Source: a virus. From it: DNA of 64,000 nucleotides. The stretch is from IMG/VR virus record IMGVR_UViG_3300009365_003824, positions 41,942 to 105,941 of that record; one strand, 5' to 3'. The notes under the pieces were generated by a model. The model searched no databases, was not told the origin of the DNA, and saw nothing but the letters and a program-made list of their open reading frames with translations. Of the stretch, positions 1 to 64,000 are shown in pieces; within the stretch, counting starts at the first letter, position 1, and every line of letters starts with the position of its first letter. The translations under genes and the position numbers were made by a program.

Positions 1-276
1 GCTGGGTGGCCTGCATTTCACGATGTTGCAGATGTAAACACTCTCTCTTTCCAACCCACAAGCCGACAATATACTGTTCAATAATTCCCCTGCACGACCT
101 ACAAATGGCACCCCTTGTTCGTCTTCATTTTTACCTGGACCTTCACCAATCAAGACGATTTTGGAATTGGGATCGCCATCTCCAAATACTGTTTGTGTTC
201 TATCTACAAGTTTGGGACACTTCTGGCATTCTGCCACTTTTCCAGCCAGGGTTTGCAACATGTCTTGTTTGTTCAT
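1..276 (-). CDS. Uracil-DNA glycosylase family 4 (partial, runs off window start)
   Basis: Manual translation (not in ORF track): MNKQDMLQTLAGKVAECQKCPKL...IVLIGEGPGKNEDEQGVPFVGRAGELL...NIVKCRPP; GEGPG and KCRPP motifs plus Fe-S cysteines. Confidence 0.92.
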   Translation of the reverse strand, partial: MNKQDMLQTLAGKVAECQKCPKLVDRTQTVFGDGDPNSKIVLIGEGPGKNEDEQGVPFVGRAGELLNSILSACGLERESVYICNIVKCRPPS

Positions 277-545
277 ATTTCATATTCCGGTCTGTATTCG
301 CTTCTATCCTCTTGGTAGATATAACCCCACATTAAATCCAGATACCAATTTCGCTCTGGATCAATTAACGCACACGCCGGGTGTTTGCCTGGATAATGAA
401 AGTTTTTAAGACCAAACTCCTCAAGGAGCCAAGTGCCAAACTGTTTTTTTGCCTTACCCACAGGTGTTTGTTTCCACTCGATTATGGAGCCGTCTTTCTG
501 TCTTTCTGTTCTAATCTCGTCAAACATGTTAATATCATAAACCAA
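273..545 (-). CDS. Hypothetical protein
   Basis: ORF whose stop overlaps the UDG start (ATGA coupling). Confidence 0.6.
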   Translation of the reverse strand: MVYDINMFDEIRTERQKDGSIIEWKQTPVGKAKKQFGTWLLEEFGLKNFHYPGKHPACALIDPERNWYLDLMWGYIYQEDRSEYRPEYEI

Positions 546-593
546 TTAATTATGAATTACAAGACTAAATAATAGTAAATTCAAGGATGTGAA

Positions 594-1517
594 ATGGCAC
601 AAAAAAGCAACCCTAATCCAAAGAAACCAGTCGTTGAAAAAGAAATCAGCGAGAAGGAAATCATCTTAGATGCCGTCCTACACAGTGCTTCCGAAGGTAT
701 TGTAATTGCCGATCAAGATGGCAAATTTATTTTATGGAATGATGCTGCTAGAGAAATCGTTGGAATGGGTTCCCAAGATGTAGATCCAGATAAATACCCA
801 GCAATATATGGCACTTACAAAGATGAAGAATGCACCAATCTATTCAAAGCGGAAGAGTTGCCATTATTTCGGGCTATTCGAGGCGATGTATTCACCAATG
901 TTGAAATGTTTCTAAAAAACGACCATGTTGACTTTCGTTGCATTCTGTTGAGTGGTCGCCCATATTTTGGCAAAAATGGAAAAAGAGGCGGCGTTTTAAT
1001 GTTCAGAGACGTTACAGATGTATGTAAGGCTAAACAAATTGAACAATATTACAAGAAGTTTTACCATTCTGTTCCTATATCGTTTTTTACTACTTCAATA
1101 AAAGACGGAACATTTATCCGAGCCAATCCTTACTGTGTTCGTATGTTGGGATTTGAAACATTTGAAGAGATGGCCAGGAGGATAAAGTCCACAGATTTAT
1201 ATGTCGATCTTGATGATCGCAAAGTGCTGATTGAAGAGCTTCTAAATAACCATAAAGTGACGGCTCATCCAGTGCATATTAAGTTGTTAAATGGAGAAGA
1301 AAGGTGGGTCGAAGTAACAGCCAGCCTTTGCAGGTGTGGTAAATTCCCTATGTGTGATAAAGGATGCGGTGCGTGTTTTGAGGGTTTGTTGTTTGATATT
1401 ACCAAAAAGAAAAAAATGGAAGATGAGTTGTCGCAATTAAGAGAAGCTCGTGTGCGAGCTATGAAAGATATTAATTTAGCCATTGAAGAAAAATTAAAAA
1501 CTTACCAAGGCAAATAA
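594..1517 (+). CDS. Tandem PAS/PAC domain protein without output domain
   Basis: EGIVIADQDGKFILWNDAAREIVG ... FRDVT, second PAS DGTFIRANPY ... FDIT, then a short coiled coil. Confidence 0.85.
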   Translation: MAQKSNPNPKKPVVEKEISEKEIILDAVLHSASEGIVIADQDGKFILWNDAAREIVGMGSQDVDPDKYPAIYGTYKDEECTNLFKAEELPLFRAIRGDVFTNVEMFLKNDHVDFRCILLSGRPYFGKNGKRGGVLMFRDVTDVCKAKQIEQYYKKFYHSVPISFFTTSIKDGTFIRANPYCVRMLGFETFEEMARRIKSTDLYVDLDDRKVLIEELLNNHKVTAHPVHIKLLNGEERWVEVTASLCRCGKFPMCDKGCGACFEGLLFDITKKKKMEDELSQLREARVRAMKDINLAIEEKLKTYQGK

Positions 1518-2357
1518 ATGCTACACATTTTCCCAAATAATGCCAGGTTAAAGAATGGCAAAATAGCAGTGGTGTTTCATGGAATAGTGGGGGGATTAAC
1601 AGACAGAAATGGTTTGGGAGAACTTATAGATGTCGAAATTTGTGCCAAAACATTCAAACATAATGTGCTATCGCATTACGATTGTGATATTTTTGCTCAT
1701 TCTTGGACGATAGAAGCCAAAGATAAAATAAATGAAATTTACCGACCCACAGCTTCCCTTTTTCAGCCTCAAGAGTTCTTTGGTTTGAACAAAAACAACA
1801 ACGACAAAGGGGTGGGAACTCTTCGATTTAGAACCATTAGCAGGTATGAAAGTTTACGTCGGGCCATGAAGTTAAAACAGGACCACGAGAAAAAACACAA
1901 CTTTAAATATCAACTGGTTTTAATGGTAAGATACGATCTTGTGTTTTTTAAAAGGGTTTATTTAGAAAGATTTCTTCCTAGTAGGTTTTACATCTGTGGA
2001 GAACCGTATTGGTATGATAATCCTGGTTATACACCTCGGAAAATTAACCCAAATAGACGAAACATCTGTCTCCACGATATTATTTTTGTATCTGGGTCAA
2101 AAAATGCAGATCGATTTGTCACAATGGTAGATGATATAGATTCAAAATATACACCAAACCCCCACAGAATGCTATTTTATAAATTGCACGATATGTTTCC
2201 CAATTACCCAGATGCAGTTCATATAGGCTTTGATAGGTATATAGACATGGAAATTTATCGCATGGTTATGAATCCATCACAGAGCAAGCATGGATTTAAA
2301 TTTGGCGGGAATGAAACCAAACAGAGATTGGAAGAACTGCTAAAGGAAATTAAATAA
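1518..2357 (+). CDS. Putative glycosyltransferase-like protein
   Basis: DIFAHSW, FKYQLVLMVRYDL and D-I-I-F motifs typical of viral/capsule GT-like proteins; glycan operon context. Confidence 0.55.
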   Translation: MLHIFPNNARLKNGKIAVVFHGIVGGLTDRNGLGELIDVEICAKTFKHNVLSHYDCDIFAHSWTIEAKDKINEIYRPTASLFQPQEFFGLNKNNNDKGVGTLRFRTISRYESLRRAMKLKQDHEKKHNFKYQLVLMVRYDLVFFKRVYLERFLPSRFYICGEPYWYDNPGYTPRKINPNRRNICLHDIIFVSGSKNADRFVTMVDDIDSKYTPNPHRMLFYKLHDMFPNYPDAVHIGFDRYIDMEIYRMVMNPSQSKHGFKFGGNETKQRLEELLKEIK

Positions 2358-3115
2358 TGAGGATAGAAATTGATTTTTTGGCATCCTTAGCACGATTTAC
2401 CGAAGCTAAGACCATAGTTGAAGTGGGCGTCATGCATGGAGATGTGGCCGTTCATCTTTGCAAGGCCGCAAACCAAAATAATGGAAAATATTGCGGATTT
2501 GATGTCTGGCACAGGCATGGGTTAAAGTCACAATTCAAACAACTGGGTAGCAAAGAAGCTGTTAATAAAAGGTTGCTTCAAACAGGGTGTAAAGGCTTCA
2601 CTTTAACAAAAATAGATACATTGAAAAATAGGAATGTATTTATCGATCACTTGAAACAACAGTGTCCAAATGGAATTGATTTTGCATTCATAGATGCTTG
2701 TCATTCGTATTATGGTATAGCAAATGATTTTTTCGCAGTATATCCATTGTTGACACCCGCAGGTGTAGTTGCCTTTCACGATACTGCCAAAATAGATGGT
2801 TGTAGGGAGTTTGTCTTAGATTTAAGAACTAAATACAACGACGGAACCTTTGATGTTTCAGACTACCCATTTGGTTTGGGTAATCGTAGGTGTGGAGTCT
2901 CTATCCTGACTAAAAGATCGTATCCTGTATTAGATTTGGGCATTGATGAAGTCTGTGGTAGTGTCTCGTCCGCTGAAGAAATAGAGGCCAGAGAAATATC
3001 TTGGCATCAGCAAGAAATTAAAGATAAGCCCATTATGCCGACTAAATATGATGGTCAAATGTTGCTTGATAAAATAGGCACATATAAACGAAGAAAATTA
3101 GGGGCGACAAAATGA
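2357..3115 (+). CDS. Class I SAM-dependent methyltransferase (Methyltransf_24-like)
   Basis: IVEVGV..G, IDFAFIDACHSY, GVVAFHD motifs. Confidence 0.85.
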   Translation: MRIEIDFLASLARFTEAKTIVEVGVMHGDVAVHLCKAANQNNGKYCGFDVWHRHGLKSQFKQLGSKEAVNKRLLQTGCKGFTLTKIDTLKNRNVFIDHLKQQCPNGIDFAFIDACHSYYGIANDFFAVYPLLTPAGVVAFHDTAKIDGCREFVLDLRTKYNDGTFDVSDYPFGLGNRRCGVSILTKRSYPVLDLGIDEVCGSVSSAEEIEAREISWHQQEIKDKPIMPTKYDGQMLLDKIGTYKRRKLGATK

Positions 3116-3456
3116 TAAGTCACACTGATAAACCTTGGGGATACGAAGAGCTTTTAGAGCACAATGATCACTATGTCCTCAAAAGAATTTTTATGAAAGA
3201 GGGCCACTGTTGCAGTTTGCAGTATCACAAGGAAAAACATGAAACGATATATATTGTATCAGGAGAAATGAAGTTTGTTCATGGAGATGCTGAGGATGCA
3301 TTGCAAACTGATGTTTTAGTCGAAGGTCAATTTCGTGCGGTGCCACCCAACAAAATACACAGGATGTGCGGAAAAACGGATTGTCTTTATTTGGAGGCAT
3401 CCACCCCGCAATTAGAAGATTTAGTTAGGGTAGAGGATTTTTACAATAGAAAATGA
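3112..3456 (+). CDS. Cupin (mannose-6-phosphate isomerase C-terminal-like)
   Basis: KPWGYE, SLQYHKEKHET, IHR, LEASTP..D.VR motifs. Confidence 0.85.
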   Translation: MISHTDKPWGYEELLEHNDHYVLKRIFMKEGHCCSLQYHKEKHETIYIVSGEMKFVHGDAEDALQTDVLVEGQFRAVPPNKIHRMCGKTDCLYLEASTPQLEDLVRVEDFYNRK

Positions 3457-5000
3457 AGGTATTAATTACTACAAGCGGCCTGGGCACTAGACTAGGCGAC
3501 CTCACCAAATATACCAACAAGGCTTTAATTAAACTGGGCGATAAAGCTGTAATATCTCACATAATTGACACATATCCTTATGCTGATTTTGTGATAACTT
3601 TGGGGTATTTGGGCGATTATGTAAAACAATATTTAGAAATAGCACATCCAGACAGGAATTTTGAGTTTGTTTATGTCGATCCATATAGCGGCCCCGGAAG
3701 CGGTCTTATCAAGTCTCTGTCTTTTGCTAGAAATCTGCTTCAAACACCATTCATATTCCACGCTTGCGACACCATAGTTAATTACAAGCCCAACCTCACT
3801 TCAAATTGGATGGCTTGCGTTGAATCAGAACAATCAGATGCTTTTAGAACCGTTCGCACAACAAATAACAAGATTACCAGAATAAATGAAAAGGGTGAAA
3901 TTGATTACGACTTTGCTTACATAGGTGTTGCTGGAATAATAGATTACCGCCTATTCTGGGAGATTGTGGATTCTCTGTTGACTGGCTACATTGAGGATTC
4001 TAGTGATTGTCATATTTTGATGGAAATGTTAAATACCGTTTCCATTAATTTAGTAAAAATTGATGATTGGGATGATACGGGTGGTGTCGAAAGATTAAAT
4101 AAAGCCAAACAAAAACACCCCAATAAATACAATGTGTTGGACAAACCCGAAGAGGCCATATATTTCGTAAACAATACAGTAATTAAGTTTTTCCGAAATT
4201 CCACTATTTGCAAAAACAGGGTAACGAGAGCATCTGCATTAAGAACACTGGTTCCAGAAATAACATCCTCTACAGAAAACTTTTACAAATACCCCTTAGC
4301 TAATGGTGTTTTGTTAGCCAGCGACATCACACAAGAAAGGATTTCTAACTTAGTGGAGTGGGCCAAACAAAACCTTTGGCACCCGGTTTCTGTAGATTCT
4401 AAGACTTTCAAAGGCAAGTGTTATGAATTTTACAAAGAAAAAACAAAGGGCAGAATAGCCAAATTTATAAAAAACTCTAACATGCCAGATAGAGAGTGTG
4501 TGATCAATAATCATACAGTGCCTAGCTGTGAATCGCTATTAAGCCAAGTAGATTGGGAGTTACTATGTGAAACAGAACCAACTTGTTTTCATGGTGATTT
4601 CATATTAGACAACATCCTCTTCACACTGGATTCATTTGTTTTATTAGATTGGAGGCAGGATTTTGCAGGAGACGTTGTAGCGGGAGATAAATATTATGAT
4701 TTGTCTAAATTAAACCATAATTTAACGCTTAATCACGATATTTTGACACAGGGGTTGTTTACAATTGATATAACTGATAAAGCAATCAAATGCGATGTGC
4801 TTAGAAGCCACAACATGGTGCAATGCCAACAGTTTTATCTTGATGCACTGGCAGCAAATGGTTTTAACCTCAACAAGATTGAGGTTCTTACGCCTCTAAT
4901 TTGGTTGAACATGTCACCACTACACACCTATCCATTGAATAATTTCCTGTTTTATTTCGGCAGATATAATTTGTGGAGAGCATTATGCGGGAACAAATAG
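3453..5000 (+). CDS. Nucleotidyltransferase fused to APH/choline-kinase-like phosphotransferase
   Basis: N-terminal SGLGTRL...NKAL; C-terminal HGDFILDNI and LLDW...GD.YYDLSKL. Confidence 0.85.
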   Translation: MKVLITTSGLGTRLGDLTKYTNKALIKLGDKAVISHIIDTYPYADFVITLGYLGDYVKQYLEIAHPDRNFEFVYVDPYSGPGSGLIKSLSFARNLLQTPFIFHACDTIVNYKPNLTSNWMACVESEQSDAFRTVRTTNNKITRINEKGEIDYDFAYIGVAGIIDYRLFWEIVDSLLTGYIEDSSDCHILMEMLNTVSINLVKIDDWDDTGGVERLNKAKQKHPNKYNVLDKPEEAIYFVNNTVIKFFRNSTICKNRVTRASALRTLVPEITSSTENFYKYPLANGVLLASDITQERISNLVEWAKQNLWHPVSVDSKTFKGKCYEFYKEKTKGRIAKFIKNSNMPDRECVINNHTVPSCESLLSQVDWELLCETEPTCFHGDFILDNILFTLDSFVLLDWRQDFAGDVVAGDKYYDLSKLNHNLTLNHDILTQGLFTIDITDKAIKCDVLRSHNMVQCQQFYLDALAANGFNLNKIEVLTPLIWLNMSPLHTYPLNNFLFYFGRYNLWRALCGNK

Positions 5001-5973
5001 AAAAAACCAAATTGTTTTTAGGCCCAATGACAAAAAACATTGTTGATGGAGTTGTGGTTTGTAAAAACGTGGGCCTCATACCTTCAAGAAGACAGGTAGA
5101 TCATACAGGTGGTTATGTAAACAACTGGACTACAGAAACTTTTAGTTCTTATGTTAGAATTACGAATAAATCTACATTGATATGCAGGGATCACGGTGGA
5201 ATAGGACAAGGTTCCGCAGGGATCACGGTGGAATAGGACAAGGTTCCGTTCCAGATTCGGGTGTAGATTCATTGTTATGTGATGCCAAAATGTTGGATAT
5301 AATCCATATTGACCCGTGGAAATCACTAGGTTTTGAAGATAGCATTCAATATACCGTGGATTTGATGGAAAGATGCAGCAACATAAATAATAGATGTCTG
5401 TTTGAAATAGGCACAGAGGAGGCCATCTTCCCAATGACAACTGAGATGCTTGAAGAACTTATCCGAAAAGTAAAAGAGTTGTCTTCTCATTATCCAAAAA
5501 TAATTTATGCTGTTATTCAGTCGGGAACATCGCTGAAAAGTGGAATCAATACTGGCAATTACGACAGGAATAGATTGATTAAAATGATCAAAATATGTTC
5601 TGATAATGGCCTGTTGTCCAAGGAGCATAATGGAGATTATTTAGAACCTAAGCAGATGAAAGAAAAATTTGAATTAGGATTGTCAGCCATTAACATAGCG
5701 CCTGAAGTTGCACACATAGAAACCGAGCTTATTCTCGATAGACTTTCTCCTAAAAAGAAACAGATGTGGTTCGCCCTGTGTTTAGAACAAGGCAGTTGGA
5801 AAAAATGGTTTCCTGAAAATTACGATCCTGATGCCAATAAATATGAAGTGATAAGACTTTGCGGGCACTATGTTTTGAGTCGCCCCGAATTTAAAAAAAT
5901 TTACGATATATCACAAGTTTCTGAAGATGTGATAAAAGATGTGAAAAACTTCATTAAAAAGAGGGTTCCATGA
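4985..5973 (+). pseudogene. GatZ/KbaZ-like TIM-barrel sugar enzyme split by a 32-bp tandem duplication
   Basis: LGPMTKN, LIPSRRQV..GGYVNNW, RDHGG, IHIDPWK, EIGTEE, KEHNGDY, INIAPE motifs spread over ORFs 4973-5236 and 5182-5973; removing one repeat copy restores a single frame. Confidence 0.7.
5184..5247 (+). repeat. Perfect 32-bp direct tandem duplication
   Basis: gcagggatcacggtggaataggacaaggttcc at 5184-5215 and 5216-5247. Confidence 0.95.
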
Positions 5974-6329
5974 TAGAAAGACCCAAGACTTTATTCGTTG
6001 ACATTGACGGAACCTTGTTATTCCACCACGGTTGCGGCAATCTTCAAGCTAATACGCAACCAGTGCTCTTAGCAGGAGTGCATAAAAAATTTGATGAGTG
6101 GGATAGAAAAGGCTATAGGATATTTTTAGTAACTGGACGTAGAGAAAGCGAACGCAAAAAGACAGAAGAACAACTGCAATCTGTAGGTATTGTGTATGAT
6201 GGTCTAATTATGGGCATTGGTGGTGGAGTTAGAGTGTTAATTAATGATTTAAAAGAAGAATCAAAAGACCCTACTGCGTTGGCAATTTGCATTGAACGCA
6301 ACGAAGGCATAGAGAATATAAATGTTTAA
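5970..6329 (+). CDS. HAD-family phosphatase
   Basis: FVDIDGTL, LVTGRR, RVLIND motifs. Confidence 0.85.
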   Translation: MIERPKTLFVDIDGTLLFHHGCGNLQANTQPVLLAGVHKKFDEWDRKGYRIFLVTGRRESERKKTEEQLQSVGIVYDGLIMGIGGGVRVLINDLKEESKDPTALAICIERNEGIENINV

Positions 6330-6910
6330 TTATGGACAAATAGAACCCTGTTAATTTTTCCCACTCTAACATTTTCTTCTAAGACTTTATTAGCAAGCAA
6401 CCAATCAGCGGCCACATCACCTGGGTCCAAACCACCAGCCCTTAAAACCAACTCTCTGCGTATAGCAAAAGCCCCCATGTCTATTCGTCCTATGGCCAAT
6501 TCAGTGGTTAATTTTTTATATAGAAAATAACTATGCACCATGTCCCAATAGATAAAATCTAATTCGTGTTTAATCTTGTTGACTTCTGCTACGAAAGTAG
6601 GGCAATAATAATTGTCATGGCCTGAAAACACAATGAAGTCACCAGAGGCTTTTTCTAGTCCAAAATTTCTAGCATGATGTCCCCATTGTCCTTTGTAGGG
6701 TATGTGAAAATATTTAATTTTCTCCCGGTTGTCAGCCACATACCCATAAATTATATCATCTGCTCTTTTGTCTGGCCCATCACATACCAAAATCAACTCC
6801 CAGTTTGGATCATTTTGGCATAACATGCAATTCACAATTATGTGAATACAGTTAATCCTTTTGTACACGGGGACGATTAAAGAAATCGGCATTGCCTCTA
6901 CCTGTTCCAT
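6326..6910 (-). CDS. Glycosyltransferase family 2
   Basis: ISLIVPVY, WELILVCDG, ARNFGLEKASGDFI, ADW. Confidence 0.85.
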   Translation of the reverse strand: MEQVEAMPISLIVPVYKRINCIHIIVNCMLCQNDPNWELILVCDGPDKRADDIIYGYVADNREKIKYFHIPYKGQWGHHARNFGLEKASGDFIVFSGHDNYYCPTFVAEVNKIKHELDFIYWDMVHSYFLYKKLTTELAIGRIDMGAFAIRRELVLRAGGLDPGDVAADWLLANKVLEENVRVGKINRVLFVHN

Positions 6911-7898
6911 TCTTTCTTAATTGTTTACTTTTGTCGCTGATTTTACTAACTGATCTAGATACTAACTTAGCGTCACTGCCAAAATACCTTTTGTAAAACG
7001 CATGAACGTGTGGGAGCTTTTCTTCCATTTTTTGCTCAATCTGAGTCAGATGGTATGCACCCAAACGAAGTCGTTCCATTCTAGCGTGTCGGTTAGGAGA
7101 CTGTGTGAACACCCCGTAATGATATACACATTCTTCTTTGGTAACTTGACTTAATTTAACAATTTTTTTATCTTGCTCTTCTAGTCTGCGTTTTAAGAAA
7201 GACCCTATTTCATAAGTAACAATATCAATCTGCCTAGCTTCTTCTCCTGCTACATGTTGGTCGCCACCGTTATATTCTAAATCTGCAAAACCCTCAACAA
7301 ATGGACCTTCCATCCAGTAACCAGACCATCTATGTGATTCTTCTTTTTTTACTATCGTAAATTCGGTGCCCAATTTAGGAAATGTCAAATAGGTTTTATC
7401 TTTTATCTTAGACACCCTTAGCCTGTTTGTGTCTTCAAATCTAGGATCTTCATAAAAGACCGCACCAACTGATGGCATATTAATTTCTTCTTTTACAGCA
7501 CACCAGCTTGGATCTAGAATTAATACATCATCATGCATAACCAAATAGTCTTTTGTAAAAACCCAAGGATATGCTGAATCTAAGGCTTGACCTTGACCAA
7601 TACGAGACCATGTTCTTTGAACGGTAATGGGAATATATTCTCTAATTTTTTCTAAGAAAATCTGCTTCCTATCTTGGTTTACAAGATTTCCAGTCCTTTT
7701 ATCAGGACCATTGATAGACACGATGATGTGTTTTAGATAATCTGTTGAATTTAAGAATAGACTCACAATGCTAAGAGCCAGCATTTGAGGCGGGCAATTA
7801 TAAGTAGGAACAATGGCTGTAATGCCATCATTGGCATCTTCACTTATTGCCTTTTGCTCATCAAAAAAGTGCAGTTTTTTACCATTTTGCTTTAGCAT
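6852..7898 (-). CDS. Glycosyltransferase family 2-like
   Basis: AIVPTYN and YLVMHDDV motifs. Confidence 0.7.
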   Translation of the reverse strand: MLKQNGKKLHFFDEQKAISEDANDGITAIVPTYNCPPQMLALSIVSLFLNSTDYLKHIIVSINGPDKRTGNLVNQDRKQIFLEKIREYIPITVQRTWSRIGQGQALDSAYPWVFTKDYLVMHDDVLILDPSWCAVKEEINMPSVGAVFYEDPRFEDTNRLRVSKIKDKTYLTFPKLGTEFTIVKKEESHRWSGYWMEGPFVEGFADLEYNGGDQHVAGEEARQIDIVTYEIGSFLKRRLEEQDKKIVKLSQVTKEECVYHYGVFTQSPNRHARMERLRLGAYHLTQIEQKMEEKLPHVHAFYKRYFGSDAKLVSRSVSKISDKSKQLRKNGTGRGNADFFNRPRVQKD

Positions 7899-7911
7899 AT
7901 CTTAAATAAGA

Positions 7912-7940
7912 AAGTCGCCCCTAAAAATTAGGGGCGACTT
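7912..7940. terminator. Stem-loop, probable terminator
   Basis: aagtcgcccctaa-aaa-ttaggggcgactt perfect inverted repeat. Confidence 0.65.
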
Positions 7941-7949
7941 CACCGTTCC

Positions 7950-8681
7950 TCAACTCTGACGCTTCCAGTTAAAGACCTCGCAACATGTTTCCATATACAC
8001 TTCTAGGCTTTCACCAGCATCTCGCCACCAACCATCAAGGAGATTAGCTTTTAACAAGCCATCTTTTAAATAAAGATTATTCAAATCAGTTATTTCCAGT
8101 TCCCCCCTGGCCGAAGGGCTTAAAGAATTGATATACTCCCAAACCCTACTGTCATACATGTAAATCCCGGTGGCAATGAGATTAGACTTGGGGTTTTTGG
8201 GCTTCTCTATAATTGATAGAACATTTCCATCGTCATCTGTTTCTACTACACCATACCATTCTGGATGTTCTACTTTAGTTAGAAAAATTCTAGCACCATT
8301 GGGATTGGTTGTAAATTCTTCTACAGCTTTTGGGAATGGATTTTCAACTAAATTATCTGCCAAAACAACACACATGGGATCATCTCCCACGAAACTTTCA
8401 GCATAAGATAGTGCGTCCGCAATCCCTCTGGGTTCATCTTGATAGGTGTAGTGGAGGCGTTTTAATCCAAACTCCTCCCCGTTTCCTAATATTCTAAGAA
8501 ATTCTCCTGCTGCGTTGCCTCCGCAAACCAAGAGAATGTCGGTCACTCCACTTTCGACAAGTGACCTGATTGGATAATAAATCATTGGTTGATCACAAAC
8601 AGGCAAAAGACATTTGTTTGTGACTTTTGTAAGCGGTTTAAGGCGTGTACCTAGACCACCAGCCAGAATAATACCTTTCAT
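7950..8681 (-). CDS. rfbA: Glucose-1-phosphate thymidylyltransferase-like sugar nucleotidyltransferase
   Basis: MKGIILAGGLGTRLKPLT, YQDEPRGIADA, EKP, SARGELEITD. Confidence 0.9.
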   Translation of the reverse strand: MKGIILAGGLGTRLKPLTKVTNKCLLPVCDQPMIYYPIRSLVESGVTDILLVCGGNAAGEFLRILGNGEEFGLKRLHYTYQDEPRGIADALSYAESFVGDDPMCVVLADNLVENPFPKAVEEFTTNPNGARIFLTKVEHPEWYGVVETDDDGNVLSIIEKPKNPKSNLIATGIYMYDSRVWEYINSLSPSARGELEITDLNNLYLKDGLLKANLLDGWWRDAGESLEVYMETCCEVFNWKRQS

Positions 8682-8736
8682 TATTTTATCTCCGATTGCC
8701 TTTCAAAGCTCGAAGATAATATAGTTAGTAGTACAT

Positions 8737-8781
8737 AAAAAAAACCCACTCTACCCCGACAGATGCAAGGGGCAGAGTGGG
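8737..8781 (-). terminator. Probable rho-independent terminator
   Basis: cccactct...agagtggg hairpin with A-run on its left (U-tract on minus strand). Confidence 0.55.
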
Positions 8782-8800
8782 CCGACCATGAAAAGGTCTT

Positions 8801-8992
8801 CTATACGGCTACGGCGGCGTCTGTTGATGACCAGCCACGAGATACATCAATGACATATTCGCCCGATTCTAATTCATCTTGGGCCATTTCTTCCGCATCA
8901 GACGAAGAAGGGCAGCTAAACTGCAACTTTCTCCGTTTCGGCCTCTTGGTGTCCAGATTCTTCCTCTCCACGATCACTTGGTAGTTCGGCAT
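8801..8992 (-). CDS. Hypothetical protein
   Basis: Short ORF with aggaag upstream. Confidence 0.45.
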   Translation of the reverse strand: MPNYQVIVERKNLDTKRPKRRKLQFSCPSSSDAEEMAQDELESGEYVIDVSRGWSSTDAAVAV

Positions 8993-9263
8993 CTTCCTTT
9001 TTTTCCTCCTCTATCACGTTATTTTGAGTTAGGAACTCCAAAATAACGCTTTCCACGAACTCTAATTGGGCAACTGCCAATGCCTTGCTGAAGGGCATCT
9101 TCTTGCCTAGTTTCTCGCACCGCTCCCAGATTTGTTCACGATCTTCGCAGGCTAACACAGCAGCATCGGTAGTGTAAGAGTAGTCTCCTACCATGCCTCT
9201 ACGGATAGCGTGCTCAATACGAACAGTAAGCGGGCGCACGTCGGAAGGTTTTATCTTATCCAT
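8916..9263 (-). CDS. Hypothetical protein
   Basis: ORF only. Confidence 0.55.
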   Translation of the reverse strand: MDKIKPSDVRPLTVRIEHAIRRGMVGDYSYTTDAAVLACEDREQIWERCEKLGKKMPFSKALAVAQLEFVESVILEFLTQNNVIEEEKKEDAELPSDRGEEESGHQEAETEKVAV

Positions 9264-9347
9264 TTGCGCAGACTCGCTATAAACACATTATTGGACATTA
9301 CCAACATGTTAGCATAAATAGCGATAAAGTGAAGGAAAGAGCTTGAT

Positions 9348-9788
9348 TTAACCTAGAAAATCCACACCATCAACGGGTTCTTCGTTCAACAGTACGTCCT
9401 CAGAAGATTCATTGCACTTATCATCACAGCAAGGAGTCTCATTGAGAGGCTTGGTTTCTGGTTTTACTACTACTTGCTCAACTTTGCCTTCTGTAGTCAC
9501 AGTATCAGGTTGATCTAAGATTAATTTCTCTTCTTGCATTTTTTGTTGCTCCTCAGTGATCAATGCTCTCACCAATCGAATTTCGTTCGTTTTTACCATT
9601 TCCATAAAGTAGGAATCACCTTGAAATTCTGCCCCTGGTGCTACTGTCTTGGTGCCATCGTCCAATGGCTTAGGTAGCATCAAGGTGGCATCATTGTGGT
9701 TCCTGTAGACATACACGCCAGTTCCTCTTCTGGCTTGTTCAATCTTTTTATGCCTGTATTCTCTGGCTTCATACTTGTTTAGCTTCAT
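9348..9788 (-). CDS. Hypothetical protein
   Basis: aggag RBS; TATATA element upstream. Confidence 0.7.
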   Translation of the reverse strand: MKLNKYEAREYRHKKIEQARRGTGVYVYRNHNDATLMLPKPLDDGTKTVAPGAEFQGDSYFMEMVKTNEIRLVRALITEEQQKMQEEKLILDQPDTVTTEGKVEQVVVKPETKPLNETPCCDDKCNESSEDVLLNEEPVDGVDFLG

Positions 9789-9875
9789 GTTTTCTCCTTT
9801 TTGGTTTAGATTTTTAAACCAATCGTCTTAGTATATAGTAGTAGCTCGGCTAAATTATTAAGAAAGGATGTTAGT

Positions 9876-10196
9876 ATGAATAAGCCCCCTAAATGGTCGC
9901 AAATCTACCCACAGGGAACTGCGAAAGGAGACGAAGAGCAACACTTCTTTGTTGTTCTATCAAGAGGCAAATACGACTTTCTGAGTATTGCCCAAATTGC
10001 TCAAGAATCTAAATTGAGCAAGAAGCGAGTGGAAGAAATCATAGAAAAATACTACACCTTAAATGTGGTGCTACAAAATCCAGAAAACGAAGATCAATGG
10101 GGATATTGGGAAAGATGTGAAAGTCTGCTGCCCGAAGAAAAGCCCAGTATCTCCCGAACCGATAAAGAATCGAGAATCAAAAAGGCACGATTATAA
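9876..10196 (+). CDS. Hypothetical protein, possible winged-HTH
   Basis: SIAQIAQESKLSKKRVEEII resembles an HTH. Confidence 0.55.
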   Translation: MNKPPKWSQIYPQGTAKGDEEQHFFVVLSRGKYDFLSIAQIAQESKLSKKRVEEIIEKYYTLNVVLQNPENEDQWGYWERCESLLPEEKPSISRTDKESRIKKARL

Positions 10197-10201
10197 AGAA
10201 A

Positions 10202-10233
10202 AAAAGCAAGCCCGCGCAAGCGGGCTTGCTTTT
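10202..10233. terminator. Bidirectional intrinsic terminator
   Basis: aaaagcaagcccgc-gcaa-gcgggcttgctttt between convergent genes. Confidence 0.85.
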
Positions 10234-10257
10234 CTCATATTATAAAATCAATATTGC

Positions 10258-10479
10258 TTAGGCGTTCTTGCCGGTTAATTGGCCATCAGCCGTCGCAGAT
10301 GTTGGGTTGAAATACTTGTGCGGATATTGTGCTCTAACATATGCGTCAGGATAGTTCTTGCTCGACCCGGCTCTATGGGTGTTTTCACTAGAATCCTCTG
10401 TGCTTTCTCCACCAGCTATGGTGTTCAGCAAATCTGTTTTAGCATTATCTTCTTCTACCCATTGGCGAAACGTTTTCAT
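10258..10479 (-). CDS. Putative internal head protein (capsid-targeting-like N-terminus)
   Basis: Begins MKTFRQWVEE. Confidence 0.6.
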   Translation of the reverse strand: MKTFRQWVEEDNAKTDLLNTIAGGESTEDSSENTHRAGSSKNYPDAYVRAQYPHKYFNPTSATADGQLTGKNA

Positions 10480-10624
10480 AATTTATCCTCTCTAAATCAA
10501 CTGGGGATCTCAGTTCATTATATATAGCCCCCAGTTTCATTTTTTATTCGTTATTACCAATCCATTTTTGTGCGCTCATAAGGATAAATATATTGGGGAG
10601 CACAATCAAAGGAGGATATTTATT

Positions 10625-10894
10625 ATGAAATTCGATAAAAACACACTAGCAATTATTGCTTTGGCATTGGGTGCTGTCTGTGCTTATTTCTGGATGCAAG
10701 ACCAAAAAGGAAATACGCCACCGCCACAACAACCTAATGCACAATCTCCATTTGGTCAAAATTGGATGCCGTCGCAGCAACAGGTTCCACCGGGACAGCC
10801 GCCGCAACAACAGGTTCCACCACAGTCACCACCGCAACAGGGGCCTCCGCAGCAAATGCCACCGGAACAGCCTTTTCCACCGAGAGGAGGGTGA
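10625..10894 (+). CDS. Membrane-anchored Gln/Pro-rich protein
   Basis: aggagg RBS; N-terminal hydrophobic helix then PPQQQ repeats. Confidence 0.7.
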   Translation: MKFDKNTLAIIALALGAVCAYFWMQDQKGNTPPPQQPNAQSPFGQNWMPSQQQVPPGQPPQQQVPPQSPPQQGPPQQMPPEQPFPPRGG

Positions 10895-10951
10895 AAGCCT
10901 GGGTTTTACACTAATCACGGTAGTTTACTAGATTGGAAGATATATAATTAA

Positions 10952-11110
10952 ATGGCATGTGGAAATTGTGGAAAAAAAGGCACAGTCAGAATGAGAACTT
11001 ATGACTGGGAAAAGAGTCGCAAACGGGCTAAAGCTATCATCAAGCGAAAGCGTGAGATGAGTCATTATCATGCTAAGGCCCGAATGGTTTTCAATAAAAT
11101 GCATTTGTGA
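10952..11110 (+). CDS. Small basic protein with N-terminal CGNC
   Basis: Manual translation MACGNCGKKGTVRMRTYDWEKSRKRAKAIIKRKREMSHYHAKARMVFNKMHL (below ORF-track cutoff). Confidence 0.55.
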   Translation: MACGNCGKKGTVRMRTYDWEKSRKRAKAIIKRKREMSHYHAKARMVFNKMHL

Positions 11111-11120
11111 GGTAAAAATT

Positions 11121-11369
11121 ATGGGATGTGGTTGTAATAAAAGTGTTCGTAGTACTGGTAGTAGAACCAAAATGACTGTAGCCAGGGCCAGCAGAGTTGT
11201 GTCATCTTCTAAAAGCACTAGAGCCAGCAGGATGATCCCTCAATCAGTGTTGAAACAACAAGCTGCCAAGCAGGCTGAATTAGAACAAGGAACTTCCGCA
11301 CTAGAAAAACAACGCAAGTTGAGAGACATAAGAAGAAGAATTATTGCTCAAAAACTAGGACACCATTAG
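11121..11369 (+). CDS. Small basic protein with N-terminal MGCGC
   Basis: gaggt RBS; MGCGCNKSVRS..., Arg/Lys-rich. Confidence 0.65.
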   Translation: MGCGCNKSVRSTGSRTKMTVARASRVVSSSKSTRASRMIPQSVLKQQAAKQAELEQGTSALEKQRKLRDIRRRIIAQKLGHH

Positions 11370-12196
11370 TTTTCTGCCATGTTTACGGTGTCTTTCATAT
11401 ATGGCATTACCCAGTTGTTTGGATCAACCACAAGGTTGACTGAGGTATTGCTAAAGGACCAGTAGAGCGTTTTGTTTTCCTCATACCAACAAATCTTCAT
11501 CTCTTTTGGAACCAAAAATCCGTTCACTGATTGAAAGCTCAAGACTTCTGAACTTGCTATTCCATTATCAGATAAGTCCAACAAATAGTGTCCTATTATT
11601 GCTTTTTTCTCTGCATCAATGAGAGTTATTTTCTTAACCCAATTGCCCGTTGAAGCACTCACTTTTCTTTCTTCAACTAGGATATATTTCTCATTTCTCT
11701 TGATTTTATCTGGCAGTTCTATTACCCCAACATTTAGACATTCTATCATCCACAAAGGGTGAAACGGGGTTTTAAGGCGTGTCTTGTGAAGACTTGCGTG
11801 TTCTGAATAATACAGCGCAGGAGGCTTCATACGCCTTGACCAGAACCAAAATATGTTATTAGTTGAGCCGACATCTAATTCTCTTCCAGTGATAGAATTA
11901 GCAAGCATCCTAAAATTAAGATCCTTTTCGTAGGCAATGGAACCTCTAAGATTGAAGGGGCTATCAACTATGTCTATGGCAACATCTGTTTTCATTGTCC
12001 TCAGCAGTTTATTGTGAGCATTTATTTCGTGAAATAATTGCAACACCTTTTGCTTCTCTGAGGTTTCTTGTGGCTCTAAATTGGCAACACCACCAGCACT
12101 CAAATAATGAGAAGAAGGTGGTGATCCCTGGAAATTAATATACCAGAAAAACACAATTGCCAAAATCATTATGGTTATTACTAAAATCTTCTGCAA
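11366..12196 (-). CDS. Membrane-anchored protein, LolA-like beta fold
   Basis: N-terminal TM helix; LDVGS...FWFW....PPALY motif; C-terminal P..M.I.W. Confidence 0.55.
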   Translation of the reverse strand: MQKILVITIMILAIVFFWYINFQGSPPSSHYLSAGGVANLEPQETSEKQKVLQLFHEINAHNKLLRTMKTDVAIDIVDSPFNLRGSIAYEKDLNFRMLANSITGRELDVGSTNNIFWFWSRRMKPPALYYSEHASLHKTRLKTPFHPLWMIECLNVGVIELPDKIKRNEKYILVEERKVSASTGNWVKKITLIDAEKKAIIGHYLLDLSDNGIASSEVLSFQSVNGFLVPKEMKICWYEENKTLYWSFSNTSVNLVVDPNNWVMPYMKDTVNMAEN

Positions 12197-12606
12197 CGGT
12201 AGTACCTCACACCAAAACAGCCCAACAACCTTCGCAAGGGTCGTCTATGACGTATATACTTAAATGGTCTACATCTATGACGAGTAACGCATGGTTTTTT
12301 AACACAAGTGGGCGTTTCCACGAAGGTATTACAAATTAACAACCCTTCTCCGTTTGAAGGGGTGAATTCCTGATAAGGGACATATTCGATGTATTCATCT
12401 TCATATTCCCTTAGTTCCAATCCAATTAAAGGTTCTTCATTAGGTTTCCTTGAAGAAAAATCACATAATTCCAAACCCACGATTTGATGATTGGTGTTTG
12501 CCACAACCGCTCTTTTTGGCGGTATATTCAAAATATGTTCTGTAATATAAGGCAGGTTCATCAATGCGGCCAGAAATACCGCAATTCCTGCGAGCGTGTT
12601 TTTCAT
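12181..12606 (-). CDS. Hypothetical secreted/membrane protein
   Basis: Signal-like N-terminus; Arg/Cys-rich C-terminus. Confidence 0.55.
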   Translation of the reverse strand: MKNTLAGIAVFLAALMNLPYITEHILNIPPKRAVVANTNHQIVGLELCDFSSRKPNEEPLIGLELREYEDEYIEYVPYQEFTPSNGEGLLICNTFVETPTCVKKPCVTRHRCRPFKYIRHRRPLRRLLGCFGVRYYRCRRF

Positions 12607-12682
12607 AGAGTCCCTCCCAAAAAATACGTTCGTTATTATATATATCCTTACTGAGCTTGGTTTTTACGTTGGAGAAAAAAAC

Positions 12683-13450
12683 ATGTTATCATACGAAAAA
12701 TGGAAAGTGATTAGTGAGTCTATGGGTGGAGCAATTCCTCTTGGTATTAAAACTCCCGAAACTATCGGAGTGGTTGGAAATATCACAGAGCCAGTTGAGC
12801 CTCTTGACTTTGAAGCTGAACTTGAGGAAGCTAAGAAATGCCTTAAGAAAAAAATGGACGGCGACGTTCCATCTCCTGATGATGAAGGTGGAGATAAGCC
12901 TCCTTTCCTTAAGAAAAAAGGAAGTCCAGATGATGCCGAAGCCGATGATGGCGGCGAAGAACCGGGCGGCGATGAAGATGAAAGCGGCGATGAGCCTTCA
13001 GGTGATGCTGATGCTGGTTCCGATGACTCTTCTGATTCCGATTCCGATTCCAGTGGTGACGATGAAAAAGTAGATCCAAAAGCAAAACCCACTTTATTCC
13101 AAAAGAAAAAGCAAAAGAAGGGCATGAAGAAGAATATGAAAAAGGAAGACAACGAATTCCTTAGTCGCTTCAAAAGCCTGCATAAGCAATTGGGATATGA
13201 TCCTAACCAAAGACATTGGGATGGACTTAGTGAAGATGCTGTATATCCCGAATCAGACCCGAATCAAGGTCTGGCTGATATACAACCGGAAGTACCAGAC
13301 AATCCGCAGCCCGGTGAAGTAGGATTTTCTCCTTACAGTAAAGTGGCAGGTTTGGGTGCTGAATATGAAGAGTCTACAAAAAATCTTGTAGATGCCATAC
13401 TCAACGACTCAAGAGTGCCAGAAGAAGTTAAAAATGATTTGCGTGGTTAA
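12683..13450 (+). CDS. Acidic low-complexity protein, putative internal head protein
   Basis: ggag RBS; MLSYEKWKVISE start; D/E/G/S tract and MKK repeats. Confidence 0.65.
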   Translation: MLSYEKWKVISESMGGAIPLGIKTPETIGVVGNITEPVEPLDFEAELEEAKKCLKKKMDGDVPSPDDEGGDKPPFLKKKGSPDDAEADDGGEEPGGDEDESGDEPSGDADAGSDDSSDSDSDSSGDDEKVDPKAKPTLFQKKKQKKGMKKNMKKEDNEFLSRFKSLHKQLGYDPNQRHWDGLSEDAVYPESDPNQGLADIQPEVPDNPQPGEVGFSPYSKVAGLGAEYEESTKNLVDAILNDSRVPEEVKNDLRG

Positions 13451-14364
13451 ATATAATCGCGTATTCCGTCCATAAGACTATACTCAGGGGAAAAGCCCAA
13501 GATTTCTTGGGCTTTTTTCATGTCTGTATGAACATTGTCTTGGTAGGTCTTTGGATCGGGATTTTCAACATATTCAATTTTCTTAAATGGCTCTCTGGGT
13601 CGTGGCATCTTCGTCTTTAAATGCAGTTGTAATGCCCCTACAACCTCATTGAAGCTAATAGGATCGCCAGTTGCACAATTAAATATAGCAGTTCCATTGA
13701 ATTCAGCAGCAAGCAGGTTGGCTCTTACCGCATCTTTCACATAAAGCCACTCTCTTTTTTCTTCCCCATTTCCGAACAATACAGGGGCTTCGCCTCGTTT
13801 TATTTTATTGGCCAGCTTTGTAATCATGCTCATTCTAGGCCCTTTGTGCTCTTCTCCTGGGCCATACACATTGCAGTATCTCAAACCTACAATTGAAATG
13901 TCGGGATGTCTTGAGGCAAATGATATTGCGTATTGATCTAGCCTATATTTGGACATTCCATAGACATTCAGTGGATTACATTCGTCTGTTTCTTTGAATG
14001 GGTCGTGATCTTTGGTGAATCCTCTACCATAGACAGCAGTTGATGAGGCATAAACGAATTTACAACAATTGCTGTTTAGTTTGAGTGCGTTAAAAAGATC
14101 CGTAGTTGCATATAGATTTGAACGCAACATTAAGTTATGATCGGTCTCTGTTGTCTTGTTGTTGGCGGCTTGGTGGAAACAAACATCCACCCCCTCGACA
14201 CGTCGCCAATCTATGCCATTCAAATCGTGTGGCAAAAATTCGGTTCCTTCAGGAACTCTTTCAGGACAACTCCCAGTAACTAGAACCTCATGGCCTTGTT
14301 TTACAAGTTCTGAAGCTAAGTGGTGTCCAACGAAGCCCGTTCCGCCAGTAACTAATGCTTTCAT
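13447..14364 (-). CDS. NAD-dependent epimerase, ADP-L-glycero-D-manno-heptose 6-epimerase-like
   Basis: VTGGTGFVG, YASSTAVYG, PLNVYGMSK, LRYCNVYGPGEEHKG. Confidence 0.85.
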   Translation of the reverse strand: MKALVTGGTGFVGHHLASELVKQGHEVLVTGSCPERVPEGTEFLPHDLNGIDWRRVEGVDVCFHQAANNKTTETDHNLMLRSNLYATTDLFNALKLNSNCCKFVYASSTAVYGRGFTKDHDPFKETDECNPLNVYGMSKYRLDQYAISFASRHPDISIVGLRYCNVYGPGEEHKGPRMSMITKLANKIKRGEAPVLFGNGEEKREWLYVKDAVRANLLAAEFNGTAIFNCATGDPISFNEVVGALQLHLKTKMPRPREPFKKIEYVENPDPKTYQDNVHTDMKKAQEILGFSPEYSLMDGIRDYI

Positions 14365-14400
14365 GATCGCCTCTATTTATGTTGGTTTAATAGAGGGAAG

Positions 14401-14553
14401 TTATTGTTTTTTTGAATGAAATACTTCGGGACGGGGTGCCCATTGGGGGCCTTTTCGCTCTTTTCCACCAACTCTGAGACGATCCATCTTGTCAGTTATT
14501 TCTTTTTTATTTATACTCTGTTCTTGGAGAGCTAACCATTGCTTAAAAGTCAT
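14401..14553 (-). CDS. Small putative internal head protein
   Basis: Manual translation MTFKQWLALQEQSINKKEITDKMDRLRVGGKERKGPQWAPRPEVFHSKKQ. Confidence 0.55.
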   Translation of the reverse strand: MTFKQWLALQEQSINKKEITDKMDRLRVGGKERKGPQWAPRPEVFHSKKQ

Positions 14554-14563
14554 ATGAGTATCT

Positions 14564-15256
14564 ATGGACACAATCAAGCATTTTGAAAATTACATCAAAG
14601 CAGGGTTTCAAGTTATCCCTTTGCATCCCAATACTAAAATTCCAATTGGCAAGAAGTGGAATGAAAATTGGAGTGAAAGAGGCGCACGTAGTCTCTTTCA
14701 ATTTCACGTTGGAGCCAATTTAGGAATTTTACTGGGAACTGTTGTTGATGTTGAAGGCGATACCATTGAAGCTAATGAATTGATTGATGAACTGATCGGT
14801 GATTATCCTCACCCTTCATATCGGGGTTCCAAGTCAACTCACCACTTATTTCAGAATCCAGATAAGGGTTTGACTAGAATATCCAAAAATGGAATTGAAT
14901 TCAGGGCTTTCAAGCACCAATCTGTCCTTCCTCCTAGCATCCACCCAGATGGCTCTCAATACAAGTGGTTGACTGACTTTTTTCCTATACCACCAATGCC
15001 TCCCGCTCTATTGGAGCTATATGGTGAATTTCAAGCAGTACCAAAAACGTGTCCTCCGAGGAAGCCGAGACATGATTTAATCATAATCCAGTGTCCTTGT
15101 TGTCATAAGAAAATAAAGATGAATCGCACGCGGTATAAACGAGAAAAGGCCGCTTTTAGGGAGAGGCGGGAAGAGTGGTGTTGCTCTAAGTGTAGAAGAT
15201 TTGATATTCGTCCTTCATGTAGAAGGATCAAAAAACAGATGCGACTTAATAAATAA
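14564..15256 (+). CDS. Bifunctional DNA primase/polymerase N-terminal (Prim-Pol) domain with C-terminal Zn finger
   Basis: VIPLHPNTKIP, ANLGILLG.VVDVE, H, VLPPSIHPDGSQYKW; CPCC...CSKC. Confidence 0.8.
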   Translation: MDTIKHFENYIKAGFQVIPLHPNTKIPIGKKWNENWSERGARSLFQFHVGANLGILLGTVVDVEGDTIEANELIDELIGDYPHPSYRGSKSTHHLFQNPDKGLTRISKNGIEFRAFKHQSVLPPSIHPDGSQYKWLTDFFPIPPMPPALLELYGEFQAVPKTCPPRKPRHDLIIIQCPCCHKKIKMNRTRYKREKAAFRERREEWCCSKCRRFDIRPSCRRIKKQMRLNK

Positions 15257-15260
15257 CATC

Positions 15261-15557
15261 ATGGATTTCAAGACATTTTTTTATAAAATAGCCCCTTCTG
15301 AAAAAGAGAGGGCAGCGATACAGAAGTATCAACAAGGCACTCCAGTAATGGATATTGTTCAGGAGTTTGGATTTACTTCTATGGGTAAATTCTATGAGAT
15401 GCTAAAGGAAAATGGCATTGGAGCTAATCGTTTAAAACAAAAACATGAGTTAATTGGCTATTTCCACAATGGTGGCTATAACACGCACCAGATAGCTGAT
15501 TTGGTTGATATGTCAGAACGAGCCGTTCGAGATTTTGTTCGCAAATTAAGAGACTAA
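15261..15557 (+). CDS. Double HTH protein
   Basis: PVMDIVQEFG and NTHQIADLVDMSERAVR HTH-like segments; starts MDFKTFF. Confidence 0.6.
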   Translation: MDFKTFFYKIAPSEKERAAIQKYQQGTPVMDIVQEFGFTSMGKFYEMLKENGIGANRLKQKHELIGYFHNGGYNTHQIADLVDMSERAVRDFVRKLRD

Positions 15558-15558
15558 C

Positions 15559-16413
15559 ATGCCAATAAAAGAAGAGATAGTTTGGGTATTATCTGGTGGC
15601 CGCTCCAATCGTAATGTAAATGATTCCTTGGGCGGTGAGCCTTCTACTACAATCATAATGGATGGATTAAATAATCTTTTTGATGATGTAACCCGCTTAG
15701 AGATGAAACGAGGTAATGTAGACTATCGTTGTTTTTATGTTAAAAATGGCTCTAAACAAACTTGGCAAAACATCCAGGTTTACATCAAAAGTCAAGTAGA
15801 AGATGGGGCTTTTGGGTATTTGGGAGTAGGTTTAGCAGATGAAGAACAACAATTCAGCGTAATCGCTGATGCTGATGTTACAGGTGGTTATTTTACTTTT
15901 GATTTTGACACTGATCTTAATGTTCGAGTTGATCACGATAGTGATTTAGATACATGGGCTGCTAACTTTGAAACAGCCCTTAAAGGAATCAGGCAGTTAA
16001 GAGATGTTCAGGTTACTGGCCATTATTTCCCAGATCATTCTACTCCATATTATCAAAACAAAACATTTTACACTTTTAGAATTTTATTTTTAGGTCGTGA
16101 CGGCAAGAGAAATCAATCTCTAATTGAACCAAATCAAAACAATATCACTGGAATTAACGTTAATTTATCTTCAGATAAAGTCATTTCTGGTGCCCCTTGT
16201 AATTCTGTAGCAGTCCAAGTAGCGGCAGAAAACCAACGCCCTGATAATGTGGTTTTTAACCTGACCAGTAGGGATGCACCTATCCAGTTAGGAGATTTAA
16301 AACCTGATGAATATGTGCCAATTTGGTTGATGCGTGAGAATTTTCCTGATGACACTGAAAAAAGAAATGATAAAATTACAGTTGCTATTCGAGGCGCATC
16401 GACTGTAATATAA
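15559..16413 (+). CDS. Putative virion structural protein
   Basis: SLGG...NNLFDDV...DYRCFYVKN pattern seen in phage tail/baseplate proteins; beta-rich. Confidence 0.55.
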   Translation: MPIKEEIVWVLSGGRSNRNVNDSLGGEPSTTIIMDGLNNLFDDVTRLEMKRGNVDYRCFYVKNGSKQTWQNIQVYIKSQVEDGAFGYLGVGLADEEQQFSVIADADVTGGYFTFDFDTDLNVRVDHDSDLDTWAANFETALKGIRQLRDVQVTGHYFPDHSTPYYQNKTFYTFRILFLGRDGKRNQSLIEPNQNNITGINVNLSSDKVISGAPCNSVAVQVAAENQRPDNVVFNLTSRDAPIQLGDLKPDEYVPIWLMRENFPDDTEKRNDKITVAIRGASTVI

Positions 16414-16438
16414 CTCTTTTAGTGTAGGAGAAATATAA

Positions 16439-17053
16439 ATGAAATGTCCAGTCACAGGGAAAATGTGTCCCAAGCCTAGAGTTTATCACGTTACTGAAAT
16501 AGAAGATGGGACGGCATCTAAGCAATTAGATTTATGCCCTGATTGCTTTGCAGCCTATGTAAAGAAAGAACCAGTAGAGAAAGAACCAGAGCCACAACTT
16601 CCTGATTTGCCAAATTTAAAAAATCTCACTCCTCAAGTAGCAGATGAATTTGTGCAAGACATGATGACGTTTGTAGAGAAAATCGTACAAAAACACCAAC
16701 CTTTGGTTGTTCCACAAGATTTAAAAACATGCAAGTGCGGTTCAACGACCCTTGATATAGCTAAAACTGGAAAAATGGGATGTCCAGAGTGTTATAAAAC
16801 ATTTGAGGAAGAAATGCAGCCTGTGATATTCAATGCGCATTCTGGCCCTAATTCATCGGAACAAATTGAACACGTAGGGAAAAAACCCAAAAACTGGACC
16901 CCACCAGCACCACCACCTGAATCTCCAAAAATGAAAATGGTGAAACTGAACTATAAAATGAAAATGGCCATTCAAGAAGAAGATTATGAATATGCTGCTA
17001 GGCTTAGAGATGAAATTAAAAAAATAACAGATGGACTAAAATCGGAAGATTAA
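16439..17053 (+). CDS. mcsA: McsA-like protein (Zn fingers plus UVR domain)
   Basis: LCPDC, CKCG...TGKMGCPECYKTF, HVGKKP, AIQEEDYEYAARLRDEIK. Confidence 0.85.
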   Translation: MKCPVTGKMCPKPRVYHVTEIEDGTASKQLDLCPDCFAAYVKKEPVEKEPEPQLPDLPNLKNLTPQVADEFVQDMMTFVEKIVQKHQPLVVPQDLKTCKCGSTTLDIAKTGKMGCPECYKTFEEEMQPVIFNAHSGPNSSEQIEHVGKKPKNWTPPAPPPESPKMKMVKLNYKMKMAIQEEDYEYAARLRDEIKKITDGLKSED

Positions 17054-18078
17054 CCTTCTGGCAGTTCTTCTTTTAACTCCTCATCTTTGTGGGTCTCAAT
17101 ATATTTTAAAAACTCTCTTGGATCAATAATTCCAAATCCTTGGAAGAACTTTTTGCCAGCTTGATGTTTGTTGGCAATGTGAACTGTGTGTTCTTTCAGC
17201 AAAGCCCTGATGCCATCTACAGATTGTAACGCGCACTCTCCCTTAGCAATTAATTGACAATCATCTCCACATATTTTGCAATCTAATTTTTGCTCTTTAG
17301 CATAAGACAACAATAATGCTGTGCATCCTACAGCAAAAGGAGCAGACTGTGAAGTGCCAGACATGACACCATACCAATCATCGGGAATACAACTTTGAAT
17401 CTTACCACCTGGAGCCATGAAATCCAACATCTTACCAGTGTTGCTGAAATTAGAACGGGTGAAGTTTTTGTTAATTGAGCCTATGGCTATAGTTTCAGGA
17501 TAGCGTGCTGGGTAATAAATCTCCTTGATTTTCCCAGCATTGCCTGCTGCGCAGAATACGGGCACTCCTTTTTTTGTAGCATATTGAATAGCTTTTCTTA
17601 CTTGTTGTAAGGGAAATGGTGCCCCTAGAGACATAGAAATAATATCTGCCCCATTATCTACAGCAAACCTGATTCCTTTCGCTACATTAACAAGATCACC
17701 ATCGCCAAATGAATCTAAAATCTTGACAGGCATTCCTTTAGCTTCTGGTGCGACACCTATAATACCCACACCATTCTCGCCTGCGCACACAACCCCCATA
17801 CAGTGCGTGCCGTGTCCGTTATCATCATGCGGCGGCTTTTTGGGATTAAGAATGTTGGCCCCTTTGGGCACGATTAAATTATCAACTAAATCAGGGTGAT
17901 CTAGATCACAACCACTGTCTAAGATAGCAACGGTCACGCCTTTGCCTCTTGAATACTTCCATGCATTGGGAAGATCAAAGGCGGTTATTTGCCACCCTGG
18001 CCTATCCCCAGCTTGTTGTGCAGAAAGCGTCTCTACTATTTCAAAGGGAGGTAAAGAACAGTGTCTTTTATTCGCCAT
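17050..18078 (-). CDS. Subtilisin-like S8 serine protease
   Basis: VAILDSG, HGTHCMG, AAGN, MSGTSQSAP catalytic triad motifs. Confidence 0.92.
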   Translation of the reverse strand: MANKRHCSLPPFEIVETLSAQQAGDRPGWQITAFDLPNAWKYSRGKGVTVAILDSGCDLDHPDLVDNLIVPKGANILNPKKPPHDDNGHGTHCMGVVCAGENGVGIIGVAPEAKGMPVKILDSFGDGDLVNVAKGIRFAVDNGADIISMSLGAPFPLQQVRKAIQYATKKGVPVFCAAGNAGKIKEIYYPARYPETIAIGSINKNFTRSNFSNTGKMLDFMAPGGKIQSCIPDDWYGVMSGTSQSAPFAVGCTALLLSYAKEQKLDCKICGDDCQLIAKGECALQSVDGIRALLKEHTVHIANKHQAGKKFFQGFGIIDPREFLKYIETHKDEELKEELPEG

Positions 18079-18511
18079 CTCCTGCTTCTTCTTGTTCATC
18101 TTCCCTCCATAGACCATCTCGGTATTTTTGAACCATAAAATCTATCACATAGGAGATCCACACGTAAATTATTAGATGCTTAACTCTCCCTGCTATTGGC
18201 TTTAGCCAAATTGGCAATACTTCTTTTATGACATGATCATATAGTATTTCTATTGCCCTTAACACCGTTGCTTTTTTATCTGGACTGTCTAAATCTACAA
18301 ATTTATCAACTCTTAGAATTAATTCATCCACACAGTTGATTAAGAAAGAAACGGCCACCATTAAACCATTGCGGCCCTTCTTCCAGAATTCCCACCATCT
18401 TTTTTGTGGTACGGGATTCTCCTCATTCCATTGCTCTGCTAACTTGAGAATCTCAGGTTCCAGCGCTGTAGTTGCCCTTCCAATAGGATTGGCTTGTGCT
18501 ACTGCTTTCAT
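18068..18511 (-). CDS. Hypothetical protein, possibly membrane-associated
   Basis: ggagg RBS; hydrophobic segments; overlaps protease start. Confidence 0.65.
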   Translation of the reverse strand: MKAVAQANPIGRATTALEPEILKLAEQWNEENPVPQKRWWEFWKKGRNGLMVAVSFLINCVDELILRVDKFVDLDSPDKKATVLRAIEILYDHVIKEVLPIWLKPIAGRVKHLIIYVWISYVIDFMVQKYRDGLWREDEQEEAGDGE

Positions 18512-18554
18512 AATGGTATCCTCCTGTGTGTATATATTATTATGAGGTTGTGAA

Positions 18555-19460
18555 ATGAAAATATTATTCGTTACAGGTGGGGGCATTGGCAACATCATTC
18601 AAGCCACCCCAACCATCAAAGCCCTTGCTATTGAAGGACATAAGGTGGATCTTCGGCTTCACTGTAATAGTGGCGCAGACATTCGAGAGGTTTTCAATAT
18701 CCCCAGTGTTCGACAGGTTTTTATAGATAAAGAACCCAAAGGCAATTATGATTGTGAGATGCGAGGGCTTTTCATTCCAAGCAGCCTTCATGGTGCTAAA
18801 AAAACAGTTAAATGCAAAATAAGCTACGCTCAACATATCCCAGAATCAGAAGTTTATTACAGCCTTGCAAAACAAATCGGAATCAAAGCCCCTATGGGAG
18901 ATTGCGAAATAAATGTAGGTCAAAATGGGCCTATCCCAGAACACAAACACACAGTTGCTATTTATCCTGGTTCAAAATACAACTGGGCAATGAAAAGATG
19001 GGATAAATACGATGAATTAGCCAAAAAATTCAAACATGTAGCAGTGGTTGGAACAGATAAAGACATTAACACGCATGGGAATCCCACATGGATTACTCGT
19101 TCTTGGAAATGGCCTAAGCATGTGAGATTTGCAAAAGACCCTCAACTTGTGAATGTGGCTCATTTTATTTCTAAATGCGACATGTTTATTGGCAATGATG
19201 GCGGGTTGGCTCATGTAGCAGCCGCTACTGGGATACCCACCTTTGTCCTGTTCGGTCCATCATCGGATGTTAAAAATAAACCTAAAGCCCACAAGGCACA
19301 TGTGGTAGCCATCAACTTGCCTTGTCGCCCATGTCAGTTTAAGAAAAAAAATGGAAAGTCTATTTTTGATGGCAATATAGGCAATTGCTATTTAAACATG
19401 AAGTGCATGAATGATATGTCCGTTGATTTTGTATTGAAACAAATGCGTGCTCAAATGTAA
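18555..19460 (+). CDS. Glycosyltransferase family 9 (heptosyltransferase-like)
   Basis: GGIGNII, KRW, FIGNDGGLAHVAAATGIPTFVLFGPS, CRPC. Confidence 0.9.
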   Translation: MKILFVTGGGIGNIIQATPTIKALAIEGHKVDLRLHCNSGADIREVFNIPSVRQVFIDKEPKGNYDCEMRGLFIPSSLHGAKKTVKCKISYAQHIPESEVYYSLAKQIGIKAPMGDCEINVGQNGPIPEHKHTVAIYPGSKYNWAMKRWDKYDELAKKFKHVAVVGTDKDINTHGNPTWITRSWKWPKHVRFAKDPQLVNVAHFISKCDMFIGNDGGLAHVAAATGIPTFVLFGPSSDVKNKPKAHKAHVVAINLPCRPCQFKKKNGKSIFDGNIGNCYLNMKCMNDMSVDFVLKQMRAQM

Positions 19461-20074
19461 TTGTGTTTTTCTAGCCACCAACCAAATTCATCTTCTATTA
19501 AGTTTATAGATTCCTCGGAAAGCACATTTTTGTAACTGCTTGGCCTACCATTAGTTCCTTTGGTAATATGGTTGGGGTGCAACTGAGTGATTTGACTCAT
19601 TTGTTTTTTAGGAATAATTAATCCTTCAACTTTCTTATGAACTTTTTTTGGATCAACAATTAGGTCTAATTTTCTAAGAATTGAAGTGAGGGTTCTGACT
19701 TTATTGAAATACATCTTCTCGTATCTAATTTCTAAATGAGAGTATTTCTTCCAAGGAGTGTGTTCTCTATTAACTACTCGTTTTACATACTTAACAACTT
19801 CTTCAGGTGTGTTTTCGATTAATTTTCTACGAACTGCTGAAGCTGCTATGTCTCGTAAATCTCTTGTTGTAGTGAAAATGCGATAGGCGTGTTTGTGTTG
19901 TTTTAAAAAGTTGTGAGTTTTAATGACATGGTATTCTTCTCTTCTTGTGGAATCATACTCATTGTGAAAGCAAGAATAGAAAGGGATTTGAGCTTCCCGC
20001 AAAGAAAGCCTCAATGCATTAAATAGCCAAGTGCTTCCCGAACGATGACACCCAGCACAGATTATTTTTCGCAT
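19451..20074 (-). CDS. Sulfotransferase
   Basis: RSGSTWL PAPS-binding loop, IKTH, RDLRDIAAS, RYE. Confidence 0.8.
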   Translation of the reverse strand: MRKIICAGCHRSGSTWLFNALRLSLREAQIPFYSCFHNEYDSTRREEYHVIKTHNFLKQHKHAYRIFTTTRDLRDIAASAVRRKLIENTPEEVVKYVKRVVNREHTPWKKYSHLEIRYEKMYFNKVRTLTSILRKLDLIVDPKKVHKKVEGLIIPKKQMSQITQLHPNHITKGTNGRPSSYKNVLSEESINLIEDEFGWWLEKHNYI

Positions 20075-21996
20075 TAGAAATTCAACTTTCCTTCATCAAT
20101 TAATTTCTGAACTTGGGGAGGATGTTGTCCTCCAAATTCAGTCCAGTTTCCACCACCCATTGGGTGTGTTTTCCCATTAACAGCATTCGGGTTTTTTCTC
20201 CATCTTAAAAATACATCATCAACATAACCTCTATTATCAACCCCTGATTGCTGTCTGTAGTATTCCATCTTGTGATAGATTTTCTCAAGTGGCCTTACCC
20301 ATGAATAATGATAAAAGAGGCGCTCATTACCTCTCCATGTTTTGACTTTTTTGTTGACGAGAACACTATCGTGAGCAGAAACGTGCAAGTGGTTTTTTCC
20401 ACGATAACCGTAACCCTCTCGCCATTTAACAACTCGTTCTTGGGGGTAATTGTCCCATTTGCCTGTCCCAATTGTGTTGACGTTATTCCAAAACAACCAG
20501 AACTGCATTATAAGCACTTCGTATTGCGTCATTAATTGCGTAACCCGCCACAGTTGATCCTCTGTATAGACCTCATCTCCATCGAGCATAAACATCCAGT
20601 CACCCGGTTTTAGTTTTGTGGCATAAGCATTTCTCATCTCTACTTTGTCTTTCCACAATCTTCCCGGTGGTCCTATGACGGTGCCGTTGTGTGTGTTCGC
20701 TAATTCATGGGCTATTTCTAAAGTTTTGTCTATGGGGGTGCCATCTGGATTACACATGCCTGCTTTTTGGGCATACTCGTTTCCACCAATCACAAATATC
20801 CATTCATCTATTAATGGAGCAACACTATCCACAGACGCCTCTAAAAACTCTTCTTCATTTAGAGCAATTACACATCCTACGGTTTTACCTTTTTTAGCAT
20901 CTTTAAGTCCATTTGGGATATGTAGCAACCCTGGTCTAGCACTGCAATGTTTATCTACTTTGTAATTGTTGACCCATCTTTCCATGAAAATCTTTTTGTT
21001 GTTGGACCTGTATTTGTGACCTCCTCCTTTTGATTGGCCTACTTTGTGGTATATCATAGATTGAGGTTCATACCATATTTCCAACCCTGCATCCTTCACC
21101 TTCATACACAAGTCTGAATCTTCCCAGTAGCCAATTCTATAATCAAGATCGAATCCACCTATCCGATTAAACAGTTCTTTCCTAATTATAAAACATGCCC
21201 CAGTAACCATGTCTCTAGGTGCTGCTCGAAGTAAATCTCTAGGGGCTTTGTTGTATCTTATTGGTTCTTTTAATTCACGATCTTGATAGATGTTTCGGCC
21301 TATATGGAGAAATGACTTTGATCTCCAACTCCAACGAGATCCAGCAGAATCAATATAACCTTTGGGATTTAATTGTAGGTTGCCGACTAATCCTATTTTA
21401 GGATCAGATTTGAGGCGTTTTACTAAAGGGCTTATCCAGTTGGGTGTGACTACTGTATCTGCATTCAAGAAAATCAGATAATCCCCTGAAGCATGAGCGG
21501 CCCCTGTGTTACAAGTGGGTCCAAATCCGGCATTTTTAGAGTGTTTTACTATTTTGCCTATTTTGAATGTTGGTCTGTTAGCTGCCCAAATGCTGGTGAT
21601 TTGCGTGTATGTCTTATCAGGACAGCAATCATCAACGTAGATTATTTCTGTAGATATGTCTGGTTCTGGTTGAGACCATTTTTTAATTTGTTCTGTTATA
21701 CAGGCTTTACTGCGGAAAAGAGGAACGATGATTGAAACATCAACTTTTTCAGAGGTTCTAAACCAATCAGGCGTGGGCAACTCTTGAGCTTTTGGATAAA
21801 TAAATGGATCGAGAACAAAGACTTTATCTGCGGGCCGCTCTGGTGAGACTTTTAATTTTTTTCTCTTTTTTGAAGACTTACTATATATCTTGCCCTTGCG
21901 GTTAGGGTCATTTACAAGCTGTTGGATCTTCTTGTTATTTTCGGGATGCGAGCGCGTATTTCTCTGTACCAGAATGTTTTTAAATTTAGATGCCAT
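20074..21996 (-). CDS. Two-domain glycosyltransferase family 2
   Basis: VSIIVP, YVDD, FLNAD, YWEDSDL; second domain NEEEFL...MLDGDE. Confidence 0.88.
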   Translation of the reverse strand: MASKFKNILVQRNTRSHPENNKKIQQLVNDPNRKGKIYSKSSKKRKKLKVSPERPADKVFVLDPFIYPKAQELPTPDWFRTSEKVDVSIIVPLFRSKACITEQIKKWSQPEPDISTEIIYVDDCCPDKTYTQITSIWAANRPTFKIGKIVKHSKNAGFGPTCNTGAAHASGDYLIFLNADTVVTPNWISPLVKRLKSDPKIGLVGNLQLNPKGYIDSAGSRWSWRSKSFLHIGRNIYQDRELKEPIRYNKAPRDLLRAAPRDMVTGACFIIRKELFNRIGGFDLDYRIGYWEDSDLCMKVKDAGLEIWYEPQSMIYHKVGQSKGGGHKYRSNNKKIFMERWVNNYKVDKHCSARPGLLHIPNGLKDAKKGKTVGCVIALNEEEFLEASVDSVAPLIDEWIFVIGGNEYAQKAGMCNPDGTPIDKTLEIAHELANTHNGTVIGPPGRLWKDKVEMRNAYATKLKPGDWMFMLDGDEVYTEDQLWRVTQLMTQYEVLIMQFWLFWNNVNTIGTGKWDNYPQERVVKWREGYGYRGKNHLHVSAHDSVLVNKKVKTWRGNERLFYHYSWVRPLEKIYHKMEYYRQQSGVDNRGYVDDVFLRWRKNPNAVNGKTHPMGGGNWTEFGGQHPPQVQKLIDEGKLNF

Positions 21997-22358
21997 TACC
22001 TACCTGTTAAACTTGCAACGCCCTTATTGGCTCTGCCTTGTTGCCCTATAGTCATGCTGCCTAGAATTTGCAAGAAACTGGTCATTTCTTGTGGTGCAAT
22101 AGCAATAACTCGTCTCAAGGCTTGAACTAACTTAGGGTCATATACCTGTTCCCCTGTTATTCTTTGTATCAACCTTAAATAAGAAGCCACATCGCCTTTT
22201 TCAAGAGCATCACTAGGAGTTTCCAAACCAGCACTAGCAGTTACATTTGTATTTCCCACCCCAGCTACATTTGTATTAACTGCATTACTGTTTCCCACCG
22301 CAGTAAGCTCAGTTTGAACTGCTTCAACTGTTTCTAACCACTCATTAAACTTCTTCAT
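21996..22358 (-). CDS. Putative internal head protein
   Basis: Begins MKKFNEWLE. Confidence 0.6.
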   Translation of the reverse strand: MKKFNEWLETVEAVQTELTAVGNSNAVNTNVAGVGNTNVTASAGLETPSDALEKGDVASYLRLIQRITGEQVYDPKLVQALRRVIAIAPQEMTSFLQILGSMTIGQQGRANKGVASLTGR

Positions 22359-22656
22359 TGTCTCCCCCTACTCCTCTTTTGAATCTTCCGGGGAATCCCA
22401 TTGTTGAACCAGATCGAGAACCAATTTCAGGGCCTCTAACCGCCATATTAACAGCATCTATCATTGCAGCGATAAGTTCATCATCGCTCTCAAAATCTTT
22501 CCTAAACCTCTTGGCTAAGGGTTTGAGTGCAGCTTCTATATCAGGCAGAGAGTCGTATGAAGTGCCTCGAAATTGATAAAATTTACTCCAATCAAGATCA
22601 CTGCCATCTGCCGCTATTTCATCAATTTCTTCTTGCCACTCTTTAAACGTTTTCAT
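22345..22656 (-). CDS. Putative internal head protein
   Basis: Begins MKTFKEWQEE. Confidence 0.6.
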   Translation of the reverse strand: MKTFKEWQEEIDEIAADGSDLDWSKFYQFRGTSYDSLPDIEAALKPLAKRFRKDFESDDELIAAMIDAVNMAVRGPEIGSRSGSTMGFPGRFKRGVGGDNEEV

Positions 22657-22665
22657 TTTAATCTC

Positions 22666-23103
22666 CTATGGGGTGGGTCTGGTATCATTTGGATAACTTA
22701 ATTGGGACTTCTCTTGATCGGGATCAGCAGCAGGCTCTTCTCCCTCACCATCCCCTGTTTGAAGCATTTTGTTTCTTCTGTCCTCGCCGTCTGTTTTTTG
22801 AACTTTAGCAAGGGCGTCCCTTATGCGGCTTGCCCAGTTGGAAATATCACTTGTAGAAATATTCAACAAGTCAGCTAAGCCCTCAGAGTTGTTACAGATT
22901 TTCATAAAATGTTCCCAGAAATTAGGGTCCATACTCTCTCCAACACGAATCAACTCCATAGCTTTAGAGTCTTCACCACTGTCTAATAATGGGCCATCGC
23001 CATCACTATCAACTGTGTGGGTGAATTTCTTGTCCGCATCTGCCGGAAGCATTTCACGGTTCTCCGTGATCATCCTGTCGTAAATCTTCCAAAATGTACT
23101 CAT
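22666..23103 (-). CDS. Acidic hypothetical protein, possible internal head protein
   Basis: Begins MSTFWKIYDRMITE. Confidence 0.55.
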   Translation of the reverse strand: MSTFWKIYDRMITENREMLPADADKKFTHTVDSDGDGPLLDSGEDSKAMELIRVGESMDPNFWEHFMKICNNSEGLADLLNISTSDISNWASRIRDALAKVQKTDGEDRRNKMLQTGDGEGEEPAADPDQEKSQLSYPNDTRPTP

Positions 23104-23113
23104 GCTTTATTTA

Positions 23114-23311
23114 TCACCTAGTCTTCATTTTGCGTTTCATTTTGCGTTTCATAAAACCCATCTTCGGGTCCATTTCTTCGTCCTCTGGTGAATCTTCGTG
23201 TGCAGGCGCACCATGTTTGTGCCTTTTTAGTTTAGCACAGTATCCCGCATCTTCACTATTAGGGCCACCGTGAACTTCACCCGCATCTTCTAGCCATTTT
23301 TTAAATTCCAT
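23114..23311 (-). CDS. Putative internal head protein
   Basis: Begins MEFKKWLED; ends MKRKMKRKMKTR. Confidence 0.6.
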   Translation of the reverse strand: MEFKKWLEDAGEVHGGPNSEDAGYCAKLKRHKHGAPAHEDSPEDEEMDPKMGFMKRKMKRKMKTR

Positions 23312-23343
23312 AACGTAGATATATAGGTAAAAGAGACATAACA

Positions 23344-23757
23344 ATGAAAAGTTTTTTGCAGTGGCTAGAAGCAGTCCAAAGCGACTACAGGTTGGGTAAA
23401 GACATCGAAGGGCTTGGAACACTTAATGTTATCAAGCATCGAGGGGCGAAAGTCCCTTGCGCTCGTGATCGCAATAATGGCATCTGGTATAGCTTAGATT
23501 TAGAGAAATGCGGGGGATCGCTAGAAAAATTAGCAAAGCACAGAAAAGAGACCTATTGGTGTCGCCTTGCAAATGGTGCTGGAGCCGACCAAATTAAAGC
23601 CAGCGAACTAGACCAATACAGAATTCAACAGCCCACATCCTATAATTATGAAGAAGTAGAGGGGGCTTTAGATATAGCCGCTCGTAATATAGCCACAGGA
23701 AAAAAACAAGCTGTTGTTCAAACGACTACAGTAATGGCTGTGATTCCAACCCATTAA
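23344..23757 (+). CDS. Putative internal head protein
   Basis: Begins MKSFLQWLEA. Confidence 0.6.
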   Translation: MKSFLQWLEAVQSDYRLGKDIEGLGTLNVIKHRGAKVPCARDRNNGIWYSLDLEKCGGSLEKLAKHRKETYWCRLANGAGADQIKASELDQYRIQQPTSYNYEEVEGALDIAARNIATGKKQAVVQTTTVMAVIPTH

Positions 23758-23762
23758 AAAAT

Positions 23763-23786
23763 AAAGCCCGCCGAAGCGGGCTTTTT
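23763..23786. terminator. Bidirectional intrinsic terminator
   Basis: aaagcccgc-cgaa-gcgggcttttt. Confidence 0.8.
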
Positions 23787-23894
23787 CATTTCATTTAGAG
23801 ATTTCTCTAATCCCCAGTCGTTCCTTCAACTTTCATTCTTTTAGTGGGCAACACACGCTCACCGCGAGCATCGCAATTATGTAGGCAGCACTGT

Positions 23895-24710
23895 TTAAAA
23901 ATTCATCCAAATACACTCTGTCTTGTATTTTTTGGACTTTTGTTGTGATGAATGATTGGCAATTGCCTTCCTTTTGCAAGTCCAATTTTCATACAATCTG
24001 TTGTAAAGTTTTGAGGGATAACCACTTAGGATAACTTTGCCTTTAAAAGCAGACAAGGTTGCAGACAGCTTTATGTGGTCATCAGTGTTCATTTCGCTTT
24101 CATATACACTTGGCGTAGTCCTGGTTTCCGGTAGATATGGCGGGTCTAAATACAACAGGACTTCTTCATTGTTGAAAGCCTTAATTACATCTAAAGCCGG
24201 TTTTTGCATGATGTAAACGCTTTCGATCCTGTTAGAGATAACAGGCAGTTCTTCAATTATAGTTTTCCATGCATTCACATCACCGGGTTGCCCGCCTCGT
24301 TGTCTTGTAGACCAAGCTAGGTGCTTTTTGAGTCCCCCACGACTCATTCTCCTTAGTGAGAATTCATTTATGGCATGATTGATATAATCTGCGAATTCTC
24401 CCTCTTCAGCTTCTCGTTTCAAACGATCAAAGGTTCTTTGAGAGTATGTTAGCCTTTTGATTCGTCTTATGAATTCCCCAGGCTCGTCTCTCAATGCACG
24501 GAAAATCTGGATGATTCCGAGATTTATGTCATTGATGCATTCTTCCCTGGATGGCTCTTTATTTAAAAGCACATTAGCACCACCACAATATGGTTCAACA
24601 TATACCATATCTTGGTAGTTTTGAGGAAAATGTTCAATAATCCAATTACAGAGATAGTATTTGCCACCGTGAGTTTTAATTGGTGGTCTGGTTTTTCTTT
24701 TTCGTGGCAT
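23895..24710 (-). CDS. DNA adenine methyltransferase, D12/Dam class
   Basis: GGKYYL, YVEPYCGG, CINDIN, YLDPPY. Confidence 0.92.
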   Translation of the reverse strand: MPRKRKTRPPIKTHGGKYYLCNWIIEHFPQNYQDMVYVEPYCGGANVLLNKEPSREECINDINLGIIQIFRALRDEPGEFIRRIKRLTYSQRTFDRLKREAEEGEFADYINHAINEFSLRRMSRGGLKKHLAWSTRQRGGQPGDVNAWKTIIEELPVISNRIESVYIMQKPALDVIKAFNNEEVLLYLDPPYLPETRTTPSVYESEMNTDDHIKLSATLSAFKGKVILSGYPSKLYNRLYENWTCKRKAIANHSSQQKSKKYKTECIWMNF

Positions 24711-24900
24711 CTTTTTTCTTATGAATCATGTGACCGCAATTATAGCACTCTACGTCCCAGTTCCCATATGTGCCTTCTCGCCATTCCCAGCCTTTACCAG
24801 ATTCCTTTCCACACTTTAAACAGAGTGCTCTCATGTATTTTTCTTCATCAATATAAAAATAACACGGTTCGCCTTGATGGATTTCCATATTTTTTTGCAT
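24676..24900 (-). CDS. Small Zn-finger protein
   Basis: CLKC and CYNC pairs. Confidence 0.6.
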   Translation of the reverse strand: MQKNMEIHQGEPCYFYIDEEKYMRALCLKCGKESGKGWEWREGTYGNWDVECYNCGHMIHKKKDATKKKNQTTN

Positions 24901-24943
24901 CCTTCCTTTATTGATAATATAGTTTAAACAAGGAGGAAGTCAT

Positions 24944-25498
24944 ATGAACGATAGAATTATTTTAGTAGCACTTATCATAGTAATCGGGCTTGGGATTATG
25001 TATTATACTCAAAACAAGCCCCAACAACAACCTGTTCAGCAACAAAGTTTTACAAATCCTTACCCTCAAACACCGCAACAACCGCAACAACCGCAGCAGC
25101 AGCAACCGCAGCAGCCAGAATTTGAAGAATTTACGAGCTACACTGGCCCGTGGAATACGGTAAAAAATAGAAAATTAGATGGAATTCAAACTGCTGATGT
25201 TCATTATTTGGGGAATCATCAATGGGAAGGTAGGTTTCATGGAACGTGGCGCGGAGTTAGTTATTCTTACGATGTGACATGGGAAGGTCCACCCGATAAT
25301 TTAAGAGGCGTAGCAACGATTGATGGTGCAAACTACACATGGGTAGGAAAAATTACGCCTGAAGTGTTTGTAGGTCAGTTTGAGAGTGGTAGATATACTG
25401 GGGACTTTAATCAGAAGAGAGACAGAAAAAGTGAAGAATCAAATAGAACGCAGGCGATGCTCCCAAAGGGCTGGCATAACCCAAGCATATCTCCTTAA
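24944..25498 (+). CDS. Membrane-anchored protein with Gln-rich linker and beta domain
   Basis: aggagg RBS; TM helix, PQQ repeats, Gly/Trp-rich beta domain. Confidence 0.7.
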   Translation: MNDRIILVALIIVIGLGIMYYTQNKPQQQPVQQQSFTNPYPQTPQQPQQPQQQQPQQPEFEEFTSYTGPWNTVKNRKLDGIQTADVHYLGNHQWEGRFHGTWRGVSYSYDVTWEGPPDNLRGVATIDGANYTWVGKITPEVFVGQFESGRYTGDFNQKRDRKSEESNRTQAMLPKGWHNPSISP

Positions 25499-26000
25499 TG
25501 TATTAGGAACGGAAACATCATCGGAGGTTCAAACACTTTGGATTCAAGCGAAAGAAGGGCTTCCTGATGGTGGGTCATTTATATTGTCATTAGATGGTGT
25601 TGAAACTGTCCCTATTTCATACGATCAGAATTACAATTATGTTGAGTCAACAATGAGATTGGCATTATCCCCTCTTGCGGAAGTGGAGATAGTTGGCAGA
25701 AGCGCCACTCAATTTTTGATAAAATTCATAGGGGCTGATGCGGGTAAAAGGAAGTCAATTCTTAAACTAGAAGAAAACAATTTAACACTTTCAGGAAGTC
25801 CTGCTGGTTTATTGCAAATTGCAAGGAAAAATGAAGGTGGTATACCAAGGACGCTGTTTAGTACACTACAAGATATACCACGAGACAAATGGGTTATCAC
25901 AAGTTTTAACCCAAATAATCGAGAATTCTGTATTGCTGTAGAAAACGATGCTACAACTACTTATTTGAGTGGAACCTTGCCAATAACCACTTTTACTTAA
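25380..26000 (+). CDS. Putative virion structural protein
   Basis: EVQTL...GGSFILS.DG.ET..I.Y motif resembles the EEQQF...GGYFTF segment of 15559-16413; start uncertain. Confidence 0.5.
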   Translation: MRVVDILGTLIRRETEKVKNQIERRRCSQRAGITQAYLLNVLGTETSSEVQTLWIQAKEGLPDGGSFILSLDGVETVPISYDQNYNYVESTMRLALSPLAEVEIVGRSATQFLIKFIGADAGKRKSILKLEENNLTLSGSPAGLLQIARKNEGGIPRTLFSTLQDIPRDKWVITSFNPNNREFCIAVENDATTTYLSGTLPITTFT

Positions 26001-26173
26001 ATATCAATGCCTTTTTTAGCTGCCCACTCTTTAAATACCTTTTCAACATGATTGTCAAGGTACGCATCTATTGCGCCACAATTGAATTCTTTTACATCTT
26101 CCAAAAGCTCTTGGATGTCTTCGACGGTGAATTTCTTTTTTCCCCACCAAAACTCTCTTTTTTGTTCTTCCAT
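25997..26173 (-). CDS. Small hypothetical protein
   Basis: Manual translation MEEQKREFWWGKKKFTVEDIQELL... (58 aa) with aggag RBS. Confidence 0.55.
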   Translation of the reverse strand: MEEQKREFWWGKKKFTVEDIQELLEDVKEFNCGAIDAYLDNHVEKVFKEWAAKKGIDI

Positions 26174-26183
26174 AATAATCTCC

Positions 26184-26702
26184 TTATCGGTCTAGTTTAG
26201 CAGTTTTTAGCCAGAGAATAAAAGCGGCTTCGCCTTTATATCCCTTGCCAGATTTAATTTCTTTCTCGTTACCGTCCACAATCCTGTGTGCCGGAACGCC
26301 AGAGATACCATATTTGCTTGCTACGGCTTTCTCTTTGTCAACATCTACTTTATAAACAATGTAGCTACTCAACTCATTCTGTACCCGTGGTGAAGAAAGT
26401 GTTTCACTCGAAAACTTCTTGCACCAACTACACCAACTAGCTGTAAAATAAAGGTAAACCTGTTTATTTAATGCTCTTGCCGTCTCTATCGCATCCTCGT
26501 AACTATCTATCCTCTCAGGAGGCGCAGGTTGTTGCGGTTGCTGCGGCGGCTCCGGTGTTGTCGGAGGCACAGGTTGGGGTTGCCACTGTTGTTGCGGTAT
26601 TTGTGGCGTGGGTTCTGGATTTACCGGGTTTAGATAGAAGTAAGCTATCGCCAACCCCAAAACTATCACCACCACTGTTAGGAGCGATCTTTTGTCGTCC
26701 AT
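26184..26702 (-). CDS. Membrane-anchored thioredoxin-family protein
   Basis: TM helix, P/Q linker, FTASWCSWCKK, YGISGVP. Confidence 0.88.
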   Translation of the reverse strand: MDDKRSLLTVVVIVLGLAIAYFYLNPVNPEPTPQIPQQQWQPQPVPPTTPEPPQQPQQPAPPERIDSYEDAIETARALNKQVYLYFTASWCSWCKKFSSETLSSPRVQNELSSYIVYKVDVDKEKAVASKYGISGVPAHRIVDGNEKEIKSGKGYKGEAAFILWLKTAKLDR

Positions 26703-26801
26703 TTCCCCCCCTTTCGTAAATAGGGCCAATATTATTTATTCATTAGAGAGGTAAAACTAATCGTGAATTATATATAGTAATAACTTAAGTGAGGGTTACA
26801 A

Positions 26802-27737
26802 ATGAGATCATTTAATAGTTTTGTTGAAGAGAAGCATGTTGGGGTTTTGGTTGAAAGAACTGCCCGGATAATGGAAGAGCAGGGAATTGACCCTAATAAA
26901 TACATGCTTTCTTATATCCAAGAGCATCATCCTGAAGCAATTGATGAAAACTGGTTCAGTAGATTAGGGTCTTCTTTAGGTAATACTTGGCAGACCATGA
27001 AATCGGGTTGGATGGCTAATCCCAAACAAGATTTGGCTACTATTAAAAAGCACTTAGACCACTGGACAAATAATCTGGCCCAATATGATACAACAGGACA
27101 ATTGAGCCAAGCAGCCACAGGGGCCATGAATGCATTAAAGGATCTTCCAATAGATCAAATTTCAAAAGACGTACAAACTAGATATGTGGCTAAAAACCCT
27201 CAAGCTGCAAACCAACAACAAACTAATCCACAAACAGGAAACCAACCGCAGACCCCTGACCAACAATACGGAGATGTAAAACCCGGTCCAGGCCCACGAG
27301 GCGCAGAAACAGGAACCGCAGCAAATCCAATTACGGCTGACGCACTTCCTAACCCGGAAGACGGAACTACACAAACCACAGTTCAAACACCACAATCTAA
27401 TCAAGGTAGTGGTGTAATAGATGCAGCACCGCAAACAGGACAAGGCAATCAAGGTGGCGTGCTCGATGCAGCACCACAAACCCCACAGGGAACACAGGGA
27501 GTTGGCTCGCAGCAAGTCGGAGCACAGAATCCACCACAAGGAGTTACTCAAGCTACAGCCCAAGCCCAACAACCCAAGATGCCGCAATCACCTGAAGAAT
27601 GGGAACAATTAAAGCAACAGAATCCTCAGTGGTATGATTATTTAAGAAACAATCAACCACAAGTTGCCCACAACGAAATTGAAGGCGAAGTCATTCAGGA
27701 ATGGGTAGATACAGCCAAAAGGATAGGTATTGGTTAA
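26802..27737 (+). CDS. Gln-rich putative internal head protein
   Basis: Begins MRSFNSFVEE; internal GV.DAAPQT repeats. Confidence 0.6.
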   Translation: MRSFNSFVEEKHVGVLVERTARIMEEQGIDPNKYMLSYIQEHHPEAIDENWFSRLGSSLGNTWQTMKSGWMANPKQDLATIKKHLDHWTNNLAQYDTTGQLSQAATGAMNALKDLPIDQISKDVQTRYVAKNPQAANQQQTNPQTGNQPQTPDQQYGDVKPGPGPRGAETGTAANPITADALPNPEDGTTQTTVQTPQSNQGSGVIDAAPQTGQGNQGGVLDAAPQTPQGTQGVGSQQVGAQNPPQGVTQATAQAQQPKMPQSPEEWEQLKQQNPQWYDYLRNNQPQVAHNEIEGEVIQEWVDTAKRIGIG

Positions 27738-28039
27738 ATCCAGCCGATTTTCGTAGCTATAGCAAACTCTTGTATGGTGACTTTTCGCCCCACCATCTCT
27801 GATAGACTATCAATAAAATGTTGGGCAATGTCTCTTTGCGTAGCTGCAAATATCTCAGGGCCTTGTTTCTTAGCCCAATCAAAGGACTCTTCATCAATGC
27901 TCCAATCGAAATACTCACCATCAATGTAGATACACTTCTCAGTTAAATTGTCCTCGTCTGTGATTAAGCGAACCTCGAATTTCTTCTTGCCCGCCTCTCG
28001 CATTCTTGTCTCAATTTGTTCTTTTGTTTCTTCTTCCAT
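27734..28039 (-). CDS. Hypothetical protein
   Basis: ORF with gaggt RBS. Confidence 0.65.
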   Translation of the reverse strand: MEEETKEQIETRMREAGKKKFEVRLITDEDNLTEKCIYIDGEYFDWSIDEESFDWAKKQGPEIFAATQRDIAQHFIDSLSEMVGRKVTIQEFAIATKIGWI

Positions 28040-28083
28040 TTTGATACCTCACAATAATTGAGTTAGAAAAGATAAATATTCTT

Positions 28084-28608
28084 ATGGAGTTTCAATATTG
28101 GCTAAATGAATCATCTCTGAATGATCTGCATCAAAGTGCGGTTGCTGCCTTCCCAGGTACAACGAGGCGACAGCACGCCACTCACCCTATTGAAATCTCA
28201 AATCTAAGGTGGACTCCATTTCTGGGCATGAGAACCTTAATGGTCAAAGCGGTAGCTAGAAACGAGGATCGAGAATACACTCCATTTATCGTTTTTAAAA
28301 ATGTTCAATACCACAATGTCCGTGATATTTATGGATTGGTGGAAATTACAGCCAGTGATGGTGCCCAATACCTCTTTGAACGCCTCTCAGTCAATGAAAA
28401 TGATGTCCTAGTCAGATGTAATTGTAAGGACTTCTACTGGCGATTTAATTATTATGACCACGTTGATCGCTCTTTGTATGGTCGGAAAAGAAGCCCATAT
28501 GAGGCTATATTCAACCCAGGTTCCGCCAATCCCCAAGAGATGCCAGGGATGTGCAAGCATTTAATGAAATTCGCTGAGGTTTTAGGGCACAGTGGCGTGA
28601 TAAGTTAA
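28084..28608 (+). CDS. SWIM-type Zn-finger protein
   Basis: VRCNCKDF...MCKH; begins MEFQYWLNE. Confidence 0.7.
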   Translation: MEFQYWLNESSLNDLHQSAVAAFPGTTRRQHATHPIEISNLRWTPFLGMRTLMVKAVARNEDREYTPFIVFKNVQYHNVRDIYGLVEITASDGAQYLFERLSVNENDVLVRCNCKDFYWRFNYYDHVDRSLYGRKRSPYEAIFNPGSANPQEMPGMCKHLMKFAEVLGHSGVIS

Positions 28609-28616
28609 AAATTCGC

Positions 28617-28645
28617 TTGATTTTGGATTTAATTTTTAGTAAACT
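28617..28645 (+). promoter_or_regulatory. Sigma70-like promoter
   Basis: TTGATT-17 nt-TAAACT upstream of aaggag RBS and ATG at 28677. Confidence 0.5.
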
Positions 28646-28676
28646 CCATCCTATCAGATTTAACTTAAGGAGAGTG

Positions 28677-29486
28677 ATGATGAATGTTTGTGATGGATTA
28701 CCCGTAATGCACCCGTTGATAAAGCCTAAACTTGTAGTGGATTATGATAAAGAAATGGCGTTTAAGGGTAGGTGTGAATATGCAACTGAACATGAATGGA
28801 TCGAAGACCATTTAAATTTTGTGCTAAATAATCCAAGGCTTGTTGAAGACTCTGGTAAAGTTAGAGAATCGAGCAAACTCGCTGAGAGTTCACTGAAGTT
28901 TGATGAATATGTGTATTGCGACTATTTTAAGCCATTAGCGAGGCTTGAATCGTATCAACATCTGCATAAATATCCCAGCGTTCGGATAGCAGATGATGAT
29001 CGGGACAACAAAGATTTAAACGAAAAGGGGGAGTGGGTCTACACTCTTACAACAAAGCCCTATCAATTGCCAAACTCTGAACGTAGAATTCTAAAAATAG
29101 GACTTACAACTAACGGAATAAAAGAAAGGTGGGGTTCGTATCAATCTGGTGTTTATACGAACAGGTTGCAAGAATTGGAAGCCTCGAAGAACAAGAAGAA
29201 GGGCAAAGCTAACTGTTCTATAACTAATTTTCATGTGTTACACACTGTTTTGCATCTTATACATCACAACAATTTGGTTGAAATATGCGGATATAAATTG
29301 CCAGTCGTACCTGTTATTATACCTATGTATGGAGCTGATCGACGTGTGCTTGCAAGTGTGAGCCGCGAATTTGAATCCGAGGCAATTAGAGCATATGATG
29401 ATCAAATAAGAGATTTAGGCATTACATCTCCTCTTCCAACCAATAGAAAAGATGGAGCGAAAAAGAAAATGAAAGTGGTGGTGTGA
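28677..29486 (+). CDS. GIY-YIG restriction endonuclease-like protein (R.Hpy188I-like)
   Basis: EWVYTL...ILKIGLT..GIKERWGSY.SG...CSITN, adjacent to an N6-adenine MTase. Confidence 0.6.
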   Translation: MMNVCDGLPVMHPLIKPKLVVDYDKEMAFKGRCEYATEHEWIEDHLNFVLNNPRLVEDSGKVRESSKLAESSLKFDEYVYCDYFKPLARLESYQHLHKYPSVRIADDDRDNKDLNEKGEWVYTLTTKPYQLPNSERRILKIGLTTNGIKERWGSYQSGVYTNRLQELEASKNKKKGKANCSITNFHVLHTVLHLIHHNNLVEICGYKLPVVPVIIPMYGADRRVLASVSREFESEAIRAYDDQIRDLGITSPLPTNRKDGAKKKMKVVV

Positions 29487-30758
29487 ACTATTAATATAAT
29501 TAACAATACCTATAGTGAACTAAAGAAATATTATGACGAAGTTTTAAATGTAGACAAATCTACTTATCAGACTTCCAATGATGAAAACACGCCTATTGGT
29601 TGCGTTGAAGATATTTTATCTAAGATACCACCAAAGTTTTGGATGCGAAAAAATTTGAGAATTTTAGATCCTTGTTGTGGTAATGGAAATTTTCCATTAG
29701 TCGTATGGAATAAACTTCGTCCCCATCATGCTGAAGAAGATATATTTAACACTCTTGTCTTTAGAGACATGAATGAGATACGATTAAGAAATGTTCAAAA
29801 TATCTTTCGAGGCAATTTTGAATTAGATGTTGCACAAGAGGATTTTTTTGAAGCTGAAAATGCAGCTTATGATTTGATTTGTTACAATCCCCCATATGCT
29901 AAAATATTAGAGAATGGAAAAAGAGCAGCTAAAAACCACACTCTTGTGAGAGATTTTACACAGAAAGCACTTAAACTTCTTGCACATAATGGTTATTTAG
30001 CTTTCATTATCCCCGATAATTGGATGTCTCTAGCCGATAGAAACATAATTGTAAAAGAAGTGACAGATCAACAAATAATATGGCTGAACATACATGGAGC
30101 TAAAAAGTGGTTTCCTAAAGTTGGCAGTTCATTTACATGGTTGGTTTTGAAAAAAATCTCACCAGATACGGCAAAGCAACCCTTTGTGGTAGAATGTACG
30201 CTTAGGGGTAAAAAATACACATCTACTTTGGACTCTCAGCAAAGAGATTTTATTCCACTTCTTTATACAAAGGAAGTGCAATCTATCCTGTCTAAAACCA
30301 TAGAGGCAGATAATGAGAAGTTTAAAATACAAACCTCCAGCGATCTTCACAAATACACTAAAGCAAATTTAATTTCAAAAGAGCGCGATGAAAAACACCC
30401 TTACAGACTAATTCACACCCCCAGACAAACAGTGTGGGCTAGTCGGCCTCATAAATTTCAACAGGGTCATAAGGTTTTCATTAGTACTACAGACAAATAT
30501 AAAGTCTTCATAGATGCTGATTGTGGGATGACACAATCAATTGCTTTTATTTTATGTCAAGATAAAGCAGTTGCTCAACAAATAAAAAAACAACTAGATC
30601 ACCCTCTTTATCGTTTTTTAAATAACATATGCCGATGGGGTAACTTCAACAACATTAGAATATTACAAAAATTTCCCATACCAACAAAAGATGACGTATA
30701 TCAATCATTTAATCTTGATAATGAAGAGATTGCGTTTATAGAAAGAAACAACACATGA
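29487..30758 (+). CDS. N6-adenine DNA methyltransferase (gamma class); start codon uncertain
   Basis: ILDPCCGNGNF and YNPPY motifs; frame open from 29487, first ATG at 29643. Confidence 0.85.
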   Translation, partial: TINIINNTYSELKKYYDEVLNVDKSTYQTSNDENTPIGCVEDILSKIPPKFWMRKNLRILDPCCGNGNFPLVVWNKLRPHHAEEDIFNTLVFRDMNEIRLRNVQNIFRGNFELDVAQEDFFEAENAAYDLICYNPPYAKILENGKRAAKNHTLVRDFTQKALKLLAHNGYLAFIIPDNWMSLADRNIIVKEVTDQQIIWLNIHGAKKWFPKVGSSFTWLVLKKISPDTAKQPFVVECTLRGKKYTSTLDSQQRDFIPLLYTKEVQSILSKTIEADNEKFKIQTSSDLHKYTKANLISKERDEKHPYRLIHTPRQTVWASRPHKFQQGHKVFISTTDKYKVFIDADCGMTQSIAFILCQDKAVAQQIKKQLDHPLYRFLNNICRWGNFNNIRILQKFPIPTKDDVYQSFNLDNEEIAFIERNNT

Positions 30759-30796
30759 AAATGAAGACATTCGGCAAAGGGCAGTTATTTAAATAA

Positions 30797-31465
30797 ATGA
30801 AATATCAATCAGGCAAAATAATACTCAATCCAAAAAGCGATTTTTGTAATTATATCTACGCTACTACAATGTATGATATGTGTGAGCAGTTATACAAAAT
30901 ATGTAGACTGTATCCACAAGGACGAGCATTTGAAGTAATGCATGAAAATGCAAGTTTAAAAGATGGTAAAATCGCAGATGCCGATAATGTAATTCAACCA
31001 ATAGATGTAATAGTTGAAAATGTAAGGTATTCTTGCAAAACAGAATGTACAAAGAAAACTAAATTCAACCAGCTTAACATGTCTAAATACATGGAATGCT
31101 GTCACATGAGAGAGCTAAATCCTTTAGAGATTGTTTCCATGTATTTGGAGCATTCTGAAAAATATGATCGTATAATTTTCATGCAAAGCCTAGCTTACAG
31201 AAAAAAATACAACATTCATCAATTGTTTGAAATTCCACTTTCTGTAATAAGACATGTAAAGCATTCAGACTTGACATCCATAAAGAGAAGTGATAAAGGA
31301 TCGTTTGTCATTCATGTTGAAAAAAATAAAAAACAGTTGTATTGTATGAGAGTAGATGGATCTGCTAGGAAAATAATGTTGTTAAAAATGCCTGCCGACA
31401 TTTGTTTTTTACATGCTAGATTTATAATTCCAAAACCAAAAAAACGACCCCTACCAACGAGGTAG
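30797..31465 (+). CDS. Putative restriction endonuclease-like PD-(D/E)XK protein
   Basis: GRAFE...IDV.....YSCKT pattern; directly follows the MTase. Confidence 0.45.
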   Translation: MKYQSGKIILNPKSDFCNYIYATTMYDMCEQLYKICRLYPQGRAFEVMHENASLKDGKIADADNVIQPIDVIVENVRYSCKTECTKKTKFNQLNMSKYMECCHMRELNPLEIVSMYLEHSEKYDRIIFMQSLAYRKKYNIHQLFEIPLSVIRHVKHSDLTSIKRSDKGSFVIHVEKNKKQLYCMRVDGSARKIMLLKMPADICFLHARFIIPKPKKRPLPTR

Positions 31466-31470
31466 GGGTC
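31441..31470 (-). terminator. Intrinsic terminator
   Basis: gacccctacc-aacga-ggtaggggtc with A-run on its left. Confidence 0.7.
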
Positions 31471-31508
31471 TAAGGATTATTGAACATGAAGCTAACTTAG
31501 TTCACAAA

Positions 31509-31922
31509 TTAAACAGCATCACCGACTTTAATTACAACCCAATCAATAACGTCAGTTCCAGTACCAGCAAGAGCAAAGCTCTTCAAGTTGGTATCAGTGT
31601 CATCACCATTGGTGGTTCCATCTGGATCACTATTGATTGTCGTGACTGTTACAGCATTCGCTGCGGTTGTTCGGTCATGCACCAAAATCACGTAATCTAC
31701 TTCCGGTGTCGGAGGAGAAGCTGCGGCTGAAAGCGGAGTAACGCATGGAAGTGGTGTTGGGAAAGTGATGGTTAAAGCACCACCAACTAAAGCATCAACA
31801 CCAGCCATCATAACTCGTGGGCCGATAAGTTTCTCTACGCCAACAAAATTTCTTTCTTTAGGCCCCTTGGCAGAACCTTCAGCAGAACCCGGACCTTTAC
31901 CTGTTACACTTGTTGCACCCAT
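31509..31922 (-). CDS. Putative virion decoration/structural protein
   Basis: Gly/Thr/Ala-rich, strong aggag RBS, own terminator. Confidence 0.5.
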   Translation of the reverse strand: MGATSVTGKGPGSAEGSAKGPKERNFVGVEKLIGPRVMMAGVDALVGGALTITFPTPLPCVTPLSAAASPPTPEVDYVILVHDRTTAANAVTVTTINSDPDGTTNGDDTDTNLKSFALAGTGTDVIDWVVIKVGDAV

Positions 31923-32048
31923 TTATAATCTCCTTTAAAATGTTCTATTTTCCAGGTGTTCATAGATTATGTATGAGTTTGTTAATATTTTTTCCCAAAA
32001 GTGTTCGCATATGAACCACAAAAAGTTCGTATCTGAACTACATAGAAT

Positions 32049-32603
32049 ATGCAATGGACACAACAACAAAGCCAAATCATCATAGGAACGATGCTGGGGA
32101 AAAGCTATATTACCAAACCAAAAGGTAAAACCTGCTTTCTGACCATCCCAGAGCAACATGATTTGAACTGGCTGAAATATAAAGCCTACATCTTAGAGCC
32201 AAACAAAAAGACCTTGATAAAGAACGGTAATCGCACCCTATGGAGATCAAGTAGTGATCCTGTTTGGCATATTGTCAGAAGTCAATTTTATAACAATGAC
32301 AACAAAATGGTTAAAATGGAACTGCTTGATCCCTGCACGGCTGAAGGGTTAGCTGTGTGGTTTCTTGATAAGGGATTTTGGAATAAAGGTAGAATCGGCC
32401 TTAGAACCACAGTTTACGGCGTAGAGGGAAACGCGATAATCCACAGATACTTCAATGAAGTAAATTTGCAGTGTGTAATAAGAAAAGATAGAGGAACAGC
32501 TAGGATTCTATTCACCAAAAAGGGAACAATAGCCTACCTTAAAACAATCGCTAATTATGTCCCTAAATTCATGCGGCCCCGCTTGGAACCAAACCCCATC
32601 TGA
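32049..32603 (+). CDS. LAGLIDADG-family protein with degenerate catalytic motifs
   Basis: QIIIGTMLGKSYI and GLAVWFLDKG correspond to the usual GxLLGDG and LAxWFMDDG motifs. Confidence 0.75.
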   Translation: MQWTQQQSQIIIGTMLGKSYITKPKGKTCFLTIPEQHDLNWLKYKAYILEPNKKTLIKNGNRTLWRSSSDPVWHIVRSQFYNNDNKMVKMELLDPCTAEGLAVWFLDKGFWNKGRIGLRTTVYGVEGNAIIHRYFNEVNLQCVIRKDRGTARILFTKKGTIAYLKTIANYVPKFMRPRLEPNPI

Positions 32604-32998
32604 GCAGCCATTTTAAAGGTTCCCTTGTATTCTGAATAAGGGGCCAATGACCACAGATCATTCAAACAAGTTCCAAATTCGTTGGCATATAATTTCTCAT
32701 ACTCATCTATGGAAAACATCTCAGCCTCGACTTCCTGCATATACATGAGTCTCGTATCTCGCCTATTTTGAATCAATCTGCCTTCATTAAATTGTTTAAC
32801 ATGACACAGTTCATGTAGTAAAGATAAGAGGCGAAGTTTACAAACATGACGATCTTTGAGCATAACTTCATACAGCAGCCAATTAAATGCAGCTTCCATG
32901 TCTTTTTGCTCTAACACAGACCTGTTAAAGTGTATTCTCAATGCACCCAATTTATAACGTTTTTTGAGTCTTTGGAATTCTCTATCAATTCTATACAT
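32555..32998 (-). CDS. HEXXH metallopeptidase-like protein
   Basis: LLHELCHVKQ...EVEAE zincin motif. Confidence 0.65.
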   Translation of the reverse strand: MYRIDREFQRLKKRYKLGALRIHFNRSVLEQKDMEAAFNWLLYEVMLKDRHVCKLRLLSLLHELCHVKQFNEGRLIQNRRDTRLMYMQEVEAEMFSIDEYEKLYANEFGTCLNDLWSLAPYSEYKGTFKMAAQMGFGSKRGRMNLGT

Positions 32999-33081
32999 TT
33001 CAATCCCTTTCGGGAGTAAAGTATAACAGAATCGAAGGGCAAATCAATATATAAAATCACTGCTTTCGCGTTTACGGTACT

Positions 33082-33118
33082 AAAAAATTCCCTCTCCTAT
33101 TTTCGGAGGGGGTTTTTT
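33082..33118. terminator. Probable terminator hairpin
   Basis: A-run, ccctctcc...ggaggggg imperfect stem, T-run. Confidence 0.45.
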
Positions 33119-33120
33119 AT

Positions 33121-33149
33121 TTGACATATTAATTTGAACCATCTATAAT
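33121..33149 (+). promoter_or_regulatory. Perfect consensus sigma70 promoter
   Basis: TTGACA (33121-33126), 17 nt, TATAAT (33144-33149); ATG at 33156. Confidence 0.85.
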
Positions 33150-33155
33150 CATAAA

Positions 33156-33935
33156 ATGATCGAGTTAAATACCATCTACAATGAAGATTGTAGAGAAACC
33201 ATGTTGAGGATGAATGATGGATTCTTGGATTTAACGGTCACTTCTCCTCCTTACGATGATTTGAGAACTTACAAAGGGATCGCTGTATTCCCTTTTAAAG
33301 CAATTGCTGAGCAATTGTATAGAGTCACTAAACCGGGAGGCGTAGTGGTCTGGGTGGTGGGTGATGCTACACATGAAGGGTCGGAAACAGGAACATCTTT
33401 TACACAAGCCTTGTATTTCAAAGAAATCGGATTCAGGCTACATGACACGATGATCTATGAAAAGAACAATTTCTCCAATCCTTCCAAAAATAGATACCAT
33501 CAAATCTTTGAATACATGTTTGTCTTCTCCAAAGGAACACCTAAAACCTTTGTCCCCATCAAAGATAGAAAAAATAAATGGGGCGGAAAAGTAGGCTCAT
33601 GGGGAAAAAATACCGTCAGACAAAAAGACGGAACCATGAAGGAGAACGCCAGAAAGGTTAATACGGAGTATGGTCAGAGGTATAACATTTGGAAATATAA
33701 AACATCCAAAAATGGGCAAGAAGATGAAATAGCCTACAAACACCCAGCCATATTTCCGTGTCAATTAGCAGTAGATCATATTAAATCATGGACCCATGAA
33801 GGTGACATTGTTTATGATCCTATGATGGGCAGTGGCACCACAGCTAAAGCTGCAATAATCACCAATCGTAATTATGTAGGTTCCGAATTGGTGAAAGAAT
33901 ATTATAAGTTGTGTCTTGAAAGGGTATTGTTATGA
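33156..33935 (+). CDS. N4-cytosine/N6-adenine DNA methyltransferase (beta class)
   Basis: VTSPPY, HPAIFP, VYDPMMGSGTT. Confidence 0.92.
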   Translation: MIELNTIYNEDCRETMLRMNDGFLDLTVTSPPYDDLRTYKGIAVFPFKAIAEQLYRVTKPGGVVVWVVGDATHEGSETGTSFTQALYFKEIGFRLHDTMIYEKNNFSNPSKNRYHQIFEYMFVFSKGTPKTFVPIKDRKNKWGGKVGSWGKNTVRQKDGTMKENARKVNTEYGQRYNIWKYKTSKNGQEDEIAYKHPAIFPCQLAVDHIKSWTHEGDIVYDPMMGSGTTAKAAIITNRNYVGSELVKEYYKLCLERVLL

Positions 33936-34447
33936 GTTGTTTCACTTTTAAAGAACAAAAGAAAGTGGGGGACAGTGGCGAATCATCTTTATTGAACGAA
34001 TTGTTGAAATACGGAATTGAAGGTGAAGTCGTAGATCAAAGCATAAAAGAAAATCGCACTTTAGGAGACGTAAATTTTACTAATCGAAAAGGTGTTGATT
34101 TAAGTGTTGAAGTTAAAAACGATGAAACGAAATACACCAATATTTTCCTAGAAACCGTAAGCGTCAGAAGAAACGGATCAGAAGACACTCCGGGGTGGAT
34201 TCACACATGTAGTTCTAATTTTTTCATGTATCGTTTTAAAAATAAGGTAGAAGGTCGCAAACCTTACTACATGTTTATGACTAAAAAACTCAGAGAATAT
34301 TTTGCATCCAATGAATCGGAGTTTAGACGCAAATATCGAGAGCGACCCGTTCCAAACAAAGGGTATACCACGCTCGGTATCCCCGTTCCTATCGCCAGAA
34401 TGGAAAGAGAATTAAGAATGTATACTCTGAAGGAGTTAGTGGGTTGA
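33932..34447 (+). CDS. PD-(D/E)XK nuclease-like protein
   Basis: GDSGE...GD.....VEVKND...NIFLET...PGW. Confidence 0.65.
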   Translation: MSCFTFKEQKKVGDSGESSLLNELLKYGIEGEVVDQSIKENRTLGDVNFTNRKGVDLSVEVKNDETKYTNIFLETVSVRRNGSEDTPGWIHTCSSNFFMYRFKNKVEGRKPYYMFMTKKLREYFASNESEFRRKYRERPVPNKGYTTLGIPVPIARMERELRMYTLKELVG

Positions 34448-35304
34448 AACCTATATTAAAGTGGTTAGGCGGAAAATCAAAACTCGTGGAAGGAATTTAC
34501 AGTAGGTTCCCCAACGGCTTTAATGATTATTGGGAACCGTTCTTGGGCAGTGGGGCACTTGCTCTACATGTATTCAAAAACACCACCTGTCGCCTCTTTT
34601 TAAGTGATTGCAGTCCTTCTTTAATGAATTTCTACAAGGTTCTTCAAAACGATATAGAGAAAGTGCAGTTGTATGCAAACCTGATCGAGATAGCCAAGAA
34701 ATTCAACGAGAATGAGGACTATTCACGAACCACGCTAGAGGACCAGGAGAAGATTTACTACGATTACAGGTTGGAATACAATACTTTGGAAATGAGCACG
34801 ATTCGCAAGAGTGCCATATTTTACTTTCTCAATAAAACCGCTTTCAATGGGGTAATGAGATACAATTCCAAGGGCGGATATAATGTCCCCTTTGGCAAAC
34901 GAGGTTTTCCCCTTGATCTGAATTTGCTGGACGAATTTGCTACATTCCTTAGCTCGCCCCGCGTCAAGATATATGAAGGCGATTTCCGGCACGCCAACCC
35001 TTGCGAGGGGGATATAGTATACCTAGATCCACCTTACCATCCCCTGACGGAGACGGCGAATTTCGGCAAATACAATAGTGAGGGTTGGTCCGATGAAGAT
35101 GAAAAGGAAATGCGGGAAAAATGCGATCTTTGGAGCCAATCAGGTGCCTTTATCTTGTTGAGCAATCACGATGTCCCCTTCATTAGAGACTTGTTCGCTG
35201 GGTATGATTTCTCTGAAATGGATGTTCGCAGGTCTGTAGGTGCAAACAGCAAGACCAGAAAAAAAGTTCCAGAAGTGCTTATCACTAAAGGACTTACGAC
35301 CTAA
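34444..35304 (+). CDS. dam: DNA adenine methyltransferase, Dam class
   Basis: KWLGGK, EPFLGSGA, FNGVMRYN..G.YNVPFG, YLDPPY. Confidence 0.9.
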   Translation: MKPILKWLGGKSKLVEGIYSRFPNGFNDYWEPFLGSGALALHVFKNTTCRLFLSDCSPSLMNFYKVLQNDIEKVQLYANLIEIAKKFNENEDYSRTTLEDQEKIYYDYRLEYNTLEMSTIRKSAIFYFLNKTAFNGVMRYNSKGGYNVPFGKRGFPLDLNLLDEFATFLSSPRVKIYEGDFRHANPCEGDIVYLDPPYHPLTETANFGKYNSEGWSDEDEKEMREKCDLWSQSGAFILLSNHDVPFIRDLFAGYDFSEMDVRRSVGANSKTRKKVPEVLITKGLTT

Positions 35305-35403
35305 CTTGCGAAAACTCGCTTCACAATGGTCATTATCCAGGTAGAATGGGCTTTAGCAGAGAGGGATTCTGGTTTCCTGTTCACCTTCGGAGGGTCATGG
35401 CCC

Positions 35404-36435
35404 ATGAGTAAGTCTTCCAAACCGTTTAGTGTCAAGCAGAGAGAAGCCGCCACAGAGGAAATCGGCCAATCTCGTCTCGCCGCCATTGAGAATTTGGCGA
35501 TGGAGTTAGGAATTGAGTGGGAAAACTTCGTCCGCATTCCCGGCACTTCAATGTATATGGGAATACATGAAATTGACGAAGACTGTGCGCGTCGGTGGCT
35601 CGAATACAATATGGCCAACCGGAAACGCAAGGACCAAGCAATCAATCGTTACGCGAACGATATGATTCGCAAATTCTGGAAACTGACTCACGAAGGTATT
35701 GCCTTTGGAATTGACGGCTACCTGAAGGATGGTCAAAACCGCCTCTTTGCCATCATCCAGTCTGGTGAGGCAATCAAGTTGTTGGTCTGTTTGGGGTTAG
35801 ACCCTGAAGCGCAGGCGGCAATTGACCAAGGCGTGAAGCGGACCACCGCCGACGTGGCCAAGTTGCAGGGTATTGATACCACTGGTAGAAGAAATGCCAC
35901 TGCCAAGATGATTCACGTAGGCATGAAAGGTCAACAATCCCATACTGGCATCACGACCGCCATCAATTTGGAGTTGCTGGAAACCTACGCCGAAGGGTTG
36001 GACTTCGTAGATGAAGCCATTCCTAAGCCCATTCCAGGTATCACCAAGGCACCCGTCTTGGGGGCTATAGCCAGGGCTTATTACGGCTGTCGCCACGACG
36101 AGAGGGCAGTGGATAGGCTCAAGCTGTTCTGCTCTGTTCTGAGAGACGGGCAGTATGGTGCTGACAAGAACATCGCCGCCCACACGCTGCGAGAGAGGTT
36201 GCTGGGAGTTGGAACCCGCAAGGCACCGGGACATGGGGCCAGAGGTTCCATTGAGTGCTACGCTCTGACAGAAGGGGCTATTGTGGCCTTCCTCGATGAG
36301 AAAGTTTACCGTAAGTCCCACGCTGCCAAAGTCGAACAGTTTCCTTTCCCGCACGAGGAAAAGGAATCCATCGCAATGGTCGCCCAGAAAATCCGTGAGA
36401 GCCAAGAGGCACACGGAAAAGGCGAAAAGAAGTAG
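35404..36435 (+). CDS. ParB/Srx-like N-terminal domain protein
   Basis: NR....INRYANDM...W......I.F...G.L.DGQNRL.AI; ggagg RBS. Confidence 0.65.
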   Translation: MSKSSKPFSVKQREAATEEIGQSRLAAIENLAMELGIEWENFVRIPGTSMYMGIHEIDEDCARRWLEYNMANRKRKDQAINRYANDMIRKFWKLTHEGIAFGIDGYLKDGQNRLFAIIQSGEAIKLLVCLGLDPEAQAAIDQGVKRTTADVAKLQGIDTTGRRNATAKMIHVGMKGQQSHTGITTAINLELLETYAEGLDFVDEAIPKPIPGITKAPVLGAIARAYYGCRHDERAVDRLKLFCSVLRDGQYGADKNIAAHTLRERLLGVGTRKAPGHGARGSIECYALTEGAIVAFLDEKVYRKSHAAKVEQFPFPHEEKESIAMVAQKIRESQEAHGKGEKK

Positions 36436-36464
36436 ACTCAATCGAGTCTAAAATTTGTAAACAA

Positions 36465-36491
36465 AAGCCCACCCCCGGTGGGGGTGGGCTT
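36465..36491. terminator. Bidirectional terminator hairpin
   Basis: aagcccaccccc...gggggtgggctt between convergent genes. Confidence 0.75.
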
Positions 36492-36505
36492 CTCGTATGC
36501 GCGGG

Positions 36506-37201
36506 CTATTTGTGTTTAGCCCATCTCACATCTACCTTGTGACGTGCGCATTGTTCTTTCCTTTTTCTTTCATTCTCTTCATCCTCGGCAAGAAGCGCCG
36601 CGTAGAACTCATCGAAGTCTTCTGGGTCGATAGGGAGACCTAGCGATAGGAGGGTATATCGATCCGTGCCCAAAGATTCGTAAAATAAGTCCATTTCAGA
36701 GGGTTTACGCCTCGTTACCTTTCGCTGCCACAGTCCCTTAAACCATGACCATGCAGAAGAAGCCTTCTCGCCTGTATCGGGATGAATTCTGGGCTTGGTA
36801 CCCTTGTTCCTTTTTTCCCACAAGATGCGGTCAAGGCTGATGAAGGTCTTGGGTGAGTCTTCATAGCCAGCTAAGTCGATGAAACCCGAAAAAGAGTAGT
36901 GATGAGAACCATCTTCGTCTATGACGAAAGTGTACGCGATGTGGTTTTCATCACAGTATTTCACGACTTTACGCTCCACATCATCAATGAAAGTGGGTTC
37001 AAAAGTAACATGATAAGAATGAATTCGTCTATTTGTATCCACCAAAGCTGGTGAAAACGCTATCTCGTTCTCTCGACAGTATTTAAGAAACAAACGTTCT
37101 TTGTCGCTGATATACGAGCTAGACCTTATGCTAAAGCGATTGTCCACAAGGAAGTCCGTCTGGCTACCGATCGCATGTTGACGTGTTAGCTTCATGTTCA
37201 A
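36506..37201 (-). CDS. Hypothetical protein with internal duplication
   Basis: KYCRENEIAF and KYCDENHIAY repeated. Confidence 0.6.
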   Translation of the reverse strand: MNMKLTRQHAIGSQTDFLVDNRFSIRSSSYISDKERLFLKYCRENEIAFSPALVDTNRRIHSYHVTFEPTFIDDVERKVVKYCDENHIAYTFVIDEDGSHHYSFSGFIDLAGYEDSPKTFISLDRILWEKRNKGTKPRIHPDTGEKASSAWSWFKGLWQRKVTRRKPSEMDLFYESLGTDRYTLLSLGLPIDPEDFDEFYAALLAEDEENERKRKEQCARHKVDVRWAKHK

Positions 37202-37255
37202 TAACCCTTTCTAAGTTAAAGTGTTCAAATAATCCGTTTGTATGTATGAAAGTTA

Positions 37256-37678
37256 TTAACTTTTTTTGCTACCAAATACACAACACCAGTAAATTTTTTT
37301 CCCGTGTTTTGCTGTGCCAATCCCAATGTGGGTGAATTTTGGGTTCAGGATGTTGGCTTTGTGTCCCTTAGATTCCAGCCAGCCACGCATGACAGCCTCG
37401 TTATTGATATAGTAAGCGGCTACGTTCTCTGCCACCATTCGCCACGGTTTCCCTAAAAACGTTTTTAGGTTTTGGTGTTGCACCTTATCGTGCTTAGCCA
37501 TCCAGTCGGCGTGCTTTACAGCCGCCTCTTCCAAGCGATCATTTATGGTCAAAGGTGGGGCTTGGGCCTTTTTTCTGGCTATATTGTGCATCTCGAACAG
37601 GTTTGGTTTAGGCTGAGGTTTGGACTTACCATGAGATGTGATTATAAAATTGGGCTTGATCACGATGTTCTTTATCAT
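37256..37678 (-). CDS. CAP/SCP domain protein (YkwD-like)
   Basis: HN.AR, AA.KHA.WMA, AENVA, WLESKGHKANIL, HIGIG. Confidence 0.88.
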   Translation of the reverse strand: MIKNIVIKPNFIITSHGKSKPQPKPNLFEMHNIARKKAQAPPLTINDRLEEAAVKHADWMAKHDKVQHQNLKTFLGKPWRMVAENVAAYYINNEAVMRGWLESKGHKANILNPKFTHIGIGTAKHGKKIYWCCVFGSKKS

Positions 37679-37694
37679 AACTCATATATAGGGT

Positions 37695-38204
37695 ATGTTT
37701 GTGTTGCAATTCTCCGAATGGATGGAAGGTAAAATTCGCCTCGCGTGCGTAGGCGCAAGCGCTGATCCAAACAGCCAGGAGAGACAAACATATTCAGATA
37801 GTGACAGGTGGATGCTAAATGCTATTGCAGACTACATGATGAAGCACCATCCTGATGTGGATTTGGGAAATATAGAACCGGATTTTATTGACCTCAATGA
37901 TGGCAGGGATTTCCTCAAGGAAAGTAAAACTTATGATATGGTGGCTTTGATGCGAGTGTTTCACCCTATGGGTGGAGACTATTCAGTTAGATACCATCAA
38001 AGACAAGGCCCCGGCCTCTTTAGGCTTTCTTCCGATCATACGGCAGAACACTGGAACAGGCGACTCAAAGGAACTGGGGCGAAATTAATTTTCGCATTTG
38101 GGGATTCAACAGATTGTGTTACAGGTGAATATGTTGGACCCATACAAGGTTATCAAGGCCCAATAAAAGGCAGCAGTGTTAGTGTTTGGACTCAAAATTC
38201 ATAA
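37695..38204 (+). CDS. Hypothetical protein, possible internal head protein
   Basis: N-terminal LQFSEWME. Confidence 0.55.
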   Translation: MFVLQFSEWMEGKIRLACVGASADPNSQERQTYSDSDRWMLNAIADYMMKHHPDVDLGNIEPDFIDLNDGRDFLKESKTYDMVALMRVFHPMGGDYSVRYHQRQGPGLFRLSSDHTAEHWNRRLKGTGAKLIFAFGDSTDCVTGEYVGPIQGYQGPIKGSSVSVWTQNS

Positions 38205-38764
38205 TTAAACATTTCAATATCTTTATCATAAGCTCTGGCCACAAGGTCTCTTGTGTTTTTGTCGTAATAAGTCTTGTAATGATCGTGTTTGGATTTGTTG
38301 ACATGAGGGAGTTGGCATTTTACGTTTATCTTCTTTTTGATTAATCTGAAGTCTTTATTTATTGTTTCGTATCTCCCTACAAAATCTACAATTATTTCTC
38401 CGCTTTCATCAGTCAGCCATTCTACCTGTTGCCAATTTCCTTTATGGAGATTTACCGAGCACTTTGTTTTGTATTCCAATAAAAACCATTTTGTGTAGCC
38501 TTTAAAATCATTCTTGAGGACAAATGGGTTTTTAAAACTTGGGTTATCTTCGTGTTGTTTTCTCTTAAAATGAAACAAAGAAACCATACGTGACCAAGGA
38601 TTGCGAACATAAGCAAAAGAAAAACATTTTTGAAAATGTTCTAATCCATACTTTTCGATAACCGTTCTAGCTGGAGCGTGCCTTAGAACTGTGGGGTGTA
38701 AAGCCTTTAGGATGCTCGAACCTGCGTTTTTAGGTATGTGTATGAAAATCACATTCTTCATCAT
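38192..38764 (-). CDS. Sulfotransferase family 2
   Basis: FIHIPKNAGSSI, VRNPWSRMVS, DFVGRYE, D.EMFNY. Confidence 0.9.
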   Translation of the reverse strand: MMKNVIFIHIPKNAGSSILKALHPTVLRHAPARTVIEKYGLEHFQKCFSFAYVRNPWSRMVSLFHFKRKQHEDNPSFKNPFVLKNDFKGYTKWFLLEYKTKCSVNLHKGNWQQVEWLTDESGEIIVDFVGRYETINKDFRLIKKKINVKCQLPHVNKSKHDHYKTYYDKNTRDLVARAYDKDIEMFNYEF

Positions 38765-38782
38765 AATAAATATATATGACAA

Positions 38783-39001
38783 ATGGCTATTGATACATTA
38801 GATTTACATGGGGTGCCTCACGCTCAGGTTGAGGCCAAAGTAGAGAATTTTGTATTGCTCAGTGTTCTACCTTGTAGGATTATCACTGGGAACAGTCCCG
38901 GTATGCAGTCTCTCGTCAATAATATATTAAAAAGGCACCAGCTTACGTCCTGTTACGAAAACGATTATAACCTTGGTGCTCTTATCGTTATAGAGAATTA
39001 A
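38783..39001 (+). CDS. Stand-alone Smr domain protein
   Basis: LDLHG...RIITGNS...NLGAL. Confidence 0.8.
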   Translation: MAIDTLDLHGVPHAQVEAKVENFVLLSVLPCRIITGNSPGMQSLVNNILKRHQLTSCYENDYNLGALIVIEN

Positions 39002-39025
39002 TTTTAAAATGAAAGGCAGGGATAA

Positions 39026-39655
39026 ATGGCCCATTTTTTTATCTTTTTTCATGGTCGAAGTGGCTCCACTCATTTGTGCAGCGCATTAAATTCACACCCC
39101 GAAATAATTTGTGAATACGAGTATTTTGGCAGAAACACCAACAATACTTTATATGACTTGCAGCAGCTTTTCAATTGGCACAACTCAGGTATGATTGTGG
39201 GGTTTAAATTAAAATATAGGTTTCAATATTTCGACAACCCTGATGTTTGGGAGTATCTTCTCGAAAACGATGTAAAAGTAATACGTTTGTTTAGGAAAAA
39301 CGCACTTAAAACAGTAATCTCCCGAATTCGACACCACGATGGTGATAAAGGAGGAAAAAAAACAACAATACCTGTTGAAAATTTAATCAAAAAGATTAAA
39401 AAATGGGAACGAAAAAAAGCATTAGTAAGTCTGTCTGAATCGTTCACAAACAAACTGGTTATTTGCTATGAAGATATTTTATATGATGAACAGGCCACTT
39501 TTGCAAAAATCTTAGACTTTTTAGAAGTCGATTCCAATATCACCTTGACCAGTAGATGGAATAAAGTGACCTCTGATAACATTGAAGAAGCGGTTACAAA
39601 TTATGATGAGATTGTTGATACATTGAAAGGCACTGAGTATGAAAGATTTTTGTGA
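39026..39655 (+). CDS. Sulfotransferase (Stf0-like)
   Basis: GRSGSTHL..ALNSHP, VGFK, R.N.LK..IS, YED, V.NYDE. Confidence 0.85.
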   Translation: MAHFFIFFHGRSGSTHLCSALNSHPEIICEYEYFGRNTNNTLYDLQQLFNWHNSGMIVGFKLKYRFQYFDNPDVWEYLLENDVKVIRLFRKNALKTVISRIRHHDGDKGGKKTTIPVENLIKKIKKWERKKALVSLSESFTNKLVICYEDILYDEQATFAKILDFLEVDSNITLTSRWNKVTSDNIEEAVTNYDEIVDTLKGTEYERFL

Positions 39656-39657
39656 TC

Positions 39658-40524
39658 TTACAAATGAGTTATTTTCCTCAATGCAGTCTCTTTGTCTGTT
39701 TCTGGGAAGCTCAAGAGTTTGAATTTCACACCTTTCTTAATACAATCAGGTAGTTCTTCTAAATTGGTTTTTGTAATTATATTGGGTTGCCTAATTCTTT
39801 GTTGACCGACTCTCTCTGTGTTACAAAGAAATCCACATCGTTTACAATAATGTTCAGCTTGTTCGGCTATTTCTTCATCTGTTCTGTTAAATGGGTTTAC
39901 GCCATCTTTTAATGGCCACCCATAACCGATGTCATAAAGCCAATCAAACGCACCAGCATTTTGGCAGAAGTAGACCTTATTGTTGTAAATTATACCGTGA
40001 CAATTGTTGTCATCCCACATCCCACAAAACTTCCTGGCATGTTGCCAGTAATTTTTTATGAAAAACACATCACAAGGAGCCACCAGCGTAGGATGAAACC
40101 ATCTCTGTTGTTTGCTTATGTGTTGCTGTCCTGCTGCATAATAGATGTTATTGTCATACTTATGGACTTTATAACGATCAGTGCTAACTACAAAGCTGAT
40201 GTTTTTTCCTGTGGGGTTGGTGTTGACATTGTAAGAAATCAATAATTTTCTAACTTTTGCCCATTGAGGGTGTTGTACAGGTTCGCCTCCAAATATGTGT
40301 ATTAACTTGTAAAACTTAGCACAGAGATTGATGTTGTGCTCAAGTTGATCTAGAGAAATATCCCAGACTTTTTCTGGAGGTATAACATTGCACAATTGAT
40401 TACAACCAGAACATGCCTTTTTACAACGATTAGTGACCAGAATTTTAGGGCCACGTCTTCTGAGACTGTTGGCGATTCTTCCCATATAAGTATTTACGTT
40501 AATAAGGATAAATACAGTAAGCAA
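39658..40524 (-). CDS. Radical SAM protein
   Basis: NRCKKACSGC (CX3CX2C), FGGEP, C-terminal Cys cluster; start may be 40485. Confidence 0.82.
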   Translation of the reverse strand: MLTVFILINVNTYMGRIANSLRRRGPKILVTNRCKKACSGCNQLCNVIPPEKVWDISLDQLEHNINLCAKFYKLIHIFGGEPVQHPQWAKVRKLLISYNVNTNPTGKNISFVVSTDRYKVHKYDNNIYYAAGQQHISKQQRWFHPTLVAPCDVFFIKNYWQHARKFCGMWDDNNCHGIIYNNKVYFCQNAGAFDWLYDIGYGWPLKDGVNPFNRTDEEIAEQAEHYCKRCGFLCNTERVGQQRIRQPNIITKTNLEELPDCIKKGVKFKLLSFPETDKETALRKITHL

Positions 40525-40544
40525 GATAATAGAGGCGGGGTACG

Positions 40545-40727
40545 ATGGATTGTTTAGACCCCTACATCAATCCATATGATAAATTGATGGAAATTATCTA
40601 CGGACATGGTTATGCCGAGCGTAGAGCTAAGGAGCGTAGGTTTAAAGATACTATGCACGAACATCACGTTAAAATTGCCATGAACTTCCAAGTAGAGTTT
40701 AAAAAGTCTTCAGCTAAAGCAGCGTAG
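40545..40727 (+). CDS. Hypothetical protein
   Basis: Short ORF with purine-rich upstream. Confidence 0.45.
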   Translation: MDCLDPYINPYDKLMEIIYGHGYAERRAKERRFKDTMHEHHVKIAMNFQVEFKKSSAKAA

Positions 40728-40733
40728 AACTTG

Positions 40734-41180
40734 TTACCCTCTTTCAGTGTTGTGTGGTGAATAAACCATTCTTCCACAACGAGAACACCTTTCAGAGCAA
40801 ATCTCGTAACCATCTCTATCCCACGCATTGCCGCACCTACAAGAGTAGTGAGTGTTTTTGTTCACATTACGCAAATCTATAAAATCATTGTCTTCTGTAA
40901 TGCGAATGACATTTTTAGGATCATCCCAGAAACCTTTTCCTTTAACATCTGGGATAGGAGGCGGTCCACTCTCTACTCCAAATTTAATGCAATTATACCA
41001 TATTCTTTCGTGAAGATAGTAAATCACTATTTTGGCAAAGAAGTCTATTCCACAAATTAAACCTCCAACCCCAAGACTGCCAGTTAATGCCCAACCTGCT
41101 ATTCCTGTAATAGTGCTGCCTATGATGCGGTAACTTATTGCTTTAGCTAGATGCCTCTTCCGGCTTATCTTTTTCTTCAT
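40734..41180 (-). CDS. DUF2061-like membrane protein with C-terminal Zn ribbon
   Basis: RHLAKAISYRIIGS...KIVIYYLHERIW; CRC...CSRC. Confidence 0.75.
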   Translation of the reverse strand: MKKKISRKRHLAKAISYRIIGSTITGIAGWALTGSLGVGGLICGIDFFAKIVIYYLHERIWYNCIKFGVESGPPPIPDVKGKGFWDDPKNVIRITEDNDFIDLRNVNKNTHYSCRCGNAWDRDGYEICSERCSRCGRMVYSPHNTERG

Positions 41181-42114
41181 CTTTTTTAACCTGTATTAAG
41201 CCATAATACTTAGTGCCCATGCGTAATAATTTTTTCCCATAACGAGTTATCAAACCCTTTTTGGGATGAAAGGTGTCAGGATCTAGAATAACAGGAGTAA
41301 AAGTTAGCGGAACATAAGGAGAATATTGGTATCCCGCCTCGTAATACCAGAGGTTATCTTCATCATCTTCTTTTTCTCTGCCCCTTAATCCTATAAGCAC
41401 AGTATCTTCGGGAAATTCCACATCAACATACAGTGGACAACCAATGTGGGATACAAAGAAAATTTCATCATCAGTTTCGGGAAATCTACCACTGTAATAT
41501 TCTGATAGCATTTTTCCTATCTTGGGAGAAGTTAAAATCCAATAATCGCTACTTAACAGTGTTTTTCTGTGGATGACATCTTTTATTTCCTTGATTCTAA
41601 AATACCAACCCTCTCCATCTAACCCAGGATCAACAAGAGCTTTAGTTCCAACATTGTTTCGTAAATCTGTTGTGATTTCACGGGTTATTTCATTTGATAT
41701 TTTGGCGGCTAGGTTTTCATCATCCCATTCTGTTTCTGTTTCTAGTCTTTTGGTCCTGGCAGCTATTTCTTCGCTATCTAAAACTAATTTAATTTCATCA
41801 CCATCTTCTTTGAATGCAAGAAAATAAACAAGTCCTGCTGGGCCTAGAAGAGTTTGAATAGAAACGAAATGCCTAGCCATGAGGTTAGAATAAATATCAA
41901 ATACCAGTTGAAGGTCAATCTTACTATGTCCAGATGAGGTTTCGTTCATCAATCGTTGGTTTTCTAATATGATCGCCAACTGTTTTGCATATTCAGAATC
42001 TACTTTCTCAAAAGGAAAATGATCCTTCCACTTCTCAAGACAAGAGGCAGCTTCTTCATCGTGCCTTTTTTTGGAAATCAAAGGGTCGAAAGGGTTTAGT
42101 TTCTTTTTGGCCAT
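41143..42114 (-). CDS. Second gp23/gp24-like capsid protein (possible vertex protein)
   Basis: Shares LENQRL, VSIQ.LLGP.GLVY, SEE.AA.T..L, RE..TDLRNN and YVPLT.TPV.LDP..F.P.KG..TRYGKKLLR with the MCP at 51617-53092. Confidence 0.85.
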   Translation of the reverse strand: MAKKKLNPFDPLISKKRHDEEAASCLEKWKDHFPFEKVDSEYAKQLAIILENQRLMNETSSGHSKIDLQLVFDIYSNLMARHFVSIQTLLGPAGLVYFLAFKEDGDEIKLVLDSEEIAARTKRLETETEWDDENLAAKISNEITREITTDLRNNVGTKALVDPGLDGEGWYFRIKEIKDVIHRKTLLSSDYWILTSPKIGKMLSEYYSGRFPETDDEIFFVSHIGCPLYVDVEFPEDTVLIGLRGREKEDDEDNLWYYEAGYQYSPYVPLTFTPVILDPDTFHPKKGLITRYGKKLLRMGTKYYGLIQVKKDEEKDKPEEASS

Positions 42115-42304
42115 GTTGTTTCTCCTTACGTTTTTTTCTCCACACGGTTATTACATAATTGCCAATAAACATGCCTGTCCAACTACCAAACAAACACCAC
42201 GGGTTTCTCTCGGCATAACTATACCAATTCACCATAACATAACCCAAGACTACCGGCTGACCACAAAGCTGTAAGTAATGGATCACATTCAATAAAATGA
42301 TGAG

Positions 42305-43075
42305 ATGCCACACCCGCAATACAACAGATGGCAAACCCCGATAACATTCTCCTCTTATAAAGAGAGAAAGTTGATCAGAAGAATTGACAAAAAATTGGAG
42401 AAGATCGCAAGGTTAGACTATTGCGCAGGCGAGGGTGAAGTGCTTAATCCATTTGACAAACATAGGTTTGCTACTCAGCCCGTATATCATACGAAAGCCC
42501 CAAAAATTAGGGCTAGAGGGCAAATTGTAGTTGCATATCGTGAAATCACTGGGCAATATTCTATCCCATGTGATCGTGGTTATTGGACACTTTGTAACAA
42601 GCAACCTAATGTGGATGGTGCCGAAATCGTACAATTGGTGAAATGTGGGTTGTTGCAAAAAAAGCAGTTTTATGGAATCGACTATGATCTGAATGATGAA
42701 GGCATCATAGAATTCAACCAACAACAACATCCTGAAGCCAATTGGTTCAAAGGCGAGTGGTTAGAAGTCATTGAAGAAAACTACGAGTTGTTCAATCCTG
42801 GTCTAATCTATTTCGATTACACTCGCACAGTTGTTACTCCTGCTTGCCACTTGTATCTAGCTCGCACGATGAATATGTGCCCCCCCAAGACAGTCGTGGC
42901 AGCTAATCTTATGTTGTCGGATGGGCACTCTCGCCGCCGATTCGACCCAGATTTATTGGTCGAAAATCTGGGAATTCATTTAAGATCCCCCAGTAATTGG
43001 GATGTGTATGACAAGTATTATTCGTATAAATCTAGTCATACAGAAATGGCTACTTACATCTTCGTGAGAAAATAA
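42305..43075 (+). CDS. Hypothetical protein, possible divergent Rossmann methyltransferase fold
   Basis: FYGID acidic strand and LIYFD strand; stop abuts helicase ATG. Confidence 0.45.
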   Translation: MPHPQYNRWQTPITFSSYKERKLIRRIDKKLEKIARLDYCAGEGEVLNPFDKHRFATQPVYHTKAPKIRARGQIVVAYREITGQYSIPCDRGYWTLCNKQPNVDGAEIVQLVKCGLLQKKQFYGIDYDLNDEGIIEFNQQQHPEANWFKGEWLEVIEENYELFNPGLIYFDYTRTVVTPACHLYLARTMNMCPPKTVVAANLMLSDGHSRRRFDPDLLVENLGIHLRSPSNWDVYDKYYSYKSSHTEMATYIFVRK

Positions 43076-44950
43076 ATGCATTTACATCCAGCTAATTTTG
43101 ACTACTACGATCCAAATTGGAAGCCCATTACGGCTAATATTGCGGTCTTAAAAGACACCGACCCCAAGGAGTTGGGATATGGTAATCGTGACTACCAAAT
43201 TAGATGCTACGAAGCGTTTCAAGGAAAAAGAAGAACGATATTTATTTCTCCGACAGGCAGTGGTAAAAGTTTAGTGCAGATTTTTAATGCTGCTAGAGAG
43301 ATTATTGAATCGGACTATGAACAAAAACAAGTGTTTATTGTCCCTCAATTGAATATTGGTGATGGTTTCACGGATTACAAACACAAAAAATTGCGGATCA
43401 ATGGTGAAATTTATGGTTGGGAGGTTACTACAAATTGTTGTTTTGACAATGAGCAGTCTGTTAAAAGAATCAGAGGTTTCCTCCTGAAGGATCATCCATG
43501 TAAATCATATCGAGCAAACAAGGTACTAGGAGGTTGCACCGCTGTAGTGAGTTATTCGGCATTGTTGGCAGCTTTTAATAGTATGACTCCTAGAGAAAAA
43601 ATGCGAGCTATTCAGAATACTTCATTTCGTCCCGATGAGGTTCATCATATCTCTGGCGTGGATGAAGGTGGTGTTGCACCAAACCGCTTAGGAGGATTTT
43701 GTAAATTCGTTTTGGACAATGACGGTTGCTTACACTTAACTACGGCGACATTCTTTCGTGGTGATCGGGGTGTAATTCTTGATGGTCATTATCTGGATGA
43801 TTTTGAGGTTTTCCGTGTCCCATTTCTTGAACACTGGGCGACGTTAAGATTAAAAGAACTTCATCAGGACTACCTTTGTTATAAAAATAGCAATGATCTT
43901 TTGAGACAAATTCTAACTGCTGTAGCGGCTGAACCAGATAAGCCACCAATCATCATCGTTCCAGCAGATGGACAAAAGTTCTTTAAACGCACAAACAAAT
44001 GGAAGTGGGTTGAAAGACTCGTGGATGGTTTGACTGAGATTTATGGAGATAGAGTTCTTGATCTTGTTACGCCTGAACGTCAACAACGAGACAAAAAACG
44101 ATTAACTGCTGATGTTCAAGATTTTTGTGCTGTTGTCACTTGTGCCATTGGAAGAGAAGGAACTGATTGGCCAGCATGTTCTCGTGTTCATAACACGGTA
44201 TTAGATGCTAATACTCTGCAACCAATTCAGAAACTCGGAAGAGCTTTGCGTCAACACGAAGAAAAAACCGATATTAAAATGTTTAATTATATTGAGCATT
44301 TTAAGAAGTGGGACGATAGCCCTGATACTGTTCGTGAAAAGCTATCAGATCGTTTCAATGCTGTTGTAATGGCCTCTATGTTGGATGATATGTTTTATCC
44401 CATCCTCATGCCAGCAATACCTCAAGATAAAAACCGCGTTTGCAATGTGACGCTTGAAGATGTGTATGGAAGCAAACGAAATGAATTAGTTGAAGATATG
44501 ATGCGACGATTACTGGCAATTCCCGCATCAAATAGAAACGCTGAAGCCATCAATGAACTTGTTGATGAGATCATTGAAGAATATGAAGACGACATGTTGG
44601 AGGATGTTTCACATGACACCCTCAGAGAACGATTGCGAAAAGAAATTCTCCGTCGCCAAAACCCTAGTAGTCCTAATCTTCGTATGGATGGGATGATTGT
44701 TGATTTTGTTCGTGAGCATGGTTGGGATAAGGTTATACGAAAATATATCGCCAAAAAATCCCCCTTTGTAGGCGTTGCAGCAACTAAAGACCTTGAAAAA
44801 TTGCAAAAGTTTTTAAACAAAGGCGATTGGCTAGAGAATGTTGAACAAATTAAAAAGATAGGACTTGAAAACATACAAAAAGGAAGTCGGCTTTATCATT
44901 TCCTTTTAAAACAACGCCGAGATTTCAGAAAGGCAACGCACAGTGCTTAA
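43076..44950 (+). CDS. Superfamily 2 helicase/ATPase (type III Res-like)
   Basis: RDYQ, SPTGSGKS, DEVHH, TAT, REGTDW, QKLGRALR. Confidence 0.9.
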   Translation: MHLHPANFDYYDPNWKPITANIAVLKDTDPKELGYGNRDYQIRCYEAFQGKRRTIFISPTGSGKSLVQIFNAAREIIESDYEQKQVFIVPQLNIGDGFTDYKHKKLRINGEIYGWEVTTNCCFDNEQSVKRIRGFLLKDHPCKSYRANKVLGGCTAVVSYSALLAAFNSMTPREKMRAIQNTSFRPDEVHHISGVDEGGVAPNRLGGFCKFVLDNDGCLHLTTATFFRGDRGVILDGHYLDDFEVFRVPFLEHWATLRLKELHQDYLCYKNSNDLLRQILTAVAAEPDKPPIIIVPADGQKFFKRTNKWKWVERLVDGLTEIYGDRVLDLVTPERQQRDKKRLTADVQDFCAVVTCAIGREGTDWPACSRVHNTVLDANTLQPIQKLGRALRQHEEKTDIKMFNYIEHFKKWDDSPDTVREKLSDRFNAVVMASMLDDMFYPILMPAIPQDKNRVCNVTLEDVYGSKRNELVEDMMRRLLAIPASNRNAEAINELVDEIIEEYEDDMLEDVSHDTLRERLRKEILRRQNPSSPNLRMDGMIVDFVREHGWDKVIRKYIAKKSPFVGVAATKDLEKLQKFLNKGDWLENVEQIKKIGLENIQKGSRLYHFLLKQRRDFRKATHSA

Positions 44951-45902
44951 AAAATGGCAAATATCGGCACTAGAAAGTATTGAAGGATGGGATGAATTCC
45001 TTGCTAATGCTAATAATGCTGCTGAAAAGAAGCAACTATTATTGGAAATGGCTAGGAATGGAGAGCCAAGGCCACGATCACAAAAACATTATCTTGCGGG
45101 AGCACTAAATTCTTACATCGGTAAGTCAAATAATAGTTACGACCCAGAGTTTGATAAAAAGATTAGAAAATTAGCACCACACTGGTTCGTTAGTACTGCT
45201 GCTAAAAATAAAAAACTGCTGCTAGAAATGGCGAGGAATGGAAAACCACGACCAGTTCAAACAACACAATTGGGATCAGCATTAAACTCTTATACTAAGG
45301 GTTGTTGTGATCTTGTTTTCGACAAAAAAATTAGAGAACTGGCTCCACATTGGTTTGATACTACTGCTAGGAACAAAGAAGCCCTTCTCGAAATGGCAAG
45401 AAGTGGAGAACCACGACCAAATTGTAAAAAGAATCCATTGGGAAAAAGACTTGTGCGTTATATCGGTAAGTCAAGTGGTTCTTATGATCCTGCTTTTGAC
45501 AAAGAAATTAGAAAACTAGCCCCACATTGGTTTGTTGACACTGCTGCTGAAAAAAAACAACTATTGTTGGAAATGGCCAGGAATGGAGAACCACGACCAA
45601 CAAAAAACCCGCTAAAATCAGCATTAAATAATTATCTTTGCGAGGCAAGCGGCTGTTGCGACCCTGTTTTCGACAAAAAAATTAGAAAACTAGCCCCACA
45701 TTGGTTTGTTGATACTGCTGCTGAAAATAAGAAACTATTGTTAGAGATGGCACGCAATGGTGAACCCAGGCCAAATAGCAAAAATGGATCTCTGGGGAAT
45801 TGTCTTGTGCGATATACGAATAATACTAGCTCCTATGATAAAGAGTTTGACAAAAAAATTAGAAAACTAGCTCCGCACTGGTTCAGGAAGAATCATGCTT
45901 AA
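44943..45902 (+). CDS. Repeat protein A (5 helicase-associated-like repeats)
   Basis: 5 copies of LLEMARNGEPRP-variable-FDKKIRKLAPHWF after MLKKWQISALESIEGWDEFL. Confidence 0.8.
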   Translation: MLKKWQISALESIEGWDEFLANANNAAEKKQLLLEMARNGEPRPRSQKHYLAGALNSYIGKSNNSYDPEFDKKIRKLAPHWFVSTAAKNKKLLLEMARNGKPRPVQTTQLGSALNSYTKGCCDLVFDKKIRELAPHWFDTTARNKEALLEMARSGEPRPNCKKNPLGKRLVRYIGKSSGSYDPAFDKEIRKLAPHWFVDTAAEKKQLLLEMARNGEPRPTKNPLKSALNNYLCEASGCCDPVFDKKIRKLAPHWFVDTAAENKKLLLEMARNGEPRPNSKNGSLGNCLVRYTNNTSSYDKEFDKKIRKLAPHWFRKNHA

Positions 45903-46945
45903 AAAATGGCAAATATCGGCACTAGAAAGCATTGAAGGATGGGATGAATTCCTCAATGAGGAATCGTCTTCTGCCAAAAATAAAAAACTGTTGTTGGAAA
46001 TGGCAAGAAATGGAGAGCCAAGACCAAAAAAAAATAAACACCCATTGGGATCTGTACTGACTGCTTATACAGGAAAAATGAGAGATTGTTACGATCCTGT
46101 ATTTGACAAACAAATTAGAGAATTAGCTCCACATTGGTTCATTGCTGTTGTAGAAGAAAATAAAAGACTATTATTGGAAATGGCAAAGAAGGGAAAACCA
46201 AGACCAAAACAAGGCAAACATCCGTTAGGAGGCAAATTGAGTGATTACACCAATGGAATCCATCGTGGTTCTAAATTTGACAAGCAAATTAGAAGATTGG
46301 CACCACATTGGTTTGTCGAACAAACTATCGAACAGAAAAAACAACAACTCCTTGAAATGGCAAGAAATGGCGAGCCAAGACCATCTCAAAGGAAATATCC
46401 TTCACTGGGGTCTGCATTAAGTCGTTATACTGACAAAAACAAATCTTATGATCCTGACTTTGATAGAGAAATTAGAAAATTAGCACCGCATTGGTTTGTT
46501 GATGCTGCTGAAAATAAAAAATTGCTTCTTGAAATGGCTAGGAACGGAGAGCCAAGACCATCTAAGGAAATCCCATTAGGAAGAATAATAAATTATTACT
46601 TTAGGTGCGATCCTGATTTTTACAAGAAGATCAAAGAATTAGCTCCACATTGGTTCGATAGGAAAAGTCATAAGCAATCTAAAATTGCCAAGCAGAAAAA
46701 ACAACAACTTCTTGAAATGGCTCGCAATGGAGAGCCACGACCAAAAAGAAAAAAACACAAATTAGGAATATCATTGGGTTGTTATACCAGTAAAAACAAT
46801 AGTTCTTATGATCCTGCCTTCGACAAGCAGATTAGAAAACTAGCTCCGCACTGGTTCAGGAAGAATCATGCTTAAAAAATGGCAAATATCGGCACTAGAA
46901 AGTATTGAAGGATGGGATGAATTCCTTAATGAAGAATCTTCTTCT
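44944..46945 (+). repeat. Three near-identical gene-junction repeats
   Basis: tgcttaaaaaatggcaaatatcggcactagaaag(t/c)attgaaggatgggatgaattcct from 44944, 45896 and 46869; the last two also share upstream attagaaaactagctccgcactggttcaggaagaatca. Confidence 0.92.
45895..46875 (+). CDS. Repeat protein B (5 repeats)
   Basis: Same leader peptide and repeat scaffold. Confidence 0.8.
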   Translation: MLKKWQISALESIEGWDEFLNEESSSAKNKKLLLEMARNGEPRPKKNKHPLGSVLTAYTGKMRDCYDPVFDKQIRELAPHWFIAVVEENKRLLLEMAKKGKPRPKQGKHPLGGKLSDYTNGIHRGSKFDKQIRRLAPHWFVEQTIEQKKQQLLEMARNGEPRPSQRKYPSLGSALSRYTDKNKSYDPDFDREIRKLAPHWFVDAAENKKLLLEMARNGEPRPSKEIPLGRIINYYFRCDPDFYKKIKELAPHWFDRKSHKQSKIAKQKKQQLLEMARNGEPRPKRKKHKLGISLGCYTSKNNSSYDPAFDKQIRKLAPHWFRKNHA

Positions 46946-47308
46946 GACAAAAAGAAAAAACTGCTTCTTGAAATGGCACGGAATGGAGAACCACGACCAA
47001 AGAGTAAAAAACATCCGGGTGTAGCATTGAGTAATTACATCAGTAAGTCAAGTAATGCTTACGATTCAGACTTCGATAAGAAAATTAGAAAACTGGCACC
47101 ACACTGGTTTGTTGATGCTGTTGCTGAAAAGAAAAAACTGCTTCTTGAAATGGCAAAGAATGGTGAACCACGACCGAAGTGCGTCTTCGGCCAGAAAAGC
47201 AATCCATTGGGAAGGGCGTTAAGGGATTACATCAGTAAGTCAAGTGGCTCTTACGATCCTACTTTCGACAAGCAGATTAGAAAACTAGCACCGCACTGGT
47301 TCAATTAG
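46868..47308 (+). CDS. Repeat protein C (2 repeats)
   Basis: Same leader peptide and repeat scaffold. Confidence 0.8.
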   Translation: MLKKWQISALESIEGWDEFLNEESSSDKKKKLLLEMARNGEPRPKSKKHPGVALSNYISKSSNAYDSDFDKKIRKLAPHWFVDAVAEKKKLLLEMAKNGEPRPKCVFGQKSNPLGRALRDYISKSSGSYDPTFDKQIRKLAPHWFN

Positions 47309-47896
47309 TGCCTGAGAATCCTTAGAGAGCTTTTTTAAAATTTTCCACTTGGTATCGGTTGCACACTCAATAAGCTGAATAGGCTTCCATATCATGTGAT
47401 GTGGGCTTTTTAAATAACGCTGCTCAGCCTCTCCCTCTGTCATGTAGTCCAGACATGCCTCTTGAGCTAATAGCCTCTTAGTGTGCTTCTTAGCGTTTTT
47501 AATTAAATCTATGGCTTGAGGCATAGTCAAATGCTGAATTACATGCACACAACAAGCTAAATCAAACTGTCCTATGTCCCAATTATCCTCGACCAAATGG
47601 AATTTCACATTATCTGAGGCGTAATTTTTAGAGGCGTAATCCACCCTAGCAGCAGTGATGTCAATTCCAACGTAGGATTTAAAAGGCAAGATGGCTGAAT
47701 ATCTGCCATATCCACACCCTATTTCCAGAATCCTTTTCCCTGCTGTCTCTTTTTTAAGCCATTCCACAGCGTCAGAATTGACCCCATCAAGGTGAGCATC
47801 ATTATTAAAGAGGCGAACCACCCCATTCAGAGCTTTTTCAGTTCTTGCATTGAAGTCTTCAACTATGTCGTAGTCTCGACCTGTCCAAATACTCAT
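47285..47896 (-). CDS. Class I SAM-dependent methyltransferase
   Basis: ILEIGCGYGR, YVGIDI, FDL...VIQH. Confidence 0.85.
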   Translation of the reverse strand: MSIWTGRDYDIVEDFNARTEKALNGVVRLFNNDAHLDGVNSDAVEWLKKETAGKRILEIGCGYGRYSAILPFKSYVGIDITAARVDYASKNYASDNVKFHLVEDNWDIGQFDLACCVHVIQHLTMPQAIDLIKNAKKHTKRLLAQEACLDYMTEGEAEQRYLKSPHHMIWKPIQLIECATDTKWKILKKLSKDSQALIEPVRC

Positions 47897-48369
47897 TGTT
47901 TAACCCACTTTTTATTGCCATCCCTTAAAAAAGGGAAATAGTCCGATTTGATGCCCAAAAATTCATACAATAATTGCAAGTATGGTTCTCTTAAAAAAAG
48001 GAATGTTTCGTAAGACCATATGAAACAATTTCTGGTTTCCATGAGTTTGTGCATCATTTGTCTTGCTGTTTCGTTGTGCTTTTGAATATCTTCAATAAGC
48101 TCAGAATGCTTTTTTTCTTTTGAAAGTGAAACGCAATTCATATCCCTAGTGCATAAAATGAATTTGCAAGGCTCTTTAAATTCATCTAATGGGGGGTAGT
48201 GCTTCTCTTTTCCACCATACGGCAAAGAACGATGACAAACCTTGTCGCCCCTTTTATTTGATTTACTCCAGAAACGACCATTGTAATCTTTGACCCCTAT
48301 CGCTGTGGCGATTGTCTTGGCAATTAAAGTACTGCCACTACTCTCTGGACCTAAAACTACGAAATTCAT
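47893..48369 (-). CDS. Sulfotransferase-like P-loop protein
   Basis: GPESSGST, HRSLP, TRD, SYE. Confidence 0.65.
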   Translation of the reverse strand: MNFVVLGPESSGSTLIAKTIATAIGVKDYNGRFWSKSNKRGDKVCHRSLPYGGKEKHYPPLDEFKEPCKFILCTRDMNCVSLSKEKKHSELIEDIQKHNETARQMMHKLMETRNCFIWSYETFLFLREPYLQLLYEFLGIKSDYFPFLRDGNKKWVKQ

Positions 48370-48689
48370 TAAAATAAATTGCCTTGAACAAATTTAGGGG
48401 CGGGAGGAGCTTCTGGTTGTTCTGCGGGTGGGGGCGATCCTGCTGGTTCGGGTTCATCTCTTGGTCCTTCAAGTAAATACGTGCCACTCATTTTTCTCAT
48501 TTTGGCAAGTGCTCTACCAGGAGCACGTTCCGCCCATGCCCTGAATCTGTGATTTGCGTATGTAAAAGCAGCATCAGTGGCGTAGACGTATCTTTCTCCA
48601 CGGATATAAACTGTCACCCGACCATCACTAGACCATGATGCAAAGACTATTGGTGCCCGCGCCTCTAAAAACTGCTTGAATGTTCGCAT
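48369..48689 (-). CDS. Putative internal head protein
   Basis: Begins MRTFKQFLEA. Confidence 0.6.
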   Translation of the reverse strand: MRTFKQFLEARAPIVFASWSSDGRVTVYIRGERYVYATDAAFTYANHRFRAWAERAPGRALAKMRKMSGTYLLEGPRDEPEPAGSPPPAEQPEAPPAPKFVQGNLF

Positions 48690-48908
48690 TTATTTCTTCA
48701 ACAACCTCAATAGTCGCTTTAACAACCTGTTGTTTTCTTTCAATAATTTGTTGTGTTCTTCTAGTAGCTCTAATAATTCTGATTTAAGATTTGGCATTTT
48801 AAATTCAGTTTCGGTTGGCTTTGCTGATTCCATTTTTGTAGATTCTAAGAGTTCTAAAGGTGATTTTAATTGCTTCAATGGCGATTGTGTTATATTTGTT
48901 ATATTCAT
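48690..48908 (-). CDS. Small coiled-coil protein
   Basis: Leucine-zipper-like C-terminus. Confidence 0.5.
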   Translation of the reverse strand: MNITNITQSPLKQLKSPLELLESTKMESAKPTETEFKMPNLKSELLELLEEHNKLLKENNRLLKRLLRLLKK

Positions 48909-50368
48909 GCAGTATATATCAAACCACACAAAACTTCTGACTCCGTAATTTCTAATTTATCACGACATGCCTGCCGTATTGCTTTATACTGATTTACTTC
49001 TTTTGGTGGTTCTGAGAAAGATGGAGTTTGTCCACTGAAAAAACTGTCAAGAATTTCAGGGATGCGTTCCTGATCCCAAAAAGGAATATAAAGGATAGGA
49101 ATATTACGTTGTTTTAGATATTTAAGTTTGCGGTGGTCACGTTTGATATATGAATAAAGGTTTTTGTACTTGGTGTTGTGCTTGCCACCAAAATAAACAG
49201 GAATGTAATGCGGTTCTCCTTGATACTCAATCAATCCTTTTTCGGTAGCAAAATCAAATCGTAAATTTCCAATTGAAGATTTTTTAAATCTGAATTGTGG
49301 TTTGAATATGATTTGGTTTTGTTCAAGGTATTCATAAATTATTTTTTCATTTCGAGATGTTTTACATTTATGACACCTCTTACCTTGTTTAAAATTACTA
49401 AAACGAATCTCTGATTTATTGCCGCACTTACAAATATAAGGCATAGATGTATTATTGCCAATATACTCCGTAGCAAGTAGTTTACACCCCCCATCAGCAA
49501 AATATTGTTTGACATATTCAAAGGAATGTTTCAATGATTTTGCTATTTTATTATTACCACAATTCCTGCACCTATGACCTACCTTAAAACTACCAAAACT
49601 AATTTTTGATTCATTACCACATTCACAAATATAAGGCATTGGAGCATCTTTGCCAGTATATTCTGTGGCAAGTAATTTACATCCATGATCCTCAAAATAT
49701 TGTTTGACACACTCAAAGGAATGTTTATTTAATTGGCTTAGCCTCCTATTGCTGCATTTTTTACACCTTTGACCTTGTTGCAAATTATAGAATCTAATTT
49801 TTGATTCATTACCACATTCACAAATATAAGGCATGGAAGTACCACTGTTTTTATATTCCGTAGCAAGAAGTGTACATCCACGATCTTCAAAGTATTTTTT
49901 TACATATTCAAGGGAGTGTTTTTGTGATTTGACCATCTTTTTAGTGCCGCACTCTCTGCACCTATGACCTGCCTTAAAATTACTAAAACGAATTTTTGAT
50001 TCATTACCACACTCACAAATATAAGGCATTGGTGTACTCGTGTCGATATATTCGTGTTTCTCAACAAGAAGTGTACACCCTTGGTTTATGAAATGTTGTC
50101 TCATTTCTTCAAAAGATGTTCTGCGTGCAAGACCACTCTTTTCAATTCCACAGAGTTTACACCTTTTCCCATGTTGAAAATTGTTGAAATTGATTTCTGA
50201 TTTATTGCCACATTCACAAATGTAAGGCATTGAAACATTAGCATTAATATATTCCACAGCAAGAAGTTCACATCCATGATTCTCAAAATATTTTTTTACA
50301 TATTCAAAAGTTAATTTTTTCAAAATCCACACTTGCCTCACTATATAAATTATGGTAAAATACGCCAA
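48905..50368 (-). CDS. Putative homing endonuclease: 5 Zn-ribbon repeats plus Vsr/DUF559-like nuclease
   Basis: 5 copies of YF..xGC.LL..EY......MPYIC.CGN......GxRCxxC; C-terminal RFDF...IEYQGEPHY...RD..K. Confidence 0.75.
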   Translation of the reverse strand: MAYFTIIYIVRQVWILKKLTFEYVKKYFENHGCELLAVEYINANVSMPYICECGNKSEINFNNFQHGKRCKLCGIEKSGLARRTSFEEMRQHFINQGCTLLVEKHEYIDTSTPMPYICECGNESKIRFSNFKAGHRCRECGTKKMVKSQKHSLEYVKKYFEDRGCTLLATEYKNSGTSMPYICECGNESKIRFYNLQQGQRCKKCSNRRLSQLNKHSFECVKQYFEDHGCKLLATEYTGKDAPMPYICECGNESKISFGSFKVGHRCRNCGNNKIAKSLKHSFEYVKQYFADGGCKLLATEYIGNNTSMPYICKCGNKSEIRFSNFKQGKRCHKCKTSRNEKIIYEYLEQNQIIFKPQFRFKKSSIGNLRFDFATEKGLIEYQGEPHYIPVYFGGKHNTKYKNLYSYIKRDHRKLKYLKQRNIPILYIPFWDQERIPEILDSFFSGQTPSFSEPPKEVNQYKAIRQACRDKLEITESEVLCGLIYTA

Positions 50369-50382
50369 AAGGAGAAATTACC

Positions 50383-51543
50383 ATGTATTTACAAGAACTG
50401 AACGGTATTCTACCCGCTCAAAAAGTAAAAATCAAGTATGACTGCAATGGTGGATTTGAACGTTGTGGTCAAGAGTGGGAGCTTAAATTAAAGGATGCTC
50501 AAAAGAATTTTAAGAAGAATGAAGGAAAACACATTTGTCGAAAGTGTACGCTACGACAAAAAAATCCGATGTTCGACAAAAAGAACGTTGAAAAGATCAA
50601 AAAGACTAATTTAGAAAGGTATGGAACTGAACACCCGCTAAATTCTGAAGAACACATCCAAGAACGCCGGGAACAACTCAAAGATCCAGAATTCAAGAAG
50701 AAATGGTTGGCAAAACACCGGCAAACATCACTTGAGAAGTATGGTGTCGAACACCATATGAAGAGTGAAGTCTCAAAAGAAAATCAAAGAAAATCAATGA
50801 GAGAGAAGTATGGTGTAGATTACCCATATCAATCCGAAGAGATTATGGCCAAAATGAAAAAACGTAATTTGGAAAAGTATGGAGTAGAAAATGCAGCATC
50901 TCGACCAGAAGTTCAAATTAAAATGGCAAAGACGAGATTAGAAAAATATGGAGTAGAGCATTATAATCAATTACCAGAAATGAGAGAATATTTAAGAGAA
51001 CACTGTACAGAATGGCTGGCTGAAAGTTATAAAAATCCGTGGGCCAAAGGAATTACGAGGCCAGAGGAATGGAATCAGAAACAGAGGGAAACGGTTGCTA
51101 AACTTATTACCGAAGGCAATTGGCCAGGAGGATTTGTGTCTAATTGTCGAGGAAGATATAAAGCAAAAAAATGTAAAAAAGAAAACCCTCGGTTTCTATC
51201 TGGTTTAGAATTGCAAATGCACTTTTTTTTAGACAATCATCCAGATGTAGAATGGTATAATTATGAGTCTTTTGCTATTCCCTATTTAGATCAAGATGGC
51301 AAACAGCATCTATACTTTCCTGACTTTTTAGTTAAATATAAAAATGATCCATTAGAACACATTATTGAGACTAAAACATGGAAAGATAAGGATTCAATTA
51401 CTGTGAAGTTAAAACATGACGCAGCAGTTGATTATGCAAATGAACGGAGCATGACATATACAATTTTATTTGATGAAGATGTGCAAGAATTGGGAATAGA
51501 TTTAGAAAGTGTTAAAAATTTACCAGTAGTTGAATTATATTAA
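50383..51543 (+). CDS. Putative homing endonuclease: EKYGVE repeats plus TnsA-N-like nuclease
   Basis: 5 copies of (L/R)E(K/R)YG(V/T)(E/D); SGLE...YE...IPY...YFPDFLV...IIETK. Confidence 0.75.
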   Translation: MYLQELNGILPAQKVKIKYDCNGGFERCGQEWELKLKDAQKNFKKNEGKHICRKCTLRQKNPMFDKKNVEKIKKTNLERYGTEHPLNSEEHIQERREQLKDPEFKKKWLAKHRQTSLEKYGVEHHMKSEVSKENQRKSMREKYGVDYPYQSEEIMAKMKKRNLEKYGVENAASRPEVQIKMAKTRLEKYGVEHYNQLPEMREYLREHCTEWLAESYKNPWAKGITRPEEWNQKQRETVAKLITEGNWPGGFVSNCRGRYKAKKCKKENPRFLSGLELQMHFFLDNHPDVEWYNYESFAIPYLDQDGKQHLYFPDFLVKYKNDPLEHIIETKTWKDKDSITVKLKHDAAVDYANERSMTYTILFDEDVQELGIDLESVKNLPVVELY

Positions 51544-51575
51544 AAAAAGAACCCCAGCATTTTGCTGAGGTTCTT
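51543..51575. terminator. Terminator downstream of the major capsid gene
   Basis: A-run then aagaaccccagc-atttt-gctgaggttctt. Confidence 0.75.
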
Positions 51576-51616
51576 ATTATTTATCGTCGTAAGTCCTTGT
51601 CTAGCAAGGAGTTCCG

Positions 51617-53092
51617 TCAAATCACAAAATTGGCAATCGAGAGGCGTGCGTAGAATTTAGCACCTTCTCTCAAAAGTTTTTTACCATATCTCGTTAAAAT
51701 ACCTTTTCTTGGGCAAAAATTCTCTGGGTCCAGAACCACTGGGGTCTGTGTCAGGGGGACGTATGGTAGGTAAAAATACCCAGCATCCATATAACTGTCG
51801 CCCTTGTAACCCATTAAAATCTGCCCTTGCGGGAAGAGCGGATCTTTGTATAATCTCCAGCGAGAATTTACTGTTCCGACGTATTGAATACCCAAGGAAC
51901 TTGTGAATGTCTCGGAAGGAGCGGGTGCGAAACCAGCAGTTGCGGTTTCAAAAATGGAGGCTACTTCAGGAGAAGTTACCAACCAGTTGCAACCACCACG
52001 CAGAGTTTTACGGTGAACAACATTTGAAACTTCTACGACCTTGACATACAAGGATTCGTATTTTTCTTTAATTGTGTCACCAAGCGCGGTATTGAAATCC
52101 CAGGAGGAAATTGTGCCAGCGTTGTTTCTCAGGTCAGTGAGAACTTCACGGTCGATTTCCAAGTTAATTTCCTGAGCCAAGATAGCAGTTAATTCTGCTT
52201 CGGCGTCAAGATTGTGCTGAGATCGCAGGTCTTGCTGAGCTTCGTAGCTCCAAACGGCCTTCAATTTACGAGTCTTGGCTGCAACTTCTTCGGATTCGAT
52301 AACCATGTTGATCTCAGGAAGATCAGGGTTACATTCCATGTTGTACTCATAATTTACAAGCACATAGTTTTCGCCAGGACCAGCCCCGCCACCACCAGTG
52401 TCAGACCACTGGACAACAACTTCACCCGTTGTAAGGTCCATTGAGGAACCTGTAGCAACTGGGGTATAGTCGGGGGAGCCAATTGTTGTAAATGTAAACG
52501 CACCATTTTCACCAACACCAAAAGTAGCGACTGCGGTTGTGCCATCAAAGACGGTACCTGTCATGCTACCAGCGAGGATTGGGGTGTGTTCAAGCGGAGC
52601 ATAAACACTAACCATATCCAAGCCATCATCCTGAGAGCTAGTCTCGTTCTGGATGAACTGGTGGGAGTAGTAAATATCCAAGTTTGCATCACCAGATGCC
52701 AACTGTTGGAGGGTGTTTACATCGTCATCTGGATAGCCAGCGTTATTATCAGCACCACGGGTGGCACCTTTATTGCTGGAGTATCTAAATCTCAGGTAGT
52801 AAACCAAACCAGTTGGGCCAAGTAGCGGTTGAACGGAAACAATTTTATTTGCGATCAACTGCGGATAAATTCTACGGACCAACGGAATAGAAATTCTTTT
52901 GAACTGGGCGATGTCGCCAGTATCAGTAGAGACTTCGTTGAACAATCTCTGGTTTTCCAGAAGAACAGCAGTGCAAGAGCGGGTATAGTCATCATCTAAA
53001 TCGCCTTTGACGCTCTTCAGCAAACCTGTTTTGTTCCAGAAGCCTTCGCATTCTTTTGCTTCGTTAAGAAGCCTTGAATTGCCACTAAACAT
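51617..53092 (-). CDS. Major capsid protein, T4 gp23-like
   Basis: VSVQPLLGPTGLVYYLR, KTRKLKAVWSYEAQQDLRSQHNLDAEAELT.ILAQEINLEIDRE, YLPYVPL, TRYG. Confidence 0.97.
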   Translation of the reverse strand: MFSGNSRLLNEAKECEGFWNKTGLLKSVKGDLDDDYTRSCTAVLLENQRLFNEVSTDTGDIAQFKRISIPLVRRIYPQLIANKIVSVQPLLGPTGLVYYLRFRYSSNKGATRGADNNAGYPDDDVNTLQQLASGDANLDIYYSHQFIQNETSSQDDGLDMVSVYAPLEHTPILAGSMTGTVFDGTTAVATFGVGENGAFTFTTIGSPDYTPVATGSSMDLTTGEVVVQWSDTGGGGAGPGENYVLVNYEYNMECNPDLPEINMVIESEEVAAKTRKLKAVWSYEAQQDLRSQHNLDAEAELTAILAQEINLEIDREVLTDLRNNAGTISSWDFNTALGDTIKEKYESLYVKVVEVSNVVHRKTLRGGCNWLVTSPEVASIFETATAGFAPAPSETFTSSLGIQYVGTVNSRWRLYKDPLFPQGQILMGYKGDSYMDAGYFYLPYVPLTQTPVVLDPENFCPRKGILTRYGKKLLREGAKFYARLSIANFVI

Positions 53093-53124
53093 ATTTAATA
53101 TCTCACTTATTTGCTAAGAAGAAA

Positions 53125-54039
53125 TCATTTACTAATGCCAGCCAACTTTTGGGCAAGCTCTAGATCCATGTCAAAGTCTTCATTTAATTTTTGTTGATCA
53201 TCTTCGTTTACGGCAGGTACTTCCGGTTCTCCACCTTCGCTGATAATCTTTTCGTCGTTTTCAAGAACGACCTGTCCTCTCCCCGTTGCATTCGCTGCCT
53301 GTTCAACTCTTTCTTTCTGTTCATTTAGCGTACGTGTATCCCGAAGGAGTCCCGCCGCCTCATTTAACTGTGATTGCATCTTGGTGTTTTCAGTTGAAAG
53401 GCGAATATTTCGACCTTCCATCATCTTCACCTGTGCTTTAAGTTTCTCAGCCTCAGACTGAGATTCTTCTAACTTTTTGCCAGTGGCAAATTGTATGTCT
53501 TCCTCAGATAAGTAATCTGATGTTAAATCTACAATCTTATCGAGAACAACTTTATGCTCGGCCATCAACGGATCGTTGGTAGCGTCTCTGTATGCTTGTT
53601 CGTAAATTTCTCGACCCTTAAGTTGCAGGAATTGATCAACTTTCTCTACGATATAAGTCTTCATATCGTTGAGTTTGCTTTCATATTCCTCATACATTGT
53701 GGATTCTATATCACTGTTTTTACCGCGTTCTTCGAGAATCATCTTGTAGGCTTCTTCATATTGTTCCTCAAGCATACCCTCGAATTCTTCGCGCATAGCT
53801 TCTTGTCTGTTTTGTTGTTCTTGAATGACTGCCCAAGCCTCACGGTAGCCTTCTTCAGCTACTTTTTCAGCTTCAGCAAGTTCTTTCGACAACTGCGTAT
53901 ATGCCTCATCCAAGTTCTTCTGGTATTCTGCCTCAAGTTCTTTTTTGGACTCATCTAGCATTTCTTGGACAGCAGAAGCTACGTCCTTTACTTGATCTTC
54001 CGGTAGAACTTTTTTAAGAGCTTCTTGTATCTTATCCAT
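53125..54039 (-). CDS. Prohead core scaffold protein, gp22-like
   Basis: Acidic coiled coil between protease and MCP. Confidence 0.8.
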   Translation of the reverse strand: MDKIQEALKKVLPEDQVKDVASAVQEMLDESKKELEAEYQKNLDEAYTQLSKELAEAEKVAEEGYREAWAVIQEQQNRQEAMREEFEGMLEEQYEEAYKMILEERGKNSDIESTMYEEYESKLNDMKTYIVEKVDQFLQLKGREIYEQAYRDATNDPLMAEHKVVLDKIVDLTSDYLSEEDIQFATGKKLEESQSEAEKLKAQVKMMEGRNIRLSTENTKMQSQLNEAAGLLRDTRTLNEQKERVEQAANATGRGQVVLENDEKIISEGGEPEVPAVNEDDQQKLNEDFDMDLELAQKLAGISK

Positions 54040-54766
54040 CGAATAACCTCGCTTTAAGTTCGGAAGTTTTGTCTTTAATAACGCCACCTAGAACGGCTAC
54101 TAACATATTACTGTTATGTATGCTCGTAGCCTCATTTTTGGCAGTGTTATTATCATAATTTTGTGGCTGGACGGCTTCACGTTTAGGGCCGTTAGTCACT
54201 CGTTGCTGAAACGCGGCATAGGTTGACGGGTCTGCTACAGCATCAAAAGTGATTAATTTATAGCTTTCACCGATAACGAGAATACCTTCCTCGTTGACTT
54301 TGCCGTTTCCAACGCCTCTTGAACTGATACCTACTCTGATACCATCTTCGATGAGACTTTTTAACACTTTACCGCATGGTGTATTCAGGATTAATCCTTC
54401 ACCCATGAGGTTGTTATTGTCCCACCACAAATTAGTAATGGCATGAGCAGCATCTTTAAAGTGAATAATACTATCAGTTGGGTGATCTAACTCGCCAACC
54501 AAACCTTTAGATTTCACCGTCTCATTAAGCCTTTTGATGTTCTCATCCAACACACTAAAAGGGTACATTCGCTTGTTTTTGTTGACCGCCTCGGCTTCTT
54601 GGAATTTACCTTTAAACGTCAGTAAACTCTTTCCGCCTGATGAGGAGGTGGCCTCATTTAACTCACATTCGTTGAGCAAGAAGCCGACATTTTCGACAAG
54701 AAGTGCATCTTTGTACTCCATGCCTGGAACGGAGTCATGCTCAACTAATAGTTGAAAATCGTTCAT
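54032..54766 (-). CDS. Prohead protease, T4 gp21-like
   Basis: NKNKRMYP, GELDHP, GISSRGVG, FDAVADPS. Confidence 0.95.
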   Translation of the reverse strand: MNDFQLLVEHDSVPGMEYKDALLVENVGFLLNECELNEATSSSGGKSLLTFKGKFQEAEAVNKNKRMYPFSVLDENIKRLNETVKSKGLVGELDHPTDSIIHFKDAAHAITNLWWDNNNLMGEGLILNTPCGKVLKSLIEDGIRVGISSRGVGNGKVNEEGILVIGESYKLITFDAVADPSTYAAFQQRVTNGPKREAVQPQNYDNNTAKNEATSIHNSNMLVAVLGGVIKDKTSELKARLFDG

Positions 54767-54777
54767 AAACCGCTCCT

Positions 54778-56592
54778 TTATTTGTCGATTACTAAATCTT
54801 GCTCTTTACCTTTATTCATCTTATATGTTTCAGGCGTTTCCGCTTGTGGAACATACGGATTTTGCAGGCTCGGCCAAGTATCAGAATTCTGAACTTGGGT
54901 CAAACCAGAATCGGAAGTCTTATCAACACCCGGCTCACCCTTCATGGTGAAGTCACCATAAGGTTGTGGAACATAAGGGTTATTCAAGGATGGGAATGTA
55001 TCGGGTCCACCGACATTAGCCCAAGACTTGCTTCGCATTTGGTCAGCAAGACCACCTTTATAATTCTTACCATCACTTACCGGAGCCACGTCGCCCCAAT
55101 CACCTGAGAAATCGCCCTTTGGTGAGTAACCAGTTGCAGCATTTTGTGCCATTCTTGGGTGATCTCCACTTACGGTTTGATGCGTGCTGTTTGAAGGAGA
55201 CCAAGGCTTGGTTTCAAGATTAGTTTCAATTAAAACTTGAACCCATTCTGCGATTTCCTCAGCCAATGCAATATCAGGTGTCATTTGGCCTTCGCAAATA
55301 GCGTGTAGGTCTCGCATGAAACCTTCAGCCTGTTCACCAACGACTTCATCGCCACTACGTCGTGCAGTTTGATAAATCTCGCCAACAGCAGTATAAAGAT
55401 CATAAAATGCTTGCATTTCAAGAGATGTGGCTTCATCAATGTAAGGATAGAAACCTTCGACTGTCTCTTGGAAACAATCAAAACCATCACACTCTGGGTT
55501 CTTAGCGATTTTAAGAATCTTCTCTACTTTGTCCTTATGAACATCAAAGGCGGTCCTAAGAATACCTTCGGCCATAAAAGTGCAAACCTGATCGTCATAA
55601 TTCTTGACGTTTGCGGATTCTAATGCTTCACCAAGCATTGCTGAAAGTTCACTTTGAGACAAGTAAATTACACTCGGCCATTGAGTTACAATGTTTTCCA
55701 GCGTCTCTTGTAGAGCGTTGGAATCATTAAAAGCATTTTGTCTCTTTAAGTGAGCAACTGCGGAGCAGAATTCTGTGTTTTCGCCTAGACTCTTGCTGGC
55801 TGCACGATGATAGGTTAATTCGTGGGTAAGTGTGTTATACTTAAGTTTTAGAATTTTACCTTCATTTCTGACTGATGTTCTGGGAATACGAAGTGCTGAT
55901 ACATTACCGCCGTCATCATAACGAGCATTACACTCATCAAGAGTTGGTCCCAAATGTCGGTAATCGACATAACGAAGGACGTTTTCACTGATGCCCATTA
56001 AAGCATTAGCTGTGTCCTCTTTGACCACGGCTCGATAGCCCTTTGGAAGTTTGTGGCTTTTATTCCACCTTTTAAGGACTGCACCACGTCGTTTTCTCTC
56101 AGGACGATTTTTTCGTCTGTTCGCCGTCCTGTGACCTTTCTTAGAGCGAGACGCTTGACCGGGGCGATGTCGTCCAGGTCTAACTCTCACTTTCATCACC
56201 TTCATTTCATTGAAGGTTCTTCGCACGAAAGGCAGATCAATATATTCTTCAAATATAGCATTTGCCTTTTCTTCTTCGCCTTCTAACAACTCATCAACCA
56301 TTTTCCCAAGGATACCCTTGGCATTGTCTCTTTCTTGGGATTCATCCACCACCAACTCTTCAATATTTTCAAGAGTTAGAGCTTCTTTATCCATTTGATA
56401 AGTTGCGTGAACGTATGTTTCATCTTGTGTTTCGTAGAGAACAGTCGAGTCGCTTAGACAGTGCATCTTTACATCTTTGCCTAGAGCGTGAGAAACGACA
56501 TCCTCAGCCTCAGCAAGTTCATATTCCGCAGTTGTCAGCGAACCCTGTTCCAGTTTGTTAAACACGTCAAAATCAATTAATTTGCGCTTCAT
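54778..56592 (-). CDS. Unknown head-module protein (putative prohead core)
   Basis: Position between portal and protease; acidic with an Arg-rich insert. Confidence 0.6.
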   Translation of the reverse strand: MKRKLIDFDVFNKLEQGSLTTAEYELAEAEDVVSHALGKDVKMHCLSDSTVLYETQDETYVHATYQMDKEALTLENIEELVVDESQERDNAKGILGKMVDELLEGEEEKANAIFEEYIDLPFVRRTFNEMKVMKVRVRPGRHRPGQASRSKKGHRTANRRKNRPERKRRGAVLKRWNKSHKLPKGYRAVVKEDTANALMGISENVLRYVDYRHLGPTLDECNARYDDGGNVSALRIPRTSVRNEGKILKLKYNTLTHELTYHRAASKSLGENTEFCSAVAHLKRQNAFNDSNALQETLENIVTQWPSVIYLSQSELSAMLGEALESANVKNYDDQVCTFMAEGILRTAFDVHKDKVEKILKIAKNPECDGFDCFQETVEGFYPYIDEATSLEMQAFYDLYTAVGEIYQTARRSGDEVVGEQAEGFMRDLHAICEGQMTPDIALAEEIAEWVQVLIETNLETKPWSPSNSTHQTVSGDHPRMAQNAATGYSPKGDFSGDWGDVAPVSDGKNYKGGLADQMRSKSWANVGGPDTFPSLNNPYVPQPYGDFTMKGEPGVDKTSDSGLTQVQNSDTWPSLQNPYVPQAETPETYKMNKGKEQDLVIDK

Positions 56593-56738
56593 AATTATTT
56601 GACTCCTTAAGCCGATGTAATTTGCTCGCTTGTTCTGTATATATTAGGGTGGCTATTATTTTTGGGCTAAACATTGAAAATAGCGCCACACTTTGGATAC
56701 ATAGCCCATAGTCTATAGTTATCCTCATAGGACCAAAA

Positions 56739-57077
56739 ATGAGAACATTTAAAGAGTTTACAGACGCTAAAGACCAGGCATCAACAGAGATTACACCCCC
56801 AGAAGGTGAAGATAATACCGCAAATGATGCAATGCATCACCTGGACAGAGCAATTAAAAAAGCTGTCCAAATTGATCCAATAAAATTAGCAAGTCTTATC
56901 GAACGAGAGTTCCACGATCAAGAAATTGAAGACGCTATAATGCAATTTAAAAATAACAAAGGATCTATTAAGAGGCCCCGTGATGACGGATTAGGGGATT
57001 TAGGTGATGATTCAGTCAAATTTGGGAATGAACACCCAGATGCATCATCTTCAGGTATGGAGGATGGTGGGGAATAA
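56739..57077 (+). CDS. Putative internal head protein
   Basis: Begins MRTFKEFTDA. Confidence 0.55.
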   Translation: MRTFKEFTDAKDQASTEITPPEGEDNTANDAMHHLDRAIKKAVQIDPIKLASLIEREFHDQEIEDAIMQFKNNKGSIKRPRDDGLGDLGDDSVKFGNEHPDASSSGMEDGGE

Positions 57078-57962
57078 TCAGAAGGGCACTTCGTCGTGGT
57101 CTTCTTGCGCACGTCTTGCTGCCGAAGCGGCCTTTTTGGCTTTGCGCCAAGGTCGCTTTTTAGTTGGCATTTTTCCGCCTACAAGCGTGGGTTCTGGTGG
57201 CTCATAATCTCCCCATCTATCTGTTTCTGAATCCAACATTGCTTGATAATCTGAATATGGGTTACTGCCTTCCCAAACAGGATCAATTAAAACCAAATCC
57301 CCATTATTTCTTTTCATAATATTTTCAGGATGCATGTCTAAAGCACACTCTTTTACACCTTGACACACTAAAGCAAGCCCCTCATAAAGAGTTTTTATCT
57401 TGGGGTTTCTCTTGAATACATCAAATAAATCCTGATACCTTTTTACCTTAACAGTTTGTGGCTGTGCCCCATTTCTTCTTTCTTTAAAACTGGGACGAAT
57501 CACCTGTTCAACTTCAGCATCTCCCACGCCTCTTTTTACAGCGTCAACATATGAAAGACCCTCTGGATACCAGTCTATGATGATTTTTGCCAATTGTGCA
57601 TCAACTGGTTGTAGCAACTCTATTCTGGCGATGTAAGTTGTTGCTTCCTCTGGTGTTCGTTTATAAAATGGAACAACTTTTTGAGGCGGGCCAAAGAGTT
57701 TCGGGAATGCAGAGTGAGATGTCTTGTAAGCAAATCTTGCAAACCTTAAATAGTTCACATCATGGAACATCTTTAATACATACGGCCATCTAGGGTGGCT
57801 AAAAACAGAGGCGTGTCTACCACCGCCAGCGTATTCTCCACCACTTGCCTCAAATTCCTTCATTAATTGATCCCAGGTTTTGTTGCGATGTTCAGGATTT
57901 AACAAAAAATCTGAAACCGTATCAAAATCCTCTGTTATGAAGAATTCGGCAAATCCCTGCAT
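57078..57962 (-). CDS. Ser/Thr protein kinase, T7 gp0.7-like
   Basis: GGGRHASVFSHP...YVLK, IELL, LDMHPENIM...LVLIDP; begins MQGFAEFFITE. Confidence 0.8.
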   Translation of the reverse strand: MQGFAEFFITEDFDTVSDFLLNPEHRNKTWDQLMKEFEASGGEYAGGGRHASVFSHPRWPYVLKMFHDVNYLRFARFAYKTSHSAFPKLFGPPQKVVPFYKRTPEEATTYIARIELLQPVDAQLAKIIIDWYPEGLSYVDAVKRGVGDAEVEQVIRPSFKERRNGAQPQTVKVKRYQDLFDVFKRNPKIKTLYEGLALVCQGVKECALDMHPENIMKRNNGDLVLIDPVWEGSNPYSDYQAMLDSETDRWGDYEPPEPTLVGGKMPTKKRPWRKAKKAASAARRAQEDHDEVPF

Positions 57963-60496
57963 TACATTTCACCCCAGTCAATGTCCTCCACGTCTTGCTC
58001 TCGACCGTAATCCAAGATTTCAAGATCATACTTCTTAATATCATCTTCACCCGCGTCAGCAATTGCTGAAGCAGCAGCACCGCCTTGTGGTTGTTGTGGT
58101 TGTGCTTCGCCTTGCGGTGGGCCACCGCCGCCTTCAGGAGCCGGTAGTCCAGGTGGTTGCTGTTGTTGTTGTTCGTCACCCAACATTGGATTAGGACCAC
58201 CTTCTTTTGCTCCAACTTCTTGTTCGGGAGGCTGTTGTGGTGCAACACCTAGAAGAATTGGATTTTGTGCCAAAACTTGAATCTTTAAATCCTCAAGTTT
58301 CTGAATTTTCAGACGAGCCAATTTCTCTTCAGCTTCTTCTGGCGTCATCTTCATCCAATCCACCATAATGTCGTAATCTGAAAAGAGTTGCGCCCCTTTT
58401 AAGTTGGTGGCATTTGCAATCCTATTAGTCACCACTTCGGCACGACTTAACTCTTTCCAATCAGAGGGCGGGGTTAAATTAATTAGCAAGTCTTCATAAG
58501 TCTCTTCGGGGAAGCCTCGCAGTTTAAGGTGTCTATCACAGATTTCCCAGATACCATCTTCAACAGATTGTTGCAGTCTTTCGATGTGTCGAGCAAATTT
58601 AACATCTTGTGCAGACAGGGTGATTCTGGTTGCGTTTGGGTCTTCATTGCTGAAGTAGTTTTTGGGGAAGTTCATGGCAGTAAACAGTTTGTTGCGGAAG
58701 TAAACTGCGTCGTCAATTTCACCCAAGTTCTGAGCACCCGGCAAGGTCTCAATTCTAGTATTGGATTGCGCACGAATGGGAATCCAGTAATCTTCATCTG
58801 CTGCTGGTGGGTGCCATCTTTCCTCTACTTGAGATGCCCCTGGCAGACCTGTCCTAGTGGATGCTACCTTTTTCTTTCTAAATTGGTCTTTAAGTCTCTC
58901 AATGAACGCTTCAGCTTTGAACGGAGGCAAAGAACCCACATCGACATAAAACACACGTCGCTCAGGAGCGCGTGTAAGTCGATAGACCACCATAGCATCT
59001 TCCATTAACCTCAATTGATGGGCAGGACCACGGGCTGCTTCGACCAAACTAACTCCATACGGGTAATAGGTTTTTCTATCGTCCCCAATTCTGACATGGA
59101 CTATTTGTTCGGGAGCAAAACGAATGGCGGTAGATTGCCTTAATTCTTGCTCAGTAGCCTGCGTTACAGGCGAGCGCGTGAGAGATTCTGTATCAGGACC
59201 ATCTTTAGACTGTTGAAATTCAATGAGGCGTCCTTTTGTCGTTTCAATACGAAATACAGACTCCGGTGGAAGCATGTTTACTTTTAATACTCCGCTTTTA
59301 GGGTCTTCCATATTCGTACAGAGTTCGCCAAACCAATCGCCAAAGATATAGAGGTTTTTAATCCAGTTCCACATACGCCGATCAAGATTAATCATTTTGC
59401 GATGGAACAGAAGAAACTCTAGCTCTTTCAACACTTCTTTGTTTGAGACTCGAATCTCACATACGTGGTCATCGTCATTCTTTTGGCAGTTGTGGAAAAC
59501 AACCGTCTCACCGCAGAAGTTTTCATGGTCTTTTACCGACAAGTCGTAGACCTTCATTTCTTTCCACGGCATCACGCCTACAACACGACGATTGCCACCA
59601 TTGGCCGTTTTTTTAGCCAGTTGATGAATTTCCTTGTAAGAAAGACCATACTTGTGCATCCAAGATTCCAAAGTCTTCCATTGGTGTCCCAGTTCTTTTG
59701 ATATTTGCTGAGTTGTTAGTCCACCACTAATAAGACGAGTGATTTTATTTACGACTTGTTCTTTGTCGTCTACCTTACCAGTTCGCCACTCATTGATGAA
59801 TTGTCGTTCATGTTTCCACCCATCAGTTTTTGTGTGGACTCTGGGGAAATGACCAGTTTTTGTCTTAGTAAGATTGTGATTAGCTGGCACCCTGTAAAAT
59901 GGCATAAGTTCATAGCCATGTCTTATGTCGCCCGCTTCAATCCATTCCCCATCAGCCGTTAATACCCTGTGGTCAAGGGTGGATATGAAATATGTGCCAT
60001 CGTCTAATAAAATCTTAACCGTTTGGTCAGTTTTCACATAACGAGGATCATAAGCCCAACCCAAAGTGTAATCATTTTTCTCGAAATCCCAACAATAAAC
60101 CAAGAACTCTTCGGTCTTGTTTTCTGCCAGCCATTCGATACTTTTAAGTCCATCGAAAAGAGTATTGATAAGAGTATCACCAGCTAAACAGGACTCATCA
60201 GCAAAGACGGTCATTGCCGTCTCAATTTCTGCTACGTTCCTTAGCCTTTCATATTCTTTATATCTACTTTGTCGATTGGTGACGGAAGACAAGTCAATGA
60301 AGTCATTGGTGTCACGCAGTCGAATCATACCTCGACCGCCACCCCAGAAACTTCCGTCTTGTCGTATGTCCGGTATCGCGTCAGGTTGACTGATACCTGC
60401 ACCTGTTAAAGGAGCGTCGTCATCTTTTTGCGATAAAGGATCTTTGGTCCCCAACGCATACTGCCACAGTTTAAAATAATCCCACCAGTTAGCCAT
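57962..60496 (-). CDS. Portal protein, T4 gp20-like, intein-containing
   Basis: QLRLMEDAMVVYRLTRAPERRVFYVDVG, EDYWIP, IETLPGAQNLGEIDD..YF..KL. Confidence 0.95.
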   Translation of the reverse strand: MANWWDYFKLWQYALGTKDPLSQKDDDAPLTGAGISQPDAIPDIRQDGSFWGGGRGMIRLRDTNDFIDLSSVTNRQSRYKEYERLRNVAEIETAMTVFADESCLAGDTLINTLFDGLKSIEWLAENKTEEFLVYCWDFEKNDYTLGWAYDPRYVKTDQTVKILLDDGTYFISTLDHRVLTADGEWIEAGDIRHGYELMPFYRVPANHNLTKTKTGHFPRVHTKTDGWKHERQFINEWRTGKVDDKEQVVNKITRLISGGLTTQQISKELGHQWKTLESWMHKYGLSYKEIHQLAKKTANGGNRRVVGVMPWKEMKVYDLSVKDHENFCGETVVFHNCQKNDDDHVCEIRVSNKEVLKELEFLLFHRKMINLDRRMWNWIKNLYIFGDWFGELCTNMEDPKSGVLKVNMLPPESVFRIETTKGRLIEFQQSKDGPDTESLTRSPVTQATEQELRQSTAIRFAPEQIVHVRIGDDRKTYYPYGVSLVEAARGPAHQLRLMEDAMVVYRLTRAPERRVFYVDVGSLPPFKAEAFIERLKDQFRKKKVASTRTGLPGASQVEERWHPPAADEDYWIPIRAQSNTRIETLPGAQNLGEIDDAVYFRNKLFTAMNFPKNYFSNEDPNATRITLSAQDVKFARHIERLQQSVEDGIWEICDRHLKLRGFPEETYEDLLINLTPPSDWKELSRAEVVTNRIANATNLKGAQLFSDYDIMVDWMKMTPEEAEEKLARLKIQKLEDLKIQVLAQNPILLGVAPQQPPEQEVGAKEGGPNPMLGDEQQQQQPPGLPAPEGGGGPPQGEAQPQQPQGGAAASAIADAGEDDIKKYDLEILDYGREQDVEDIDWGEM
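59489..60190 (-). mobile_element. Intein (234 aa) in portal
   Basis: Starts CLAGDT; block B TLDHRVL; ends VYDLSV...NF....VVFHN followed by Cys. Confidence 0.92.
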
Positions 60497-60588
60497 TTTT
60501 TACCTCAATAATCCTACACTATACTATTTTGTACAATGTAGCTACTCCTTTATATAGTAATTTTTGGCAATGAATTAGACTGGGATAT

Positions 60589-61170
60589 ATGAAACACGTC
60601 TTGTTTTTAATCAGTCATATTGGGTCCGGTTCCGATTTCTTATTTGACATTTTAAATAATAATCCTCGAATTCAAGGCTACCGAGTGCCTGTAATTTATG
60701 ACAATTACCCAATAGTTGAGCAATTAACAACGCTCCCACATAAAACAAACAACACAGCCTCTATTTGGATGGATGAGTTGTTGTTCAACTATTCGTTGGG
60801 CGATCCGCGCATGTATGACTTGTTTTCTTTCATATTCCTTGTCAGAGAAGCCAAACCTTCATTAAACGCCATCGTATCTGCTGGATATTCTCAACGAGGC
60901 GCAATGTATTATTACAAATATCGACTCAGAAGAATGTGTGAAATAGCCAAGAGAACAGCAAACGCTGTGGCTTTGACGTGGGAAGATATGACATCAGGCA
61001 AGGGCTTGCCATTAATTGAGAACTACTTGAAGTTGAAGGTGCCCCTTAAATTAAAAGAACGAGATTGGGATTACAAAAATATCGTAGAGACTCAATATGT
61101 TGATGAGGCTCAACAATCATACGAAAGACACCTGTGGTTTCTAAAACAGTTTAATCTCGTAAGAGTGTAG
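60589..61170 (+). CDS. Sulfotransferase-like protein
   Basis: SHIGSGSDFL..ILNNNPRI, FLVRE, TWED; degenerate PAPS loop. Confidence 0.55.
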   Translation: MKHVLFLISHIGSGSDFLFDILNNNPRIQGYRVPVIYDNYPIVEQLTTLPHKTNNTASIWMDELLFNYSLGDPRMYDLFSFIFLVREAKPSLNAIVSAGYSQRGAMYYYKYRLRRMCEIAKRTANAVALTWEDMTSGKGLPLIENYLKLKVPLKLKERDWDYKNIVETQYVDEAQQSYERHLWFLKQFNLVRV

Positions 61171-61561
61171 GACCATCTGCTTTAAATTGATCAAGCTCAT
61201 CTTTGAGAACGTCCGTTGCTGACTGAGTTGCTGGCTTCACCTTCATGTTCTCAAGTTTTTTCTTTTCATCTGCAATCATGTTGTCGATATTATGCATGGC
61301 CGCACTTAATTGTTCGACCGACATCTGTTGATTCTCTTGAGCCGTTGGTTGACTTATTTGAGCAGCCTCATTTGCTCGACCTTGTATTTTAGCTATGTTT
61401 TCGTTCATCTTCATTCGTCTCACTCTTTTGTTCTCAACCTTTTCCAATGAAGAAAGTGCCCAATTCAAATATGTGCGAGCTTCACTTAAAGCAAAGTCGC
61501 TAGGCATGTTGTTGATTGCCTGGACAATTAAACCTTTTACTTGACCTGTATTATTCTTCAT
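61151..61561 (-). CDS. Hypothetical coiled-coil protein
   Basis: ORF between terminase and portal. Confidence 0.6.
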   Translation of the reverse strand: MKNNTGQVKGLIVQAINNMPSDFALSEARTYLNWALSSLEKVENKRVRRMKMNENIAKIQGRANEAAQISQPTAQENQQMSVEQLSAAMHNIDNMIADEKKKLENMKVKPATQSATDVLKDELDQFKADGPTLLRD

Positions 61562-62081
61562 TCCAAACCTCTGACGATTTTTGTATCATGTCTCTCGTTA
61601 TTAGCAGTTTCTTAGAGCAGCCTATAAACTTCTCAGTTTTGTAAGCGAATACCCAGCCTTCTGGTAATTCCAACCCGGCGTAGAATCTACAGTTTTCGTA
61701 AGGATTAGTTTTATCTATTATTTCTTGTGGTATATTATCGTAGTGTGTTCCGTCATCATAGTGAGTTCTTTGAATGTGTTTTTTGCATTTCAGTGGATAA
61801 GTTATAAAATAGTCGCCATGAGTGGCAGCATATTGGATAGGGTTGTAGTATGAAATAAATTGATGGGTAAACCAAATCAATCCTTGCTCACCTTTGTTGG
61901 GATCAAGAATGAGGCGATCCCCCTCTTGCTGCAATTCATGCCGAGAACCCCGATACAAAGTTAGTGTGTACGGGATAACTTTAGGAGGATCTTGCCTCAA
62001 TTCCTTGGGTCTTGGTTTATTCTTATCGACTCCAAACATGTCTTCAAAGTCGATAGCTTCTAGCCACTGTTTAAATCTCAT
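61551..62081 (-). CDS. Putative internal head protein, possible ADP-ribosyltransferase fold
   Basis: Begins MRFKQWLEA (TAATG overlap with terminase stop); TLYRG and IWFT...YA motifs. Confidence 0.45.
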   Translation of the reverse strand: MRFKQWLEAIDFEDMFGVDKNKPRPKELRQDPPKVIPYTLTLYRGSRHELQQEGDRLILDPNKGEQGLIWFTHQFISYYNPIQYAATHGDYFITYPLKCKKHIQRTHYDDGTHYDNIPQEIIDKTNPYENCRFYAGLELPEGWVFAYKTEKFIGCSKKLLITRDMIQKSSEVWNEE

Positions 62082-64000
62082 TACCATCCAAATTCTTTTA
62101 GTAATCTGTCATATCTTCTTTTTACATTAAACACGACACCTGGAGTAACATCTTCCTTGTAGAGTTCAAAGAAATCTTCTTCCTCCTCTACCCAGTTTTC
62201 TGGGGCACCATCCCTGATTTCTTTTTTGATCTCTTCATAAATCTCTGATTTAAACACATCCATTACTTCTTTTGGCACATCTGCACCAACAGGAATATCC
62301 TTCATAATTTGATTTCTTATGTAAATCGCAATTGCAATCGCCATAATGGCATCATCATGTTTCCCTGATGATGCTTCTGCTTTTTTTCTTGAAGCATTAT
62401 AAATGAATGTTTTAAGTTCGTGTACTAATCGAGGGCTGTTGATTTTAATTCCGCCCCGTAATAACTGGTGTTGCAGTGATTCCAATACCATTGGTCTCAA
62501 TATTTGGGTAGTTTTAATGCCTATTGCATTCTTTTTCCCTGGTTCCATATACAGGTTTTCATACATCATAGTGTCTCTCAAACCTGCAATAACAGCGCCA
62601 CCGGAAGGAGCGTTGTTTTCCACTACCACCTTGCAACTATTAAAGTAAATGCCAACTTCGTTAATCACTTGGCAAAAAATATGAGGCGGAATTCGGTTGC
62701 TATAAAACTCAGCAACTTGTTCCATAGTGGCATCATCTAAAATCTGAAAACTACTATTATCACCATCATTGCCAACCCCATCAGCAGAATCAACAGCCAT
62801 TGTGTATTCATGGCCATCAACTGGTTCTTTCCAAATCCACAATGCGCCTCGTTCTGATATAAAATCTTCTATATCTTCATGTTCATTGCACCATTCGGGG
62901 AATTTAACTCTTAGTGGTTCTCTTTTAGACACTTCTTTGTCTAGTTCTGCGATTACTTTACCGGGGATATAAGTTTCACCAGAACCTAGAAAGGAGCGCA
63001 TTACTTCTTGCGCCCACCCTTTCTCTCCTAGCTGGACACGTTGATCTTCTACCCATTTGGGGTCATTATAATCTGGGTGTTCCCAGTAATCTAATTCGAT
63101 AATATGCCATCTGTTTTTGCCAGCTTCGGCTCTATAATAAGTTTCTTGATACCAGTTACCGAGACCATTAACCGTGGAAATAGCGATACAATTACCACCA
63201 GTAGAAAGTGTCGGATACATAGCTTTCCAGTGTTTGTCCATATCTGGAATGTGCGCGGCTTCGTCCAAAATCATATAAGTTAATGCTTTGGAACGAGCAG
63301 CTTCAGGGCCTTGGAATTCAATTTGACCACCAGTAGTAACGAATTGTTTTACGTGGTCATTATCTTTGCCCATTTCAGGCTTCATCCATGTGGGAAGCCA
63401 ATCAATAGCACGACCAATCATACCAGCAGAAGTCATAGCTTCACGGTCAGTTTTCGACATAACCATCAGAGCTTGATCTCTGCGGTACATGCATCTCCAT
63501 AAACCCCAAATAGCAGTTACGGTTGTCAATCCAGCTTGACGCATTTTGGAGATGATATTAAATCGGTGATTGTCATACTCATCAATAACTCGCCTTTGAT
63601 AATTATAAAGAATGAATGGCACTAAACCACGTTTCGGGTGGAAAATCTTAACGTATCGGTGGGTAAAATATGGGAAACTGTGAATACATTTCACGATTTC
63701 CTCTTGTTGCCTTGCTAATTTCCACTGTTGCACTTCTAGCGAATCCTTTTGACGATCCACCGTCCATTCTTCCGGTTCTTCATCAGGATCTATCGTTAGT
63801 TCTTCTTTTGTAAATGTAAAATATGGGAATTCTTTGCCTGCGTAAGGTCCAGCAGTGATTGGCCTTAAGGTCACAGGGTCAAGAATCTTATACATTTTAG
63901 AAGAATACACATCTTGGTAGTATTCTTCTAAAGAAGCATAGCTCCCCCTCCATAGAGAATTTTCCACGTCATATTCCTTGTTTAAATAATAATTTCTCAT
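62081..64000 (-). CDS. Terminase large subunit, T4 gp17-like
   Basis: KMRQAGLTT, ILDEAA, ISTVNG, AVDSADG, VENN, HDDAIMA. Confidence 0.95.
   Translation of the reverse strand: MRNYYLNKEYDVENSLWRGSYASLEEYYQDVYSSKMYKILDPVTLRPITAGPYAGKEFPYFTFTKEELTIDPDEEPEEWTVDRQKDSLEVQQWKLARQQEEIVKCIHSFPYFTHRYVKIFHPKRGLVPFILYNYQRRVIDEYDNHRFNIISKMRQAGLTTVTAIWGLWRCMYRRDQALMVMSKTDREAMTSAGMIGRAIDWLPTWMKPEMGKDNDHVKQFVTTGGQIEFQGPEAARSKALTYMILDEAAHIPDMDKHWKAMYPTLSTGGNCIAISTVNGLGNWYQETYYRAEAGKNRWHIIELDYWEHPDYNDPKWVEDQRVQLGEKGWAQEVMRSFLGSGETYIPGKVIAELDKEVSKREPLRVKFPEWCNEHEDIEDFISERGALWIWKEPVDGHEYTMAVDSADGVGNDGDNSSFQILDDATMEQVAEFYSNRIPPHIFCQVINEVGIYFNSCKVVVENNAPSGGAVIAGLRDTMMYENLYMEPGKKNAIGIKTTQILRPMVLESLQHQLLRGGIKINSPRLVHELKTFIYNASRKKAEASSGKHDDAIMAIAIAIYIRNQIMKDIPVGADVPKEVMDVFKSEIYEEIKKEIRDGAPENWVEEEEDFFELYKEDVTPGVVFNVKRRYDRLLKEFGW

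Follow-up and report, generated by a model that had tools for sequence, protein, structure and literature searches.

Five open reading frames (g1 to g5), all on the plus strand, lie between positions 42305 and 47308 of the window, the whole 64,000-nt stretch of DNA that was analyzed, in a marine T4-like large phage. Their coordinates and the tight coupling described in the original prediction were confirmed: g1 and g2 meet in a TAAATG junction, and g2, g3, g4, and g5 are joined by the 8-nt overlaps GTGCTTAA, ATGCTTAA, and ATGCTTAA, respectively, all of the RTGCTTAA type. No nuclease family was detected in the five proteins in Pfam, PHROGs, PADLOC, and NCBIfam, in keeping with the earlier remark that no nuclease motif was seen in the operon. 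The longest reading frame for g1 runs from 42305 to 43075 (256 residues), and this frame is present as proposed, but the GTG at 42440 is the more likely start because 39 of 39 homologues are ∼211 residues long and begin with MLNPFDKH, and a GAGG sequence lies upstream; the gene (42440–43075) would then encode 211 residues. An AF2 model of g1 was obtained (mean pLDDT 85), the model retrieved >300 SAM methyltransferases at E ≤ 1e-3 in Foldseek, and VIA-align gave Z scores of 13 to 14.7 to 3vse, 2as0/PH1915, and Trm5 (∼165 residues matched for these three), as well as to RlmO, RsmD, and TrmN. These comparisons agree with the methyltransferase fold first suggested for g1, which is predicted to be an orphan class-I (Rossmann) protein of this type. 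It had no family match in Pfam, PHROG, or NCBIfam, and its sequence lacks both the glycine-rich SAM loop (GxGxG) and the (D/N)PP(Y/F) motif. The next gene, g2 (43076–44950, 624 residues), encodes an intact, nuclease-free SF2 motor, a DExH/ResIII-type helicase or translocase as had been anticipated, on the basis of matches to ResIII (2e-7) and phrog_16 (3e-16) and of the motifs PTGSGKS, DEVHH, TAT, and QKLGRALR, which are kept across the alignment; its relatives comprise 673 representative clusters.

The remaining genes, g3 (44943–45902, 319 residues, pI 9.75), g4 (45895–46875, 326 residues, pI 9.97), and g5 (46868–47308, 146 residues, pI 9.66), encode strongly basic proteins (pI 9.7–10.0), each consisting of a leader followed by five, five, and two repeats, respectively. 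The repeats are located at 45027–45188, 45207–45356, 45372–45533, 45552–45707, and 45726–45884 in g3, at 45979–46140, 46159–46314, 46336–46497, 46513–46656, and 46696–46857 in g4, and at 46952–47110 and 47129–47302 in g5, all on the plus strand. A repeat search found 12 DNA copies of the segment coding for FDKKIRKLAPHWF, all in register (family D4), and in the proteins both LLEMA and APHWF, taken as anchors, showed the same 5+5+2 distribution. Tandem Repeats Finder reported no array at this locus because the copies are just 60–85% identical in DNA. The number of repeats, their fixed scaffold, and their hypervariable middle thus stand as first described, but the repeat core measures 48 to 58 residues rather than ∼55–60. 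Alignment of the 12 repeats revealed 19 invariant columns (K2, L5, L6, E7, M8, A9, G12, P14, R15, P16, Y30, F42, I46, L49, A50, P51, H52, W53, and F54) around a variable middle, with indels in both loops, and the same pattern was present in 410 repeats from ∼40 loci. In the AF2 model of g5 (mean pLDDT 92.4) each repeat forms three helices; the core of the repeat is conserved, and its exposed face varies.

The repeats are HA-like (PF03457) by their pattern, their context, and weak structural matches. The earlier comparison with HA holds for the pattern and the position on helicases but fails in HMMER detection, in which 0 of 122 repeats matched PF03457 at E ≤ 1; a six-frame HMMER search for HA gave no match in the source record or five related records, and a repeat profile search did not retrieve the solved HA domain 2KTA (Bacteroides vulgatus BVU_0683). 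The nearest named ESM-Atlas clusters of the repeat were all PF03457 (0.85–0.89), and the Atlas structure search gave a TM score of 0.53 to an actinobacterial cluster of ResIII+HA helicases. BFVD ranks 3 to 10 were mostly giant-virus SF2 helicases plus one "Helicase associated domain" protein (probability 0.5–0.97, E 0.14–1), and 65 residues could be aligned with 2KTA at a Z score of 3.7; these structural matches are weak and level with those to unrelated helical bundles.

The C-terminal tail of g2 (residues 583–624, 44822–44950) and the array leaders suggest how the genes may be connected. The 20-residue leader, (M)LKKWQISALESIEGWDEFL in g3 (44943–45002), is identical in protein sequence in g4 (45895–45954) and g5 (46868–46927) and 95–98% identical in DNA, which fits the proposed interchangeability of the three proteins. 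Leaders of this type are kept in seven loci (L008, L010, L012, L017, L022, L023, and L024), and a start of the form L..i.GW.eF was found in at least 13 array proteins from seven loci. The tail, W..kIG..N..k.s.L..F..QR, is kept in all split helicases (56–74% identity) whatever the gene order, including those encoded downstream of the arrays, and the fused relatives possess neither tail nor leader. From the sequences, we read g2 as ending inside an HA domain, after its helices 1 and 2, and each array protein as opening with the helix 3 that g2 lacks. In the homologues P0003 and P0013, the leaders matched PF03457 at profile positions 25–63 with 29.3 and 31.6 bits, respectively, against a cut-off of 28.4 bits. 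The g2 tail alone had no Pfam match, and for a tail-leader chimera PF03457 was the sole match, spanning the junction with E 0.014 and 16.1 bits, under the Pfam cut-off. The division is placed differently in other clades: the helicases of L029 and L032 stop after HA helix 1 and their arrays open with helices 2 and 3, and in L026 a gene boundary splits a repeat after helix 1. Complex prediction for g2 residues 556–624 with g5 gave a score of 0.55 compared to 0.01 for the best of three controls, with at least 94% of contacts agreeing among runs and a partner pLDDT of at least 79. Of 80 solved complexes, 58 passed the mark used, as did 2 of 110 mismatched pairs, but passes at scores ≤0.60 comprised just seven of the 80 solved complexes and both mismatches. 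In this weak band, wrong passes outnumber correct ones unless the pairing was likely beforehand; memory of the solved HA structure may also contribute to the score. The models thus lend weak support to docking of the g2 tail on the array leader.

The same gene boundaries could be taken as damage, the locus being the decayed remnant of an R-M-like or fused helicase-array gene that lost its nuclease and was broken by frameshifts, with no docking role for tail or leaders. The fused forms in relatives, the boundaries that fall inside modules, and the adjacency of a ResIII-type motor to a methyltransferase fold are compatible with decay, but every reading frame is intact and has a start codon, an SD-like site, and identical 8-nt coupling overlaps, the three paralogues share one leader sequence that is also maintained in at least seven loci, the tail persists even where the helicase gene follows the arrays, and dN/dS for the scaffold is 0.05 (with saturated synonymous sites). 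We regard decay as highly improbable and prefer the split-domain reading.

A neighborhood survey covered 18 distinct related loci of at least 10 kb. An SF2 helicase was beside or fused to arrays in 14 of these, and a g2-type helicase, g1, and arrays occurred together in 13, arranged in six or more distinct gene orders, which is the co-occurrence that the original prediction had made its test; the variable number of repeat genes for which it proposed a survey was also found, from 1 to 7 or more per homologous locus. Helicase and repeats form one polypeptide in L015, L016, L030, L036, L035, and L045. In L011 and L014 the fused helicase-repeat proteins end in a ∼210-residue domain with a distant resemblance to g1 (165 co-linear columns in hhalign, E 4.7e-4, probability 32%), and L034 encodes a RadD-like helicase with the same repeats, so that arrays are fused to two helicase clades. 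The five genes are a real conserved module of large tailed phages and, since the three parts recur jointly and are sometimes fused, the helicase, the arrays, and the g1-type protein almost certainly work together. Helical repeat proteins are often protein binders, and the arrays could be scaffolds or decoys that, for example, sequester host factors, with a regulatory link to the helicase and no shared nucleic acid substrate. The variable surface would suit an arms race against host proteins; the strongly basic character of the arrays, their direct fusion to two different helicase clades, and the ties of the related HA domain to DNA-acting enzymes make this very unlikely.

We favor, with moderate confidence, a three-part phage module of a motor, a methyltransferase-fold partner, and detached HA-like arrays that re-dock as nucleic acid-binding tails. 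The folds of the parts and the tail-leader docking are predicted from models; we infer nucleic acid binding, together with any specificity, any methyl transfer, and a role in infection. The arrays, built of a basic and divergent HA-like module of three helices, would be the nucleic acid-binding tails of the SF2 (ResIII/DExH) motor; in the source phage, these tails would have become separate from it, as three paralogous genes. With one HA domain divided between motor and array, the three arrays (of 5, 5, and 2 modules) would be alternatives, each able to complete the domain and so re-attach to the motor non-covalently. The conserved basic scaffold may hold the nucleic acid backbone, the exposed variable side of helix 2 and the loops that flank it may tune what is bound, and the methyltransferase-fold partner may act on that substrate or close to it. 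The g3, g4, and g5 arrays could also act without the motor.

RNA is commonly bound by basic arrays of helical repeats, and the module might instead be directed at RNA, with the DExH enzyme remodeling RNA, the arrays binding it in a PPR/PUF-like manner, and g1 methylating transcripts, tRNA, or rRNA of phage or host. In structure, g1 is closest to rRNA and tRNA methyltransferases, not to DNA methyltransferases, many RNA helicases are DExH SF2 enzymes, and Dicer-related helicases are among the PDB sequence matches of g2. The methyltransferase ranking is flat, however, with Z ≥ 8 in 981 of 1000 chains; the family matches of g2 (ResIII, a dnd restriction enzyme, and PbeA) are all on the DNA side; its homologue P0254 (1281 residues) carries five PF18780 homing-endonuclease DNA-binding repeats where the arrays would sit; and the NMR paper on 2KTA reports in its title that the HA domain binds DNA (reference 64 in PMC12191111). 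We consider an RNA-directed role unlikely, if less so than the other alternatives, and retain the three-part module.

The original prediction had DNA specificity set by repeat arrays with a TALE-like code and used for anti-defense, competitor exclusion, or host DNA remodeling. On this reading, for which a zinc-finger-like per-repeat code would be more plausible, the arrays would be programmable readers of specific DNA sequences that steer the motor and a DNA methyltransferase to chosen sites. A fixed scaffold with a variable exposed helix-2 face fits such a role, as do the differing number and length of arrays among loci and the fusion of HA domains to TniQ target selectors (they also occur fused to nucleases). 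No conservation of the variable residues was seen among closely related phages, and they are fully replaced where the helicases are still 56–74% identical. Exchange of cassettes would be allowed by homogenized junction DNA: the g3/g4 and g4/g5 junction repeats (45819–46043 and 46792–47016, +; family D8), each comprising the end of the last repeat, the 8-nt overlap, and the leader, are 85% identical, a much closer match than that between the repeat bodies, in which synonymous sites are saturated. The TALE-like code itself was not borne out. The repeats range in length between 48 and 58 residues, with indels in both loops, ∼18 positions vary per repeat (410 repeats) rather than two, and 390 repeats contained 347 distinct four-residue helix-2 faces compared to 373 ± 4 expected from shuffling, and therefore no small residue alphabet is used. 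No sign of positive selection was seen in the variable residues (dN/dS 0.23, saturated, with no value above 1), and g1 lacks the motifs of DNA amino-methyltransferases. Programmable readers are thus improbable, and the variable residues could simply be unconstrained surface.

The module that we favor shares features with several known systems. Like TALE, zinc-finger, MOON, and pTERF proteins (PMC11417379), the arrays repeat a module in tandem, keeping its scaffold and varying positions in its middle, but their modules have three helices and a variable length (48–58 residues), they lack a two-residue code or small alphabet, and they are coupled to a motor. PF18780 HNH_repeat arrays, which occur on helicases and homing endonucleases, likewise consist of small helical modules with a presumed role in DNA binding, five of which occupy the array position in P0254, but they are another repeat family, and the phage operon has no endonuclease. 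Type ISP/III R-M enzymes (LlaGI, LlaBIII, 5FFJ, 4XQK; Res/Mod) likewise combine a ResIII-type SF2 translocase, a methyltransferase-fold part, and a target-binding part, all three in one chain in L011 and L014; the phage module differs in having no nuclease domain, no (D/N)PP(Y/F) and GxGxG motifs in g1, and repeat arrays in place of a TRD, and sequence similarity to LlaGI/LlaBIII was found just for the L034 helicase (E about 2e-4). In the isolated Tunturiibacter phage Tunturi_5 (PP885688, 309 kb), the helicase gp100 shares 29.7% identity with g2 over 89% of its length and is followed by two coupled genes (gp99 and gp98) deposited as "DNA helicase", of which gp99 has an HA-like leader and then helical repeats of ∼55 residues; these belong to a different sequence family, with no relation to the g3–g5 repeats by hhalign, and gp102, the single nearby upstream protein that was compared, is not homologous to g1. 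The closest parallel tones down the claim of novelty, as a helicase with C-terminal HA repeats is an existing Pfam architecture. In HA helicases (PF03457), too, an SF2 (ResIII/DEAD) motor precedes a tandem series of three-helix modules of ∼55–65 residues. These helicases share the pattern L..f...G..P....LG.a...(Y/R)......f...i..L.p.W(F) with the phage repeats, appear as their Atlas and BFVD neighbors, and are echoed in the canonical HA piece at the phage helicase/array boundary. The phage repeats differ in being missed by the PF03457 HMM, in being detached into 1 to 7 or more genes with one HA domain shared out between motor and array, and in having an obligatory methyltransferase-fold partner in large phages.

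The five open reading frames of the original prediction are all present on the + strand at the positions it gave: the methyltransferase-fold gene g1 (longest ORF, 42305-43075), the SF2 helicase gene g2 (43076-44950), and the paralogous repeat-protein genes g3 (44943-45902), g4 (45895-46875), and g5 (46868-47308). The g1/g2, g2/g3, g3/g4, and g4/g5 junctions read TAAATG, GTGCTTAA, ATGCTTAA, and ATGCTTAA, respectively, and the start codon within the overlap would fit termination-reinitiation. We considered programmed frameshifting at these sites but rejected it because g3 lies in the +1 frame relative to g2 and GCT-TAA-A has no cognate +1 slip. A promoter and terminator scan returned fewer promoter-like sites than were found in shuffled sequences and nothing usable. 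The operon is flanked on one side by a gp23-like gene (41143-42114, - strand) and on the other by a convergent class-I methyltransferase gene (47285-47896, - strand). The latter matches Methyltransf_12/25/11 (∼1e-10) and PADLOC mad2 (2e-8), extends 24 nt into the 3' end of g5, and is not kept beside the module in related loci.

The window comprises bases 41942-105941 of a 105.9-kb IMG/VR virus record with a completeness estimate of 21%. Among its genes are those for a T4-type terminase and a gp23 major capsid protein, along with a gp20-type portal gene carrying an intein and a second gp23-like gene, and it was thus assigned to a large T4-like tailed phage, of which it is a fragment. The full-length gp23-family major capsid gene lies at 51617-53092 (- strand, Gp23 1e-82), and the shorter paralogue that flanks the operon (Gp23 2e-21) is probably a gp24-like vertex protein; the module adjoins this shorter paralogue in the window and in three related loci (L008, L010, and L011). 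The portal gene (57962-60496, - strand) matches Portal_T4 over residues 337-725 (8e-74) and Intein_splicing over residues 155-336 (5e-10). Between the operon and the gp23 capsid gene sit two homing-endonuclease-like genes, one (48905-50368, - strand) with at least six copies of a YICECGN..K zinc-ribbon repeat and a match to the HNH endonuclease family phrog_559 (8.6e-73), the other (50383-51543, + strand) with DUF7487 and a TnsA-like endonuclease N domain; the two genes mark this structural-module stretch as an insertion hot spot. The window also holds an Eco57I/N6_Mtase-type DNA methyltransferase (29643-30758, + strand), a subtilase (17050-18117, - strand), and a family-2 glycosyltransferase (20074-21996, - strand). 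Two marine metagenome DNA runs, both from one study, contain the stretch, and no RNA sequencing run was among the runs listed.

Pattern scans based on the repeat alignment recovered 8 viral and 38 metagenome loci, duplicates included, after scans of viral contigs with single, poorly chosen g2 or g4 patterns had given nothing. A g2-type helicase was present in 13 of the 18 distinct loci of at least 10 kb, and all 13 of these also carried g1 or, in two cases, a g1-like domain; in one further locus of the 18 (L034), the repeats are fused to a RadD-like helicase. In loci L011 and L014, a single chain of 1314-1355 aa joins the helicase to eight repeats and then to a ∼210-aa C-terminal domain that is co-linear with g1 ((F/Y)WTL, VD.D, P.VISYD.T, and NFM). 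This match (hhalign E 4.7e-4, with a probability of only 32%) needed a two-sequence tail profile, and g1 compared by hhalign with the single L011 tail showed no relation. The parts were found in the orders g1-g2-arrays, g1-arrays-g2, array-g1-g2-arrays, g2-g1-arrays, and g2-array-g1-array, and as fused g2 plus arrays with g1 on either side. A survey of helicase neighborhoods for varying numbers of repeat genes had been proposed, and the number indeed ranges from 1 to at least 7 array genes per locus, with 1-10 repeats per array gene. Two complete genomes, of 364 and 572 kb, are among the related records. A pattern scan of 185,579 prokaryotic species genomes found no relative of the repeat, and GenBank phages gave neither a DNA match to the operon nor a tblastn match to g4. 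We conclude that the motor, the methyltransferase fold, and the arrays belong together.

The assignment of g2 as an SF2 helicase was borne out. The protein is intact, with matches to ResIII (2e-7) and to the DNA helicase family phrog_16 (3e-16) and with Pfam DEAD and Helicase_C matches below their cut-offs. It has two RecA-like domains and motifs I, II, III, and VI, with PTGSGKS, DEVHH, TAT, and QKLGRALR unchanged or almost unchanged across 15 sequences. Weak family matches link it to ResIII-type restriction motors, namely the dnd restriction enzyme (3.7e-5) and PbeA. No nuclease family, including PD-(D/E)xK, Mrr, and HNH, was detected in g1-g5 by Pfam, PHROGs, PADLOC, or NCBIfam, which upholds the earlier reading that the operon contains no nuclease motif. 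In a 1281-aa homologue of g2 (P0254), the helicase is joined to five units of the PF18780 "homing endonuclease associated repeat" (3.9e-61), so that at least three unrelated kinds of small helical array are used by this motor family.

For g1, the predicted methyltransferase fold was confirmed by modeling. The AF2 model (pLDDT 85) has the full class-I topology in the order β1-αA-β2-...-β6-β7, a seven-stranded Rossmann-like fold with the β6-β7 hairpin. Foldseek matched it to more than 300 SAM methyltransferases in the PDB at E≤1e-3, and VIA-align gave Z scores of 13-14.7 over ∼165 aligned residues with an rmsd of ∼3 Å. RNA methyltransferases stand at the top of this flat ranking, and these structural neighbors keep RNA a live rival to DNA as the substrate of the module. 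In class I methyltransferases the acidic residue that ends β2 binds the SAM ribose; g1 has D126 (in GID) at the end of its β2 strand (122-126), invariant in 26 sequences, and a second invariant aspartate, D171, after β4. The glycine-rich motif I (E/DxGxGxG) is absent after β1, where the loop reads TLCNKQPNVDGAE with no GxG and with conserved C97, Q100, and E107. Motif IV, (D/N/S)PP(Y/F/W), is likewise absent, with FDYT following β4 instead; g1 has no N6_Mtase or MethyltransfD12-type match, and none of the curated methyltransferase HMMs in Pfam, PHROG, PADLOC, or NCBIfam matched it. All 39 homologues of g1 are ∼211 aa long and begin with MLNPFDKH, so the true start is probably the GTG at 42440, with GAGG upstream. 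Residues 1-50 of the longest ORF have pLDDT values below 60. A start at 42440 would leave ∼325 nt (42115-42439) as non-coding DNA or as a poorly supported N-terminal extension, and the promoter scan showed no convincing promoter in this interval.

The repeat unit is 48-58 aa long and is present in 5, 5, and 2 copies in g3, g4, and g5, respectively. Tandem Repeats Finder saw no array. Alignment of the 12 copies shows 19 invariant columns, a variable middle, and indels in both loops. Over a wider set of 410 repeats collected from ∼40 related loci, the conserved core consists of K2, L5, L6, M8, A9, G12, R15, P16, L23, G24, L27, Y30, Y38, D39, F42, I46, P51, W53, and F54, and variation is high at positions 17-22, 25, 26, 28, 29, 32-37, 40, and 41. 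In the AF2 model of g5 (mean pLDDT 92.4), each unit has three helices. Along the short middle helix, core residues L23, L27, and Y30 are interspersed with variable positions 25, 26, 28, and 29, which by helical periodicity would make up its exposed face. The array proteins are basic, with pI values of 9.7-10.0. Cysteine is unusually frequent at repeat positions 28, 29, 32, and 37, accounting for 50 of 380 residues at position 28 and 95 of 376 at position 37, with GCCD and CEASGCCDP as examples in the window. Synonymous sites are saturated among the 12 copies (pS ∼0.7), and dN/dS is 0.05 for the scaffold and 0.23 for the variable part. These substitution patterns indicate that the repeat copies are old and that the scaffold is under strong purifying selection; the variable part of the 12 copies gave no signal of positive selection, its dN/dS being calculated at saturated synonymous sites. 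The variable residues of this phage are no more similar to those of its closest relatives than to those of distant ones, and between phages the best likeness of variable residues is at most 0.56 (mean ∼0.2), compared to ∼0.7 for the scaffold.

HA repeats are a common feature of helicases in bacteria, phages, giant viruses, and some eukaryotes, and the suggested kinship of the window repeats with this domain was upheld in part. In HMMER searches, PF03457 (gathering score 28.4 bits) matched none of the 12 window repeats at E≤10 and none of 110 diverse repeats at E≤1, and six-frame searches found no PF03457 match in this record or in five related virus records. Searches of PDB sequences with the repeat profiles returned chance rows only and did not find the solved HA domain, the database homologue P0013 had no match among PDB sequences, and Foldseek of the g5 model against the PDB gave nothing at E≤0.001 (best rows E ∼2). 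The solved HA domain, 2KTA, ranked 16th against the repeat model (Z 3.7, rmsd 4.5 Å, 65 aligned residues), tied with unrelated bundles. Evidence in favor of HA includes, besides this weak alignment, the repeat consensus, in which helix 1 (L..mA..G) is followed by a proline loop, helix 2 (LG.aL..Y), and helix 3 (F...i..L.P.WF) as in HA, and the neighbors found in two structure databases. In ESM-Atlas, every one of the nearest named clusters is an HA family (0.85-0.89), and the Atlas's own model gave a TM score of 0.53 to an actinobacterial ResIII+HA helicase cluster. In BFVD, after two family members, ranks 3-10 are mostly giant-virus SF2 helicases together with a "Helicase associated domain" phage protein (probability 0.5-0.97, E 0.14-1). 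The repeats also share with HA the trait of tandem copies attached to SF2 helicases, because they are fused to the helicase in L011, L014, L015, L016, L030, L034, L035, L036, L039, and L045. We therefore file the repeat as an HA-like family that Pfam does not detect, rather than as a member of PF03457.

Where helicase and arrays are separate genes, they may be held together by a divided HA domain, with one piece in a g2 tail (residues 583-624) and the other in a 20-aa leader common to the starts of g3, g4, and g5. All split helicases at 56-74% identity retain the tail W..kIG..N..k.s.L..F..QR, even with the helicase gene downstream of the arrays, and in L035 and L045, fused relatives that have neither tail nor leader, the helicase leads directly into the repeats. 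The leader L..i.GW.eF opens at least 13 array proteins in seven loci; other array proteins open with a longer piece corresponding to textbook HA helices 2 and 3. The leaders of homologues P0003 and P0013 pass the Pfam HA cut-off with 29.3 and 31.6 bits, and a word-index search with the P0013 leader found P0013 itself only. In L029 and L032 the helicase stops after HA helix 1 and the arrays bring helices 2-3, and in L026 the gene boundary splits an ordinary repeat after helix 1; recurrence of the split at different cut points argues against accident. The g2 tail alone had no family match, and an artificial concatenation of the window tail and leader had PF03457 as its sole match, across the junction, at E 0.014 and 16.1 bits, which is below the cut-off. 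Complex prediction for g2 residues 556-624 with g5 weakly supports the pairing, with a score of 0.55 (best control, 0.01) on a test that 58 of 80 solved complexes and 2 of 110 mismatches passed; passes at 0.60 or below were made up of 7 of the 80 and both of those mismatches. The runs agree in at least 94% of contacts with a partner pLDDT of at least 79, and part of the score may be memory because an HA structure is already solved. On balance, we lean slightly toward docking by complementation of the split HA domain. Some array proteins in L011 (12329-17367), L014 (8681-10171), and L041 (3123-4451) begin mid-repeat (M..ESEYLPVKKP...) with helix 1 missing, and some neighboring small proteins hold an extra orphan helix 1, as in L041 (2482-3135), where RRLLELAESGAEKP is followed directly by KKRRMLELA. 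These reading-frame features hint that array-to-array docking may occur as well.

The first 60 nt of g3, g4, and g5 show 1-3 differences only, and the g3/g4 and g4/g5 junctions share 85% identity over 225 nt, whereas the repeat bodies are saturated at synonymous sites. This disparity indicates either that recombination homogenizes the junctions or that their nucleotide sequence is under constraint, for example from coupled re-initiation. Recombination at the junctions would add, remove, and swap whole array genes, which fits their varying number. A TALE-like code, as first proposed for the repeats, relies on repeats of constant length that are almost identical apart from about two specificity residues, drawn from a small alphabet. 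The present repeats depart from it, having lengths of 48-58 aa with loop indels, ∼18 variable positions, and no small alphabet; the four exposed helix-2 positions take 347 distinct combinations in 390 repeats, compared to 373 ± 4 expected on column shuffling. A scheme that we regard as unlikely treats the arrays as modular sequence-reading binders of DNA (or RNA) that work more like zinc-finger arrays than like TALEs, the split HA domain as a plug and socket by which array swaps re-target one motor-methyltransferase core, and the homogenized junction DNA as the driver of cassette gain, loss, and exchange between phages. If the variable face does encode specificity, the arrays would be of biotechnological interest.

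We propose that a motor without a nuclease carries long arrays of basic three-helix modules, covalently in some phages and by a split HA piece here; the basic arrays would hold nucleic acid, and the methyltransferase-fold protein would work with the motor. Compared with RNA, DNA appears the more likely substrate on the basis of the ResIII-type helicase, the homing-endonuclease repeats that replace the arrays in P0254, and two features of the HA domain: by its title, the 2KTA paper describes DNA binding by the domain, and HA also occurs in fusions to TniQ target selectors and to nucleases. Pfam already lists proteins that combine a helicase with HA repeats, an architecture without an assigned function. 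Our literature searches located one NMR structure and no function for HA repeats, and no paper on this phage module, its obligatory methyltransferase-fold partner, or the split domain. The main value of the module is that it makes HA-repeat function directly testable, as it provides a clean experimental handle in the form of small separable proteins (146-326 aa), a defined partner motor, and a predicted 20-residue docking piece. If nucleic-acid binding and the proposed docking both hold for the arrays, the module would be a natural case in which subunits are exchanged through complementing fragments of a three-helix domain, would give the HA family its first function, and would represent a widespread nuclease-free three-part machine of large phages that is distinct from classical restriction.

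An analogous module is found in the isolated 309-kb Tunturiibacter phage Tunturi_5 (PP885688.1, 5926-9709), where the gp100 helicase, 30% identical to g2, is followed by coupled gp99 and gp98 genes, both annotated only as "DNA helicase". Translated gp99 combines an HA-like leader with a different helical repeat of ∼55 aa (W..AE.LA.ENGG.LP...FAHI); by hhalign, gp99 showed no relation to the repeat profile and gp102 none to the g1 profile. Tunturi_5 offers a cultivable system for experiments on such a module. The analogy to restriction-modification did not hold at two points, since both the motor-subunit nuclease of Type I, III, and ISP systems and motif IV of the DNA amino-methyltransferases, which g1 lacks, are missing from the module. 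What the module resembles is a Type ISP or Type III restriction enzyme without its nuclease, in which the arrays replace the target-recognition domain, and this likeness makes processive marking or remodeling a reasonable guess and cutting unlikely.

Follow-up and report, generated by a model that had tools for sequence, protein, structure and literature searches.

Organization of the Locus

The window analyzed here is a stretch of 64,000 nucleotides of viral DNA (positions 41,942 to 105,941 of the IMG/VR record IMGVR_UViG_3300009365_003824), and all coordinates refer to it. The genes of interest follow one another on its plus strand, beginning with that of a putative methyltransferase-fold partner of 256 aa taken from the ORF list (42305..43075), whose stop codon abuts the ATG of the helicase gene. 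The assignment of this protein to a class I SAM-methyltransferase-like fold is a lead only: an Atlas structure search gave TM values of 0.54-0.63 to class I methyltransferase clusters, and there was no match in Pfam, PHROG or PADLOC. Its orthologues adjoin the helicase in four related loci (L001, L004, L008 and L031), in varying order. The next gene (43076..44950) encodes an SF2 helicase of 624 aa, recognized by Pfam ResIII with 31.5 bits, weakly by DEAD and Helicase_C, and by PHROG 16 (DNA helicase) with E 2.7e-16. It has 147 homologues at E<=1e-5. PADLOC returned weak PbeA-like helicase-motif matches on the locus and nothing else.

The helicase ends in a helical tail of 42 aa, residues 583-624 (44822..44947, +; the codon of G583 begins at 44822), which is of the kind called type-2 below and which, from its conservation and from hhalign comparisons, may represent helices 1-2 of a split HA-like domain. 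Downstream lie three genes for repeat proteins, all on the plus strand: RepA (44943..45902, GTG start, 319 aa), RepB (45895..46875, ATG start, 326 aa) and RepC (46868..47308, ATG start, 146 aa). They were delimited from the ORF list, for RepA also with a repeat HMM. Each protein consists of a leader and a body of repeats: five of ~55 aa in RepA, five in RepB and two in RepC. The leaders (44943..45002 in RepA, 45895..45954 in RepB, 46868..46927 in RepC) are the first 20 residues, identical in all three provided that the GTG of RepA is read as fMet, and this identity is clearly not due to chance. Alignment and hhalign make the RepA leader a candidate for helix 3 of the split domain. The helicase tail from 44822 onward and the common 20-aa leader are thus present as the original prediction had quoted them. 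A blastn search with the cassette gave no match in the phage collection.

Gene Junctions and Reading Frames

The helicase and RepA genes share the start/stop overlap GTGCTTAA (44943..44950, +), where the helicase stop lies within RepA codons 2-3; in the same manner, the ATGCTTAA of the RepB leader overlaps the RepA stop, and that of the RepC leader overlaps the RepB stop. All three overlaps are 8 nt long and have the form (A/G)TGCTTAA (44943-44950, 45895-45902 and 46868-46875). The start-to-start offsets of 1867, 952 and 973 are all 3n+1, so that each gene is in the +1 frame relative to the preceding one, as had been claimed. The upstream TAA lies within codons 2-3 of the leader (CTT AAA), which makes the frame relation a property of the leader cassette itself.

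All repeat genes start at an ATG or GTG of their own, preceded by a Shine-Dalgarno-like motif such as AGAAAGG 9 nt upstream of the RepA GTG and AGGAAG 4 nt upstream of the RepB ATG, and none has an alternative start further upstream. Internal promoter or terminator signals in the operon do not rise above background. By sequence, the starts overlap or abut the upstream stops as in translationally coupled genes, and the position of the upstream stop within leader codons 2-3 makes it probable that the helicase, RepA, RepB and RepC are coupled translationally. Among homologous loci the junction spacings vary widely (-8, -7, -4, -1, +1 to +7, -11, -14 and -23), and the frames differ. Within the window, the near-identity of the three leaders continues into the preceding gene's 3' end, so that recent duplication or gene conversion accounts for it no less than selection does.

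A Probable HA-like Domain Divided between Two Polypeptides

The HA domain of Pfam (PF03457) is a short unit of three helices that occurs as tandem copies on the C-terminal side of SF2 helicases. DNA binding has been reported for it (Mills et al. 2013, reference 64 in PMC12191111). A solved example, PDB 2KTA (Bacteroides vulgatus BVU_0683, residues 627-691), matches the HA arrays of related loci. The placement in the window is of the HA type: the tail follows directly after the helicase core, and relatives bear tandem HA arrays. Read across tail and leader, an HA-like pattern appears, with W in helix 1, L-x-x-aromatic and QR in helix 2, and LE-x-x-G-W in helix 3. Unlike Pfam HA, the domain of the window is divided between two polypeptides, and the Pfam profile misses its pieces. 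The gathering score of PF03457 is 28.4 bits. Searched with this profile, the helicase, RepA, RepB and RepC yielded nothing at E<=1. At E<=10 the tail, the leader and the joined read-through of the first junction (P0121) had no match, nor had any of the six frames of the full 105,941-bp record; the other two read-throughs (P0122 and P0123) were not matched either.

Genuine HA copies from related loci were used to build a local HMM, which gave one match spanning the junction, at 12.2 bits over HMM 23-57. That score was reached by 0/300 shuffles of the leader and by 18/300 shuffles of the tail; consequently, the tail's share of it is only weakly above composition.

Indirect support comes from relatives in which the same junction is arranged differently. 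Two classes of split locus can be distinguished. Type-2 loci, to which the window belongs together with L002, L003, L014, L020, L026, L027, L007 and others, combine a long helicase tail with a one-helix leader; in type-1 loci (L035, L036, L037, L040, L043, L038 and L031) the helicase is one helix shorter and the leader has two. Type-1 leaders do match Pfam HA, only at profile positions ~31-63, with E values from 9.2e-6 (L040, leader residues 20-47) through 1e-4 (L036) and 1.1e-3 (L035) to 0.028. When profiles were compared by hhalign, type-2 leaders aligned to type-1 leaders with 93.7% probability (P 2e-7), and the joined tail and leader did so with 94% probability (P 1.4e-7) over 32 columns that cross the gene boundary. 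The tail alone aligned to HA helix 2 of the type-1 leaders with P 0.0016. Compared with full HA copies, the joined module reached P 5.4e-5 (probability 66%) and the tail alone P 0.0096.

The tail and leader of the window are thus homologous to truncated-HA leaders, which themselves match HA. The proposal that the two joined make an HA domain stands in this form, through profile-profile homology, and fails for Pfam HA itself. Since neither half in the window is recognized by that profile, the strongest permissible label is "HA-like, by transitive homology." The body repeats, of an LLEMA type, are not demonstrably HA (hhalign P 0.037), and the idea that the split module is a further copy of such a repeat was rejected (P 0.28).

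The AF2 model of RepC, computed with an alignment, has a pLDDT of 90.9 and shows three helices per repeat and leader helices at residues 4-11 and 16-20. Within it the leader is well ordered (pLDDT 80-85) and may instead cap the N-terminus of the array. The joined read-through P0121, modeled from the single sequence, reached pLDDT 64, with helices at 24-33, 43-57 and 64-71. Foldseek returned nothing at E<=0.001 with either model. In a wide VIA-align search with RepC, 2KTA ranked 16 (Z 3.6, rmsd 4.4, 65 aligned), sharing its score with helical proteins that are unrelated. A complex prediction of helicase residues 520-624 with RepC residues 1-75, using alignments, scored 0.21 and 0.23, below the mark of 0.32, and is counted neither for nor against binding.

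Conservation and Distribution of the Two Halves

The tail is conserved in 35 non-identical homologues and lies <=15 aa from the C-terminus in 58/58 HMM matches; a word-index search with helicase residues 556-624 gave 2 uninformative matches. In no homologue among the 58 do tail and leader run on in one frame, and therefore an intact ancestral form of this exact module is undocumented. In the leader alignment W16 is invariant, and W5, L10, I13 and W16 form a conserved hydrophobic face. The identical leader type heads at least four unrelated body types. Between paralogues the leader is better conserved than the body, at 100% vs 53-63% in the window and 94% vs 54-56% in L026. Both halves are kept from 80% down to about 28% helicase identity.

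The first HA unit of the partner proteins is truncated as a rule. With the local HMM, the first copy in every partner begins at HMM 14-26 and later copies at HMM 1-4. Could these be mis-called starts? This was rejected: in-frame stops 1-13 codons upstream fix the N-termini of the type-1 partners, and there is no alternative start. In L038, the sequence joined across the junction scores 36 bits over HMM 4-57 vs 13.7 bits for the leader alone. The HA arrays themselves occur in adjacent genes (L037, L040) or fused (L005), and the L037 protein bodies consist of genuine arrays with five copies (E 2e-46, 156 bits).

The complementarity of the halves was counted in the 21 loci with enough flank. Matching leader genes lie near 13/13 type-2 helicases and 8/8 type-1 helicases, and no mismatched pair was seen. 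The two types are interleaved on the helicase tree, the cut point having changed at least three times, and monophyly of type-2 is rejected (p-AU 3.6e-52). In the clearest pair, type-1 L035 is sister to type-2 L026/L027 (SH-aLRT 100), so that sisters carry one domain cut at different loops. Joint recombination of the leader cassette with the helicase 3' end could also explain this interleaving. L033 shows an equivalent split in another repeat family. Its leaders match HMM 14-51; after joining, the match extends over HMM 1-51 and crosses the junction, with 54-56 bits.

Gene order can also differ. In L001, L011 and L012, with helicases 67-75% identical, at least three leader-bearing genes lie upstream of the helicase and the tail is kept; the leader genes of L031 are likewise upstream. 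L001 and L012 had been considered as partnerless exceptions, a view rejected once the partner genes were found there. A scan of genome contigs gave one locus, a duplicate of L031.

The original prediction named a lack of fused homologues among the grounds for its refutation, and in a narrow sense such a lack is observed, as none of the 58 matches has the two halves in one frame. Helicase-repeat fusions do exist (P0019, P0020, P0024, L009, L029 and L022), with the repeats directly after the helicase core, and these have neither tail nor leader; the fused L022 nests inside the helicase clade of the window. Fusions that lack both pieces speak for docking and not against it.

A Proposed Mechanism and Its Alternatives

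The anatomy of the locus, the separate starts, the homology to truncated-HA leaders and the complementary distribution of the halves are all observed. How might they be explained? An ancestral helicase would have borne a C-terminal array of small three-helix repeats, and its gene would have been cut inside the first, HA-like unit. The helicase of this phage would retain helices 1-2 of that unit (residues 583-624), the missing helix 3 being the 20-aa leader that heads RepA, RepB and RepC. The four proteins would be translated separately, probably coupled through the start/stop overlaps, and the leader helix may then pack in trans into the helicase half-domain and rebuild the three-helix unit. 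Such re-association would attach one or another of the three repeat arrays to the motor, replacing the covalent link of the fused relatives. By analogy with HA, the arrays presumably bind DNA.

That a split domain docks in trans in this way, with the arrays as alternative arms on one helicase, is in our view fairly probable. The halves that stay complementary although the cut point moved, the one leader before unrelated bodies, the fused relatives devoid of both pieces, the second repeat family split alike and the partner genes upstream of the helicase in the closest relatives favor it. On the wider reading, the HA-like domain would be a fragment-complementation plug: a socket on the helicase (helices 1-2, or helix 1 in some lineages), a matching leader plug on each putative DNA-binding array, and a motor that, with its methyltransferase-fold partner, could be re-armed with alternative targeting arms. 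A cut point that moved between loops at least three times, together with a split repeated in an unrelated repeat family, would then imply selection on the non-covalent link as such. Our confidence in this fuller picture is evenly poised. Physical re-association of tail and leader is inferred, as is the idea that the arrays serve as alternative arms of specificity; the original idea of a docking leader and of plug-in subunits gains from the comparative and profile evidence, and the blindness of Pfam HA to the window's own halves counts against it.

Other readings have to be weighed. Tail and leader might be relics of a gene fission that persist without docking, the Rep proteins acting independently of the helicase and the leader capping the array, binding the methyltransferase-fold partner or carrying a coupling signal. 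The order of the leader in RepC's own model, the large share of recent duplication or gene conversion (which also covers the upstream 3' ends) in the identity of the window's leaders, the stop codon and Shine-Dalgarno-like motif held in the leader cassette, and the weak HA signal of the tail all agree with such a relic. We nevertheless hold it to be rather unlikely, as mere remnants would have been kept across the whole range of helicase identity and before unrelated bodies, would have stayed complementary while the cut point moved, and would have been lost together in fused forms. The logic is repeated in L033, and the leader is kept in genes upstream of the helicase despite a different coupling context. 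Less likely still is a chance resemblance, in which tail and leader are unrelated short helices whose joined pattern is coincidental. A single boundary-crossing alignment to Pfam-supported leaders makes it improbable, as do the leader shuffles and the one domain cut at different loops in sister loci; the missing Pfam matches on every window piece and all three read-throughs, the tail-shuffle control and the unspecific fold searches speak for it.

The frame relation had also prompted a quite different suggestion, a programmed +1 ribosomal frameshift at GCT-TAA-AAA that would yield helicase-RepA(-RepB-RepC) fusions of graded length. At all three junctions the next gene is indeed in +1, with a stop followed by an A-run, and fused helicase-repeat proteins do occur in relatives. 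Programmed frameshifting involves a conserved slippery site and a downstream frame devoid of its own initiation signals; here the junction types vary, with many spacings, both other frames and some genes not overlapping at all, and every gene has its own start, for which reasons frameshifting is disfavored. Moreover, by established decoding rules a tRNA-Ala on GCU cannot re-pair on CUU, the leader genes of L001, L011, L012 and L031 lie upstream of the helicase, and the natural fusions are devoid of tail and leader. The suggestion is accordingly held to be very improbable.

Comparison with Known Systems and Significance

One close comparison for trans docking is with the fused helicase-repeat proteins (P0019, P0020, P0024, L009, L022, L029 and L005). 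They share the helicase core, at up to ~58% identity, and one repeat family attached at one point after it; they differ in their covalent link, in the absence of tail and leader, and in having a single array vs several alternative ones here. Phage tail fibers and spikes have conserved N-terminal anchor modules, and modular synthases have docking domains. As proposed here, the leader would resemble both: a short N-terminal module, common to paralogues with divergent bodies, that attaches to a shared scaffold. Unlike those anchors, it would be a fragment of a domain whose remainder is on the partner, and a helicase would take the place of the virion or synthase as scaffold. Genes that have split naturally within a domain are also known, for example those of Nanoarchaeum, in which each ORF holds an incomplete domain and the pieces must associate. 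Unlike these, the present case has one fragment multiplied on several paralogous partners and a cut point that moved between loops.

If the halves do re-associate, they would form a compact natural heterodimerization module of about 42 + 20 residues, available in many diverged variants that may be mutually orthogonal. It would also be a clear case of a domain split kept for function and not by accident. Beyond this single phage, it would offer a working model for a widespread, unannotated phage gene set in which several "hypothetical" repeat proteins accompany an SF2 helicase and a protein with a methyltransferase fold; in this model, swappable, putatively DNA-binding arrays aim one motor. For annotation, the consequences are practical: short leaders are to be paired with helicase tails, +1 starts that overlap a stop do not mark frameshift sites, and the truncation of the first repeat in these proteins does not come from faulty assembly.

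Organization of the Cassette

The cassette, part of a 105,941-bp provirus record in IMG/VR, comprises five co-oriented genes. A 256-aa protein without a family match (42305-43075, + strand) is followed by an SF2 helicase of 624 aa (43076-44950, +), matched by Pfam ResIII and PHROG 16, and by open reading frames for three repeat proteins: RepA, with a GTG start (44943-45902, +), and RepB and RepC, both with ATG starts (45895-46875 and 46868-47308, +). The helicase closes with a 42-aa tail (residues 583-624, from base 44822), and the first 20 residues, termed here the leader, are identical in RepA, RepB, and RepC. Every Rep start and the stop of the gene before it share 8 nt, (A/G)TGCTTAA, and each Rep gene lies in the +1 frame relative to its predecessor; codons 2-3 of the leader form TAA, so that the +1 relation is inherent in the leader cassette. 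The tail, the identical leaders, and the +1 frames were what the original prediction had observed, and re-reading the ORFs, overlaps, and leader sequences in the window bears this out.

A near-identical stretch occurs at the RepA/RepB (45858-45954) and RepB/RepC (46831-46927) junctions, covering the leader and ∼45 nt of the preceding gene’s 3′ end. Because the near-identity reaches past the leader into that 3′ end, it points to the junction cassette having recently been duplicated or gene-converted as a whole. Beyond RepC, a convergent 203-aa ORF (47285-47896, − strand) overlaps its 3′ end by 24 nt and contains E-I-G-C-G-Y-G, a glycine-rich motif found typically in SAM-dependent methyltransferases. 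The 256-aa protein accompanies the helicase in many loci in varying order: upstream in the window and in locus L001 (1436-2221), downstream in L004 (8036-8596), after the repeat genes in L008 (10939-11541); a further orthologue is found in L031 (∼1524-1757). An Atlas structure search (TM 0.54-0.63) suggests a class I SAM-methyltransferase-like fold for this protein.

Split and Fused Architectures among the Relatives

The comparison covered 147 helicase homologues at E ≤ 1e-5, with 65 loci retrieved and further loci from a genome search, and three architectures recur. In the fused one (P0019, P0020, P0024, L009, L022, L029), repeats of the LLEMA type that forms the Rep bodies follow the helicase core in frame, without tail and without leader. 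In the type-2 split, the class of the window, the helicase has a conserved tail, and one to four neighboring genes begin with a one-helix leader, in the alignment of which W16 is invariant. In the type-1 split, the helicase is about one helix shorter, and the neighboring genes open with a longer, two-helix leader.

The type-1 leaders are matched by Pfam HA (PF03457, the three-helix helicase-associated domain), only over the C-terminal half of the profile: residues 20-47 of the L040 leader align to positions 36-63 (E 9.2e-6) and the L036 leader to positions 32-63 (E 1e-4), with weaker matches in L035 (E 1.1e-3) and L043 (E 0.028). The partner bodies of L037 are true HA arrays (five copies, E 2e-46) and match the solved HA domain 2KTA. 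With a local HMM built from the HA copies of related loci, the first copy in every partner protein begins at HMM 14-26 (residue 2-7), and all later copies begin at HMM 1-4; these N-termini are fixed by in-frame stops just upstream. Judged from these late starts and upstream stops, such leaders really are N-terminally truncated HA units. A fourth leader-bearing gene in L003 (10038-11040) has only 59 codons; the repeats resume at a GTG 7 nt further on, in a different frame, and the gene looks like a broken, frameshifted copy.

Relationship to the HA Domain

Is the type-2 module, then, an HA domain, as had been proposed? Pfam HA gave no match to the helicase or the three Rep proteins at E ≤ 1, and none at E ≤ 10 in six frames of the whole record or on the tail, the leader, or their joined read-through (P0121). 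Since none of the window’s pieces is matched, the module is not HA by the family’s own profile; the equivalent joined read-throughs of L002 and L014 gave no match either. What stands of the proposal is a likeness through intermediates. By hhalign, type-2 leaders align to the last helix of the type-1 leaders (probability 93.7%, P 2e-7), the joined tail and leader align to them in one 32-column alignment crossing the gene boundary (probability 94%, P 1.4e-7), and the tails alone do so at the expected place (P 0.0016). Against full HA copies, the joined profile reaches P 5.4e-5 (probability 66%) and the tail alone P 0.0096. With the local HMM, the window join yields a single junction-spanning match of 12.2 bits, a score reached in 0 of 300 leader shuffles and 18 of 300 tail shuffles; in L038, the leader alone scores 13.7 bits and the join 36 bits, the match then reaching over HMM 4-57.

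Through this transitive homology, tail and leader are likely halves of one divergent HA-like unit. We conclude that the first two helices of this unit would lie in the tail and the last one in the leader, the tail’s part being the weaker link. That the module is one more LLEMA body repeat was rejected (joined profile against LLEMA repeat, P 0.28); comparing that repeat with HA yields P 0.037. A single-sequence AF2 model of the P0121 join is of low confidence (pLDDT 64), with helices where HA would have them, and no fold match was found for it. The RepC model (pLDDT 90.9) has three helices per repeat and a leader ordered as two short helices; its PDB matches are nonspecific, with 2KTA at Z 3.6 among ties.

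Translation of the Repeat Genes

The original prediction had offered, as an alternative, a programmed +1 shift at GCT-TAA-AAA, and several observations speak against this idea. Upstream of every Rep start lies a Shine-Dalgarno-like motif, AGAAAGG at a distance of 9 nt for the GTG and AGGAAG at 4 nt for the ATGs, and the Rep frames are closed by a stop 8-11 codons upstream, with no other starts available. In relatives, the junctions include ATGCTTA(A/G), ATGCGTAG, ATGCTAG, ATGA, 1-nt overlaps, and 1-7-nt gaps, in either alternative frame, each with its own ATG. In the closest relatives (L001, L011, and L012, helicases 67-75% identical), at least three genes with leaders precede the helicase and follow immediately on the methyltransferase-fold gene, and a terminator-like hairpin comes after the helicase of L001; L031 has the same arrangement for type-1. 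Varied junctions and upstream leader genes exclude conserved +1 shifting from the helicase frame as a general mechanism. In the window itself such a shift is very unlikely, because under established decoding rules a GCU-decoding tRNA cannot re-pair on CUU. Helicase and Rep genes are thus very likely translated separately, and ordinary separate initiation, probably with coupling of the genes, is the supported reading.

Proposed Docking in trans or Relic of Fission

A leader helix would complete the helicase half-domain in trans, and through the completed domain the helicase would hold RepA, RepB, or RepC, each as an alternative arm. We lean toward such docking on comparative grounds. Leader genes of the matching class lie near all helicases with enough flank (13/13 type-2, 8/8 type-1), and no mismatched tail/leader pair was seen among them. 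Type-1 and type-2 interleave in the helicase tree, with at least three changes, and are not clades: the type-1 locus L035 groups as sister of the type-2 loci L026/L027 (SH-aLRT 100), and the monophyly of type-2 is rejected (p-AU 3.6e-52, for groups defined with the tree already in view). Exchange of the helicase 3′ end together with its leader cassette by recombination would leave the same pattern.

Further comparisons also speak for a functional split. The same leader stands in front of four or more unrelated types of body, and among paralogues the leader is the best-conserved part in most loci. The fused L022 nests within the window’s own helicase clade, having lost tail and leader together, and the covalent link in fused forms sits exactly at the position of tail plus leader. 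The tail is C-terminal in 58/58 HMM matches, so the helicase stop is ancient, neither a recent lesion nor an assembly error. In L033 (6600-10656), the same kind of split affects a different ∼51-aa repeat, one containing PEEW: the helicase ends in the unit’s first third, and three paralogues with bodies of three different repeat types start with the remainder, a 44-aa leader covering HMM 14-51; once joined, helicase end and leader match HMM 1-51 across the junction (54-56 bits). The main rival, which we consider unlikely, is that the split is a relic of fission and the leader serves another role, for example capping the array or binding another partner.

HA arrays on helicases are already known, and exchangeable phage proteins with conserved anchors at the N-terminus are known as well. 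A literature search of limited reach found no description of a split HA unit or of this phage cassette. If binding were shown, the moving cut point and the multipartner plug-and-socket logic would be of real interest. By analogy, the Rep arms are presumed to bind DNA, as HA is reported to do (reference 64 in PMC12191111).

Other Arrangements in Related Loci

The gene after the helicase-repeat fusion of L022 (2172-3047) opens mid-repeat, without first helix or leader, and the preceding protein ends in a complete repeat; hence, a truncated N-terminus need not have a visible complement. In L010 (8108-11394) and L056 (7112-9830), each locus has three paralogues with different bodies, one of them the LLEMA-type repeat, behind a common ∼20-aa leader that does not resemble the HA type; the helicase C-terminus is longer and different (765-792 aa). 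In L006 (7899-10400), and also in L049 and L063, at least six small proteins of 100-140 aa, rich in glycine, come after a distant homologue of the helicase. They are joined by ATGA overlaps, have in common a short N-terminal motif of the type MS-x-Q-R-I-E-Y-G, and could be another set of leaders with variable bodies.
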